Of a DNA stretch of 64,000 nucleotides, positions 1 to 64,000 are shown piece by piece. The stretch covers positions 558,001 through 622,000 of the forward strand of contig JAPETS010000011.1 in NCBI GenBank assembly GCA_026023565.1. Direction: 5' to 3'. A model generated the notes under the pieces. It ran no database searches. It was not told the DNA's origin and saw only the letters and a program-made list of their open reading frames with translations. How positions within the stretch are numbered: position 1 is the first letter of the stretch; each line of letters begins with the position of its first letter. The DNA is from Cirrosporium novae-zelandiae (lineage: Eukaryota). The translations under genes were made by a program, and so were the position numbers.

Positions 1-519
1 TGGGTCGCATGGCCAGCATGTAGGATACTCAAAGGTTTCATGACAGTCAACAAAATGAGATGGGTTAAGTTTGGATTGAAAAGGGTCGCTATCCGCAAAA
101 TAGATGGGATGCCCGGAGGATATAGTGTTTGTGTCCACTCGAAGGTTGCAGATTCCATTGCTTTTGTTCCTTTTAATATTGTTTTTGGAGAATAATTCTT
201 TGATCGCTAAATCTTTGGCCTGTCGTCCAAGAAAGAATTGAAGGCTTGGATATTGCTCGGAAGGGTTAGTCAGCTCCGCCACAATCGTTTTCATTCGTTT
301 CTCGTCGCGAAGGCATATCTGTTGCCGAACTGCAAGTTGCAACCAGGCAACATGCTCGCAGACAGGCATAATGTGTCGATTAAATTGTTTGTGGCCGATG
401 GGTAAAGAATAATCTGGAATTACTTCAGCATTTATGGATCTGGAAGTTGCTAAATTTAACATCTGGTTGCTCTGGCAGAGCCGTTTCCGACTCCAAGGGA
501 GCTTCGGTTTTGAAGTCAT
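1..519 (-). CDS. N-terminus of a Starship-type patatin-like phospholipase (truncated by window edge)
   Basis: Minus-strand frame open from ATG 519 (or 369) to base 1, absent from the ORF track: MPVCEHVAWLQL...RMKTIVAELTNPSEQYPSLQFFLGRQAKDLAIKELFSKNN...LRVDTNT...PIYFADSDP...CHETFEYP. It resembles N-termini of fungal patatin-like proteins that sit head-to-head with DUF3723. The catalytic domain is not in the window. Confidence 0.6.
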   Translation of the reverse strand, partial: MTSKPKLPWSRKRLCQSNQMLNLATSRSINAEVIPDYSLPIGHKQFNRHIMPVCEHVAWLQLAVRQQICLRDEKRMKTIVAELTNPSEQYPSLQFFLGRQAKDLAIKELFSKNNIKRNKSNGICNLRVDTNTISSGHPIYFADSDPFQSKLNPSHFVDCHETFEYPTCWPCDP

Positions 520-576
520 TTTTAGTTGACACGTTTCAACATAATATCTCAATTTGGGTGAGTTCAGCACATCACT

Positions 577-3074
577 ATGGATGACATTTGCAATGAAAGC
601 CCTATTGACGAAGGGGTTTTCAATGATAGGTATAGTAAATGGTGTGGTAGCGCTAAAGTTGACCTTAGATTTCTAGCATATACCGAAGCCAAGCATGATG
701 CGCGCTGGATCGATGAGAAGAATGTGGAAAGACTGATACAAATATTTCATCTCGAAGGCTGTCACCGACTGGACTTGGAAAACCATGTCCCAGTTTTAAT
801 TAGCGAAGAACAGTTACACCAAGCTCTCTCTCGAGCCCATCTAGCCCGCCAAGACCTGTTGAACTTGAACGAGTTCCCATTCATTACTTTCGAAGACGAT
901 ATCCGTCTTATTTGTATTCATGGAAAACACCGTCTGATTGCCGCCGATAAATTTCTTTGCCCAAGCGAGAAATGGTGGGTTGTCGATTTGTATATTGATG
1001 GTAATGTTCTCTGGTATATATGATGAGTAGAGTGAATAATTAATTATTACTAGGGTTGTTACCACAAACTGTTCGTGACATAGCTGAAGAATATGCCAAC
1101 TCAAAAAACTTTTGCGATGGGGATATATTTCGGAACATTCGCCATCATCAGAGGAATGATAATACCGCGCAAGCAACCAAATGGTTAGCAAGATTATCGG
1201 AAGGCAAAAGACAAGATCTGAAGAGACTGAGGAAAGCAGACGATCTTACAGAGTTGCGCTTGGCCTTCGATAAACTGTTACCTTTTACTGGGCTTTGGCC
1301 TGCTCTTCAGATTGGCACTTTTCACCGCCTCTTAGCTCTGAAATGCCCCGAGGTAAGCATCTCATTCATGAACTACTACCGATCCTAACATGATTTGAAG
1401 GAGCTGTGCCACTACCTGGAAGCAGTTTTCCAGACGTGGGATATTATATTCTTCCACGACGAAAGCTTGAGACCTTTGCTTGATGCAGGGACCGTGTCAA
1501 GTTTGCAAATGAGATGGCCAAAATATTCTCTTGATGATCGCATTCATATTGAAAGCTTAATGCAAGATAGACGCATTTTTCCGGCCATTACTTCAAGGTT
1601 CCTGCGATGCCGAATCTTAGGTCAGTTGCAAAACATACGTTACCGTATACTTAGTCTTTATACATTTTTGGAAGATACAAAATATCTGGAACCTGCGGCT
1701 TTTGCAATGAAAAGGCTGTTGCCTCCAAAGTTCAAAGGCTCAGTCCGAAGCCAGATGCGGATGTGTTATACCGGAAGGAACCAATCCAATGGTAAGCTGG
1801 AATGCCAGGTTTCAGAGTACGATTTCCAAGAGCAAAACATCAATGGACTGGAAGGGATCCAGATCGATCTACGAACCGACCAACTTTTTCTCTATAGTTT
1901 TCGTCATTTTCCTGAAATGAGTGGTATCAATCCCCGGAAAGACAACGGGAAACCCAAACCGCCACCACAGACCATCTGTGAAGAATCGGTAGTGGGGTTA
2001 GCAAAGCTCGCTCAAAGACTAGGATTTGAATCACTTTCAATTGGGCGCGTTGCGGGTCAAAATCCTGATGCCAAAGCTCTCCGAGAGTTTATCTTAAAAT
2101 TACGACCTCCAGACTTATTTGACACTTCGCTTGAAAATATGCAACATATCCTTTCTAGTTTCACTTCATATCTAGAGTCAATAAAACCACGGATGGATCC
2201 AGTTCGGCCGCTATTTTCTTCTAATAATGAACGAGAAGGAGAACCCATCGCACATCGCTGTGGCAGACCTTTTGAGCAGTCTCATCTATACGATAGAAGA
2301 TTTCTGTTTATCTCCAATGTATATGATAATTCTCTCCAACTAGAAAAACGCTTTATTACTTCTTTCGCTATTAAGGTTGATATATTTCAAGCGTTCTTCG
2401 GTAGACGATGGAACTGGCCGACGTGTAGTTCCATGGCTTCGAGGTCTCCCCGAAATGATCAAGGAATCATTCAAACACCTCACAATAGGAATGTAGAAGA
2501 GGCAACACCTGTTGAGTCGTCCGCCAATAGGGTATCATCCCAACCGAGCTCAATAGGGATCACAAATCACGGAAGACATAGCATTTCGCCAATAGCCTCG
2601 TCATCCGACAAGCTAATATATGCTCCTGGCTTCGAGAATTATCCGAATGAAACCCCGTTAGCTCCCATAAAAGGAATTATTGTTTCTGGAGTTTCAACGG
2701 CCGAACGACTACAAAGTTTTTGGAATACCGAACAGTGGCGAGGTTTGTCAATTATCAAGCCAACAGTGCTCTATGACTTCCACCAACATATGTTTTATAA
2801 AGTCATCGATGAGCAGAGCTGGCACACGTTAATATCTACCTATGCAACTGACTACTTCTTTCTGATTGTTATGAAAAAGAAAATTTTCATCATGCCCCCT
2901 CCACTTCTTCGGCTTTCCCACCAGTTGGTCTTTGTGTCAAAAAAAGAAAACTACCATGATTTTTCATCCTCGTCGTTCTTTCATAATAAATCACTCGAAT
3001 TATTCTGCAGTTTCATTGATAACTTGCAAATACCCGCATCGTCATCATATTCTGAGACTCTCCCATTTCTTTAG
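577..3074 (+). CDS. DUF3723 domain protein (Starship-associated), 3 exons, ~798 aa
   Basis: Exons 577-1000, 1054-1352 and 1401-3074 join in frame over GT-AG introns. Motifs NVERLIQIFHLEGC, ICIHGKHRL, WWVVDLY, SLYTFLEDTKYLEP and RCGRPF. Confidence 0.85.
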
Positions 3075-3572
3075 CCTTAGATTTGCCGTTCAACTTATAT
3101 TACCTAGTCTTTATCAGCTGCGCTGGCATGTTGCCCAAAAATGGCCCTTAACGAATTCTAATCGATGCAGTTGTGATCATAAATACGTCAGCCTCGCCTT
3201 CCTATCAATTCCTCTTCATACTCTAACTGGCCCAGAGCCTGAGTGATAGTGTATGTGTCTTATGAGTGATCCCATGCAGATCAACCTATAGACACTCAAA
3301 CTAATCCGGGTTTGTATAAATTGGTCATGCTCTTCCTAACCGAGGGTAGATAGATAGGTTGCCAAAGGCAGTGGCTGGGAAGTCTTGATTTACTTCTTCT
3401 TGGTTGGTGTCCTTCGGTATTCCAAAAGAAAGTAGTCCGTTCGGGTCAATAGCACGGCAGTTATCTGGCGGAATTGGTCATTAGCATAAAAGACTGAGAC
3501 TTTCCACATCTTTTTTCCATCTTCATCCTCTTTCTTTCAACGGCAAGCTCATCTATAGCCATCTATTTAGCG

Positions 3573-4499
3573 ATGGCTTCACACAATCAACAATCGCTAT
3601 ATAGCAGTCTCTACCCTGTTAACGAGGCCGATGGTACGCTCAAAGGATTTACCGGTGCTGGCAGCACGAGTAAGACTATCCCTAACCCCGAATAGAGGGG
3701 GTGACTAAACATTTTACAGATGATCCGTTTATGGAAATCGATAATAGTGATAGCACTGACAGCTCCTGCCGTCGTGAGGATACAGACAATAAAGAGACCA
3801 ATAGTATGTTTAAAGGATTTGCCGGTGCTGGGAGCACGAGTGAGTTTATCCAAACCCCGAATAGAGAGGGTGACTAAATATCTTGCAGACGATCCGTTTA
3901 TAGAAATCGATGATAGTGATGACAGCTTCTGCCGTGAGGATAATGAAATCGAGTCCTACTCCGCTCCCCCAATCCATACTACGAACACGTCGTGCCCCAC
4001 TGGCTGTCGTAGCATTAAATCGGTGCGTGCGGGAAACCGAACCCGGAGGAGAGACCCAGGTGCCCAGGCTGTTACAAATATCAATGATGTAGATCAAAGA
4101 AACCAAGATCACGCAAACGGCGAATGGGAAATTCGGGAGGTGATTAACAAAAGGGTTAAACGCGATGGCAGAATCAGATGGACGGAATATTTAGTGAGAT
4201 GGCATTCAACGTGGGTTAGCGCGGATTATATTATTCGCCTTAAAAACAAAAATTCCTCCCCTTATATAGCCCATACTTTTTGGGGGGCTGGATTCGTCAA
4301 AAGTAAAAAGCTTATGGAAGGAAACAAAGTTTTTTACTACCTGAAATGGAAGCCGACCTGGGTTCGTGCAGAACTGGTAAATGCACCCAATCTCGTGGCC
4401 ACTTTCGAAGTGAACTTGAGGGAGGGAAGGGATGACCATCAAGCTTGGGTAACAAGACAAGAACGTTTGATTCAGCACGGCAGGAGATTATTTTCATAA
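3573..4499 (+). CDS. Chromo-like domain protein (paralog A), 3 exons
   Basis: Exons 3573-3669, 3720-3839 and 3889-4499 join in frame. Contains WEIREVINKR...EYLVRWHSTWV and a second YYLKWKPTWVRAELVNAPNLVATFE segment. Confidence 0.65.
3641..3922 (+). repeat. Tandem duplication (170-bp period) of an exon end, intron and exon start inside chromo paralog A
   Basis: aaaggattt-ccggtgctgg-agcacgagt...gatccgtttat-gaaatcgat occurs at ~3641 and ~3812. Intron donors are at 3670 and 3840. Confidence 0.85.
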
Positions 4500-5769
4500 A
4501 TAAAGTAGGGCGTTTCCGTACCGTTTCTATCGATAGCAAATAACGATCATGTTTTCTATTTATTTTGGTATTTTTGTTAGGGCACATTAGGCTAACCTTT
4601 ACCAACTGAGTCAAAAGACCACAATAATTGAACCAAGGGTTCGATTACGCCTAATACCGCTTATCAAGATAAGAGCAACGCGAGGCGCCCGCGCCACACA
4701 GATTTGGCACGCCGTAACAATTTTCAAGATGGCTTTTACTCTAATAACATTTTCTAAAGCTACGAAAAAACTCTCTAGCAACAAATAGAACCTATTAAGC
4801 TCCTCGTACATAAGTTTATTCATATTCTGTGCCAAGACTAGTAATAGATAGCATACTTTTCATAAAATTCATTTGATATCCTTGCACAAAATAACAATTA
4901 ATGTTCGGGAATATTCCGTGCCAAGACTAGATTGTATAGATTGTCCTTGGTGTAACACACAAAAGGGAGTATCTAGGAAATACTATCACTTATTACGCAC
5001 CCAGTATTTCCTCGAGTAACTATATGTTCACAACAGATAGTACATCTTTATTTTCACCGGGGAGCGCTTCTGCTATCTTTAGGAGCATGCTCATATTGAT
5101 TATTTCCTCAAGGGGTGAGGCGCTTCACCCAGGACTCTGATTGCTCCCAAAAGATATTTTCGGGCTCTTCACTTAATCTACAAAAGAAATCCAGCTAAAG
5201 ATAAAGAAATCACAGCTCTGACAAGTTTTCAATCATTACAACAAACATTCATTTACATTGTTCGTATATTTAATACTATCCTATGATCCGGTTATTAACC
5301 GTAAGCAGAATATGTATATCTTATTCTCCATCAACCTTACTTTCATCCGACTCGTCGATATCAACGGTGATCCAGAGATTCCTAAACGGATTGAACGGTT
5401 GTTCAACCGGAACAACTCCAATTCTATCGCCGCACCTCCAGCTTATAACTCCGAGGAGTACCAAAGAAGTGACGAAAGTAACCTACTTCTCCGGAAAGAT
5501 AGGGAATCGAAGGACGTTTTAGTTATGGATGAAGGGGTCATGAACGATGGAACTATTAAGCCTAGAATAACCCGCGTGTCTCTGCTACGAAATATCTCAA
5601 AGAGGCTTCATAAGAGCAGGAACATCAGGAACATGAGCGTTTGATTTTCATGCTAGCTTTTAATATAGAAGACGCTGGTCGTCTTTCGCTATAGATAACT
5701 TTGCAAATTGAATCCAACCAATACGGTGAAAACTGATGATACCATATAAAATGTAATTTTATATCCTTT

Positions 5770-6167
5770 CAATCTGCAAAGCGTTGCAACTTTGGTGGCT
5801 TATGTGCGAAACTCGATTTGCTATCCATCTTCCTGTGTGAAGCTTGACCCTCTGGAACTATCTTAACATCGAAATCGGTGCATTCTTCACGAAACTGGTG
5901 GCACGCATCCTGACCTAGTCAATATAAGATATATTACATGGAGATCAAACATCATACCAGGCTTTCCTGGGTAGGTGGCCAGCCCTCCTTCCGATTTGAT
6001 CTGTGCACATAATACTTGCCGTTACGGCACAGCAACAGGTAGACATCGGCGTTACAATTAACACTGAGTTCATAGAGCTTATTGAGGATGGTTCGTGTGC
6101 GCTTCCGCCAAGCATCATTCTGTTTTTGCTTAGGAGATTTCTTGATTCGGTCGGCGGATTGTTGCAT
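5770..6167 (-). CDS. Small MADS-box (SRF-like) protein, divergent from the ferric reductase
   Basis: AWRKRTRTILNKLYELSVNCNADVYLLLCRNGKYYVHRS matches the MADS-box pattern. Probable intron after QESL; the 3' exon is uncertain. Confidence 0.65.
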
Positions 6168-6369
6168 GTCGGCGATACAGACGACTTCAAATATGGTGAA
6201 ACGTATAATTGAAAGGATGAATTAAGATGAATTGGAAAATTAATCTCAAGATGGGAGTAAGGGAGCTATGGGCCTCTTTATAGCAGACGTGTAGTCCATA
6301 ATTAGATCACTCCAGCGGTTGTCGCGCGACCTCTTCCAACTATATAGAAAGACCTCCTTCCAAAAAAAC

Positions 6370-8100
6370 ATGGAGCCCAATCCACGATTTACTTTTTCAG
6401 GAATGGATGTTTCTCAGGTGTATGCAATCGCAATAGGCATACTTGTCTTTCTTACAATCTGCCTACGGATTTTGAATATTCTCTTCCTTCACATCCGAGA
6501 GCATATTGCAATATTCCTCTTACATCACCTAGTTTATCCATTTTTAATACCACGTTTATGGTTCTTCAATCCTGTCACTCGTTATGAAATGCTGTTACAA
6601 TTCCTGTATTGGGGTGCCAATGTAGCATGCAACGTTATAGGTGTACACACTGTGGCGCAAGCAGGATCTCGCGCCGGAACTCTCGCAACAATTAATTTAG
6701 TCCCTCTCTTCATTGCATCCAACTTCAGTGTGGCGGCAGATCTTTTAGGAATTTCTCTACGGGGATACACTTGGATTCACAATTCGGTGGGTGTTGTCGT
6801 TTTCCTGCAGGGGCTGGTCCATGTTCTCATCTCCGTCATCGGAACTTCATTATCACTCAATGTTCCTTTTCAGTTATACGGATTTTTGGTAGGAATTCTA
6901 CAACACTGGCCACAAGCTAACAGCTGACGGTTTATATTGTTTAGGCAGCCGTTTCTCTTGGCTTACTTTTTCTTTTACCTCTTTTTAGACGGTCGATGTA
7001 CGAATTGTTTCTGAAATCACACTATCTCTTGGCTTTGCTATTAGCCTATTCATTATGGCGACATTTGACTATTAAAAAGGTCCTTTCTCGCTTTTATGTG
7101 GTTATTGCTGTAAGCGTTTTAGTGATCACGACCGTTCTACAAAGCTTGAAGGTGCTCCATCGAAACCTTGTTTTTGGTAAATCTTTCGCTCGTGCTAAAG
7201 TTATTCGGCACCATGATGCAGCACATATATCCATTTCTATCCCTAGGCGCTGGCGGGTGCGTGCAGGGCAATATATAGATGTATGGATACCGGGCATAAG
7301 CTTTTGGTCATTTTTACAGAAGCATCCGTTCATGATCACATGGTGGACAGCCGGGAGAAATGGAGAGGCAACATCTCTATCTCTTCTATTAAAGGCTCAA
7401 ACAGGGCTTACCAAAAAGCTCATTGATTACTCAGAACCAGAAGAGTCCTTTTTGGTCTGGATCGATGGTCCGTACGGTAGTCCTTTGAACGTAGGGGACT
7501 ATGGAAGCGTTGTTATGTTTGCTAGTGGAATCGGTATTGCTGCACAAATGCCATACATTAAGGAGCTCCTTGATGGCTATCGTAACTGTACTGTCCGAAC
7601 GCGCAGCATACACCTCCTATGGCAGCTGACCAGACAAAGTAAGTGGCCGAATCATAGCCGAAACAATACAACTGATTATAGTACAGCTGATCAAGAATGG
7701 GTTCTGGAATGGATGGATGAGCTCCTTGTACAAGACGAAGGGCCTTATGTAAGCGTGTGTTGGGTACTGTCCAGAGGGAAATTAATGGTTTAACAGATAC
7801 TCCATATTTCCATTTTCGACCCCGATCTTGAACCAGGGGTCAGTGCTAAGCCATATGGCCTTCACAACAGAATCTGGAAGTTTTCGGGTCTAATCGATGT
7901 GCGGCAACAGCTGCTTGGAGCAATTACTTCACAAAAAGGGAGAATGCTGGTCACGGGTAAGAGAACTCGCTTTCTAAGAAACTTGTGCTAACAAAAAAGC
8001 TAGTGTCTGCACACGACGCCATGCGGGATGCGGTACGGAAAGCTGTGAAGGAAAATTCTGATGAAAGGTTACATCTAGTGGACTTAGTGTACCAGCCTAA
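6370..8100 (+). CDS. Ferric reductase / NADPH-oxidase-like transmembrane protein, 5 exons
   Basis: Transmembrane segments with heme histidines (WIHNSVG...LVHV; KSHY...WRH), FAD motif HPFMI, NADPH motifs DGPYG and ASGIGI. GT-AG introns at ~6889-6944, 7639-7687, 7749-7796 and 7957-8003; ends DLVYQP*. Confidence 0.88.
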
Positions 8101-8980
8101 ACATCACCCTCGATTCTGGGGTGGAGGGAGAGTGTAAAATATCTTATTCGGCTACCCTTGTCAAAAATATGCAAATGCTCTGGTAGCATTGCTGCAATAC
8201 TAGAGGCACAGGTATGAAATTGGACGTTCGCCACACACACACAGACTGAATGAGCAACTGTCCAAGAAGAGCTATTCACTTAATGCTTAGAGACTATAAA
8301 CTCCTACTGCATGAGGGAAAACTATTGGAAATATTATGCGAGCTTATAATCCCTATCAATAGAACGCTATAGCTAAATGCTACTTTCTGAGGCGTGTGTG
8401 ATAAGGGATGTTTATTGGATATTGCAATATAGGATAGGTTTCGACGCAATATCCGCGCCCTGCAGAGCGGCAAGCTTTTCACCCAGGATAATTCTAAATC
8501 ACTATATCAGTTGCCTATTAGTGAGTCTTTGTATCTCCACTTTAACTCCTACATGAATTGACAAGGTTGCTTCCAACATACGATATTTTGTATAATAGAT
8601 TTTTTGATTGCGCTTAACTTTAAGATTGATAATACGACTAGAATATAGGTCAAAACAATTGGAATATTCAAGGACCGGGAGTATTTTCCTATAGGCGGTC
8701 AGATCCCTTTCTATTTCTGAAAGCAAGGGGCATAGCTGTGCGCCCTTAAGACGATGAACCCACGCATACAGGTTGGTTTAGGGCACAGACATACGTTACT
8801 GATAAGGTAGAAGTGAGATAAACAAATTTACCATAAAACTAACCAGTTGAGAAATAATGTTTTATCATTTTTCCTGATCATTTTTAGTATAAAAGGATTA
8901 TAATCCAAAACGAATTCCAAATCATTCTTCACCCTTCATTTCACTGCTTTTTCTAAATCATATCCTAGCTTAACACAAAC

Positions 8981-10334
8981 ATGAATATACAGGACCAGTC
9001 TTCGGACTGTACATACCAATTTTTCGAAAAACGGTACTTTAATCAGAATGCAACACTGCTGCCACTGCTAACAAGACTGGAATAGGCTGTCATTAAACCC
9101 GCCATTACTTTCTCCATCACCAATAAGCTTGGTGGCTGGTACTACAAACCTACCTCTATCTTTATCACCACCGCCAACGAACTCAGTAGCAGGTGCTACA
9201 AACCTACCTTTATTACCACCACCAACGAACTCGGTGGCAGGTATTACAGACCTAACTTCACCTCCACCACCGCCAACGAACTCGGTGGCAGGTATTACAG
9301 ACCTAACTTCACCTCCACCACCACCAACGAACTCGGTGGCAGGTATTACAGACCTAACTTCACCTCCACCATCACCAACGGACTTAATGGCAGGTACTAC
9401 AAACCTACCTTTATTACCACCACCAACGAACTCGGTGGCAGGTATTACAAACTTATCTTTATTTCCTCCGCCACCAACGAGCTCGGTGGTAGGTACTACA
9501 AACCTACCTTCATTTTTTCCAACACGTTCGGTGGCAGGTGCTGCAAACCTACCTTTATTACCACCACCAACGAACTCGGTGGCAGGTATTACAAACTCAT
9601 CTTTATTTTTTCCGCCACCAATAAGCTCGGTGGCAGGTACTACAAACCTACTTTTACCACCTCCACATCTACCAGAACTACCATTCCAAAACATAGCAGA
9701 CAATATTTGGCCACCCCCCCAGTACTCCATTATCTCGGAAGCTCGAGAGTATACCGAGTTTGAAAACGATTCCGAACGAGAACCACATTCTGGATGTCTT
9801 CAACTATCTAATCGGACTGTGTACCAAGTAGTTCAGCCTGGATTCCGAATTGAATGGTATCAAAATAGAGTGGTCATTTTTCTTGACCAATATGGAATTA
9901 TAGCTGAACGACTATCATTGGTCGAAGGATTTTATCCAGTCGAATATATTTTTCGCCGGCTAAATGAATTTTGCCATAACGGACTCGAAGATGTTTTCAG
10001 AAAATTATTGTATTGGGCATTGAGCTATGCGTTGAATGAATTGTCTGGAAAGCTTGCCAATCGCAGCACCTTATACTGGGAAAGGCTCCTCTACCGATAC
10101 AAATTTTATCAATGCCTTCTTGGAGCTGTCTCTGATCAGGAAACCTTGTTCTATCATGGATGCACTTCAAGACTCGGTAAGATAGTTAGCTTTACTTGGA
10201 GTGATGTACCCCAGAAGGAAAGGACTCCTCTAAAAATAGGGTTGATAAAAAACAACAACACATTTCAGTTATACCAGATTGATCTATGCTCTTTAAGCAC
10301 GACTGTGGATATAGAGAATAACAAGGCAGGGTAG
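8981..10334 (+). CDS. Hypothetical protein with N-terminal Pro/Thr-rich tandem repeats
   Basis: ORF 9129-10334 has ~10 copies of PPPTNSVAG(I/T)T(N/D)L. A possible short first exon starts at ATG 8981. The stop codon is supplied by an inserted MITE. Confidence 0.5.
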
Positions 10335-10380
10335 GGAATAGACCAGACCGGCTATTTGGTCTGGTCCATTCCCTTCGCTG
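10327..10380. mobile_element. 54-bp hAT-type MITE with 8-bp TSD TAACAAGG
   Basis: Imperfect ~23-bp TIRs (cagggtagggaatagaccagacc / ggtctggtccattcccttcgctg). TAACAAGG occurs at 10319-10326 and 10381-10388. Confidence 0.85.
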
Positions 10381-10479
10381 TAACAAGGGCCTCCTCGTGT
10401 GTACTAATTAACGAGGATAGTGATAGCGTGTATTCAGGCTAGCAACATTCTGGTCCAGCTCCCAATTGCGATTTGGATT

Positions 10480-10708
10480 TTTACCGTGGGTATATTTTTG
10501 GGGTGTTGAGGTTTGTGAGGGATATTGAAAGATGTCGGAGCTCGGCATCTTATTTCGCCTAGATTAGTCATATCATGTAGAGATACGATAAGGCATAGTG
10601 AAATTATATTATCTAAATGTCATGTGACCGACCGTCTCTGGACCGACCAGACCGGTTCTCAGATTTTGACCAAGGGGGTCGGTCTGGTCGGGTCTATTCA
10701 CAACAATG
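10480..10708 (-). mobile_element. Degenerate partial copy of the CAGTGTTG hAT-MITE family
   Basis: The reverse complement matches 22659-22950 (gaccagaccg motifs, ggtcacatgaca, gataatataa, ccccaaaaatataccc). Only one end is recognisable. Confidence 0.7.
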
Positions 10709-11513
10709 GTTAAGGTTCAGAGGTAATAAATTTTCGGCAAAGAAGTCGCTGGGTGTCCATCCTTTTCTGCCGATTAGAGTAGACTCAGTTACAGGTGGGA
10801 TGTACCGTATAAGGTTCGAGATCTGCCCATCCCACATATTCACTCTGTTACAAGGATTTTGATCCCGTAAGTGATAGCGTTTTTCGCGAGAATTGGATCG
10901 TAAAAGCGGCCTCGTCATATGAGTTCCATGGCATGCCCATTTTATCAAGCGCTTTTCCTGGTGCCTTAGCCGCATAATTAATCCTCGAGGTTTTAACTAT
11001 CACCATCTCCTTTGTTGCTTTATACCTATATTTCCTCGGTTTCTCGCTTTCCTTTTTGGAGTAATTGTCGAGGTGCAAGCATTCTCTCCACGTGCGATGA
11101 TTATTTTATGAATGCGATAGAGCTAGAAGAGTGGAAAGAGTTTGAAGGAAAAGCTACAAAGCCTTTCTAACTTATTTATTTCTCTTTGTCTATTCATAAA
11201 CTACTTCTGATACTAGTGACCCATATCTACTCACTCTTCTAAGAGATCCATCCAATTCTTTAGCAATCAAGCGAAGCAAGCAGCCCCCATTCCGTACCCG
11301 GTAGCCGTATGACCTGGCGGAACAGCACACACGAGGATTCAAAGCATATTCCCGCCAATCTTTTTATTTTTCATATTTTCATAGGAAATATTTGGTCTGA
11401 GAGCGAAACCTAACTTATGAATGGTTTGAATATACTATTACCCAAGTGCTTAAGAGATCAAAATTTAAGTGAGCTACAAAGTTGATTCCTAACAACAGTT
11501 CCGTTTAACTTCA

Positions 11514-12062
11514 CTAGATCGGATATATACATTCACAAGTTCCTTCGACCAATGATATTACAGGGATTTCACACCTCTTCACATCACCTTTATCTGTAGA
11601 TATGGTGAAAAAAAAGCTTTCTCCCCCATTTGTCCAGCTAAATTCCTTAACCCAACCATTTAGCTTACCTGTGCTATCATTCATGCTGACATAACCGTTC
11701 CTGACAAAAGCATAAAGACACTTGTACCAGTGAGACTTATACTTAAGTACGCTCATATCAGTTTGTCTCAATCCTGATTTTAATCGTTGCTGACAATCCA
11801 AATATCCCCTCATTAATGGTTCCGTAAGCGTTTTTTTGACTTTGTTGATTGTATCAATCGAAGCATTGGTCGATTGAATTCTTCCAATCACAGATTCAGC
11901 TGAGTATAACCCGCCTGATTGGAAGCCACATTCCTTAGCGTTTTTGACCCCTAGGCCAACCACTACTTTCATATAGCGGTAATAATAATCGCCTATACAA
12001 TCGAGGAAAACGTGATCTTTATAGAGTATAATTTGGTCTAGGAAAGGCTCTTTGAATTTCAT
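11514..12062 (-). CDS. Hypothetical protein (182 aa)
   Basis: ATG-started ORF with protein-like composition; no family recognised. Confidence 0.4.
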   Translation of the reverse strand: MKFKEPFLDQIILYKDHVFLDCIGDYYYRYMKVVVGLGVKNAKECGFQSGGLYSAESVIGRIQSTNASIDTINKVKKTLTEPLMRGYLDCQQRLKSGLRQTDMSVLKYKSHWYKCLYAFVRNGYVSMNDSTGKLNGWVKEFSWTNGGESFFFTISTDKGDVKRCEIPVISLVEGTCECIYPI

Positions 12063-13263
12063 AATATCGGGATGTATTGTTTCCTCGGTATGGAATGACT
12101 TGTCAAGTCCTGCGACTGGCGAAGGTGGGGGCGGCTGAGGACAAGCCTCGACATTGCTGAAGTTATTCTGTGAGATAGTAGCTTTGAAGGGAGCATGGTA
12201 ACGAAAAACTTACTGTTTTTTTTTGTATGTCCATTTTGACAAAGATAAAGGCACACTGATATAATTAATATTGACCCATTGATGATTAGTACGGGTATAT
12301 TTACTCGTCGTTACATTGAACTTCTGTTATTTCACAGGGCAACGGTACTCGAGTGTGATCGTAACATTTTATTAGAAATTGACTCTGAGGAAAATAGCTA
12401 TGTAGATTAGCATCTTCTTTTTAAAGTCTGCCATGCTCAATTGTGAACTCACTTGCTTTCAATATCAGATTCTGATTCTGATGTATCAGAATACTTGGCT
12501 GTAGATGTCATAGTAACATCTGCCATGACGACTCTCTTTCTGCGCACGATGGTAAAACTTCTAAGATTTTGGATCCATAAACCTTTTATGATTGTTTAGC
12601 TAAAGCCAAGGCTTTCTAACTGTAGTACAACTCAATAGTGGCTCCAAGTTATTTCTATTAAATAACGCCAATCTCTATGCAGAGCGGGAATGAATAGTAT
12701 ACCTACTGGGTCGCACTATATCCTAGTAGGTGAAGTGGTGTGGGGTGTGGGGTGTGGCACCTCATCCTAGGTTCTTTTCGATGCTAGATCCTGGCTTTAA
12801 GCAGCTATAAGCTGTCAGTTTACTTAGACTAATAGGTCTAGAACCCATTTTCTACAGTAGGACATTGACAAGGGTTTTTGTTATATTTTGGAAATGTGAA
12901 AAACCGTTCTGTAAGATGTTATCCCTGCATATGTTTCTAAATCATTAGCATTTACCCCTCAAGATTTCAGTTAAAGATACAAAGGTTATTATAATTTCAT
13001 CGATGATAGGCCCAAACAACGCTAGCCATTAAAGTAGCGTGGGGCGTGACGTACTTTTACATATTTTAATCATACTGGATTATTTGAAGGCTGATATGCC
13101 AAAACGACGGGGTCCCCTAACGAAATAGGAGCGAATATGTTCTTTGTACGTCGACATTACAGGTAAACATAGCTCGGATAGCTATTAGACCAGTGAAAAA
13201 GATCATCGGGGTCTTGTATAGTATAAGTGAGTGGAGATAGTTGTTGTTCCTAAGTAACAATAG

Positions 13264-14400
13264 CTAATAGTTTTCAACTTTGACCCAGTCCATCTCATCG
13301 TTCTCGTTTTCTGGTTCCGCAAAACATGAAAAGGCGTCACTGTGAGAAAGCTTGTTTTTGATCCTCTTTGCCCAATATTGATCTGAATATCCATCGAGAA
13401 TGTGGAGCAAAGGGGTCTTGTATAAAATATAGGAAAGAAAGGTGCTTATATACCTATCCTCGCAGGTATAAAGTACACGTGATAAGGCAAATGTTATGCG
13501 TTCAAACACGGTAGTCTTATTACCAAGAAATTTGCCCTTTAAGACGGCATCTAGATCGTTTAGGTAGCTATGGTTCATGGGCTTGGTGTTTTCTGAAGGG
13601 TAACGAAGTCGCTCGTAGCATAATAAGGCGGCCATTGTCAATACAAGCTGGTCGGTCTCTTGGGATTTCTGTAGATCTTCGATCAATCGATTATATAGTC
13701 TTTGGCTCTTCTCCGAAACTACCCATTGACTAAGTGCTTCCTTAGACTTATAGGCAATCGTTGTATTGGAAGTAAGAAGTAACAGAACTTCGTTCTCTGG
13801 CTTTTGAAAGCATGGGATGAGTGGATTACTCCTGCTTCTATTAATAAGAGATTCCTTTGGGTTTGGAGAAAAGAATCGTACTTGTAAAAAGTAAACTGGA
13901 TATTATCAAACGTACCCCATACTTCCAATACCTCTGGTGGAAGAGTCTAGTAATATTAGTATGAGTTTAGCCAACGATTTATAATGCCTTACAAAGTGTG
14001 TTTGATAACCAATGTGAAGATGAACCATCAACATTGTGCTCCATGGTATGAGATTAGACACATCTATTTCGGATCCAGTGAAAACGTTCGATCTGGAAAT
14101 GGCTTTGTAAAGTTCTTCCGGGTTAAACTCTCCAAACCGTTTCTGGCCCTTAATGCCAAAAAGAGAGCCGTACAAAACTTCGTTATTCTTGTATAAGTAG
14201 CTTGCGTTCAGGTAATGCTGCTCCACTTCCACTTGCCCGCCACAGAGCTCAAGTAGAAGTCGAACCAAAGAAATGATTTGACGCTGGTCGGAGTCGGATA
14301 GGTCACTATGAATCTCTCGAAAGGGTGAAAGCAACCCATCCTCATCTTTTGCAAGAATTTCGACGGCAGAGGTTGAGTTGTAATCTTTCAACTGATTTAG
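13264..14400 (-). pseudogene. Hypothetical multi-fragment gene, possibly degraded
   Basis: Consecutive same-strand ORFs (13906-14391, 13719-13928, 13264-13686) that I could not join into a clean spliced model. Confidence 0.3.
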
Positions 14401-14900
14401 GATAATAAAAAGAAGGGAAGAGACAAATTTGCGGCGAATCGAGGGAGGGGATATCTAGAAAAATGTAAATAGAATCTTTTAAGAAGGACAAAAGGCTCAC
14501 CAATATGTCATAATTGAGGATGGCTCTTTCAAGCAGTAATTTTAGGCCAAGGCGCTGTGCAACTTCACAATAATGAAATCCACGCCCTGTATACCTAGAA
14601 CCAGAACGAATCACACTTGCAGCATTGCAGAGAAAGCGATCACGGTTCCTTTTTTCCACTTCCTTGGAATCATGAGCTTGCCCACTGGATATCTGGGTCA
14701 TATACGGGAATGGATTTGGTATAGTCATTCTAGAAGTGTCCAACGGTAACAAGTTGTCATAATAAAACCAGATAGTAGAACTATTTAACAGTCGTAACTA
14801 CACACATTATATCTTTAGTTATCTAGACTCTAGGGTTTGGGATTAAAATTAATGCAGCTTCTATCTCTATAAAATTGAATTTATTAGGGGTCCATACTAT

Positions 14901-15115
14901 CTAGACAAGGTACTGACAAGCGGCTAGACAGGTTACTAACATGGGGCTAGACAAGGTACTGACAAGCGGCTGGACAGGCTACTGATGCGGGGCTAGACAA
15001 GGTACTGACAAGCAGCTGGACAAGACTACTGACATGGAGCTAGACAAAGCACTGACAAGCGGCTGGACAGGCTACTGACATGGAGCTAGACAAAGCACTG
15101 ACAAGCAGCTGGACA
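14901..15115. repeat. Minisatellite, 23-bp unit x ~9
   Basis: ctagacaaggtactgacaagcgg / ctagacaggttactaacatgggg units start at 14901, 14924, 14947, 14970, 14993, 15016, 15040, 15063 and 15086. Confidence 0.95.
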
Positions 15116-15152
15116 CGGATCAAATAACAGCACACTTTTAACTTACACAATT

Positions 15153-17623
15153 ATGTATTTTTCAGGTATCATATTCTCAGATGATTACATCAGAAGTCAA
15201 AATGATGATGCTATTAAAAAACTTATTGTCGAGTGCAAGTTTGCCCTTAAAGGCCTAGAATTTGAACTTGCGGTTAGATCCAGGACAGAAACTACAACAG
15301 ATGTTGAGCGTTGTAGTAATATTATCAAATACACTGCCGACAGGATTCAAAAACATGGGTTGAGCGAAAGTGATAAAATACGCCTTGGCAATCCAGACCA
15401 ATGGCAGGAAAGTGTTGATTTAACAAATGATCAGGCTATACCAAGAGGTTATGGAGAACTTTTGTGGATCATATCGAAAGTCGTCAGCCCTGGGCATGCT
15501 CTGCTTGTGAAATGTACCCCACCTCGAAACATAGAGAGATTAAGTATTGGCCGGAAAGCAAAGGTTGTTCAATTTGTGATGGAGAACCGCAGCCTACTCT
15601 TTTGTTCCGTTCTCGGTATGAACAAGATTGCTCGTATTGTTGCGTTTACTAAATTCTATCTAGAACCTAGAAGGCATCGTTCATACAGCGGAAACCATCC
15701 AAACGAGAAGTACCTAGCATTCAAGTCAAACCCCTGGCTCAACTCGGTACTGAATCCTGAAGCCTTTGAATCTCAACATCAAGTTACAGGCTTCCGTCAG
15801 CCGGAGCCCCAGTCCCGTCCCGAGTTACATAGCAGCTGGTCTTCAACGGATGAAGGTGCCTTGAGAATTCCTAGAAACATGACTATTTCACCAATTCTCT
15901 TATTCCAACAGCTAAACAAGGAACTAAAAGAATTCGTAACAGTCTTGGTTTTTTTGAGCAAAGCTGAAATGTCAGAACAGCTGTTGTTAGGTGGCTGTAG
16001 CCCTCGGGCATCATGGAATAATGCTGGTGAGATGGAATGGATGACTGCGCCAGGCCTTGTCCCTGTGCTCACGAATAATGAGAAAGTAAAATCGGCAATC
16101 CAATCTCTGATGCTTCATAACTTACTTATATCAACGCCTGGACCAGAGTTCTTAGATTTAGAGCAGCAGAAGGCACAAAATTTCTCAGTTGAACCAAACC
16201 TGCGACAACATATAGGGGAATCCACATTGGATCCGAACTTATGGAAAAGTCAAGCTACAAAACTCGTCTTTCACGTTTTTCCTAGTGATAGAGATATAGA
16301 ACCTCTGTAGTAAGTTACAATATCTACATTATATATAAGATGCTAATATCTAATAGTTACACTAAAAAAGCGAGATTGTATTTACCACAGGTTCAACAAG
16401 TTATATCATATTTCAGTATTCCGGGTTTTATCGAACTGTTTTCCATTCCAGAACTCACACAAGGGGTTGAATGCTGCCTATCGTCCTCGGCTTTTCTAAA
16501 GCAAGACTGGAAGTATAGATCACTCACAACGGCACAAAACATCTTAACTAGACTGGAAAACGGACAACTATCAGCAAGACTATGGCTGAGAACAAGAGCT
16601 TTATCCCATTTATTCCCCGATGGTCCCTGGAAGGCAGACACAACCCAGCAAATCTATATCCCCGTTGATCCAAGGTCGAATGCTTATTCTGGCGAAGTCA
16701 TGTTGTCCAACGCACAGGAAATGATTGAAAGGAATGAGCTTCAGAAAGCAACACTAGAATTGGAAAGGTTTAAGCCATGGAACACGGCTGCATCTACCAA
16801 AGAGATTCGTGTGATGCATCAGATAACATTCTTGAAAGGGAAAATCTGTCGCTTTGGAGGTGATTTTATCGGCGCAAAGGAACATCTTACCGACCTGTTT
16901 GAACATATAACACTGCATAGTGAAATACAATCCAAAGCCACCTCTCATCTTATAGCTGTCTTTTGTGAGTTAGGTAATATGCTTAAGGCGATGGAGTTTC
17001 TGAGATCCGAGTGGGAGGGTATGGAATACCATACCTGGTATCAAGGGAAAAGAAGCCGCCAAAAATTGATATCGGCCGAGACCTATCTCATGCAGGGTGT
17101 GTGGATAATTAAGGACAGCAAAGGAGTACTGCTGGAAGCACCCTGCGGATTCTCCTCTCCTCTTAGTGGCATTAATCATCCAGATGGTGCACGAGACTCA
17201 TTAAAGACGGCGAAAAAGACCTATGAAGAGCTTCGAGAAATGTATATTGGAATCCCGACCGCTGAACTTGGCAAAGTTCGTAGATTGAATTATTTTCGTA
17301 TTTCAGCTGGGCTGGCAATGATTTTACATCTGCAAGGTCAACTGGAAGCCGCTTTTGACAAATGGGAATTTGCTTTGACCTTAGCACAATTTTATTGGGG
17401 CCAAGATTTCGCCATGATGATCAGCTTATATTCCATGAGTGACATTACACTCAAACTTGGCAGGGTAAAGGAGTCACAAGAGTACATGAAAAGGGCAGAG
17501 GAAATTTTCCGAAGCAGTGGCCGCCAGAACTATCTACTTGCCCTTGGCTCTATATGGTTCGACGAAATCGGGGTTTCTATCCAATGCAGCGGGGGCCAGA
17601 AAATAATCGAGGCTCAAAATTGA
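15153..17623 (+). CDS. NLR-like protein: winged-helix-like region plus TPR repeats, no visible P-loop
   Basis: ORFs 15153-16310 and 16340-17623 appear joinable by an intron near 16306-16356. TPR-like helices (LKGKICRFGGDFIGAKEHL; AMILHLQGQLEAAFDKWEFAL; LKLGRVKESQEYMKRAEEI). Confidence 0.6.
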
Positions 17624-17854
17624 TAAAGTTAGTCTTTGAGATATTTGTTTTTTGGTTTGATCGATGGCGGTAGCGCTTGTGTATTCATTGGTTTAGTTTA
17701 CCGCCCGGGGTCGGGGTAAACGGGAGTGGGATTAGGATTAAGTTTGCGTTAACGCTATCGCTATATTAAATTCCGTAATATATAATCGTCCTCGTAATTT
17801 TCGCAAGGTACAATCAGCTTACAACGAACACAGAAAATCCAAAGAACCAACAAT

Positions 17855-19480
17855 ATGGAGAAAAGCTATAAGGTAAAATGAAAAAAGAAAAATTTTTTTA
17901 TTTAGCTAATTGGATGTAGCGAGCCCTAGGCCTTCTTAATAGCAGGAAAGCACGTCCTAAACCTCGCTTGGAGGACATGCGGGGCTCGGATGATATGACA
18001 GAATGGTTACAGCTGCTTGGCTACTCGGTAACGATCCTTACATCCTTCAACACTATAGAAATAATAACGACCTAAATGGAAGGCCGAGTGCCTAAATAGT
18101 TTGAACATTATACACATTGCAGGGACAAAGGGCAAAGGTAGTACGGCTGTGTTTGCGGAATCGTTCCTGAGAGTGCATGGGATAACAACTGGGTACCCGC
18201 AAAAAATTGGTCTTTACACATCTCCACATCTTAAGAATATACGAGAAAGAATTCGCATCAACTGGGAACCAATATCAGAGGAGCTCTTTGCAAAAAGCTT
18301 TTTTGAAGTCTGGGATAGACTACCTAAAGATGCCTCGGAAGCTTTAGATGTACCTCGATATCTACAGCTTTTAGCTCTTATCTCCTTCCATGTATTTATC
18401 AAGGAAGGGGTTGATGTGGCAATTTACGAGACTCATTTTGGTGGAGAATATGATGCCACGAATATCGTTCAAAGACCAGTTGCTACAGGAATTACAACTA
18501 TTGGAATGGACCATGTCAAATTACTTGGCCCATCGATTGAAAGTATTGCTTGGCACAAAGGAGGGATCTTTAAACCTGGGAGCCTTGCTTTTTCAGCATT
18601 CCAGGAACCGGTAGTTGCCACGGTACTACAACGTCGAGCAGTCGAGAAACAAGTTACGCTAAAATTTGTGGGTATTGATTCTTTGCTACCTATTAATGCA
18701 AAAGTGTTAAAACCAGAAATTCAAAAAACAAATTCTTCCTTAGCTCTCGCTCTCGTCGGCGCTTTTTTGAAAGAGAAAGCGCCTAATGGGTCCAAAAGCA
18801 TAACCCCACATGATATCGTTCTTGGAATAGAACAATTCTTTTGGCCAGGACGGTTCCATCAAATCCTTGATGGTAATTACCAATGGTTTTTGGATGGCGC
18901 CCACAATGAATTGAGCGTCCAGCATGCTGCAAAATGGTTCGCGGAAACAGCTTCAGAACTTCAAAGGTATTTAGGAAACTTTTAAAATATCGAATTAGAG
19001 GTTAACATCCTTAGTGGCCTTTTCCCTCGCACACGTATTCTCATTTTCAGTAACTTTTCTGAACGAGATGGAGTTGCCCTTTTGAGCTGTATAGCAAAAT
19101 CGCTACGAGAGAACAGAATGCAATTACAGCATGTCATTTTTAGCACGTATGATGAAAGGCAAGATGGTATTACGCGGATTGGTATAGATCAAAGATACAT
19201 TTTAAACACTTAACATCAGCTAATCCGCTCGTCAGACAAAAATCTCCAAAACCGGTTTTCATCAGATGCTCAAGAGCGTTATGCTAATATTTGGAAAAGT
19301 ATTGACCCTAAAGCTGAAATATCACTCGAGCGGACTATTGAAGGAGCTTTGAAGCTTGCGAAAATGATCGGGGATCAAGGCAACGGAATGCAGACTTTAA
19401 TTACAGGGAGTTTACATCTGGTTGGCGGTGCCTTATCTCTTGGACTAAGCACTCCAGCTACAACTGCTCTTCCAGAATAG
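17855..19480 (+). CDS. Folylpolyglutamate synthase (Mur ligase family), multi-exon
   Basis: Motifs IIHIAGTKGKGST, GLYTSPHL, RERIRIN, GGEYDATN, IGMDH, HKGGIFK, WPGRF, FLDGAHN and LITGSLHLVGG. Short upstream exons start at ATG 17855; stop at 19478-19480. Confidence 0.92.
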
Positions 19481-20609
19481 GAAACCAGAGCATACAATGA
19501 AATAGCCTCTACCGCTTCTCCAAACATATTACGTCCCCGCCCATATCCAGGTTTATGATCCTTTTTACTACAAGACTTGGAGGCCTTATTATGTGTCGAG
19601 TCCTTGGATTTATGATAGGCGAGATTTTGTAAGGCTGGTAGTAAACCTCAGGTAAAAACAGTTACCATAACGTCGGACAATTAGGATCTATATTCCGTTC
19701 TTGGCCCTTTAGCCTGATATCGTTAGAGAAGATTTTAAGTAGAGTTTACGCTATACTCGAGTATATTTTCGCCTGATACCCCAGTAGAGTAATAGTGTAA
19801 GGTAAATTAATCCAGGTTAATAGTTTTATCTCTAGTCATATATTAGCTTTGTATGTCGAAACTAATGCAGGAACATCACAATGGAGATCCATCCGCGGGA
19901 AACTGGTCTTCCAACCGATTCGTTTACCGAATCACATGTTATCGATCCAACGGGCTATGGGGTAAATCCTCAGACAGGTGCTGTGACGTCGACGCACCCA
20001 ATATGGGTGCGTGTCTTTTGATTCCCAGAGCTTTTGACCCCCCACGATGGGTAGTCTAGGGAGGATAACTTGATTAATCATTAAATTGATAATAGAACCT
20101 TACCCACAAAAATGGAATGACCAACATGCTCCTTCCTAACGACGGTAGATACATACCTTCCTTCTGGTGCTAAAAACGCAGGCTAGAGACATGCCTTGTT
20201 CTTTCACTACCTCTTCGCGTTTTAGTTATAGCAAGGAATCCGGATAGTAGATGAATCCTTCTATTTCCAAACAATTTAGTGGTAGCGCTGTCCATAAATC
20301 TTCCTAGAGTTTCCCATCTTGAAACCAGGACAACAGCCCTTGATGCTTTTATTGCTACCAATACATATACGTTCAAATTAATTATATGAGACGGCGAACT
20401 TCCTTTCTAGCCCTTCAGGTTCCTCTTTCCCACCTCCTTTTATTACCGCCCTCTACTTCGTCATCTTAGGCTCAGAGTACTGTCAATCGCCCCATCATTC
20501 CTGAATTAGGTACAAATTATCACAACGACCGTACAGCCAGTCTACAGGCTAGGTAACCATATCCATACTACGTATTTCCATATTCCATGCTAAGTCAAGC
20601 AGACAGATT

Positions 20610-21113
20610 GTGGATCAGTCTGAACTACCAATCATGGAAACCAAGACTACTGGTAAAGTCCTAGTAGTGCCCTCTGGTATACCGAATTTGGGAGTTGATG
20701 CAATTGACGAGCTATACACACTTGTACGACTGTCCAACGTGGAGGATGGCACAGGCGAAGAGATATTGGAGAAGCTTGATAGAGGAATTGGGGAAATTCA
20801 TGAAGTGGCTAGTACTATTGAGTTAAATGACGGATCATGGGAAATAGTCGTACTCAGGTTATATCTTCCCACTCTGCAGGACAAGCTCAGTAAAATATTC
20901 CCTAATTCGATTGTCGATCTGAAATATAACCCTATGGAACCCAGCGTGGACGACGTGAAGTACTGGGGTTATGGCAATGCAAAAGCCCTAAATACGGATT
21001 GGTTTTCGAAGAGAGCGGGGAAAATGATCAAAGAAGCTTGGCCTACGGCTTCCGCTTATTATTCTTATCTGATGGGACGCTGTGGGCAAACTAGGATAAC
21101 ATGTCATTTGTAA
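20610..21113 (+). CDS. Hypothetical protein (probably with an upstream exon)
   Basis: 167-aa ORF preceded by a plausible intron (gtaacc...cag); no family recognised. Confidence 0.45.
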   Translation: MDQSELPIMETKTTGKVLVVPSGIPNLGVDAIDELYTLVRLSNVEDGTGEEILEKLDRGIGEIHEVASTIELNDGSWEIVVLRLYLPTLQDKLSKIFPNSIVDLKYNPMEPSVDDVKYWGYGNAKALNTDWFSKRAGKMIKEAWPTASAYYSYLMGRCGQTRITCHL

Positions 21114-22658
21114 ATAATAGAGAATGCTTTTATAGTTATCATCTTATGCATTGGGCACAATATACTCTTGAGGTGCTTGGTCAAATGTCAGATAATGTCT
21201 GTTTTGGGAGCATGGATAGAAGGAGGACTATCTAGATTTTTCATAGCAAAATGCGCTGGCAGCAACCGATTGAGTCGGGTCTCCTGTCGGCCATTCATTA
21301 AGATAAATCATGGAGGCCAGGTGAGAAATTGTTGGACGAGTTACGTTATATTTCAAATGGTTGAGAATCTAATTATTGGTGGTGGAGTACATTCTTTGTG
21401 GCGGTTGACCCACGTTTGTGCTTGCAAATATCCCCAATCAACACTTTGATATTCCCTGCACCTTGTCTTGTTGGGGACCTACTGTGAGTAGGATCCTTAG
21501 TGTTATTCCCTTCCCCCCCCTGTCCTCCTACAGCCATCTACCAGGGCATTTCTTCCGATTTAGCAAAATGTGGGATTATAAGAGATGAAGTGTGCCGCCG
21601 TCCGATTTTTGCTCCATCGCTATCGTGTTGTTTGACATGGTTCTATTATTTTTTTATTTCACATACACATGAACGTTAGACTGAACATGAAGATCTCCCA
21701 AATAACTCCTCTTAGAGAAAACGTGTTCGAGTTGAAAAAGGGTCACAATAGTTTAGGACTGAATAAAGAGGATACTGCTGTGATTAAGTTTGGTGGTATC
21801 CAGACAGCCTTTACGCTTAATGAGTGCAAGGAAGATACGGATGTTTAGTAAGATATTTCTATATAACTACACCGGGCAGTACTGACAGCAGTTTAAGTCT
21901 GCCCCTCTCACTTGAAGAACACCTAGTGACTGTTTCGGTGGCCCACGATGGTTCATATAAAGATAAGCAAGGAAAACAGCAGATACTCCTTGAAAAAATG
22001 TTTAAAGTCTTGTCAAAGATGGAAATAGGGCAGAGACTCCTTATTAAGGAGGGAGAAAAATCCCGAGGGAAAGAGGGAATGGGAGGGAATCTATAGTCAG
22101 TTTGTTTCTCGATATTTGTACTCTCAACTGACATAATAATAGCGTTATAGAGCTGATAGACATTCAGCAATCCAAGAACGATCAACCCAAAGAAGATGTA
22201 GCAGAAGCTATCTATAAAGACACTCCCCAGACCTTTGACTCATCTAAGTAAATCATGCTTGAGGTGAAAGCTTTCTTCATTGAGCTAGCTACAAAAGGTG
22301 AAGCGCAATTTTCATTAATAACTGAGGCAAAGTTTCTACATATTTCTAAAGCGGGTTGAATGAAAATTTGAATGGGGAGGCGAGAGTCTCAAAGATGAAT
22401 GCTATGATGGGCCTGAGAGAAGGGATTCGGATGATCTTTTGTTTTCTGACTTTGTGATTTTGGGTATAAAGATAGCCAGTCGTTATCAAATACAAATTTG
22501 TTGAATGACGAAAGATCCAATCTTCTATTTAGGTACTCTGGAGCCAAGCACTACCGTAGTAATCACCGATGGTGACGGACATATCATCCCCGTTTTTGTA
22601 ACATATAGCTAGCTGGCTAGAATACCGCATGCTGATGAACTAGGGCGGGCGGTGAAAG

Positions 22659-23104
22659 CAGTGTTGTCGATGGACTAGACCGACCAGACCGAACCCCTTG
22701 GTCTGGTCGGTCTATGAAAATCCTCGGCCCGGTCTGGTCGGTTTATAGACCGGCGGTCACATGACACCCGGATAATATAACCGGCGCGGAGCGCGCCCAA
22801 AATTTTTGAATCTCGATTCACCACACCACTCTTATCTCCACGTGATATCACGTGGAGATAAGCTTACTAATCTATACGAAATAAAATACCGAACTCCGAC
22901 ACCCCAAATTTCCCCCTACAAACCCCAAAAATATACCCCCCACTAATAATTCGTATTTATAGAGACCAAATAGACTTTGGACAATCAAGATCTGGTCGGT
23001 CTATCAAAAAGCTCGGTCTGGTCGGTCTGGTCTATTCAAAAGCTTGGTCTGGTCGGTCTAAGGTCTATAGACCGTCTATTTAGTCTGGTCCATCGACAAC
23101 ACTG
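22659..23104. mobile_element. 446-bp hAT-type MITE with 8-bp TSD GGTGAAAG
   Basis: TIRs CAGTGTTGTCGATGGAC / GTCCATCGACAACACTG (17 bp perfect, 21/22 extended). GGTGAAAG occurs at 22651-22658 and 23105-23112. Multiple subterminal GACCAGACCG motifs; no coding capacity. Confidence 0.95.
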
Positions 23105-23285
23105 GGTGAAAGTTACTATCAAAACTTCTGCCAAAACTCTGACTTATATATTATATAATGTTTAACTAGCCAATCAAACCCATGTTCTATCACGTAGCTG
23201 ACCAGACTGAGTCTCCCCGTCGTGCCCGTCTATAGACCCATCGGTCGATCCAGTCGGTTTGGTCCCTTCACCATAGATAGCGCTC

Positions 23286-24092
23286 CTAGACCCGCCTACC
23301 GTTGATACTCTTAAGCTCAACGTCGCTATGAAGTTATTAGTACAGAAAACCCTCGCCTTCAATCAGACGTAGAAAAATCAAATATTTAAATTGTACCAAG
23401 GAATCACAAAATCTACTTACAAAATTAGGCGCGAATATGGAGGGAGCACTTCAGGCCAAGCACTAAAGCGAAAGTCAGGTGTGAACTATATAGTAAAGGG
23501 AAATTATAACTTACACATAATCGTACGCAAGATCACTAAGAATATGAGTTAACAATCAGCCCAAGTACTCGTACACAGGAAAGGCAAAAGCCAGAGCGAG
23601 ACAGTGATATTATATCCCCTCTATTTATAGATAAGATGCTGCTTGCCTGTTTGTTTGCTCCTCACTCACCTGCTGATCGTTAACGTACTCTTTTCGCCGA
23701 GGGACATCTCAGGGATAGCCTCTTCAAAACCTAGCCAGAATTGCCTATATTAGAACAAAATTTCTCCAATTGTGTCAAATCAGTAGACAGGCTTCCCAAA
23801 TACCTTGCATAAATTCTCCGATACCAATATCTCCTATGAATTCGTCTTTTTTCTGCTCAGACAGCTCAGTAGAGCTGAATCTATAGTAAAGGAAAGAAGT
23901 TAGACCTACAATCAAAAAGCGAAAACGGCTACCAGTGTTCGGGACCATCAACACTCACAGAAATCCTTTAAAATTGTTTTCAGGCTTGCTTTCATCGTAG
24001 ATCCACCCGGTATATACAATAGAGATATTGTCATACTTTTTAGGCCTGTCAACTCCGTTGCCCTCCTTGATCACTGTCTTTTGGACGCCCAT
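23286..24092 (-). CDS. Divergent FKBP12-type peptidyl-prolyl isomerase, 6 short exons
   Basis: Spliced by eye over GT-AG introns: MGVQKTVIKEGNGVDRPKKYDNISIVYTGWIYDESKPENNFKGFLFSSTELSEQKKDEFIGDIGIGEFMQGFEEAIPEMSLGEKSTLTISSDLAYDYVAWPEVLPPYSRLIFDVELKSINGRRV*. Confidence 0.8.
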
Positions 24093-24655
24093 CCTAATAT
24101 TGAGCCTAGATGGGAGTAGAATTAATCTTGGTGCTGTCGTCGCACCCAGAATCTGATTTCTGACACTGTCCAAGTGAGGAGGAATATCGGTAGCCAGAAA
24201 ATGATTCCGGAACAAATAGCAATAATAATGGCAGGTAGTAAAAAAGAATACCGAAGAAATGGCCAAATCGAATAGATCATAAAAAAATAGCAGACATAAG
24301 TGTTGGGTGTGAAGAACTAAGAGTCAGTAGCCGCGTAAAGAGAAAATCTAATAGACTGTCTTCAATATATTTCCTCGGGTGATAAAATTACTCATGACTT
24401 TGATATATCGGGATAAATTATACAGTCCCCCCTGGCTTCTATCAAATGTGTATCAGTTAGAATTCATATTATAGGGGCGCCGTGCCACTTGTCGTTTCAC
24501 ATGCTAAAAGCCATATGATGGAACCGTGACTCCATATTATTACTTTTCCCTAGTAAGAATCTAAACTTAAGCGGGAACCTGCTTAACTGTTGTGTCCAAA
24601 TCAGGGTAGAGAGCCTTATCCCTCATTAGGTGGGCGCGTGGTATAGCCCTGTGGT

Positions 24656-24888
24656 TAGATTTTCGCACCCACATTGGGTGCGTCCAAACAATTCCAAGGA
24701 TAGACTCTCGCACCCATATTGGGTGCGTCCAAACAATTCCAGGGATAGACTCTCGCACCCATATTGGGTGCGTCCAAACAATTCCAAGGATAGACTCTCG
24801 CACCCATATTGGGTGCGTCGAAATAATTCCAGGAATAGACTCTCGCACCCACATTGGGTGCGTCCAAACAATTCCAAGGATAAACTCT
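24656..24888. repeat. Minisatellite, 45-bp unit x5, each with an 8-bp-stem palindrome
   Basis: Unit tagactctCGCACCCAtatTGGGTGCGtccaaacaattccaagga starts at 24656, 24701, 24746, 24791 and 24836. Confidence 0.95.
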
Positions 24889-25647
24889 TCCAAGGCTAGT
24901 CCCTCACGACCATTCTGGACGGTTTGATATTATAGCACCTGCATTAGTCACTTCGCTGCTCTTACCGCTTTAGATGCTTGCCTTTTGAAGCGGAATCAAG
25001 TCTTGAAAGTCTGAACGCGGAGATACCATGGCCTTTCGTATCGAAGCACATAGTTGATGCAAGGCGGTCCCACTAAAGATCATTGGCACTGCTCCCTCGG
25101 GCGTTAAACATTACTGTGTTCTATCCCAAATAATCCAACTCCATTACCTACCACCTGGTTTCTTGAAGATGGCTTCTGAGATCACGATGGACAAAGGTTC
25201 TCTACATCACCCTATGAGGCTCTGTCAGTCAGATACCTTCTATATTTCACACTGAAAGCCCGAAATGGTTCGATTTAAGGATATCAGCCGCCGTCATACC
25301 AAAGTCCTGTAAGTCTGAAGGGATCTGCTTTGTTCCTATAAATACTAATTAATATTATTTAACCAGCCGGGAAATAAAATTTATACTATCTTTCCCTCTT
25401 CCTATATTTTCAAATAAATATTTTGGTTCATCAGAGCTCGATCTTGCACATTCCAAATTATTTTCGTGACTGGTATAACGGAGCGAGAGATCACGTGTTG
25501 AGCGTTAACAGATAAGATGCCCCCACCATGCGACGCGAAAGTTTAGACTGGAAGGGTCCAGTGAATCTGGCGGGGCCAATTTTCTCCAACCTACCAGTTT
25601 GTTTTGTTCGCAATTCAGATCCCATTCAATTTCGACATTCAGGAGTC

Positions 25648-26219
25648 ATGTCTGGAGAAAGCCATAGTGTTGACGACGATCTCGAGAACCCAGGTCTCGC
25701 TATGTTGGGAAAAGTCGATTCACAGCTGATCGCAAATATCAAGGAACTTTTGCCAACACTACGGGTTAGCCAGCGCCGCTATCGACAAACTGAACTGGAG
25801 TGGAGTAAGGAATGTGATGATATCCAAAATTATTTCGATATTGTGAGTTAGAAAGATAGTTTTGAGAGCACAGCTAATTTGTTTGTTAGTACTTGAAGCC
25901 CAACTCTTCCGTGTTGAAGAACAAATCCTATCGTTACCGTCGGCTTGCCTATTATCATCAATTTCTGGGGCCCGTTGAGACCTTTACACCACATCAGTTG
26001 AGAGGGCAGCACACAGTGATGATCGTTATTAGACGGGGCCCTGGGTTTTCTCTGCTTTCTAGAAAAAAACATGAATCGGATGAAGGAAATGTGAAGGAGT
26101 CAGATACCATCGCTCTTCCCCAAGAAGAAGGCGCTGCAGTGCTTTTCAGATCGGATAGGCCTCGAAAAAATGATATTATTGAGGACGAAGGAATGATGTT
26201 TATAATATTGCAATACTGA
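25648..26219 (+). CDS. Hypothetical protein, 2 exons
   Basis: ATG 25648; an intron (gtgagt...ttag, ~25843-25889) links ORFs 25528-25851 and 25893-26219. Confidence 0.45.
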
Positions 26220-26337
26220 AATACCTATGAGGACAGACGAGCGCGATTATAACGTTCATAATATAATCGAGACCTTTCAAGTTGCTATATATTATTTATT
26301 TTTGAAAGGTCGTTTAATTAATTATTCTTGATCCTAT

Positions 26338-27933
26338 TTAATTCCAGAATTTCTTTAAGAACTCATCTTCTTTAGGCTCGCAAATTCCATCCCAATTCTG
26401 AGTCGCGTTTCCATTTCTATTCGCATTAGAACCAGCTGGGAAGGTCCAGTCCACAGAGTTCAGAGCCTCAGTCACATTTCCATTTCCATTCGCATTAGGA
26501 CCAGCTGGGAAGGTCCAGTCCACAGAGTTCAGGGCCTCAGTCACATCTCCATTTCCATTCGCATTAGGACCAGCTGAGAAGGTCCAGCCTACAGAGTTCA
26601 GGGCCTCAGTCACATCTCCATTATCTCCATTTCCATTCGCATTAGGACCAGCTGGGAAGGTCCAGTCCACAGAGTTCAGGGCCTCAGTCACATCTCCATT
26701 TCCATTCGCATTAGGACCAGCTGGGAAGGTCCAGTCCACAGAGTTCAGGGCCTCAGTCACTCTATTGTCCCCTGTCGGTGTAATATAGTTTGATGGGTAA
26801 GAAACATCGCAATTAAGCTGGATGGATAACGGAGGTTGAACAATCTCCAATCTATTTTGGGTTACAGAGGCCGTGGTTAAGTTAGAAGAGTCATAATCTT
26901 CACAAAAGGCTTGATCTATTTTTCCCGCATCAGTGATGCTGCATTATATCGATACAGATTTCCAACTCACCAGATCCCGATCGTTGATTTGATATTTCTT
27001 GAACTGTAGTGGCAAGACAAGATTCAGAACGAACGGTAGATACAGGAAACATGTCACTCGATTTCGGGTTAGGGCACTCGATACCAGCGGCAGAAGGCTT
27101 GTGTTGGAGAAAGTATTGGCAGGTAGATGTATCCTCCGCAAATTCTTGTACTTCGAGACGTCGTCGTTTCCTTTTGTGTTCGTCATCATTTTCTTCTTCA
27201 TTATCGTCTTCTTTGTCACTCTCGGAACTTACATGGTCAGTACTGACGACCAATTAGATAATTTCATACTCACCAGCTTGATGCTTTATCAAGAACTACA
27301 TTGCATGGGAAAGGTGACGGAGATATAGCTGTACTCCAATTGATATAAGTAAAAGAAATCTATGAGACCATCCTTCCGCAATAGAGGGAGAATCGGCTAG
27401 CACTTACTAGACGCTTGGTTGATGAATTTATCGAGTCTTGATATATAATTTCCACCATGGCTCTTTTCGTGCCGGATGAGATCGGTAGGTCTATTAAAGG
27501 CCTTATCACACTTAACACAATAAGTTTCATCAATGATTATTGCAAGAGTTTTATGTGTAGCTTCTTTTGACTGGCGGATATGTCGATTTAAATGGTCGTT
27601 TCGGGGGTAAGCTTTTTTGCAATCTATAACTGGGCACACACATTGCTTGGTAGGTCCAACCGGTGTCATATCCAGTAATTTATCGAGAAGTATCTTTTTG
27701 AGTTTTTCGTTCTCGGCTTTGAGGAATTCTATGGCCTGTGACATTGATGCAAAATCTTTCTTGCTTCTGTTGTAACCTTTCCTTTCCTTGGACGATTTGG
27801 AGCGACGACGGTTGTAATCAATTGTTCTACAGGATGAATCTGATTCTAAGTGACTATCCTCAGAACTTCGCTGTGAAGTCGTCTGGAACCGTCCCCCAAT
27901 GGGGAGTACAGCGGTAGGAGAAGTTATAGGCAT
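26338..27933 (-). CDS. C2H2 zinc-finger transcription factor with acidic tract, NLS and C-terminal 21-aa repeats (4 exons)
   Basis: Fingers CPVIDCKKAYPRNDHLNRH and CVKCDKAFNRPTDLIRHEKSH. In-frame splicing links them to SESDKEDDNEEE..KRKRRR and then to five VTEALNSVDWTFPAGPNANGNGD repeats (63-bp DNA unit). Confidence 0.7.
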
Positions 27934-28210
27934 ATTAAGGTCGTAAAAACAAGATTAAGAATAATTCCTAGGGAAACCCTTTGAATGATGAAAGGAGTTA
28001 TCTTAAAGCAAGAATTTCGCGAAACCCAATTGAACCTTCGGTGGTCTAATTAGGCGATAGCCGTATAAGCGAGCTACATGACCTTAACTATCCTCCGGTA
28101 CTTAGCTACTGTAGTTCAAGCTTTATAGAGAAGTTAGCAGCTATTAGAAAGTTAGTTAATCAAGAATCTCTCCGTTGATATTCTAGGAAAGCGAACAGCT
28201 ATATATGAAG

Positions 28211-28485
28211 CTAGGATCTGTTGCACTGCGGATTGCACAAGGGTCACTATATCGTCAGCGAATCAAGACCATAGTAGCGCCCTGCTTACTTTCCTTATTC
28301 GAGAGAAAGGTGAGATTTAGAATGAATCAACGAAGGAATTTTATATATTAGAAACAAAAACAGTTGTTATATTATCTAATACTGAATCTTGCGACGTTTG
28401 GTAGTTCCCGTTTTTCCAGATAATTGCTTTCTACTATGACTAACTGAGTGTGTCAATCTTTCGACTCTTTTCCAACAACTCTTTT
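28211..28485. repeat. ~275-bp direct repeat, copy 1 (orphan 3' end and downstream region of a chromo-like gene)
   Basis: Aligns with 39843-40123; most differences are transitions. Confidence 0.92.
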
Positions 28486-29473
28486 TATGGCCTGGCCTTA
28501 ATCCTTCTGACAATGTGTCAAGGATGAGGCTCTGATAGTGTAGGTAGCGGTACGGGTGCGATACTTGCGCGTAGAGTAATAGTATCTTAATAGTAGTAAC
28601 TCAGTATAATACAAGACTGAAAGTTGGGGTTGACTTAGTGTGATTAGTGGCGATCTAAAAGACCGCTAGTCTATATTTCAAGGGTGAACTGGCCAAAACA
28701 GCCAATTCTATTTAGATGTTCTCCAAGCGCTTTTCTCTGGATCCATGAACCAAGGACCACCTTCGGTTATATTCCCCGTGCTTGGCCAAACACTCTTGAT
28801 ATGTACACGCGAAATTTTACAAAGTTGCGGAGTCTTATCTCTGGCCTTTTAGCGTTTCAGGTTTCAGGATACAGTTTTACTAGATCTATTCTTCTTTAGC
28901 CCCACTCTTCCTGTATCCCCCTCTCATGAACACCTTGTTCTTTCTAAAGAATATTTTGGAATTGAAGAACTTATCTGATACATTATCACATAAATGAACA
29001 ACTCATGATCTTCATGAAACCCCTACCATGAATGGCTAGCCTCGACGACGTGGCTCCAGAAATTCGACCGAAGACTGAAAATATGGGTTGAGACCTAGCT
29101 TAACTGTCAGCCTGCAGTGTCATTCAAATCCTTTGGTCTTCCGCCTCCGCTAATTTGTACTCCACCGTGCCCTTGACCTCGTCATTCATCTTAGCTAAAT
29201 CATCCCAGTCCAAATGGAATATCACTTGTCTAAAGTCGGACGTATACTTCGTTGAGTAATGCCCTAGGCCTTTTTCTGCTATGATTTCGGTGCCTTCTGG
29301 GATAAGTTGCTCACAAAGAGTCCGGGCTGCCATCAATTATAAGGTATCTTTCTTTTGATTGTTCCCTCGCCAACTCGCATCTATTACTCTGCGCTAACCG
29401 CTCATAGATAACCACGCATCTCTAAACTGGCGCTAAATAGACCGTTCAACATCCACCGAGAGAAAAACTTGGG

Positions 29474-29644
29474 ACTATATCAAGCCCTATTGCAATCTAC
29501 CCCACGTCTGGTCACCCTAAGACCTAACCACAAAGTCTACTTGCATCACCTTGTAACTATATCAAGCCCTATTGCAACCTACCCCACGTCTGGTCACCCT
29601 AAGACCTAACCACAAAGTCTACTTGCATCACTTTGTAGCTATAT
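29474..29644. repeat. 82-bp tandem duplication
   Basis: actatatcaagccctattgcaa...cttgcatcac-ttgta occurs at 29474 and 29556. Confidence 0.92.
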
Positions 29645-29987
29645 GTAGAACTAGAATTACGGTGTCTTACGAAGTGTTCATGGTTTTGCATCCATAGAAA
29701 ATATTCGTAGTAAACAAGGGTTCCACTCCACATCAAATATAAAAGATGGTTCATCACATGAAGCGAATTACGTTAGAAAAGCTATTCAAACAACAGTGAA
29801 ACTATTAAAAAATCTCAATATTAAGCCTGTATTCCCTGCTCAACGGGAATATTTTTTCATCCATCGATTACTGGTAGGATGAAGCCTGACCTAGCATAGA
29901 TTTCCCTTAGGTTTCGTGTACTATGTGTGCTGATTTATAATATACTATAGACTTCAAAATCGTTAATCACTATCCGGCCAGTCCACT

Positions 29988-30371
29988 ATGTCCTACAACG
30001 TCTACCTTATGCGCTACGCTGGGATGCCTCGTGATCATCTTACTATTTTCGTAGAAACCAATGAAGATGGGTCTGAGACCGGGTACATATACCAGGTCAC
30101 GGGGGACATTCAGACAGGGATGACACATGGCCACAAGAAGTCTTATCAAAATCCGGAACAATCAGCGACATTTCTGGGCAAAGAATTGATTGGGAAAGTT
30201 TCTGTCGAGAAATATCCACGTGTCAAAGAGATTTGCGATAGTATTGTTCCACCAAAGAAGCAGTTTGAACGAAATACGCGTCTTTATCCTTCAGAGCCTC
30301 TCAGACGTTGCCAGGAGTGGACGCAAGAGGCTATCCAAGAATTAAAAACCGCAGAAGTCCTACAGCAGTAG
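29988..30371 (+). CDS. Conserved small fungal protein (DUF6540-like)
   Basis: YNVYL..Y.GMPRDH..IFVET...GYIYQVTGDIQTGM...PPKKQF....PLRRCQEWTQEAIQEL, with a His and a CQEW motif. Confidence 0.6.
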   Translation: MSYNVYLMRYAGMPRDHLTIFVETNEDGSETGYIYQVTGDIQTGMTHGHKKSYQNPEQSATFLGKELIGKVSVEKYPRVKEICDSIVPPKKQFERNTRLYPSEPLRRCQEWTQEAIQELKTAEVLQQ

Positions 30372-30577
30372 TGCTTGCGATATCCTGCACAACAAAGAAG
30401 CCGGTCGAGAATGAATGAGGAAGAGCTATGTCAGTGTTTACCGTGTTTGGTAATGCCAATCATTCCCGCCTCTGTGAAAGAGTCATTAGTGCTGGTTTTC
30501 CATATTTTTGTTTTATTTTTTGAAGGAAAGAAACCTTTGTGTTGGATCAGATTTCATTGATAGCAAAATGGGCTGTC

Positions 30578-31483
30578 TCATGTCCATAGATCAGTACGCA
30601 GTAGTTGCATCCAAGCGTATTCGTTGACGAATGGATCCAGAATCTTCTCAATCCACTGAGACCAATCATCACCCCACCGTCCACAACAATAGAGTGCGGT
30701 GCTATATTCCCAATAACTCGGATACCAGCCTGCATATTGCCAGTCAATTATAGTCACTATATAATCATGACCGTAGGTCTTGCGGCTGTTCGTAGAATCG
30801 AGTTCGAATCCGATTCGTTTTACCACTGGTGTAATGATGATGTTTTTTCGTTGGAGATCGCCATGAGTGAAGATTGAAGGGTGGTTCTGAAAAACAGAAG
30901 AGAAGACTGTCCGGTAGAAGTTTGCTTTGTTTACTGGTAAGTTTTCCAGGAGATATCTCTTGATTAAAGCTTCGTTCATTGCATTTTCAGTGTCAAAGGG
31001 ACCGCTAGTGGAAAGCGAAGTAGCCCTATTACCAGAGAAAAATAGTGGATCACGAAAGGATCGCTTGTGAAGGCTGCCGAAATATCCAGGAGACGGAAGA
31101 TTGCGTAGTTGATCCCAGATTGTTCTCAGTTTATTTGAGATGAGTTCCTTTTGTTTTCTGCTTAATGAATGCCATTCCACAGCAAGTGTGTTTCCCACGA
31201 TATTTTCCATCACGATATATTGCTTATCTGAAAGATAGTCCGAGTATATTGCATAAACTTGTGGAACAGGAATAGATGTTTCTCGATTGATGAAAAGCAT
31301 ATTTTCTCCTTCTATGAGATCAACACCCGGACCATATTTGACGATAAAATGCTGGTTGACTCGTACAATGCGGCGACCACCGTAGCCACTCAAAACTTCT
31401 GAGTTCTCAATCTCATCATGTGTTGGTAACGGTGCTGGGAGGGACTTGGTATCCGCAAAGTAAGGTAGTTGGATGGTATCCAT
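30578..31483 (-). CDS. Phosphotransferase (APH/choline kinase-like) family protein
   Basis: FIVKYG, EGENM, IPVPQVY, YIVME, FTHGDLQRKNII and IIDWQYAGWYPSYWE. Confidence 0.9.
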   Translation of the reverse strand: MDTIQLPYFADTKSLPAPLPTHDEIENSEVLSGYGGRRIVRVNQHFIVKYGPGVDLIEGENMLFINRETSIPVPQVYAIYSDYLSDKQYIVMENIVGNTLAVEWHSLSRKQKELISNKLRTIWDQLRNLPSPGYFGSLHKRSFRDPLFFSGNRATSLSTSGPFDTENAMNEALIKRYLLENLPVNKANFYRTVFSSVFQNHPSIFTHGDLQRKNIIITPVVKRIGFELDSTNSRKTYGHDYIVTIIDWQYAGWYPSYWEYSTALYCCGRWGDDWSQWIEKILDPFVNEYAWMQLLRTDLWT

Positions 31484-31726
31484 TGTAGGGGTTGATAATG
31501 CTGGCTATTGACACGCAACCAGATGAAATTATGAGGCTAAAGTCCGAACGAAGATTGTCGCGGCACGTTGTCTGAAAAATACGTAAATCCACTAAGGGTC
31601 TAAGACTTTCTATCCAGGTCACGTGCTTAGATTGGCCATTTTTGTTAAGGTTTAGAAATTAGGGTCAGTTATTGTGAAATAAAATTATGCTTTTATTAAA
31701 ACAGTATTTATGTAATTAATGCGGTA

Positions 31727-31938
31727 CTATCTCCTAAACTGGGCACAAAAGGACCACCTTAGTAGGGATGTTATGTAGGGATCATGATAAGTCAGATAAC
31801 TGTTTTCAGGCAGAATCAGGTATCAAGTTTTTTGCTGAATCATACTGAGCCTCAAGATCTTATCATTGGGCCAATTGACCCCTCTAGTTTGACCCCCCTG
31901 CTAAGGTGGTCCTTTTGTGCCCAGGTTAGGAGATCTAG
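31727..31938. mobile_element. ~212-bp Tc1/mariner-type MITE flanked by TA
   Basis: ~40-bp TIRs (tctcctaaactgggcacaaaaggaccaccttag / ctaaggtggtccttttgtgcccaggttaggaga). TA at 31725-31726 and 31939-31940. Confidence 0.85.
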
Positions 31939-32025
31939 TACAGCTAAAACCCTTTGATTACTTGCTACTAACCGCCGCATCGCTGCATGTATGCCTGATT
32001 CCAAATCTTTTACTACTCCTAGCTT

Positions 32026-32439
32026 ATGGCTGAGCGCTCCGCCAGCGAGGTCGCTACCGTCAAGGCTCTTCCTATCGAAAGTGGGCTTGATACATTTCGT
32101 AATACATTCACGTTGAGGTACATGACTTCCAATGACACCGACCTTACACAAGTTATCGATCAACGGCTGTGTGATAATACCAGCTCGGGTGAATAACATC
32201 TGCCTGGTTTATGGAGTAGCTAATGAAGTATAGATAAGAAAGATTTGGTCCTTGATCTTATTTTGGCTCTCCAGGGTCAACCAACCGCCCGAACCCTTCG
32301 TGGAAAAACAAGTCACGGACCTCTCAGTGGTGAAATAGCTTTACTATACGCTCAACTAGCTTCTAATCAAATAGAAATCCATACCAGTGCTTTCACGTGC
32401 GAGAAGTTGGGCAGCTTTCTCATTCGGCACTCCATGTGA
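32026..32439 (+). pseudogene. Truncated N-terminal fragment resembling FunK1-type fungal kinases
   Basis: MAERSASEVATVKALPIESGLDTFRNTF..., an intron, then KDLVLDLILALQGQPTARTL...LSGEIALLYAQL and a stop. No kinase domain follows. Confidence 0.45.
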
Positions 32440-33048
32440 AGATGGCCATTCACGTTCGGCCCGGATAATTGGATAGCTAAATCCTATATTTGAATGTGAA
32501 GTGATTTCTTCATTGGTTGGTTTGTTTTTTTTGAATTGTTGCACAACATCATGCTAGAACGAGTTGTTTCCCACTGTTTCACATTTGTTGGTTTCCATCT
32601 ATGGAAACGGATAGTAGCTAGATCAGCGGTCCGAAAACTAATATTGAGTTTTGATATGAGAGACTGCTTTCAAGATTATCTCATAAATGAACATGGGAAA
32701 TTTAGACATCTGTTGTAAATAATATTCTAGGCGGTTCACTTAGTAGTAGGCCGACCGTAGAGAGGCCGCATGCGTGCCGCATGTGTACCTCAGGCACCCA
32801 AACTAGGGCTAGGGCTAACTTACTAATAGCTTAGTAAAGACTAACTCCAGGCCGGCAATCCAACGTTACGGTAATTCAATAAATAGTCTAATTGTATTTC
32901 ACAAAAAAATATCTCAGTAAGTTTGCACTCCGATGTACGCCTGCAACGTTCCATAGAATGTTTTTGGTGCGTATCTAACGACTTTTTTACTCTTCTCTCG
33001 CATAAACCTACTATCCCATGTAGGTGATGTTGGCGTAGTTGGAAAAGG

Positions 33049-34145
33049 TTAATTTCCGTATTCCCATGAAAGCAAATCATCAATAAATTCATCGTCTCGA
33101 AGGGCTTGCGTTTTCCACAATGCCGGGTCGATCATCAGATCGGACACTATCTCATCCGTATGCGCACTCGTTCTTTCCAAGGGAGCATTGGCAAAAGTCC
33201 TCGAAGATCCTTGTGCCGGGAGATTTTTAAATGTCGTTGACATGAAGTTTTGGTCCTTTTGCAACTTCCCATTTCTTTTTTCAATTGACAAGTCTCCCCC
33301 CTCTAGTTTATCAATCTCAGAGAATTTGCGTTTCAGTGAACCTTCGGTCATAGTTTCCAGCATCCTTATATCATGGCTAGGACTGCTTTCATCTACATTT
33401 TTCATTAGAATGGAGTAGAATACTGAGTTAAGAACGTACCAGACAAAGATAAAGGCACACGCTCTTCGTTGTCGGAAATATCCACAACATTATGCTGAAT
33501 TTTTATCTCCAGCTGTTCATTTATTTGCTGGCGGAAGGATTTTTTTTCTGACTCTATCCTTTCACTACTACAGTTCTGATGTCGTACCCATCCGGACAAG
33601 GTTCGAGACCGGTAAGAACATTTGTCGCATTTCTTTTTATATTCTATATCTAGAAGTTCTTGTTATTTCTAACTAATGAATAGTAAACAGAATAGCTCAC
33701 GTGAATAATAATGACGCCGCAGGTTGAATATATGCATGAACAATTTAGTACAGTCGGGGTAAGGACATTTCAATTGTGATCTAGCATCTGTACGTCTATC
33801 GTCGTCATAGGTGGAAAGAACACTAAGTGGAGTCTGTTGGACAGGACGATAACGCGTTGTTGTGGCTATAGACTCTTTTTCATCATTCGTATTTTTGGAC
33901 AAATGGGATATCCTCGGTGGGTTTGACTGAGCGCAGCAACTATGGACCAACGTGTTCTCGTAATCTGATGTGCAGAGAGGAGAGCGCTGAGCATTACAGA
34001 GTATACACTCTAGCATTTTGCGAACATGGTCGAGATTAAATTGCGTATTCGTCTTTAAATGTTGACGGAGATTCTCAGGCGATGGATAACATTGGAAGCA
34101 ATACGGGCAAGGCCATTTTGTGTAGGGAATCCTTTTCTCAGACAT
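33049..34145 (-). CDS. Multi-exon C2H2 zinc-finger protein
   Basis: CPYCFQCYPSPENLRQHL, CPYPDCTKLFMHIFNLRRH and CDKC...WVRH. Successive ORFs are separated by GT-AG introns; the 3' end is uncertain. Confidence 0.6.
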
Positions 34146-34222
34146 CTTGCAATAACGATGGATGGAAAACAGCGGGGTACGAACGACTTTTATTATGTAT
34201 ACGGTATACCTAGGGCATCTAA

Positions 34223-35707
34223 TTAGAACGGCTTCGACCACCGACTTTTCGGTTCGCTATCAACCGGCAGAGCTCCTTTGTCCAATGATTCAGGCTCTAC
34301 GATCCTTCGTCTAAGCGCTCTACGGTAAATTCTATCATACCCTTGACTGACACTGTCGTCTGATGGCATGCCCAGCCAATTGCGCCATCGATGCCGTAGG
34401 CGGAATAATAATCGGGGTCTCCAAGTCTTTGCTTTCCTTTTCAATGGAAAAATGCGTTCCAATCCAGACTTTCTGCCTCTTGAAAGCATGTTTAAGTGAG
34501 GCCCCAGAAATGGAAGTCCAGGTTTCTCTTTCATTAATTCCCGGTAAGTCTCATCGGTTTTGAAATGATCCGCATATTGTACCCCCACTTTAGAATCATA
34601 CTTTGCCACGCCTTTTACGACCGCGGCCAACGTATACCAATTGCGTATATTGAATAAATGCTTTGACCTAATTGTCAGCTACAGCTGCATTTTAAGACAT
34701 AGAGGGGTTTGCATACCACGACAACCGGATTCAGAATATCCCAAAAGTAAGGGTATACTCGGCAACAGTCTGCAACTTCATTACTCAGATTATACCAGCG
34801 AGCACATAAGTCCCGGATTAATTCACTCTGTCTCATATGTTTCATGTCATTTTTGGTCAAATTTCCAAAAGCTGCCAGATCAGACTTCGTCAATCTAGAT
34901 GCGAGATCTATGGCTGAGCGACTCGAAACAACTTCAAAAATGAACTTCAATTCCGTGAAACAGCACACTTTTTCATCCCAGTCTTTGTTTGCGTCCAAGC
35001 TGTCACTGTCCAGATGTTCGAAACGCTCTTCTAATATAGGAAGGGAATATAATGTCCCCCTGAAATCTGTCTCAAACAACCTTCGGATTGGTGTTATCAT
35101 GTCCATCAAGCGGGCTTCGGTGACATTCAATGGATCGCTACTATTTAAGGCGCACCGTAGAGCTAGGAGAGTGAATGGACTAAAGGTTTTCTTTTGTGAA
35201 AAGACCTATCAATAGTTTAACAACCTGTGCTTAAAAAGGGGGGCAGTTAATAATTACTTTTTCAGCGTTTTGATATCTCTCTATATCTTCTGGATGTTTC
35301 CGTAGATGGGTGGATATATGTTGAGAGAGTTTTCCATACCAGTTGCAAAAGGCTATCGCTGAATAAACAGGTTCTCCGACTATTGCAGTGCACACCAAAT
35401 CTTGAAAAAGGACAGCTTTTAGGGAATCGGTACTCATTTGCTCCATAATATTGATCAACCCGTGAGTCTCTTTTATATATGGCTCATCAAAGCTGATATG
35501 GGGGAAATGAACTTGGATCTGTCCACGAGCAATATTCAGACCACTCTTCTCAGTATTGATATGATACAAACCAAATTCACGTATTAGTTGGATATCTTGG
35601 GGATTTTCGAGTTCCAAAATCTTTTTAATCTTTTCTTTCCACCAGTTAGCTTTCTTTGGATCTTCGAGCACAATACTAGATGGGAGAGGCGAAGCGCCGA
35701 CAGGCAT
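34223..35707 (-). CDS. Degenerate RasGEF (CDC25)-like domain protein, 3 exons
   Basis: ORFs 35231-35707, 34675-35130 and 34223-34630 are joinable. Motifs SAIDLASRLTKSDLAAF, RWYNLSNEV, IRNWYTLAAVVKGV and PGLPFLGPHL resemble RasGEF conserved regions. Confidence 0.55.
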
Positions 35708-35822
35708 TGTTCAAAAGAAATATCAGTTGGAAATTAATGAAACAGACAATTTTTAGCAATGAGTTCTCATATTTTGTGCCTAAAGGAGTTCAAAGGCGAC
35801 ATTGTACTTATCACTCCACCAT

Positions 35823-35915
35823 CTACTCCCACAACCTGCTCCCACAACCTGCTCCCACTACCTGCTCCCACTACCTGCTCCCACAACCTGCTCCCACTAC
35901 CTACTCCCACAATCT
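35823..35915. repeat. 13-bp tandem repeat x7
   Basis: ctgctcccac(a/t)ac units. Confidence 0.95.
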
Positions 35916-35939
35916 ATTCCGGCAAACAACCGCCATACC

Positions 35940-37236
35940 TTACTGCAGTGTACTTTGCTTCACTCTGTCGTTCCTTGACCGCTTTAAAAAATCGAGACAA
36001 AATTGGATGGCAAAATCCTTGTCCCAGTTGAAAGCAGCTCGCCGAACCAGTTGTCGCCATTGATGTCTGAGCCTTGTCCAAGCATGGTCAATATCACCGA
36101 ATCGATATTCTACCATACGCTGTTGGTATATGAAATTACGAAAATCCCAAAAACCTTCCCAAGCAAGCAAATTGATACTGCGGGTACAGACTTTTTTATA
36201 ATGAACCCGAGGGTTTTTGATTTTGGGTCCTAAAACATCGAAAGCACCTCGATTTGCTATGTAAGCCGCTTTGTTGAATGAAGGGGAGGTTTGCATTGAT
36301 AAATCGATAATATCCGTAGGCGAAAGAAATTCCGAAGCCTTCTGTAGAAAACGACCCAGCCGATTGTTATTTAATATACCATTGCGGAGATAAACTTCAT
36401 CATTATCATAAAGAAGCCAAGGAAGTGTTCTGTCCGTATTCGGGAAAAGATGTCGCAGTAAAAAATTATATAAAAAATCATACACCTCTAATCTATCAAG
36501 GCTGTCTGCGATTGAATAATCTTCAAGTTTCCATTTAAGCACCAAATCTTTCTGTTGTTCGTATTCCATATCGGTTTGGTAAACAGTCCTGCAAAAAAAC
36601 CAGCAGATCTCCATTATAAACCAACAGCATATTGTAGCTTTGTAAAAACGGGGTTTCTGGGTGGCGTTAAACGAAGTTCTTGTGTATATATGCTGAGAGA
36701 TATCCAACGGTTCATCCACGCATAAAGTGCGTTTAGGTATGCCGCCGAACGGTGGAGAAATACATTCCGAGAATTTTCTACCAACCAAAGGATCCGTATA
36801 AAGATTTTGTAATAAACGAAGTTTACGGCAACGATTAATGATCATTAAAATTTGTTCATCGGTGGGATTTTGATCGAAGTCACGTTTTAAAAGATTGTTG
36901 AGAATTTCCGGGTCTGTATATTCGTTTGGACGCCGGTACAATAAACCACTATACTTGATGGCAGTACAACGATTAATATTGATAATTTGGCATAGTTGAA
37001 TATCACGTTCATAGATAGTTGAATTTCGCTATATAAATTAATTAAATTATAAGATCGATTAAAATATTGTTACTAACGAGAATGGCCCTTGATATGTGTA
37101 GCAAGTGCTGCTGGTTTTGGATAATATCATGAAACAAATGGCAACATTGTGCTATGTAGCTGATGTCGTCGAAATCTGTAAACATACATAATATAGAAAT
37201 AAGCAACTCGATAGGAAGGTCAAAAATAGTAGCCAT
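35940..37236 (-). CDS. F-box-like protein
   Basis: N-terminal MATIFDLPIELLISILCMFTDFDDISYIAQCCHLFHDII fits an F-box. Probably spliced to ORF 35940-36941. Confidence 0.6.
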
Positions 37237-37363
37237 TATTAATAAGGTGTGAAGATAAAAATCAATCTAATGAAGATACGATACCTTTATAGTTTTTCTA
37301 CTCGACTGATTGTTAACTTGTTAACATGGAAGTGGACCCTAAAGGTGAGGCGAGGTGAGCCGA

Positions 37364-37564
37364 AGAGGTCTTCGTAGGGGAGAGGTCTTCGTAGGGAAGC
37401 TAAAGCCCTAGGGGAGAGGTGCTCGTAGGGGAGAGGTCTTCGTAGGGAAGCCAAAGCCCTAGGGGAGAGGTGCTCGTAGGGGAGAGGTCTTCGTAGGGAA
37501 GCCAAAGCCCTAGGGGAGAGGTGCTCGTAGGGGAGAGGTCTTCGTAGGGAAGCCAAAGCCCTAG
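37364..37564. repeat. Minisatellite, 51-bp higher-order unit built from ~17-bp subunits
   Basis: agaggtcttcgtagggaagccaaagccctaggggagaggtgctcgtagggg x ~4. Confidence 0.95.
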
Positions 37565-37832
37565 TGGATTGGAGAACTAAACGCCTAATAACCGCCGGAG
37601 ACTTGATGTTCTAGAAATAGCACGTACCTTTTGATGTTATAAATATTAGGTAGGTCGAGTTCGTTCCCCGGAAGCGCTTTAACCCATCAGCGTTTTAGCG
37701 CGAGCGCTTAACGAAACTAAAAATAAAATCGCTATTACCTCTAATTTTAGCTTATCCGTAAATTCATAACGCATTCCTGTTTTAATGAAGAGAGAGTGCG
37801 AGAAATTACTTTTGACATTATACAAAAGGGCA

Positions 37833-38553
37833 ATGACTGATCACAATCAAGAAAGGACGATTTGGCGAACCAAGTGTCGGGAGAAGCTTTCTGAACATAT
37901 TAGTATGACTCGTCTTTAACCATTTAGGGAAATGCTAACTTGATATAGACAGCAGGTTAAACATCAAGCTCGCTCCGTCTGACGTTCGCTTAATCACCAG
38001 CGAGAGAGAAACTTACAAGTGGATATGTAATCCTGGAAAGGAATATTTGTTTGCTAAACATCTGAGCAAACTGTCCATTGGTGTCTATAAAGATTTATGT
38101 GCGGAGGTGGGTAAATCTTTCGAAGCGGTAAGCAATGAGCTTCCGATACCACTTGAGAAGATAGAGATCCAGGCAAATGGCAATGCAGTATGTGCTTTCA
38201 AGGTCCCTAGTTCCTTTATACTTCTCTAAGCCCTGGCACAGAAATTGGACTTCGTCGATGCGGATGGGCTTAACGCTCAAATCACCGAATTACAATCACA
38301 AGTATGGAAACTTCAAACGGATTGCAGTTTCTGGCAGTCTAACTTAGAAGCGGAAATTCGAAAACGAAAAGAGGCTGAAGCAGAGTTAGCAAATGTGCGT
38401 ATATGGATGAAAAACACATTAACTCGTGAACGACGCCGACGTGAAACAATAAAGAGACTTATCCCCACATTATCTTTCTACAGGAAGGAAGCATCACGAT
38501 CCAAGAAAGGATTTAATGAAATTGTATGTATTATAGATAGATTCAAAAATTAA
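37833..38553 (+). CDS. Hypothetical coiled-coil protein, multi-exon
   Basis: MTDHNQERTIWRTKCREKLSEHI, an intron, then LNIKLAPSDVRLI...YKW...LFAKHLSK, with a coiled-coil final exon. Confidence 0.5.
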
Positions 38554-39344
38554 TCATTGCAGTGTTGTTTAAAAATGAAATGAAAGCTGCCCCACTCGAA
38601 GGATATACTGCAGGGTCAAGGCCTTTTGTATCTTGAGAGCCTCTCTTTTCGCTATAGTCTTCAGATCCATCCTCTGATGAGTTTGGGTATAGATGTTCGT
38701 CCTTCGTCTTCCTTAGACTTAGATACACAGGGTGGTCTGGGGAGCATGGAATATCAAATGTACGGATTTGTCGAGATCTCGAATAAATGTTACACTATTT
38801 CAATTTCAATTAGCAGGGCTCAGGAAATAGTTATTCGACAAGTACTATGATACAGTTTTTGATGCCGGCTAGCAGTTTAGGCCCTTAGGTATCGTAAGAA
38901 ACCGAGACCAGGTTTATGGGAATCTATAGACTTCAATCATATAATTTTGGCGTGGCGTGGTAAGAAGTCTTAGATTTGGGTCGGCAACGCGAAGCCCTCT
39001 ATGGGATAGGTTGGAGTTTCGTGCAAGTTTTCTTCGATGTTTGTCAGATATTTACCATAGTATTGATAACTGGAACTCAACTGGGGGTAAGGAGCTCTCG
39101 CTTAAATAACTCGCTTCACTCAAATTTGCGGGTAACGTGGAGTTGGTCACCCACCAAAAATCTATTCCCTATATTATTCACTTCACTATTGTTTATTATA
39201 AATTATAGGCCTTAAGTGTAGGTTTACTTAGAGTTTTAATAGGACTCTTAATTAAAAGCCCAGCACTGATTGTTAGTCGATTTCTGGTGAAGAAACCAAC
39301 TCTCGATCGGTATTTCAACTTTGTTATACAACAACGCGCCCTGC

Positions 39345-39800
39345 ATGAAAATCGTGACCATTCAACTAAGTGATATCGACAGTGTCAGCTTTGAACCCGA
39401 CAGCCTGACAGTGTTAAAAAATATCGAGACGTTTGGGGATAAAATCGATAATATCGCGGAAGCTGTGGCAGGGAAGCTCAGTGGGGAACGTATAGCTATC
39501 GCTGACTTACCTAGTTCACCAAATCTGATCAGGAAGAAATCAGTAAGTAATTCTTATGCGAACAGGAACTCGTTCTGACTTGCGTTAATGCAGAAATTCC
39601 TACAAATTCTTTCCAAGTATTTTGCTCCTGGCCAGTACGAAGTCGTCTCTACTTTGCAAGTGTATCACCTATCGGGAAGGAAATCCATTGCATGGGACCC
39701 TGAAGGCCACAAAAGAGTCGTAGCTTACGTGGTCCTGCAAGATGTGATAGTAGAGGATAATGCAGGTAGAACCTGTCGGGTGGAAGTTGGATCAATGTAA
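39345..39800 (+). CDS. Hypothetical protein, 2 exons
   Basis: ORFs 39321-39578 and 39588-39800 are joinable by a gtaagt...gcag intron. Confidence 0.4.
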
Positions 39801-39842
39801 TCTAGTCATATATTATGCCGGAGCCCCCCACTGATGACGAAA

Positions 39843-40123
39843 CTAGGATCTGTTGCACTACGGATTGCACGAGGGTCACTATATCGTCAGCGAATCAAGA
39901 TCATGGCAGCGCCCTGCTTACCTTCCTTATTCGAGAGAAAGGTGAGGTTTAAAATGAATCAACGAAAGAAGCTTGTATATTAGGAGCAAAAACAGTTGTT
40001 ACATTATCTAATACTAAATCTTGCGACGTTTGGTAGTTCTGGTTCCCGTCTTTCCAAGCAGTCGCTTTCTACTATGACTAACTGAGTGTATCAATCTTTC
40101 GACTCTTTTCCAGCGACTCTTTT
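39843..40123. repeat. ~275-bp direct repeat, copy 2
   Basis: Matches 28211-28485 and overlaps the 3' end of chromo paralog B. Confidence 0.92.
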
Positions 40124-40723
40124 CACGAATTAACCTATTCTCGCATTGAGAAACCAGCTTTGGTGCATTGACCAGTTCAGCACGAACCCACGATGAAGCC
40201 CATTCCAGGAAGCATTTAACTTCGCCATTTGCTGACGATCTCACATCGTATATGTAAGCCGAACCCCAAGTTGTCCACACGGAACAAGAGGCCTTGCTTT
40301 TGAACTGAATATCACTTATATCCACCCACGTTGGACACCAATCTATCAAATACTCGACTTGACTGAAACGACCTTTGTATATACGTTTATTGAGAATGCC
40401 ACGAATTATCCAATCTTTATTTTCAGTCAAATATTCCTGCTCGGTGCGAAGCCGGTTTTTGTTAATAGTGGTTTCATCGCTGGTAGTGTCTGTGCGTGCC
40501 CGAGCTGTTACTACAGCGTTCAGGTCTTTCTCGTTAGAAAGGAAATGGTCGGTTTGAGGTGCAAAGCGTTCGCAATCATCCAAGTGTTCTATAATTTGTT
40601 AAGTCCACGAAAATATCAATCTAGATATATGGGATGCCTACTTTCACGATTTGCACCATGCGAAACTGAAAGGGTTTTAGAGATTATCGGCGCAAGAGTT
40701 TGGTAGGCGGGAGAAGATGACAT
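40014..40723 (-). CDS. Chromo-like domain protein (paralog B), 2 exons, next gene after the captain
   Basis: Exons 40723-40642 and 40588-40014. WIIRGILNKRIYKGRFSQVEYLIDWCPTWV...FLEWASSWVRAELVNAPKLV shares WVRAELVNAP with paralog A. Confidence 0.65.
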
Positions 40724-41314
40724 TGCAAATGATGGGTATTGTAAGTGATAGACAGATATTAGAAAGTGAGAAGATGAAAAATGATGAGGAAGATAACAGC
40801 CTATTTATAGGATTTTCGATGGCTTCTCCCTGCCGAGCGGCTATTCCGCCCTTTTTTATTGGTCGTTGTTTCTATTATTTATCTATATGGATAAAGGCTG
40901 ACGTCTTTATGGCCACCGAAAATAAGAAGTGTGATTAACCCGTTAAATTACCATACGCCCAAAATAACAAAATGTCAATATCTATAGTACTTTACCCAAC
41001 CTCCTTTATGGCAAATACGAAACCTATGTCTTCGAAAATCTGGATGGTATTGTATAGACAAAGGATTACTCTAATTATCACTATTGGTTGGAAACACTTT
41101 TGCAGATATGCATTACCAGTGTCCTATATAGCGAAGGTAGCAAACACAATGGACTAGCAGGAGAACCTCGTGGGTATATCGAAACTTGTTGTTTGCTATT
41201 ATGCAGTAGGTGTAATAGAGTGGTTGGGGTTAGGGTGAGTTAAAGATTGGTCAAGAAATGCAGCAGGTGATAGACCGCACCATATGCTATAGGAGCATAT
41301 GCAGTGTGTTCGGT

Positions 41315-44018
41315 CTACTTTTTGGGTTTTTTTCCCTCCAAGGACGATGATTCGCCCTCCCTTTTACGTTTTGAATAGCCAGTGACCTGGTGACTTGGCA
41401 TTCCGGTCTTGGAAGGCTCGAGTGCATGAACATCCTGAAAATGATCTTTGAGCAGCTGCGGATCCTGAAACCGGTATTTCCTTTGGCAGAGAGGATGAGG
41501 GCAGGGTGGGGTTCCTCCACAAGCAGTCAGATGTTCATCTATGTGAACAAACAAAGACTTCTTATGCATCCATTGCTTACATCGAACCGAAGCACGCTTG
41601 CTTTCATCACCGAGACAGAATGGACAGAACCCCGGGAAAATAAGTGTATAGCGATAGGTGAGAATACCGCAACGGAATAAGAGTTTGTCTGAAGCGAGAT
41701 GCTCTTCTTCCCAGTGTTTTTCCCACGTTTCGACATCCTTCATCCATTGACAACAAATATAGCAATATTCAACAAAAGTGTTTTTGTAGTTCCTATGAAC
41801 TCGACGAAGAATGGGGTCCGAAATTACTTTCTTGGTGGTTGTTTGTTGAAGACGTCTACTTTCACATAGATGAATATGTCTAGAACGACTTTCGGGACAA
41901 AGCCTTCAAAAATTATTTATTAGTGTAAAGACGGTGGAAATTAAAGACAGGCATTGCAACTTACTCTAACATAGCTTTATCACATATAGGGCAATGCCCA
42001 TTTATAGGTGATTCTCCTGGTCTGTATAGAACTCTCGCGTGGTCGCCCTGAGCACAGAGGGTAGCAAGGTCTGTTAGAGCTTGTGTCCCAGCTTCCGAGC
42101 GTATTTTGGCTTTTGTGAATAGCATACGCGAGAGTCGGTCACGCTCTGGTAAGAGTTTCATAACTACAGCCAAAGTCTCTTTGCGCAGTTGCTGGTTCGC
42201 TTCCAATAGAGGAGTGTAAACTGAATCCCCGTCGAAGCATCGCTGTCGTAATTCATCTACTGCAGCTTTCCGAAGACGAGCTTTTTTGGAATATAGCTCC
42301 TGTCGATGCTGATAAAGCTTTTTGTTGTGTTTAATATCATCGGCCGCCGTCAAGGTTTGTATCTCGTTATTTAGAGTGGCAACCTCTGGCATCTGATTAA
42401 ACTTGCGCTCTTCCTCGGCAGAAAGATCGGTGGGAAGACGTGTATCACGATAGTTCCCTAGTCTTCGAAGTTGGCTTATATCGTCCAAGTGAGATTCCTC
42501 GCTAAAAATGGCAGCCTGGAGATCGAAATGGGGAACGTTGTCGACATAACAATCACTAAAAATGGGTTTGCTTTTCTGTCCCATGTGATGCATCCGCGCG
42601 GCCTCCGTTGTTATTCCTGACCATGAAGGGATCAGCGTATGCCTTCAGCTAATTGCCTAAAGAGAAGTCTCACCATCAAGAACGGTACCTGCATGCCGAC
42701 GAACAGCATGGATAGTCACATGTTTCATATACCCAAATCTATCCTGGTGGCCATGCAAGAAGGTGTACAGCGCACCTACGCTAAGTGCATTGTCGGTCAC
42801 CCTTTCCGGAGTAACCATTCGAAAAACGGGAAGTTCCAAGGCTGTTTCTTTCCAATTCAGCTCAAGGGCATTACGCCCTGGCGGCGGTTGCAGGTTGGAT
42901 ACATCTTGCACAGAGCGAATTGTCTTGAATGCGTCATCCGCCAAAGCATGGGCAAAGATATACAGCAAAAAATTGTCACATAGCTTTTCGGGCTCGTAGA
43001 AGGGGGGCGTGGGGCTAAAGATTGTCAACGGCCGAGCAAAAGGGATGAAAAGACACTTACGCCCTAGAATTGAGAACAACTCCTTTCTTCAAATTTTTCA
43101 ATTTCGTTTTAAATTCTAATTCTGGGAGGGCACTGTTTCTGTTCTCGCGCTGGCCTTTCTGCCACGAGAACTGTACTGCGCATAGTAGTATCGTTCCTTC
43201 TTGAGGGGTTGAACCAGATACCACCATTATTTTAAGGTCCTAGACACATTGTTATTTGCTATATCATTGCCCCGCTGAATAGTTACTACCTTATAACGTA
43301 GAGCTTGATTACTGCCACGATAGCAATTTGACTCTAATGCAGTTCCCACACGTGCCGCCGTACACCAAACCAGAATCCAAAACGCAGAAATGGAGACCAG
43401 AAGGCGCGGATGAGGATATGTATGAATATCTTCTTTCCAAATAGATTCTAGAAGGTCACTGCGGTCTTGAGGGGCTACTGTCCCTTGTTCCTTTTGAATA
43501 TTTAGGACGTTCGTCTGTGTAGGAAGTATTTCGGTTATATACTAATGACAATAATAAGCAGACTCCAAAGAAGGATACGAAAAATAATCAGACATGTTTC
43601 ATCTCTCTTTGACTGGAGGTGTCTATCCGGATATTGTATTTCCTGTAGCATACAGTGCTAAATCTTGCCCAGCAAGTGAGTAAGCTTGCGATAGTTGGCT
43701 GCTCATCTAGTACTCCACGTATTGAGAAAGCTAGCCATTTCATAAAATGCTTTAAGCGATCGATATCTGGAGCTTGACCTGCAGGTACCCCATTGGGAAC
43801 ATATTTTGAAAGGTATCTATTTCTGTCAGCAGCAATTCTCACAATATAAAAGCCACGTACTCTTCCCAGCGACTAAGTAGTAGTTCGTATATTTCTTTGG
43901 TTGGGACAGATAAGCCAGCCCAAGGGTTAGAGTCAACCAAGGTTTGTGGAAATTCTTCCAAAAATCCTCTTTCCTCTGCAAGGGCAGCAGCATCATATAA
44001 CTTCCGTGGGCGAGGCAT
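41315..44018 (-). CDS. Starship captain: DUF3435 tyrosine recombinase, 7 exons, ~797 aa
   Basis: Exons 44018-43861, 43816-43594, 43541-43290, 43239-43061, 43014-42674, 42616-41965 and 41903-41315 total 2394 nt, in frame, all GT-AG. Motifs TAARVGT (Arg), WQKG (Lys), AHALADDAF, HAVRR (HxxR) and MGQ...FSDCY (Tyr), plus C-terminal Cys/His clusters (CPIC, YCYIC, FCPFCLGD, CPHPLC). Confidence 0.93.
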
Positions 44019-44195
44019 AATGTAGAAATAAAGATAGCCCAAAGTGCTAAAGTAAGAAAGTTGATTTATGATGAAAAGAAAGAAGGCACGTCTTATATAT
44101 TTAATGAAAGTTTTATTCATTTGTATTATACAGTTAATTACAGAAATAAATCTCTGCGCCGATACAGGTAAAATAAATAAAGATAGGAGGGGGAA

Positions 44196-44245
44196 GGTGA
44201 GGTTGGGTGAGACTGGGTGAAGTTGGGTGAGATTGGGTGAGCCTG
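44196..44245. repeat. Five GGTGA motifs at exact 10-bp spacing in the Starship terminus
   Basis: GGTGA at 44196, 44206, 44216, 44226 and 44236. Confidence 0.9.
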
Positions 44246-44319
44246 GACTGAGAGAGCGCGAAGGAGATCTTTTAAACCGGCGCAAGAAATTGAAGAAATA
44301 TACGTTTTTCAATTCAGAG

Positions 44320-44383
44320 AGCTTGAGACCGGCCGGTTAGTAGTTGGGTCGGTGACGACCAGCGAATACCGGCTGTTGTATGT
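44320..44383 (+). rRNA. 3' half of a 5S rRNA gene (5' half displaced by the Starship)
   Basis: AGCTTGAGACCGGCCGGTTAGTAGTTGGGTCGGTGACGACCAGCGAATACCGGCTGTTGTATGT matches the conserved 3' ~64 nt of ascomycete 5S rRNA. Upstream sequence lacks the 5' half (ACATACGACCAT...CCCGTCCGCTC). Confidence 0.93.
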
Positions 44384-44395
44384 TTTTTTTTTTTT
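44383..44395 (+). terminator. RNA polymerase III oligo-T terminator of the 5S gene
   Basis: T13 run directly after ...TGTTGTATG. Confidence 0.85.
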
Positions 44396-44871
44396 GATAA
44401 TCCCTTTTCTTAATACTTAGCCTTGAGTGGGCTTATTTATTTATTGTTAGGTTGGGTTGGGGGGAGGGTGGAGGGGGGGGGATAAGCTGGTAGTGGTTGA
44501 ACTTGAAAGGGAGGTGAAAAAAAAATAAAAATAAAAATAAAATAGGGGGCTGTTATTACCTACAATCTAGACTACAGTACAGTGCCCATAGTAGTTTCAT
44601 TTCATCTTGCATGAACTAACCAGCTGTATGTGATATGATATTATTATATCGCCCTCCAGCACATCTATCCATCGTCCAGTCAATTCATCCCATCTCATCA
44701 CACCCACCCATAATCCCAACAATCTAATCCATATAACCCATATACTTGTTATAGTAACCTCTTTGCTACCTACCTACCTATATTCAGTTCAGTTCAGTTT
44801 AGTTCAGTTAGAAAGAAGGGTAGATAGATACATAATAAATTTAATATCTTAGTAGTAGTAGGAGGAGGAGG

Positions 44872-44966
44872 TGTTAGGGTTATAAACCGGTCACGTGCTA
44901 CCCACTATTTAGCTGGCGATCCCACACATAGAATCCACAAGTTTGTCGCATCTATCTGCTCCAATA
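44872..44966. mobile_element. 95-bp solo-LTR-like element, 5-bp TSD GGAGG
   Basis: Begins TGT and ends CAATA. GGAGG at 44867-44871 and 44967-44971; second copy at 55069-55159. Confidence 0.75.
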
Positions 44967-46821
44967 GGAGGAAGAAGAGGTTGAAATGAAGCTAAGGACC
45001 TAAGGTAACAAGAGTAGCGAACTTTATATCATGGACGGTATTGATTATCTCATCCCATGTCAGGGGAATATGTCACAACGGAAAAAAGAATGAATGAATG
45101 AATAGCAAGAAAAAGAGAAAGGAAGAGAGGAAGAGGGAAGAGAAGGATGACCACGACCACATTCTAGAAAGAACCAACCAACAACAATAACCCCTCATGC
45201 CTCATCCCATCCCACCCAACATCCCATTCATGCAACAACAACAACAACAACACTTGAGCATAGAAATAGAATAGAATAGAGTAGCTAGAACTTTAGTAGT
45301 TAGATTGGATTGATACTATAATATTATACTATACTCCAATAGTAGAGGTAGAGCCTGATGCGGATGCTCAGGTATTAATTCAATGTAGAAAAAAGGGATA
45401 GGGATAGATAGATTGGTAGTAGTAGTGGTGGTGGTAGTGGGAGTTATACATAGCAATAGTAATAGCAATATCAAATAATAAGGTTATTGAGTTTTTTTTT
45501 TTGGCTGGCTAGGAATTTTGCATATTTCATATTTCTATTTTCTTTTTTTCTTCCTTCTATCTAAAGAAAGTAATAAGTGTGGAAGAGGTAAGTAGCAATA
45601 GGAGGTGGTAGGGGGGGTTACTTTAGCAGGAAAGGGAAAGGGGTTAGAAGGGTTATTACTATAACTACAACTACAACCCCCCAACTCCCCTCAACCGGTA
45701 TAACACCCTCAAGAAAAAAGAAAAAAAAAAGTCTTTCCATCTAGTTCGAAAGTGATATAGTGATAGTTACATCCCACAAGAGAAGAGAAGCAGGACAAAA
45801 GAGATATCCTTGGCTTAGCTTGGCTTGTGGCAAGCGAGAGTACATCTAACAATTGCAAATTTTTTAAGACGGAATGGAGTCACGGAGATGAAGAGGATTT
45901 TCTTATGTAAATATCTAGGTACTTAGGTATTTATTTTGGGAAATCCCAATTCTAACTAACCTAGGATAGCGAAGGAGTTTTTTTACTTTCAATTTTCGTT
46001 TTCTAATTTCTAAGATATAAATTTTTGGTTTTGTTTTTTTTTGGAGGAAGAATAGGGATAGGAATAGGAATAGGGAATAGGGAAATCTTTTGACTGATTA
46101 CCTCTCTAGAATGGATGTATAGTTATTGTTATTTTTTTACTGAATATTTGTATTAATGCTACTACTACACAGGAGTAAAGAACTGAAGTGTCTCTTCATC
46201 CCCCCTACTTTCTCCTTGTCTTAGTTGGAGGGAAACACTGCTCCTATTTTATGTGGAGACGCTCTCCTTTGGGTCATGTGGTTGAGGATAAGGTTTCCCA
46301 GGGTCCAGTTTTTTCTTGTTGGAAGGATAGACAAAGGGTAGGTACTCCATCACAGTACTATGGAATATATTGTGCACGAGCTGCTGTCGGTGCTGCGGGC
46401 TGCCTTTTTGGGGATGTAGCTTATGGGGGCTTGTGCGTGGAGTGGTGTCAGTTGGCTGTTGTGGGAAGGAAGGTTGAAAAGGTGCGATTGGAAATCTGGG
46501 GGTTGTAGGGAGGAAGGAAAGGGTGGGCTTGGTGGGAAGAGGGGGCTGCGACATGTGAGTTATGTTTGTAATGGAGAAGCGATGGAACTACCGGAGGACT
46601 TACGTAGTGTTCTAGCATTCTTCGAGTACCCTTGTCCTATAGCAGAATCACCATCATTTCCGTTCAGAAAGGTCTTCGGGCTGAATATGAGAATTGGCAT
46701 AAATGTTATTATACTCATTTGAAACCAAGTTTGTTCATTCGCATGCTGTAATGATGGTATATCTGCTGCAGCTGACCGACAAAAGTTACCTCCGGTCCGT
46801 GGACCCAAAGGTCATGTTTCG

Positions 46822-47703
46822 CTACCAGTCTAATACCTTCGCCTTCCTGATAGCTCGGCTGGTTCGTACAGTATCCATGCCATAAATCGGGGCCTCCAGA
46901 GAAAAAATCGCACCATCTTTGTTGCCTTGAGAGAGGAGTCTTTGCCCCTTTCTAATGCTTTTTATGAATTGAGTTGTGGGGCTGACGCTACGTCTGCTTG
47001 TTTCGCTAATGTTGTCATCCAGGTCATTCTCCGAGTCGTAGGTATGATATTTTGATGATGGACTTTGTTCGACTTTGCTTATGATCTCTTCCTTTTCCTT
47101 CATGGAGTCGGGTTTGTCAATTCTGACTTTGGGTGCATCTGGCAAGCAAGTCAGTCTGGCTTCTAAAGGATAATCATGTTGAGGCCCACCTGATTCAGGA
47201 CTTGAATCTATTGATTTCACCGATTCGGCAAAGCCTTTGATACTTGGCAAAAGTTCCGAAATAGCCTCAACTAGGCTTCCTGTAAAATAGTAAATATTGG
47301 CTAGCTAAACTTAGGGACTAGGAGAGGAAGGTCGAAGACAGATTATGACAGGATCAACGAAAGCTCGACTGATCCAAACATAGTCCCGAATAAAACATGT
47401 CGGGAAGGCCGACAAACAAAATCCATCAATGATGTTCATCCTAATTACAAATGCAATGTGAAGTAGATGCTTACTCTTTGAGGTCCTTGAATGGTCCACT
47501 AGGTTCTGGAGTCGATCGCATCTGGTAATGATTTCATCTGAGTTTATTTTCTTATCAAGCTCATCTGATGTAGCTTGGCGTGAAGCTGGTGGTGAAAGTG
47601 ACCGATCCAGAGACTTTTTGTTGTCTCGCTGTAGACTGCGAAGATTAGGAAATAAGCCTTCGGGGTTTATGTATTTCTTGGGGCGCCTTCGACCAGGAGC
47701 CAT
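46822..47703 (-). CDS. Hypothetical protein (host side), 3' structure unclear
   Basis: The ORF starting MAPGRRRPKK is followed, after a likely intron, by ORF 46822-47250. Confidence 0.4.
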
Positions 47704-48800
47704 ATTGATTTTATGTGTATCGATAAATATTTGAGAGAAGAATCGTAAATCTGTATAATGTGTGGAATATTGAGTAGAGAGATGATATTTCGGGAAGTAT
47801 GGTGATAAATCAGATGGGAATATGCCTGGGTCATGAAGATGGATTAACCTAGATGTGCGCCTGCTTAAGAATTCCATGATAATCAACACTACAGCATTTA
47901 CAACTATTGCAAGGAACTGTAGACAATACAGTAGTCGGAACCCCGGAGCTGAACTGCTTCGCTGGCAACCTGCTGAAGGTTCTTGATAGCGAAATTATCT
48001 GATGCATTTCTATCCTGACTCCGAGGTTTGCACAAAATAAAATTCTCGTTCTATTTGGTCAGACAAGCTCAAAGATATGAAATGAGATTAGTTGAGTCAT
48101 ATTTTAATCTTTTCAGTCCTCAGTTAAGTCTTGAATCTTGTTTGAATAGCCATATTGAATATTATGAGCCTCCCTTTGACTGGTAATAACCATAGATTTC
48201 CTTGCCCTTGGAACCAAATCTTGAACGTAATCGTCAAAGGTATGAAGTTGTTGATAGTTCTAAATATTGCAGAGTGCAATATAAGATACGGAGTAGTGGC
48301 AAAAGTATTATCTACTATTAATACTCGCCTTTCGCCCACATTTCAAGGAAGTTTAGAGGACTACCATATTGCTTGGCCTATGGTATTATTTAGACAACTC
48401 CAAAGTCCCGAGGATCCCATTTGTGCTGTGAGTGGCTTTTAGGCGTCAAGTCATGTGGAATATCACCAATCATAGTTGAGGAAAGCTAGACGAATGATAA
48501 TGGCAAGTCAGAATGTTATATTATCGTATCGTATCAGGTTGAGTGATGATAAAAAACATTGAAGCAAAAAGAGAAATATGGAAGAGGCCTGGGTGAGGCA
48601 ATATACACTAACTATATGCACTAACTATATTGGGCTTGGTATGGCTCGTTGGCCTTCTATCCTTTGCTCTTCTTCTATCCAATCATATATATACATAGGT
48701 ACTCAGGAAGAAGTACCACCTTTATATATTTCGCCATCTTATACCAAAACCAATTGGACAAAAGAAGACTCGCTAAATATTTTCAACAGTTGATGCTTTC

Positions 48801-49439
48801 CTATTCTTTCAAGTCTCTTCTCCTCATGTGCCGGAGATTTCCCTCTTTTGTGAGATCATTAACATATCTCCAGTCGTCTACTAATTCCTCATCCTCGACT
48901 TTCTCCCAATGGTTTTCAGCTTCTTCTTCTGGATTAACTAGAGGAATGTCTTCAAATTCCTCCCGTTTCAATAGCTCTGTTGTTAACATCAGTTGTGACT
49001 GTTTGAACTTGGTGCTCTGAAAAAGGGGATAAGTGGTACATTAATTTAGGTTGGTCAGAAGCATTATTTTGTGATAACTTACCAGCAATGCTGCCAGATG
49101 TCATTATAGGGTAGAACCTATTTTCCACCCGACCATTACGGGACTGTTCAACGGCTGTATCTTTCCGAGCTATTGTCTGAATCAGTATATTAGGGTTTGA
49201 GAGGATGCGTCAAAGACAGGTCTCTACATGTTGAACCTTGGTATTGTGTCGATGTGGTTGAGTAATCTTGGGAACAGGGATTAATTTCATGTAGAATTAC
49301 CATTGGTAGGTTTACCTGCGCTTGTAGCATGGTATTTCTTGTCGACCTTCTTCTTGTCGACCTCCTTTTCGGTCTTCTGTTTGTCTGGCTGCATATCTTG
49401 CAGCTTGTTGGCAGAAAAGAGCGTTTGGAGAAATGACAT
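48801..49439 (-). CDS. Small multi-exon hypothetical protein
   Basis: ATG 49439 lies downstream of a TATA-like box; MSFLQTLFSANKLQDMQPDKQKTEKEVDKKK; acidic last exon 48801-48989. Confidence 0.4.
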
Positions 49440-51369
49440 AAAGGTGTAAAGTATTTATTTCCAGCTCCCGGTTTGATGGCTAACTTGAGAAGCTTTTTGA
49501 AGTTGGGTCGAGGGGGTAAGAACAGGGCCGGGGACCATAGATTTATAAAAGGGTATGTGGCAGACGAATCTTCAAGTCCGAAAACCGGTAATATACTATT
49601 TCCCAGCAGGTCTTGCGCCGACTTTCCCTTAAAGGCTAAGGGCTAGGGGTGGAATGGGAAGCAATATTGTCCGGGGATGAATGAAGTTTCACGTTGGAAA
49701 ATGAGGATAATGAGGGTAACTTGTCCAATGTATTGGCCAGGTGACGGTGTTTGTGCTAAACCAATGAATGCACAGCGTTTATATCTCAAGGCGTCAAATG
49801 GTTTTGCTGAGAATGAAATATTTGCTGTATCACCTAGCCGATTGCCAACAAAGTGGGATTTTTAGGATCTTGCCTAATCATAAGGATCATCTCGCTACAT
49901 GTCCTTTTATAATAAAGAACTTGATGAAATTTCTAGTCGGATTGCGAAGCTCCTTGGTCGGATTCACAAGTGGACTGAGAGGCAAAAAGTATAGACTTAC
50001 TTTGAAGCTTACTTTGAAGACTGTCAAAGAGTTTGGGAATAGCATGATTTGGAAATCCAATATGTCTCGGGGCTAATGGTTAAATTGAACGATCATAAGC
50101 TGGGATTTGTGGGGGTAGACTTGGACATATTTAAAGGTTTTCATAGAAGTCGAAGAGACGCCGAATAGTGGAACACCAAGCCCCCTTTCCCAACAAGGCA
50201 GCTAGTATAATGTTTGTAGGTGCTACCATTATCCGCAAGCACACTTTCATTGATACTATGATAAAATAAGGTTCTTCTGATCTTTGCAGTTTCCTTTAGA
50301 ATGATATAAGCTTGTTGGTGGTTGAGACAAGACTCCACAAGAGACAGACGCAGTGGTCCACTCGTGACTAACAATCTAGGGGTGATGAATGGCACATACA
50401 TGCCCGAGGGATTTCTCGATCTTGACATCGGCTCCGTCTCACAGGGTTTTACGTTTGTGATGAAATTATTCGATTTAAGAAACCTTGTTCTTTCCCATGG
50501 TCATATTATCAGTTCTTGATGTCTCGGAGGCTACATGCTCATTTATAAAAGTAAAAAATGAGTTTTGATAACCGAGTTTGCTCGATCATTTGCTAAACAT
50601 CAGACTCAAGCGTAGAACAACAGTCACTTTCCTTTCGAACAGATTCCATCATCGTCAAAGCAGCAAGCTGCTTTCTGAGCCGTTTCTCCATACACGAAAA
50701 TATCTGTCTATCAACTAGACAGTCTTCTGAAGATAGAATAGAGCCAGATTATCATCAAGGATGAGAGGATAATTATTCATTTTGAAACATGGAGATGTAC
50801 ATTCATTTGCAGTGCTCAGCGCTGATTACTTTCTTGCTAACCAGACATACACACTTTGTGATTATATTCCGGCTAAGCCTAGATACCTTGCCTTGCCCCT
50901 CAACAATTCCTAACCTTAGCCCAACATTCTTGATATTCCCTATACTCTACGTTGTAACTCTTTAGAGCAGAGGCGTATTCAAATGTCCTTTCTCTTGATT
51001 AAAAGTATGCACTGATCATACCATGAAGAACCTTTATTCCACCGTTGATTTTAGTTTCAATCCCATTGTCCTGGGACTAGTTATCATTACTTCAAAACAA
51101 ATGGGCGGAATCGACTTGAACACCAGCCTCCAAGACCACAGCATGTAAGACTTTGGTAGAAACGACAAGAAATTTATCGGTCGGTCTCCATAATTTCAGG
51201 GACGTGAACAAACAACCAAGTAATGGCGCAGGCCTAACAAGATGACACCTGATCTTTGTTGTCGTAAAGGTATTGTTAGTATTAATTTCACTTCGGACCT
51301 AGTCACAAAATAAAGCAAATGGTACTGTACCATACATATATCCAATTATTCATCGCTAAACCATTCTTT

Positions 51370-51918
51370 TCAAAATATTTCCCGAAGCAGTGCTTTTAAA
51401 AACCCATCTGCTTTCGCACTGGCCTTGGGAAATACCTTGCCCGGTGTATTGGCTGTATAATCTCTCAGCTCTTGCTGGCTAGAAAACTTTCTGAGTTTTT
51501 TCCCGGTCCGCCTGCAGTCAACCAAGTCAACCAAATTGACATGTGTGGCTTTGAGTGCCTTGATTCTTGCCCAAGTTAGCTATAATGATGATATCAAGTC
51601 GAAACGAGAAGGAGAAGGGGGAGAAGAAGAAGGGAGAAGAAGAAGCAACCTGACCTTTTTGCACTGAGAGATGGTATCCGTTGGTTTCTTCACCCGCACA
51701 TCACGACAGAGTGACTGCCAATTCTGCAATTTCGAGGAATCTTCTCCGTACAAAGCCGTGAACTCTGATTGATAACAGGAAACCTTCATCCGCCGATAGA
51801 CCTTGGAATTTGGATTCCAGTTCTTCTGACGTGCTAAGCGTGCAAACTCCTTGGCGATAGGAGCTGAGGGATTGGGCTCGAAGTCCGGGAAGCGGTTGAA
51901 AAATTCATAATCCGACAT
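51370..51918 (-). CDS. Conserved small fungal hypothetical protein, 2 exons
   Basis: Exons 51918-51655 and 51558-51370 join in frame: FFNRFPDF.PNPSAPIAKEFARLA...WQSLCRDV...CKKALKATHVNLVDLVD...GKVFPKASAK...LKALLREIF*. Confidence 0.75.
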
Positions 51919-53535
51919 GGTTAGATTGGGTATTCTCAACTCAGTTAAGCCGTCCAATTTTTTTGCACGAGGTCATCGTTCAGCTATAGATGGAGTTTTT
52001 TATGTCTAGGGGAGGGAGGGAGATTCCATCGTTCAGCACTTTCCTATATAAATTAACGAAGTACAGGGCTATTCTAATAAATGTTATCGCAATGCGATGC
52101 ACTAGCTGCATAACTTGGCAAGTCAGGGGTTAGGGGGCTACGTGTAAGAAGATGGACTGGATATATTAATTCTTGGAATTTGAAGATTGGTTATTCAAGA
52201 GTTTACTCTTGTGTGGCAAATCTGCGCGTATCGCTGTTCAGAGCTTGGCGCCAATTGCGCCGGACAAATTAATTAAGATCCGTTGTTGTGTAACGTCGGA
52301 AAAGTTCCATCAAATCGATTTGTAATAAATTCATCTCTATGAGAAGTATTTATCTACCATCCACACACATTATCTTTATGTCGTCATTTTTTTAAAGCTG
52401 CTGCTAGGTGTGTTGTGTGTGTACGCTTGTTCAGATGACCATTAACCGAACCGCGCATCCGCATCCACATCGACACACCAATAGATTTACAAAAAAACCA
52501 CTACATATCCGATCACTTACACGCTTCCTACTGTACATGTATATATAACAATTATGTGTTGTCCGTTATGGAATTTTATTGCAATGCTTGCTTGCTGTAC
52601 GTCATCTAAAAATCTGGCACCCTAAAGGGGCAATAGTTCTCAAGGACTCAACTACCAACTACTGTAGGTTTTCTGTCATGCAGAACAGAGTTGGCTGATC
52701 GGAGGTTAGTCGTCATAGGTTGAATTATTACCATCTCGTTGGACACCTTTTGCGTAATATTATGACCCTCTTAAGATCTTGACATTTGGCAAAGATTTTC
52801 ACATCCATGACCCTATCGAAGAAGACGAAAACAAACCAAATTTCTTGATCCCTTTTTGAATGAATCCCACTAATTTCATGACCTGGTGGTGATGATGATA
52901 TTCACACCTTGAATGTAGTCTTTTCTCGAATCCTTTTAGCCAACGAAGGGCATTTTTCCTTCTTTCTTTAACCAAGGTTTATCACCAATTTCTACTTCCT
53001 TGTTTGTTTGTTTGTTTGTATCATTTCTTTTTCACTATCATGGGCATGGGGGGAGAAATAATTTCATACATTTTGATAAGCTGTATCCATCACACGAAGT
53101 TTCGCGTCAAAAAAAAGAACTAAACACATAAGTTTCATTTCCCTTCGAAAGGTCTTCTGGACTGATATATTGACGGAGGTACACTCACTTTCGTCACGGG
53201 AGCTCTCATTCTTAGACGAGTAGCTCGCTTAGGACCAAACCAAGGGTGATTCTGGGATATCAATAGAATTGTCCAAAAAAGGGTAAAAATTTATAGGTAG
53301 GATCCTCCCATCTCTTCCTTATTAGTATGAATATGCTTTTGTATCCTTCACGAATATGGACTAATAGAATAGAACTACATATTCAATTTAATCTTGACTC
53401 CATCATTATTATTATCATCAGGATGATGACACAGACAATAACCTTGCGTTGTACATGTACATGTACCAGTGATGGAGTAGTGAGTGCTTCTTCTTCCTAA
53501 GAAAACCTACAGTACTGAAAGACTTTGATAATGCT

Positions 53536-53612
53536 CAGGGAATGGAATAGACTGACCAGACCGACCAAACCCCTTGATCTAGTCAGTTTAGTCTGATCTA
53601 TTCCCTTCCCTG
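53536..53612. mobile_element. 77-bp MITE, same family as 10327-10380
   Basis: Ends cagggaatggaatagac / gatctattcccttccctg with an internal gaccagaccg motif. No TSD recognisable. Confidence 0.65.
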
Positions 53613-55051
53613 GTTCTTCCTAGAGAAACCTTACTGAAAGAACCTTTTGATAAATATCTAGCGTGTTTAGTTTTATATACGTTTCAATGTTCGATGTTTA
53701 ATTTTCTAGGTCATAGATAATCTAATCAAAAAGAAAAAGTAATTGTAAAAGAAACAAGTATCGGGTAACCGTTAGGGACCTGGCTGGCTAAGGCTAGAAG
53801 TACTAGAAACTGCAAAGTTGGACAGAAACAAAGGCACAGAGCAATTGTCTGCTGAGTTATATACTGCACCATACTCAATATAACATGCAATACTAGGTTA
53901 CTCAGTAACCCAGTCATCTTTGAAGAACTCAATATTTTTAATGATTGGTAAAGCTTTAGTATAACAGTAACTACAACTACAAACTAAAAGAGGAAGAGAA
54001 AGGGTAAAAGAAATTTATTTGTACAGTCCTATATATAACTACCTAGGTATCTATATATTCTATAACCTACTGTAAACGAGTTCCAAGTTCGAACAATTCA
54101 ATTCAATTTTTTTGATTTTTTTTTAGTTAGCTTTAGATTTAAAAACAGAAAAAAAAAAGGGATCTTGATAATAACAATAAATCTCCTAGACTAGTAGCCA
54201 CCAACGAATGGCTTATCGCTAATAAAAACATTACATAAAGGGTTATAATAATAACAGATCAGATTTATTATTTTCAAGCAGAGTCACAGGTAGATTATCA
54301 ACTTCTTTCTTTTGCTGAATCATATTGAGCCTTAGGATCCCTTGTCATTTGGTCAATCAATCAGACCCCTTTATATTAAATGTGCCTATGAGCGATAGGT
54401 CATTGGTGGATACCTTAGTGAGATGATGATGTAGATATAGATGTAGATGTAGATGTAGATGTGCTGTAGAGGGTTGGAGGATTAGGTTAGGTATTCTTTA
54501 GGATTTTTGGGATTTGCGATGATAAAGGTGAAGATATAGATAATATAGTCGTGGTAGTCCAAATTGTTTTCCACCTTCCACCTTTCCAACCCCTTAACAA
54601 ACACCCTCAACCTTTCCCCTCCTTCTTTTCCTTCTTTTCCTTCTTTTCCTTTCCCATCAATTTTCACCAGCACCACTCTACTACACCCCACACCAACTCG
54701 TACCCCACCCTAGCTTTCTTCTTAACCAGATACGACAGGCACGACAAGTTAAAGGGCTTAAGAGTTAAGAGTTAAGAGTGGTTTCGTGGCATATATATAA
54801 AAGATATAAATTCTGGAGGGGGGGGGATATTTGGGTATTGAATAGGGAAGGGATATGGAAGGGATATGGAAGGGATAGGTACTGTACGGAGTATATGGCA
54901 ATGTAATGGAAGTGAGAAGTGGAAATAAATTTCTAGGCGTCGGTTCGATGTTTATGTATGTTGTGCTTATAAGTTCTAGTTCCCAATAACCAATCCCCCC
55001 CTATTCACAGTTATCTATACAAACAAATACACTTAACTAGTAATAATCCTG

Positions 55052-55388
55052 CAGTATTATGAATAAACTGTCAGGGTTATAAACCGGTCATGTGTCACCC
55101 ACTATTTACCTAGCGATCCCACACATAGAATCCACAAGTTTGTCCCATCTGCTCCAATATAAACCAGTCCAGACCGACCCCCTGTCCCTAACCTTTCAAC
55201 ACCATAAGAATATATTTCTTTATTCCTCCCCCCCCCCCCTCTTCAATCTAATAATTCATATTTTATATATAAAACCAAAATAAGAATCTTGGATTGAATT
55301 GGATTGGATTGGATCATTAAGGTCCAATTCAGCCTAGGTTTATCTAAAAACTTGGTCTGATCGGTCTGGTTTATTTACAACAACACTG
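55052..55388. mobile_element. Degenerate CAGTGTTG-family hAT MITE containing a nested solo-LTR-like element
   Basis: Left end cagtattatgaataaac (transition-mutated), right end tttacaacaacactg, and ccagaccgacc / ggtctgatcggtctgg motifs. Confidence 0.65.
55069..55159. mobile_element. 91-bp solo-LTR-like element, 5-bp TSD TAAAC
   Basis: Near-identical to 44872-44966. TAAAC at 55064-55068 and 55160-55164. Confidence 0.78.
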
Positions 55389-56177
55389 CAACACTAATAT
55401 CGTCTCAAGTTAATTCAAGAACTTTTTTTTTTAAAAAAAAAAGCAGAGAGAGAGAGAGAGAGATAAAGATAAAAAAAAAAAGGAGGAGGGAGGGGGAGGA
55501 CACAGAACAAAAACGATTTTAATTTATTTCGAATCAAATTATAAAATCCGAAATGGGAGGGATTATGAGTTGATTTTGAATCCAATAAACCAAATCCAGA
55601 TTTTATAGAAGGGGGTTATTAATAACGGAGCCTCCCTCTTACAAGTAGAGCTATGTATATTACGCCAGAAGAAGCCAAAAGAGGCCAAACCGTAAAGGGG
55701 AGTTAAGTAGTAAATATAAATAAATAAATACACTAAAAGAATAATAGATAGATAAAAAAATGGAATTATATGTTTTTTTTTTATTGCTAGTGAATGTATT
55801 ACTGTATCTCCCCTGCTTGCTTGCTTGCTAGTTTATGGGGTTTGGAAAGAGGAATTTTAAATCCTCAAGGGAGTATATATGTATATATATATTATCTCCT
55901 AAACTGGTGTGTCAGATGGTACATGTACTACGCTAACAAACGAAAAGAAATAACGCTGAAAGGCTTATTATTAATCCAATAATAAAATCTTGAGGCTCCA
56001 GTATGATATTCAGCAAAAACAAAAAAATTGATACCTGTGACTCTGCCCCCTGAACAAAAAAAATAGTTATCTGACCTATTTATTATAATCCTTTACATGA
56101 CACCCCTCTACCTACAAGCGTACAACCATCCGACACCAGTTTAAGAGTTGGTAGAAATATCAAATGGGATGTATTAG

Positions 56178-58204
56178 TTATCTTGAGGTAGCAAGGGGGC
56201 GATATTCCAAGGAAAGAAAATGTGTCTTTCGGTGGATATATAGTTTTTTGGGCCAGGTGGTGGTGGGGAGTTTCATGATGCTTTCTATGTCGGCTGAAAG
56301 GTCTTCTAGGTTGACTATAGGGGCACTTGAGACGGTATCTGCGGGCTGTTCGTTGTGGTGTAGATATCTAAAGGTGATGCAGTATGGTTGGGGGGAAGCT
56401 GGAGCTTGATTGTGATTGGGTGGATGTGTATCGTGATGGGGCGGCTTGTCGTCGTGCATGCTGCCATCGTAGGAGAGTGTGAGATGGATCCGTTCTGTTA
56501 TTACCTCGAAGGATTCTTCGGGCGTGGATAGCTTTGTGCATATTTGATCGCCTCGCTTGAGGAAAACGGATCTTGGGGTTGGTGGGCTTTCAGGTTCTAT
56601 CGTGCTAGGGGGGGATGGGGATGCTTCCTTTGCTGTATCGGATTCTGCATTGTTGGGTATGGCATTCTTGGTCTCAACATCTTGGGTTGTATGAACGATG
56701 GGTGCTGATCCATGTTCTGAAGAAACGATTGTGTTATGAGATCGATTCGAGAGAGACCAAATTGTAGAGGCGAAGATGGCACTTTCGTATGGTTGCGGGT
56801 AAGGTTTACTATCAGATTGTAGCTGGCACAAGAGTTTCTCCTCGATCACTGCATTGAACCGATGTAGGATAGAACTGATATGCCCTGAGGAATTTTGAAA
56901 ACGTTCCAGGTCCTTTGGCAGTGCCCACTTTTCGTATAGCCTACCATGGCTACTGGGTATGATAAATTTCCCGTGCAACCTGAAGAATAAATTGCAAAGG
57001 AAACAGGCCATTTTGCTTGAGCAAATCACCCTTGGTAGTATGTTAGAGGCGTTGAGCTCATAATGGAACAGAAGTTGTATCTCCGCATGAATAGGATAAG
57101 CTAATGATGCTCTGGTACAGATATCTTCCGCAATTTCTGCCTCTTGTGAATTACTTTTAAAACTAGAATGTTTCTTTTTAAGATTAGGGCAATTCCATAT
57201 TTTGGTGATAATGCTCTCGGCGAATGGATGAAGTTCTTTAAGAGGAAGACCAGGTGCAGTAAACTTAATCACTGATATTTCAACTTTGAGAAAAATAGTA
57301 AGCCTCTTTGCGGCCTGAAGAAGAAATTCGCTTGTTGTAGCATAACAGGAGAGCTTCGAGACAGTTGTTGCTAGATGTTTCCTTGGGCTAGGGTCCAGAT
57401 TAGATGACATTTCTAAAACCTGATCCAGAACGTGACTGTCGTTGGACAATTTACAAATATTTATGATATCCACCAGTATTTTCAAGCCCGTATCAGATTG
57501 AACATCACGGATGTTCATAGCCTCTAGTTCAGAAAAGAGTGCTTCGAGCTTGCCCATCTCGACCTTCAAGGTCATGACTTTTGTGTGAAAGGCACCTGTT
57601 TCAGGGGTTGTTGCAATACCATTGACTAGCATTGATAGCTTTGGTACGAGCTTCGGCCGCATTTTCTTCATTTTTTTGAAGTTGCATTTGAGTATTGCAT
57701 GGTTAGATCTCAAGCGAATGAGGATTCGATTGCGGTTCAAAGTTATAACTTGATTGAGAAAGGCTATCCGATCTATATCGGTTAATTCCTGACCTAGGGT
57801 TACTTTTATTAGCTACGATCCCTTCTCGCCTGCTAAGGGGCCTCACTCATTGCTACCCTTTCTAGGATGGTTGCCATGTTCCGAAACCTATTCTGAACGT
57901 GCTCCAGATCGCCATGGTTCGCTGCCATTCGGACAATTAGATGTTTTCCATCATTACCTTCTTCAAGACATAAAGCAAGAACTTTCTTGGGGTCATCCGT
58001 GCTTGATGCCAGAAACGTGAGAGCTTGGGCAAGCTCTTTTTCGCGCCGAGGGCTTAATGTGCGGGTTAATTTACCATCTTCTTTCGAAGGATGGTTCAAA
58101 GACCGTTCTGAGGGTTTATCTGGCGTGTTGTTTAATAAATGAAGAAGGATTATTTTTTGCATCAAATGAACGCCATCAATATCTTGCCTAAATAACGAAG
58201 GCAT
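56178..58204 (-). CDS. OTT_1508-like nucleic acid/nucleotide deaminase, 2 exons
   Basis: IHAEIQLLFHYE...RVICSSKMACFLC...SHGRLYEKWALP. The N-terminal exon (REKELAQALTFLA...VLALCLEE...RMAAN) is typical of the fungal family. Confidence 0.82.
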
Positions 58205-59413
58205 TTTTTAGTGACTCCAGACTTGCTGGTTTGTTCCCTTTATCCATCTTTCAGTTTCTTAAATATTAAATCAAAGGTCGAAGGCGGACACGTAAAAGAC
58301 AGGTTTGTGCTACAATCAAACGCATGCAAAGGAGTGATCGGAAAGCTAGAAGCAGCAGAAGCCAATGGCCATCGGACTCGATAGCCTAGGAGCATGGCAA
58401 TGTGCATGAGGTTGATAAAACTGGAAACACACCGTAGATTGAAAGTTGTAGTTCTTTGCTCTTGTTAATCGATCCCGTGTCATGATTATTTTGATGGGTA
58501 CTGTAATGCCTTTAGAAGTAGGCATCCTAGTCTAATTCCTCAGCTGTCCGCCTAGCAAAACACAACGACGAGGGGAAGAGTAAATAAACCTACTATACCC
58601 TGTAATGAATTATCAGTTACCCTTGTTCGAATGCTAAACCAATCAATCCTATCAACAACAGCCATGATAACCACACATAACTATAGCTTAATCCAATTCA
58701 ATCCTTGAAAAAAATCCCTTAATAATATAACAGAATATAATATCATAACTTGATAAGGGAGATAAGAGGATAGTATAGGAAGTAAACTTAAATGAAAAAA
58801 GAAGTTAAGTTCAATAGTAAGAGTAAGAGTAAGGATAAATGTCCTCTCCTCTTCCTCCTCTCTATCTATCTCCTTCAACTCTTTTTTTACTCTCGATTAC
58901 CTCTCTTTCCTTTCCTTCTTCTTTTTTGATTATATATAGCCAATGAATGGAATCGATAGATAAATAGAAAAATATTTTGGAAGAGACTATTTATATTTGT
59001 TAGAGGGGTAGCATGGGATGGTATGGGGGAATGAAATGGATGGTTGGTTGGTTGGGCGAGGGGGGTATGGGAATTATGGTTGGGAGGTTGGGAGTTGGGA
59101 GGGAAGCGAAGCGTTGTGGTGGATACTCAAAGGGGGGGGGCAAAGTCGTACAAGAAAAGAGTGGCATGGAAATTTTAACTAGAAAAATATAAATTCGTTC
59201 TATTTTATTTTGATTAATGACCTCTCTCAATCGTAATCATGTCATTACCGATACCCTATACAGTTCCTACCTAAGTATAAGCCTTATCTTTTTTAAACGA
59301 ATGTATCCAAGTTACAAATTACCTCCCCGGTTCATTTTTATTGATTCCCAGTTTTCATTCCACGCAGAAATGCAAATATTGAATTTGTTTTGGTGGTTGT
59401 CTTGACCAACGAA

Positions 59414-62330
59414 TTACAATAGCTTTGCGGAAAGCGGGAGTTTCCTCGATGAACTACCCACGTACACTGTCTTGGTATAGTTGGAAATGACCCAGTTCTG
59501 TGAGTAGGTGTCCCAGTTGGACAGATCACGGCGAGTTAATTCTACGATGAATTGTGCTGTCGAGTTTGGTTGGATTGAAAGGCGCTCAAAGCCACGGAGA
59601 ACAACTGGTGGGTCATATGGGCCTCCAAGCGAGAGATACTATAGTAATGTCAGATATGTTTAATAATCATTCGGCTGAAGGACTCACCAGTTGCGCCACT
59701 TCTTCACCTACAATCTTGCCAGTGTTTATAATTGTAGCGGTGACCGTGTACAGGATATCATACAGCATTGGATTGCCACCCGGAGCACCACCCGCAGGCA
59801 AGTATGGCTGCGGTGATCCATCTTGAGCACCAGTGGGGACATATTTTGAAGTATCCTCACCATAGTCGGGATCCGCCGACGACTTTTCGGCATCAGTGCT
59901 ATTGAGGTATGGATATATGTATAAAGGAATGTGGGTCATGTTGTCTGGGAACAGATAGTCCGCGAGATCTGTGCTATAGTTGCCTAGAACAGGGGCCGCA
60001 GGGGTATATCCAGTGGTCGGGACATAAGACGACACATTGTGTTTAGTGATTCGAAGATCGGAGTAGCTGAAGGTCGTATAGCTAAGACCATATCCGAATT
60101 CATAGATGGGCGTGATATCCCTCTTGTCGAAAGATCTATAATCAATAAAAACTCCTTCGGTAAAGTCCAGTTGAGGAATGTCGCCATTAGGCACATATAA
60201 AACATCAGTTCCATATTCCTTTCGGTTTGCTCCGACGGTAAAAGGGAGCTTGGCGCCAGGATTAACACTACCATAAAGGACATCAACGATGGAATTTCCG
60301 GATTGTTCGCCAGGGAGTCCAGCCCACAAGATAGCAGTGATATTATCGTTGTCATACCAAGCATCAACCAAGACTGGGCCCACCGTGTGCATGACAACAA
60401 TGGTATTGTTGCAGTATGCAGAGACATTTTTGATCAATGCATCTCCATCATTCCAAAGGGTAAGGTTCTTGCGATCTCCTGCATTTCCATCCACATTTAT
60501 GTAACCTTCTCCGCTATCAGCATTGACAAACACGATAGCGACACTAGCTTGTGCAGCCACCGCTATGGCTTGATCGTAAGCGTAGTTGTCGAGGACGGAT
60601 TGATAAACGCCTCCATTAGAGAGCACCTGGTTTTGGATGGCGCTATCAGGGGTCACGAGATAGGGGAAGTTTGCAGTACCGCTACCCCATCCCATAGCCA
60701 AAGTACCATTGTCACATCCTCGGTCAGAGCATCCGTTTGGTCCATATAATGCTGGACCAGCATCATCTCCAAAGGCGGCAGTAAATTTCTCTTTACCCGT
60801 TAAAGGAAGAGCCCCATCATTCTTCAGAAGGACAGTGCTTGCAGATCCAATTTGACGAATCACATTAGCATGTTCCCCCCGAACGTCAACATGTTCATTA
60901 GCTAGAATGGTATTTATCCCGTCTATGTAATGCTGAGGAGCATAGGTATCGAGTGTCCAAGAAGTAAAGCTGATTGGGACTTGATGGACATCTCGACCGA
61001 CGTAATAGTACGCGGCCATGATACGAACAGCCATATCATCTATTCGCCACTCAGGAACAGTTCCATTGATAACAGCTATGGTTAGGTTTGTGCCCCAGAA
61101 GGAATACCCAGAGTCAAATAAAGTGTCTCCTGGCATTGTCATGTCCAGTCCAGCCAGGGCAGATCCAACACCAGAGTGCTGAGCTTGCCAGTCGCTCATG
61201 ACGAACCCTTGGAAACCAAGTTCATTCTTAAGCAGGTAATTAAGGAGGTAGCTGTTTGCACAGGAATAACTGTTATTTACCTGATTGTAGGAACACATGA
61301 CTGAACCTACACCAGCCCGGACAGCATCTGCAAAAGGCCTGCAGTTTGGTTATTATCAGTCTTTAAAGGATTCTTAAAATACGTACCATAAGTAAAGCTC
61401 ATGCAAAGTTTGATCATCAATGTTGGAGCTAACAGCTTCTTTGATGCCAGTGAAGCCATAGCCTTGAGCTTCTCCGACTTGACGAAAGTGTTCCTGTTCA
61501 TTGCCAATGTAGTGTTTGGCACAAGCGATGACGCCTGCTGATTGAATACCTTCAATTGTTTCGGCCATCATGATGCCGGTGAGAACTGGATCAGGGCTGA
61601 AGCCTTCCCAGTTTCGGCCGCCTTCCGGTTCCCTTCCGATGGGGCCTGCAACAGGCCCCAACTGAACATCGACACCTTTGTCACGATGCTCTTCTCCCAT
61701 TGCCACACCACGAGCACGAGCAAGCCCTCGATTCCATGTCGCAGCAACATTCACACCAGCTGGAAATCCGGAATTGTAGTCCGCTACAAGTCTATCAGTA
61801 AATTGCATTGGTAGCAAGCTCGCAAAATTGGTTTTCACTTACTGTCACGAACACCGAGAGGAGAATCTTGCATGCATAAGCTTCGGAACCCTAGTCTTGG
61901 AATTTCTCCATTTTGTCCAACGCATCTTTCCAACTCCCACCTAGACATTTATCAGCAAAAATATATTCTGTTTTATGTATATTATCATACCCAACTCCGG
62001 TCGTCAGATTAACCTTCTCCATGAGTGTAAGATTACTGACAAAAGCTTTCGCTCTCTCATAAGCAGCACTCCAGTCTCCAAGTCCCTCGCCCCATGGCGA
62101 AGGATATTTTGGCGGAGAAGTCTGGTTCGCTTTGGTACCGGCGATGGTCTCGGGGTTAGAAGAAACGGCGTCTGGGTAGGTAGAGATGTTGACACCCTGC
62201 AAGCCAGTTAGAATAAGCCAGTCAGTCTTATGAGGAGATGTGAATGACTGACAGATGGTGATCCAGTTGGCGACTGACCGTTCGTGAGGCCCGCGGCCAA
62301 CAGGGCAACGATTGAAAGTGTGAGCCTCAT
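59414..62330 (-). CDS. Secreted GH3 beta-glucosidase (BGL1/BglA type), multi-exon
   Basis: Signal peptide [14 protein letters not shown]. Motifs [36 protein letters not shown], nucleophile GFVMSDW and ADSGEGY, plus a C-terminal Fn3-like exon ending [14 protein letters not shown]. Confidence 0.95.
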
Positions 62331-62803
62331 GTTTAAGATCGTATGAAGGAATAGTGAGTGAACTGAGGAAAAAGCTGATCAAGCTTAAACGAAGGGTGTC
62401 CTGGGGGACATTTAAGAAGGATATTCTGCTGGAGCAGATACCATGTATGGAAACAACAGGATAAGAATACACGGCTCTCGGATCCTGTGAAAATCAATAA
62501 AGCGATAGAAGTTCCAAGAGATGGCTTGGATGTGGGGATTTTGGGTAAAGAAATTTAGAAATTGGACGGAAGATTTGTTTTGTAGCAATGCCCAGATAGG
62601 TACATTAGCTAGGAGCGCAACTAAACAGGGAATAGCATGCAAGGTTGGTAAGGTGGTCAAGGCAAGGCACGGATGAACAGAAGGGACGGGAAGGTAGAAG
62701 ATGCATGATGAGATGATCATGGCCGACAAGGAAACTGGTTATAATCAGAACATCTTACGAAAAATGGTTGTAGGTCAAAGGGGTTCTCTCGCACTTGGAC
62801 TGA

Positions 62804-62911
62804 TGTTAGTGGACATTTGTTAGTAGACATTTGTTAGTGGACATTTGTTCGAGACATTTGTTAGGGACATTTGCTAGGGACATTTGTTAAGGACATTTGT
62901 TAGTGACATTG
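62804..62911. repeat. 13-14-bp tandem repeat x ~8
   Basis: gacatttgttag(t/g)g units upstream of the GH3 gene. Confidence 0.9.
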
Positions 62912-64000
62912 TCTACGAGTATTGTTTCGCACAATCCACAATCCCCGCAACCGATCGACCAACACATTGGTTTCCTAGCACACCGTAGATTTATCACTGG
63001 AGCATAATTTTATGAAGCAAAAGACACTTGACCAAATTGGAGTAATTCCTCTACACATGATCAATTGAAAATAGAAAGCGAGACATTTTTTTGTGGATAA
63101 ACGTGGGTTGACCGTTGCCTGGGAATCCAAGGGAGGGGGACCCAAAGGGAAGCGAGAGAAACAAAGACGTCATAATCAGATTTCGACCTTTTCAAACCAG
63201 ACACACAGTCAAACCAGACACACAGAAACATTCCCCCAATCCGAACTCCGGTTTTCTCCACTCTCCCCTCCATTCCCTCCATTCCCTCCACAACCATTCT
63301 AACCATTCTAACCATTTTAACCATTTTAACCCCTTCATTTTACGCTTATTCTTGGTATAGTCAAACGATCGACCATCTTAATCTCAAATGTCCATTCTTA
63401 TTTCAATTTCTGATTATTCAACTCCTTAATTTCCTTTTCGTCGTCACAAGTATAATAAAGTATTCGAATATTTTCATCTGGCCATCCTGAAAGTTCAACC
63501 ATTCGCACTATTTTCTGGCTAAATGTCGGATCGACACCATAAATAAATTGTGCTGACTGGTTACTCTTCAACCCTCCCCGCCCTTTGACTAACCTGATAA
63601 GTAACGGAAGGATCCATTTAAACATGGAGAACTTGAACATATCAAAGTGCCAGAAGACCGATTACATCCAAACCCTCGACTTTGTATTTGTTGCTTCCCC
63701 GCATTCAGTGCTACCTCACCCAAGCCACAGTTCCTATCTCTTACACGTACCACAGTACGACTCCATGAAATAAGTACTCGAGTAACAGCTCAAGAAAATC
63801 CACGAGTCATGTCATGTTCCATAGCTAAACTTCTAGATGACTGGTGTGTCATGTCCGATATCGCCAAGGTCTCACTCGCCACCTACTCGAGTACCTCGAA
63901 TTGTGCGGGGAAGACTTGGAATCAATTGGACCGCTAGTGGGGCTCCAGTCTCATCGAGAATTTGAATAGCCATTATTATATTTCCTACTGCTCGACGCCA

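What the first reader, a model, noticed from the sequence alone, without database searches (positions are those of the whole stretch)
41315..44395. Apparently intact Starship integrated into, and splitting, a 5S rRNA gene
Seen: the captain's ATG lies about 300 bp from a junction (~44319/44320) where sequence switches abruptly to the 3' half of a 5S gene with its T13 terminator. The 5' half is missing from the window, and the element is antisense to the 5S gene. Established: Starships are DUF3435-mobilised giant fungal transposons, and some lineages target 5S rDNA. Inference: the break is near 5S nt ~56, in the box A region of the internal promoter. The missing ~55 nt should lie at the far end of an element of more than 44 kb, sharing a short direct repeat around AGC(TT).
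Basis: partly seen in the sequence, partly recalled or inferred. Interest (0 to 1): 0.9.

Follow-up and report, generated by a model that had tools for sequence, protein, structure and literature searches.

The report
Starship transposon end splitting 5S gene
This is the recombinase-bearing end of a giant fungal "Starship" transposon lodged inside a cut 5S ribosomal RNA gene, a well-documented habit of these elements, seen here in a little-studied fungal class.

Summary
An unbroken DUF3435 tyrosine-recombinase ("captain") gene lies on the minus strand (44018-41315). Its ATG is 301 bp from a sharp junction at 44319/44320. Right of the junction is the 3' part of a 5S rRNA gene (nt 56 to the end, 44320-44384, plus strand) and a run of 13 T. 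The window comes from a Cirrosporium novae-zelandiae assembly (Xylobotryomycetes). The public gene model (582 aa) is truncated; homologues support a 7-exon, 797-aa protein with a C2H2-like tail. The Starship companion genes DUF3723 and ferric reductase lie at 0.5-7.8 kb, so the element probably fills 1-44319 and runs off the left edge. The 5' half of the 5S gene is not in the window and no genome is held, so the far boundary, the direct repeat and any empty site could not be tested. [quoted passage not shown] Enterprise-family Aspergillus elements have direct repeats at this same 5S position. The captain is very divergent (at most 33% identity to anything) and its family is unresolved. Verdict: real, a new member of a known kind, of modest interest.

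The parts
44320..44384 (+). 3' part of a 5S rRNA gene (5S nt 56 to the 3' end)
   Evidence: Rfam RF00001 at 27.3 bits. Truncated alignment covers model 48-120, reliable from 56. 83-86% identity to 5 intact fungal 5S genes, with 44320 = nt 56.
44383..44395 (+). Run of 13 T; the expected RNA polymerase III terminator of the 5S gene (function inferred)
   Evidence: Read directly. Intact 5S copies also end in T-rich runs.
44319..44320 (.). Junction between element DNA (left) and 5S DNA (right)
   Evidence: Identity to intact 5S drops from 83-86% to 28-36% at this column.
44019..44319 (-). 301-bp terminal region between the element end and the captain ATG; candidate recombinase-binding end (inferred)
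   Evidence: starfish expects the boundary usually within 2 kb of the captain start (PMC11162782 passage).
44196..44241 (+). Subterminal tandem repeat, about 10-nt unit GGTGAGATTG x 4.6
   Evidence: Tandem Repeats Finder. 3 of the window's 8 GGGTGAG copies lie here. GGGTGAG also occurs in the inverted repeats of fam06 Aspergillus Starships, but with opposite polarity relative to the 5S 3' half.
41315..44018 (-). Captain gene: DUF3435 tyrosine recombinase, 797 aa. Seven exons: 44018-43861, 43816-43594, 43541-43290, 43239-43061, 43014-42674, 42616-41965, 41903-41315 (stop included). Six GT-AG introns of 44-61 nt.
   Evidence: Pfam DUF3435 4.4e-32 on the public model P0001. Splicing worked out. 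Single BLASTP alignments cross the exon 6/7 join in 6 of 8 homologues. R171, K219, H353, R356 and Y388 (P0001 numbering) are conserved. Cre/Xer/integrase fold.
41315..41903 (-). Exon 7: C-terminal C2H2-like zinc-finger tail, left out of the public gene model
   Evidence: 37 of 150 homologues align their C-termini here. The join spacing fits the homologues. CxxC and Hx3-4H motifs are present. No Pfam hit.
562..3074 (+). DUF3723 gene (Starship auxiliary gene), in at least 3 exons
   Evidence: Pfam PF12520 at 1.1e-25 and 3.3e-80; the middle exon frame is seen.
6295..7793 (+). Ferric reductase (FRE) gene (Starship auxiliary gene)
   Evidence: Pfam Ferric_reduct 9.9e-5 (22.8 bits, under its 28-bit cut-off), FAD_binding_8 7.3e-11, NAD_binding_6 1.1e-3.
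15102..17623 (+). Two long adjoining ORFs, the second with TPR repeats; possibly NLR-like cargo (not shown)
   Evidence: TPR_12 at 3.7e-6, below its cut-off; no NACHT or NB-ARC hit.
27397..34256 (.). Other putative cargo: C2H2 proteins (27397-27954 minus, 33669-34256 minus), DUF6540 (29967-30371 plus), APH-type phosphotransferase (30578-31504 minus)
   Evidence: Pfam.
1..44319 (-). The part of the putative Starship that lies in the window; the distal (3') end is beyond the window start
   Evidence: Inferred from the captain at one end and DUF3723/FRE at the other, and from the absence of a 5S 5' half in the window.

Best explanation
Window 1-44319 is the captain-bearing (5') portion of a Starship, a giant cargo-carrying transposon of Pezizomycotina. 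It integrated into one copy of the dispersed 5S rRNA genes of Cirrosporium novae-zelandiae between 5S nt 55 and 56. Shown: an unbroken 797-aa DUF3435 tyrosine recombinase with the R-K-H-R-Y catalytic set points inward, 301 bp from a sharp junction with the 5S 3' part, and DUF3723 and ferric-reductase genes lie about 36-44 kb further in. Inferred from the family: the captain recognises a short sequence in the 5S gene around (CTT)AAGC and recombines the element ends with it. This leaves short direct repeats. The 5S 5' half (nt 1-55) would be left at the distal end, more than 44 kb to the left on the plus strand. That 5S copy is inactivated, but the multicopy family tolerates the loss, which makes the conserved gene a safe and ever-present landing site. 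Because the captain reading frame is intact, the element may still be mobile (inference).
For: The window is placed in C. novae-zelandiae by a 100%-identical public protein, M1834_000949, on a 795,753-bp contig. DUF3435 scores 4.4e-32. The catalytic residues are conserved in a 25-sequence alignment. The AlphaFold model has pLDDT 80.5, and every listed Foldseek PDB match is a tyrosine recombinase (Cre, XerA/H, IntI, Tn1549 integrase), at E 3e-3 to 1e-1. The 7-exon model has no stop codon or frameshift. The junction falls at 5S nt 55/56. DUF3723 (3.3e-80) and FRE lie at the left edge; PMC9156397 names both as conserved Starship genes. 23% of 222 curated Starship insertion sites are in 5S rDNA (PMC11162782). 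starfish records fam06 (Enterprise-family) Aspergillus elements whose direct repeats read gcttaag, aagccacacg and tttaagccacac. These match 5S nt 52-61 of the intact copies. In a maximum-likelihood tree the captain is sister to the clade holding both fam06-labelled proteins.
Against: The distal boundary, the direct repeat, terminal inverted repeats and an empty site were not seen. By the strict definition (PMC9156397) this is so far a 'Starship-like region' with one defined end. No patatin gene and no clear NLR were found. No second copy of the captain exists in the protein collections: its 90% cluster has 1 member on 1 contig, and the best other hit is 33% identical. So there is no sign of recent transposition. 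No inverted copy of the terminal region is in the window. Family placement is weak: SH-aLRT is 80, and grouping with the fam07-labelled clade is not rejected (AU p 0.39). The assembly is a metagenome-derived genome and the junction lies in a repeated gene.
Confidence: 0.8

Rival explanations
1. A fossil Starship-like region. A 5S-targeted insertion did occur, but the distal end has since been lost or rearranged, so the element can no longer move despite its open captain frame.
For: The captain is single-copy with no close relative anywhere. No patatin or clear NLR gene was found. No terminal inverted repeat partner is in the window. Degraded Starship-like regions are common (PMC9156397 passages).
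Against: All 7 exons are open and all 6 introns keep GT-AG. The catalytic residues are kept. The junction is sharp to the base. DUF3723 and FRE appear readable through introns.
Confidence: 0.13
2. Assembly artefact: the metagenome assembler wrongly joined a contig ending in a captain gene to a contig starting inside a repeated 5S gene.
For: 5S genes are multicopy and break assemblies: 19 of the 24 metagenome loci have the 5S match within about 100 bases of a contig end. The genome is a MAG. Read support could not be inspected.
Against: A repeat-mediated misjoin should run through shared 5S sequence and keep a whole gene. Here homology stops abruptly at nt 56, with no 5S-like sequence to the left. 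The break falls at the 5S site used by known Starships. 99% of sampled 31-mers across 43700-44900 are present in an independent contig set of run X1, though X1 may be the source sample.
Confidence: 0.04
3. Chance neighbourhood: a 5S pseudogene was truncated by an unrelated deletion or another transposon, and happens to lie next to a solo DUF3435 gene.
For: Many DUF3435 genes could not be assigned to elements ('solo' captains; PMC11162782 passage).
Against: The break is 301 bp upstream of the captain, in the expected orientation and distance, and at a 5S position used by fam06 Starships. Starship auxiliary genes lie downstream. No other transposase domain was found between the captain and the 5S gene.
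Confidence: 0.03

Closest known systems
Enterprise-family (starfish fam06) 5S-rDNA-targeting Starships of Aspergillus, e.g. starfish elements aspnig13_s01999 and aspacu4_s00331, and Osiris of A. fumigatus
   Same: DUF3435 captain a few hundred bp inside the boundary. In aspacu4 the inverted repeat lies 288 bp from the captain, and in aspnig13 234 bp. Direct repeats (gcttaag, aagccacacg, tttaagccacac) fall at 5S nt about 52-64, the position broken here at nt 55/56. Cargo includes DUF3723, FRE and an APH-type gene. Homologous captains carry C2H2-type tails. GGGTGAG motifs lie near the ends. Osiris inserts specifically in 5S rDNA (PMC12153272).
   Different: The captain is at most 26% identical to the two fam06-labelled proteins tested. 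Its membership of fam06 is not resolved. The GGGTGAG repeats here are 73 bp from the junction and have opposite polarity relative to the 5S 3' half. The host is Xylobotryomycetes, not Eurotiomycetes. The distal end is unseen.
Voyager of Macrophomina phaseolina (Voyager-family)
   Same: Giant Starship that always inserts in a 5S rDNA copy and is predicted to inactivate it. It carries DUF3723, FRE, PLP and NLR genes (PMC9156397).
   Different: Voyager inserts 20 bp from the 5S 5' start at target GCCCTGTATTCT, not at nt 55/56. No patatin gene was found here.
Bacterial integrative and conjugative elements and phage integrases that target tRNA genes
   Same: A tyrosine recombinase drives site-specific integration of a large cargo element into a conserved small-RNA gene, which serves as a stable landing site. 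The analogy is drawn in PMC9156397. The fold matches Cre, Xer and Tn1549 integrase.
   Different: Those elements usually rebuild the RNA gene's end from element sequence. Here the 5S gene is split and left broken. The host is eukaryotic, the recombinase gene has introns, and no conjugation genes are present.

Membership tests
Starship (Gluck-Thaler et al. 2022, 2024) | Captain is a DUF3435-domain tyrosine recombinase | tested here: met
   PF11917 at 4.4e-32, 112 bits against a 25.8 cut-off. R171, K219, H353, R356 and Y388 are conserved. The fold matches Cre, Xer and integrases.
Starship (Gluck-Thaler et al. 2022, 2024) | Captain at the 5' end, reading inward, with the boundary usually within 2 kb upstream | tested here: met
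   The ATG at 44018 is 301 bp from the 44319/44320 junction and the gene reads away from it. The criterion is quoted.
Starship (Gluck-Thaler et al. 2022, 2024) | Cargo downstream of the captain, often with the auxiliary genes DUF3723, FRE, PLP and NLR | tested here: met
   DUF3723 and FRE are found. PLP is not found. NLR is uncertain (TPR only). Two of the four auxiliary families are present.
Starship (Gluck-Thaler et al. 2022, 2024) | Direct repeats (target-site duplication) at both boundaries | not testable with these tools
   The distal end is outside the window and no genome is held. Only the captain-side junction is seen.
Starship (Gluck-Thaler et al. 2022, 2024) | Terminal inverted repeats (occasional feature) | tested here: inconclusive
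   No inverted partner of the terminal region is in the window. No CTCACCC cluster lies on the left side. The partner may lie beyond the window.
Starship (Gluck-Thaler et al. 2022, 2024) | Insertion polymorphism: an empty site in another genome | not testable with these tools
   Only one run holds the DNA and it is the probable source.
Enterprise-family (fam06) 5S-targeting Starships | Captain falls inside the fam06 clade | tested here: inconclusive
   The tree has 59 rows (58 hits of at least 500 aa; 91 shorter hits dropped). The captain is sister to the starred clade holding both fam06 labels, but with SH-aLRT of only 80. Joining it to the fam07-labelled clade is not rejected, AU p 0.39. Only 5 rows carry family labels.
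Enterprise-family (fam06) 5S-targeting Starships | Insertion at the (CTT)AAGC(C) site of the 5S gene | tested here: met
   The break is at 5S nt 55/56, inside TTAAGC. The fam06 direct repeats gcttaag, aagccacacg and tttaagccacac cover the same bases. That those Aspergillus repeats lie in 5S is inferred from their match to 5S sequence and from the paper's text.
Voyager-family | Target 20 bp from the 5S 5' start (GCCCTGTATTCT) | tested here: not met
   The break is at nt 55/56, against the Voyager site.
5S rRNA gene (Rfam RF00001) | Full-length match at or above the gathering score of 38 bits | tested here: not met
   27.3 bits. Only model positions 56-120 are present. It is a gene fragment, not a functional gene.

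The most novel reading that the evidence does not exclude
The captain belongs to a deep, so far undescribed Starship lineage, found in Xylobotryomycetes and in lichen-forming fungi (nearest relatives in Lecanora, Candelina and Coniocarpon at about 30% identity). It uses the same 5S nt 52-58 site as the Aspergillus Enterprise-family elements. That would mean either that this site preference and its GGGTGAG-type end repeats are far older than the known families, or that 5S targeting arose independently once more on the very same bases.
Probability: 0.3. Interest if true: 0.45.

Novelty: new member of a known kind. Interest (0 to 1): 0.3.

Why it matters
The finding adds a probable 5S-targeting Starship in Xylobotryomycetes. 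That word does not occur in the main text of the starfish survey, nor in the held part of its supplement. Three papers mention the species, and judging by their titles and abstracts (search listing only) none is about mobile elements. The captain is unusually divergent yet breaks the 5S gene at the bases used by Aspergillus Enterprise-family elements. This makes it a useful data point on whether 5S targeting is ancient or repeatedly evolved. It also shows that the public gene model for this captain is truncated by about 215 residues, including the zinc-finger tail that may take part in target choice. It does not change what is known about how Starships work.

Tried and rejected
- Whole genome: none is held, so the left-hand boundary could not be searched.
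- Earlier findings of this scan: nothing by place, words or sequence.
- Word-based protein searches found only the protein itself. The exhaustive HMMER search was needed to find relatives.
- Sequencing runs: only X1 (the probable source) holds the DNA. X2 and X3 hold next to none of its words, which is no evidence of absence.
- Metagenome scan with the 5S core gave 24 loci, all ordinary 5S genes or genes cut by contig ends. None was split at nt 56 beside a captain.
- Terminal inverted repeat search within the window: none.
- GGGTGAG end-repeat resemblance to aspnig13_tyr2057 (gggtgagattgggtgag here against the reverse complement of ctcaccctaatctcaccc, 17 of 18 with one gap): kept only as a lead, because its polarity relative to the 5S 3' half is opposite and it lies 73 bp inside.
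- Idea that 44.4-55.2 kb is an LTR element bounded by repeats: rejected. Similarity is limited to about 100 bp plus a G run, and no reverse transcriptase was found.
- Family assignment by best hit: rejected. Labelled hits of fam03, fam06, fam07 and fam08 all score similarly.
- Supplement of PMC11162782: only the first 4.0 million characters are held. Tables S12 and S13 (curated insertion sites and repeats) may be cut off and Figure 5C cannot be seen, so I could not map this site onto the paper's five 5S target sites.
Full report
**What is there.** On the minus strand an ATG at 44018 opens a gene whose pieces hit Pfam DUF3435. To its right, at 44319/44320, the sequence changes abruptly. From 44320 to 44384 the plus strand reads as the 3' part of a 5S rRNA gene, followed by 13 T at 44383-44395.

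**5S evidence from Rfam.** The default Rfam scan lists nothing, because half a gene cannot reach the gathering score of 38 bits. The permissive scan gives RF00001 at 27.3 bits, E 0.0016 in 501 bp and E 0.2 over the whole window. When the search stretch starts at 44312, Infernal returns a 5'-truncated match to model 48-120. Confident columns begin at AGC, model 56-58.

**Independent check of the 5S fragment.**
- I searched public metagenome contigs for the 33-nt core of the fragment and got 24 loci.
- I scanned 18 of the 24. The other 6 had the match within 44 bases of a contig end. All 18 are 5S genes above gathering and 5 are complete.
- Against those 5 complete genes the window is 83-86% identical over the 65 columns from 44320 on.
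- It is 28-36% identical over the 50 columns before, and 44320 aligns with 5S nt 56 in every case.
- No 5' half of a 5S gene is anywhere in the window.

**Where it comes from.** A public protein 100% identical to the fifth ORF piece is M1834_000949 of a metagenome-assembled genome of Cirrosporium novae-zelandiae, on a 795,753-bp contig. The species belongs to Xylobotryomycetes, Pezizomycotina. No whole genome is held for the window.

**The captain gene.** The public model (P0001, 582 aa) ends at a TAA that lies inside a GTAAGT splice donor. Several lines of evidence support a longer model.
- 37 of the 150 other proteins in hand align their C-terminal regions to the next open frame, 41315-41905.
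- In homologues only 2-4 residues separate the two aligned blocks.
- Splicing 41964-41904 as a 61-nt GT-AG intron joins the frames with exactly two residues between.
- The public model also skips 20 residues by using a longer second intron. The 25-sequence alignment shows a gap there in P0001 only.
- The revised gene has 7 exons and 6 GT-AG introns of 44-61 nt, encodes 797 aa, and ends at 41315.
- Single BLASTP alignments then run across the exon 6/7 join in 6 of 8 homologues tested. The other two end before it.
- The tail carries CxxC and Hx3-4H motifs. Sources name several homologues 'C2H2-type domain-containing protein'. Pfam sees nothing in the tail.

**Is it a working-type recombinase?**
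- P0001 matches DUF3435 at 4.4e-32 over profile positions 6-399 of 418.
- In the alignment, K219 and Y388 are invariant and R171 and R356 nearly so. H353 sits in the H-x-x-R-R motif.
- The position that is His in most members is Gln (Q378), as in 9 of the 24 aligned homologues.
- An AlphaFold model built on that alignment has mean pLDDT 80.5.
- All 28 listed Foldseek PDB matches are tyrosine recombinases: Cre and its Tre variant, XerA, XerH, an archaeal Xer, integron integrase and Tn1549 integrase. E-values run from 3e-3 to 1e-1, and none reaches 1e-3.
- So the captain frame and catalytic set are intact. Activity is not shown.

**The rest of the element.**
- Long ORFs across the window were scanned against Pfam: 39 ORFs, taken from the 47 ORFs of at least 130 aa. 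The captain pieces and overlapping antisense frames were left out.
- At the far left lie a DUF3723 gene (562-3074, 1.1e-25 and 3.3e-80; a middle exon frame is visible) and a ferric reductase (6295-7793).
- These are two of the four 'auxiliary' families that PMC9156397 reports with captains. Voyager's reference genes are numbered in the order captain, NLR, FRE, DUF3723, PLP.
- A TPR-bearing ORF pair lies at 15102-17623. No patatin gene and no NACHT domain were found.
- Other genes between are of accessory type: C2H2 proteins, DUF6540 and an APH-like kinase.
- G+C content is even across the junction.
- I infer that the element fills 1-44319 and continues past the window start. The Voyager-like gene order suggests the end is not far beyond, but that is a guess.

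**Comparison with what is known.** Passages read in three papers settle that this kind of thing is established.
- Voyager always inserts in a 5S rDNA copy, 20 bp from its 5' start (PMC9156397).
- The Enterprise-family navis Osiris of Aspergillus fumigatus inserts specifically in 5S rDNA (PMC12153272).
- In the held part of the starfish supplement, several Aspergillus elements have direct repeats that read as 5S nt about 46-64: gcttaag/gctaag (aspnig13_tyr2057), aagccacacg (aspacu4_tyr352), tttaagccacac (aspjen1_tyr1572), gccgtacttaagccac (aspnig3_284515) and tgtggcttaagtacggctga (aspche2_tyr886).
- The first two are labelled fam06, which is the family of the Enterprise reference captain.
- The break here, between nt 55 and 56 inside TTAAGC, is thus at a site already in use.
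- Those elements also have GGGTGAG motifs in their inverted repeats. Here a tandem array of GGTGAGNTTG sits 73-123 bp inside the end.
- Its polarity relative to the 5S 3' half is the reverse of the Aspergillus cases, so I treat this only as a lead.

**Which family?**
- The captain is remote from everything. Among 1.84 billion representative proteins there are 493 hits at E<=1e-3, only 11 (itself included) at 1e-30, and at most 33% identity among the ten best hits.
- The nearest named ones come from lichen-forming fungi and Penicillium.
- I could label 5 hits through accession numbers in starfish Table S4: P0019 fam08, P0028 fam03, P0036 and P0057 fam06, and P0034 (through a cluster member) fam07.
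- In a quick IQ-TREE of 59 rows, the captain is sister to a well-supported clade with both fam06 labels, but at SH-aLRT of only 80. The fam03 and fam08 labels lie across a supported split.
- Forcing the captain to join the fam07-labelled clade costs 3.75 log-likelihood units and is not rejected (AU p 0.39).
- Family membership is therefore open: Enterprise-like or a lineage of its own.

**What could not be done.**
- The predicted 5S 5' half, the direct repeat and an empty site all need sequence outside the window.
- Only one sequencing run holds this DNA and it is probably the source.
- A misassembly cannot be formally excluded. It is unlikely, because homology to 5S ends abruptly rather than running through a shared repeat.

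**Verdict.** This is a real feature, correctly read by the first stage: the captain end of a Starship or Starship-like element in a split 5S gene. It is a new member of a known kind. The points of interest are the host class, the divergence of the captain, and the mis-annotated gene model.

Noticed in passing
window 41315-44018 (minus strand): The public gene model for this captain (M1834_000949, 582 aa) is truncated. It reads into the sixth intron and stops there, and it skips 20 residues at the second intron. The homologue-supported protein is 797 aa with a C2H2-like tail.
   Followed up: yes
window 44872-44970 and 55069-55160; also 44469-44495 and 54814-54840: A repeat of about 100 bp (91% identical over 82 nt) and a G-run motif recur 10.2-10.3 kb apart in the right flank. 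An alignment shows no wider similarity, so this is not an LTR pair. It may be a short dispersed repeat.
   Followed up: partly
window 28207-28485 and 39839-40123: A direct repeat of about 280 bp (89-91% identical), 11.6 kb apart, inside the putative element. It brackets the DUF6540, APH and C2H2 genes. It could be a segmental duplication or the ends of a nested element.
   Followed up: no
window 10604-10697, 22659-23104, 55159-55183: Short inverted and direct repeats share a GGTCTGGTCGG-type motif, both inside the element and in the right flank. This suggests a small dispersed (MITE-like) repeat family.
   Followed up: no
window 9068-10334, 14888-15115, 24608-24933, 26407-26829, 35803-35945, 37313-37567: Several coding-length tandem arrays (periods 51, 23, 45, 69, 13 and 17 nt) lie inside the putative cargo, some within long ORFs that have no Pfam match.
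   Followed up: no
window 56178-57812 (minus strand) and 59667-61838 (minus strand): The right flank carries an OTT_1508-like deaminase gene (4.6e-21) and a glycoside hydrolase family 3 gene. These are presumed host genes outside the element.
   Followed up: no
window 44440-44482: A G-rich tract (GGTTGGG, GGGGGG runs) lies just downstream of the 5S terminator. It loosely resembles the GGTGAG/GTTGGG repeats inside the element end. No explanation.
   Followed up: no
protein P0020 (not in the window): The same Cirrosporium assembly encodes at least one other DUF3435 protein (M1834_004231, 650 aa, on a 482,025-bp contig). It is 29% identical to this captain and groups with a fam03-labelled protein in the tree.
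   Followed up: partly
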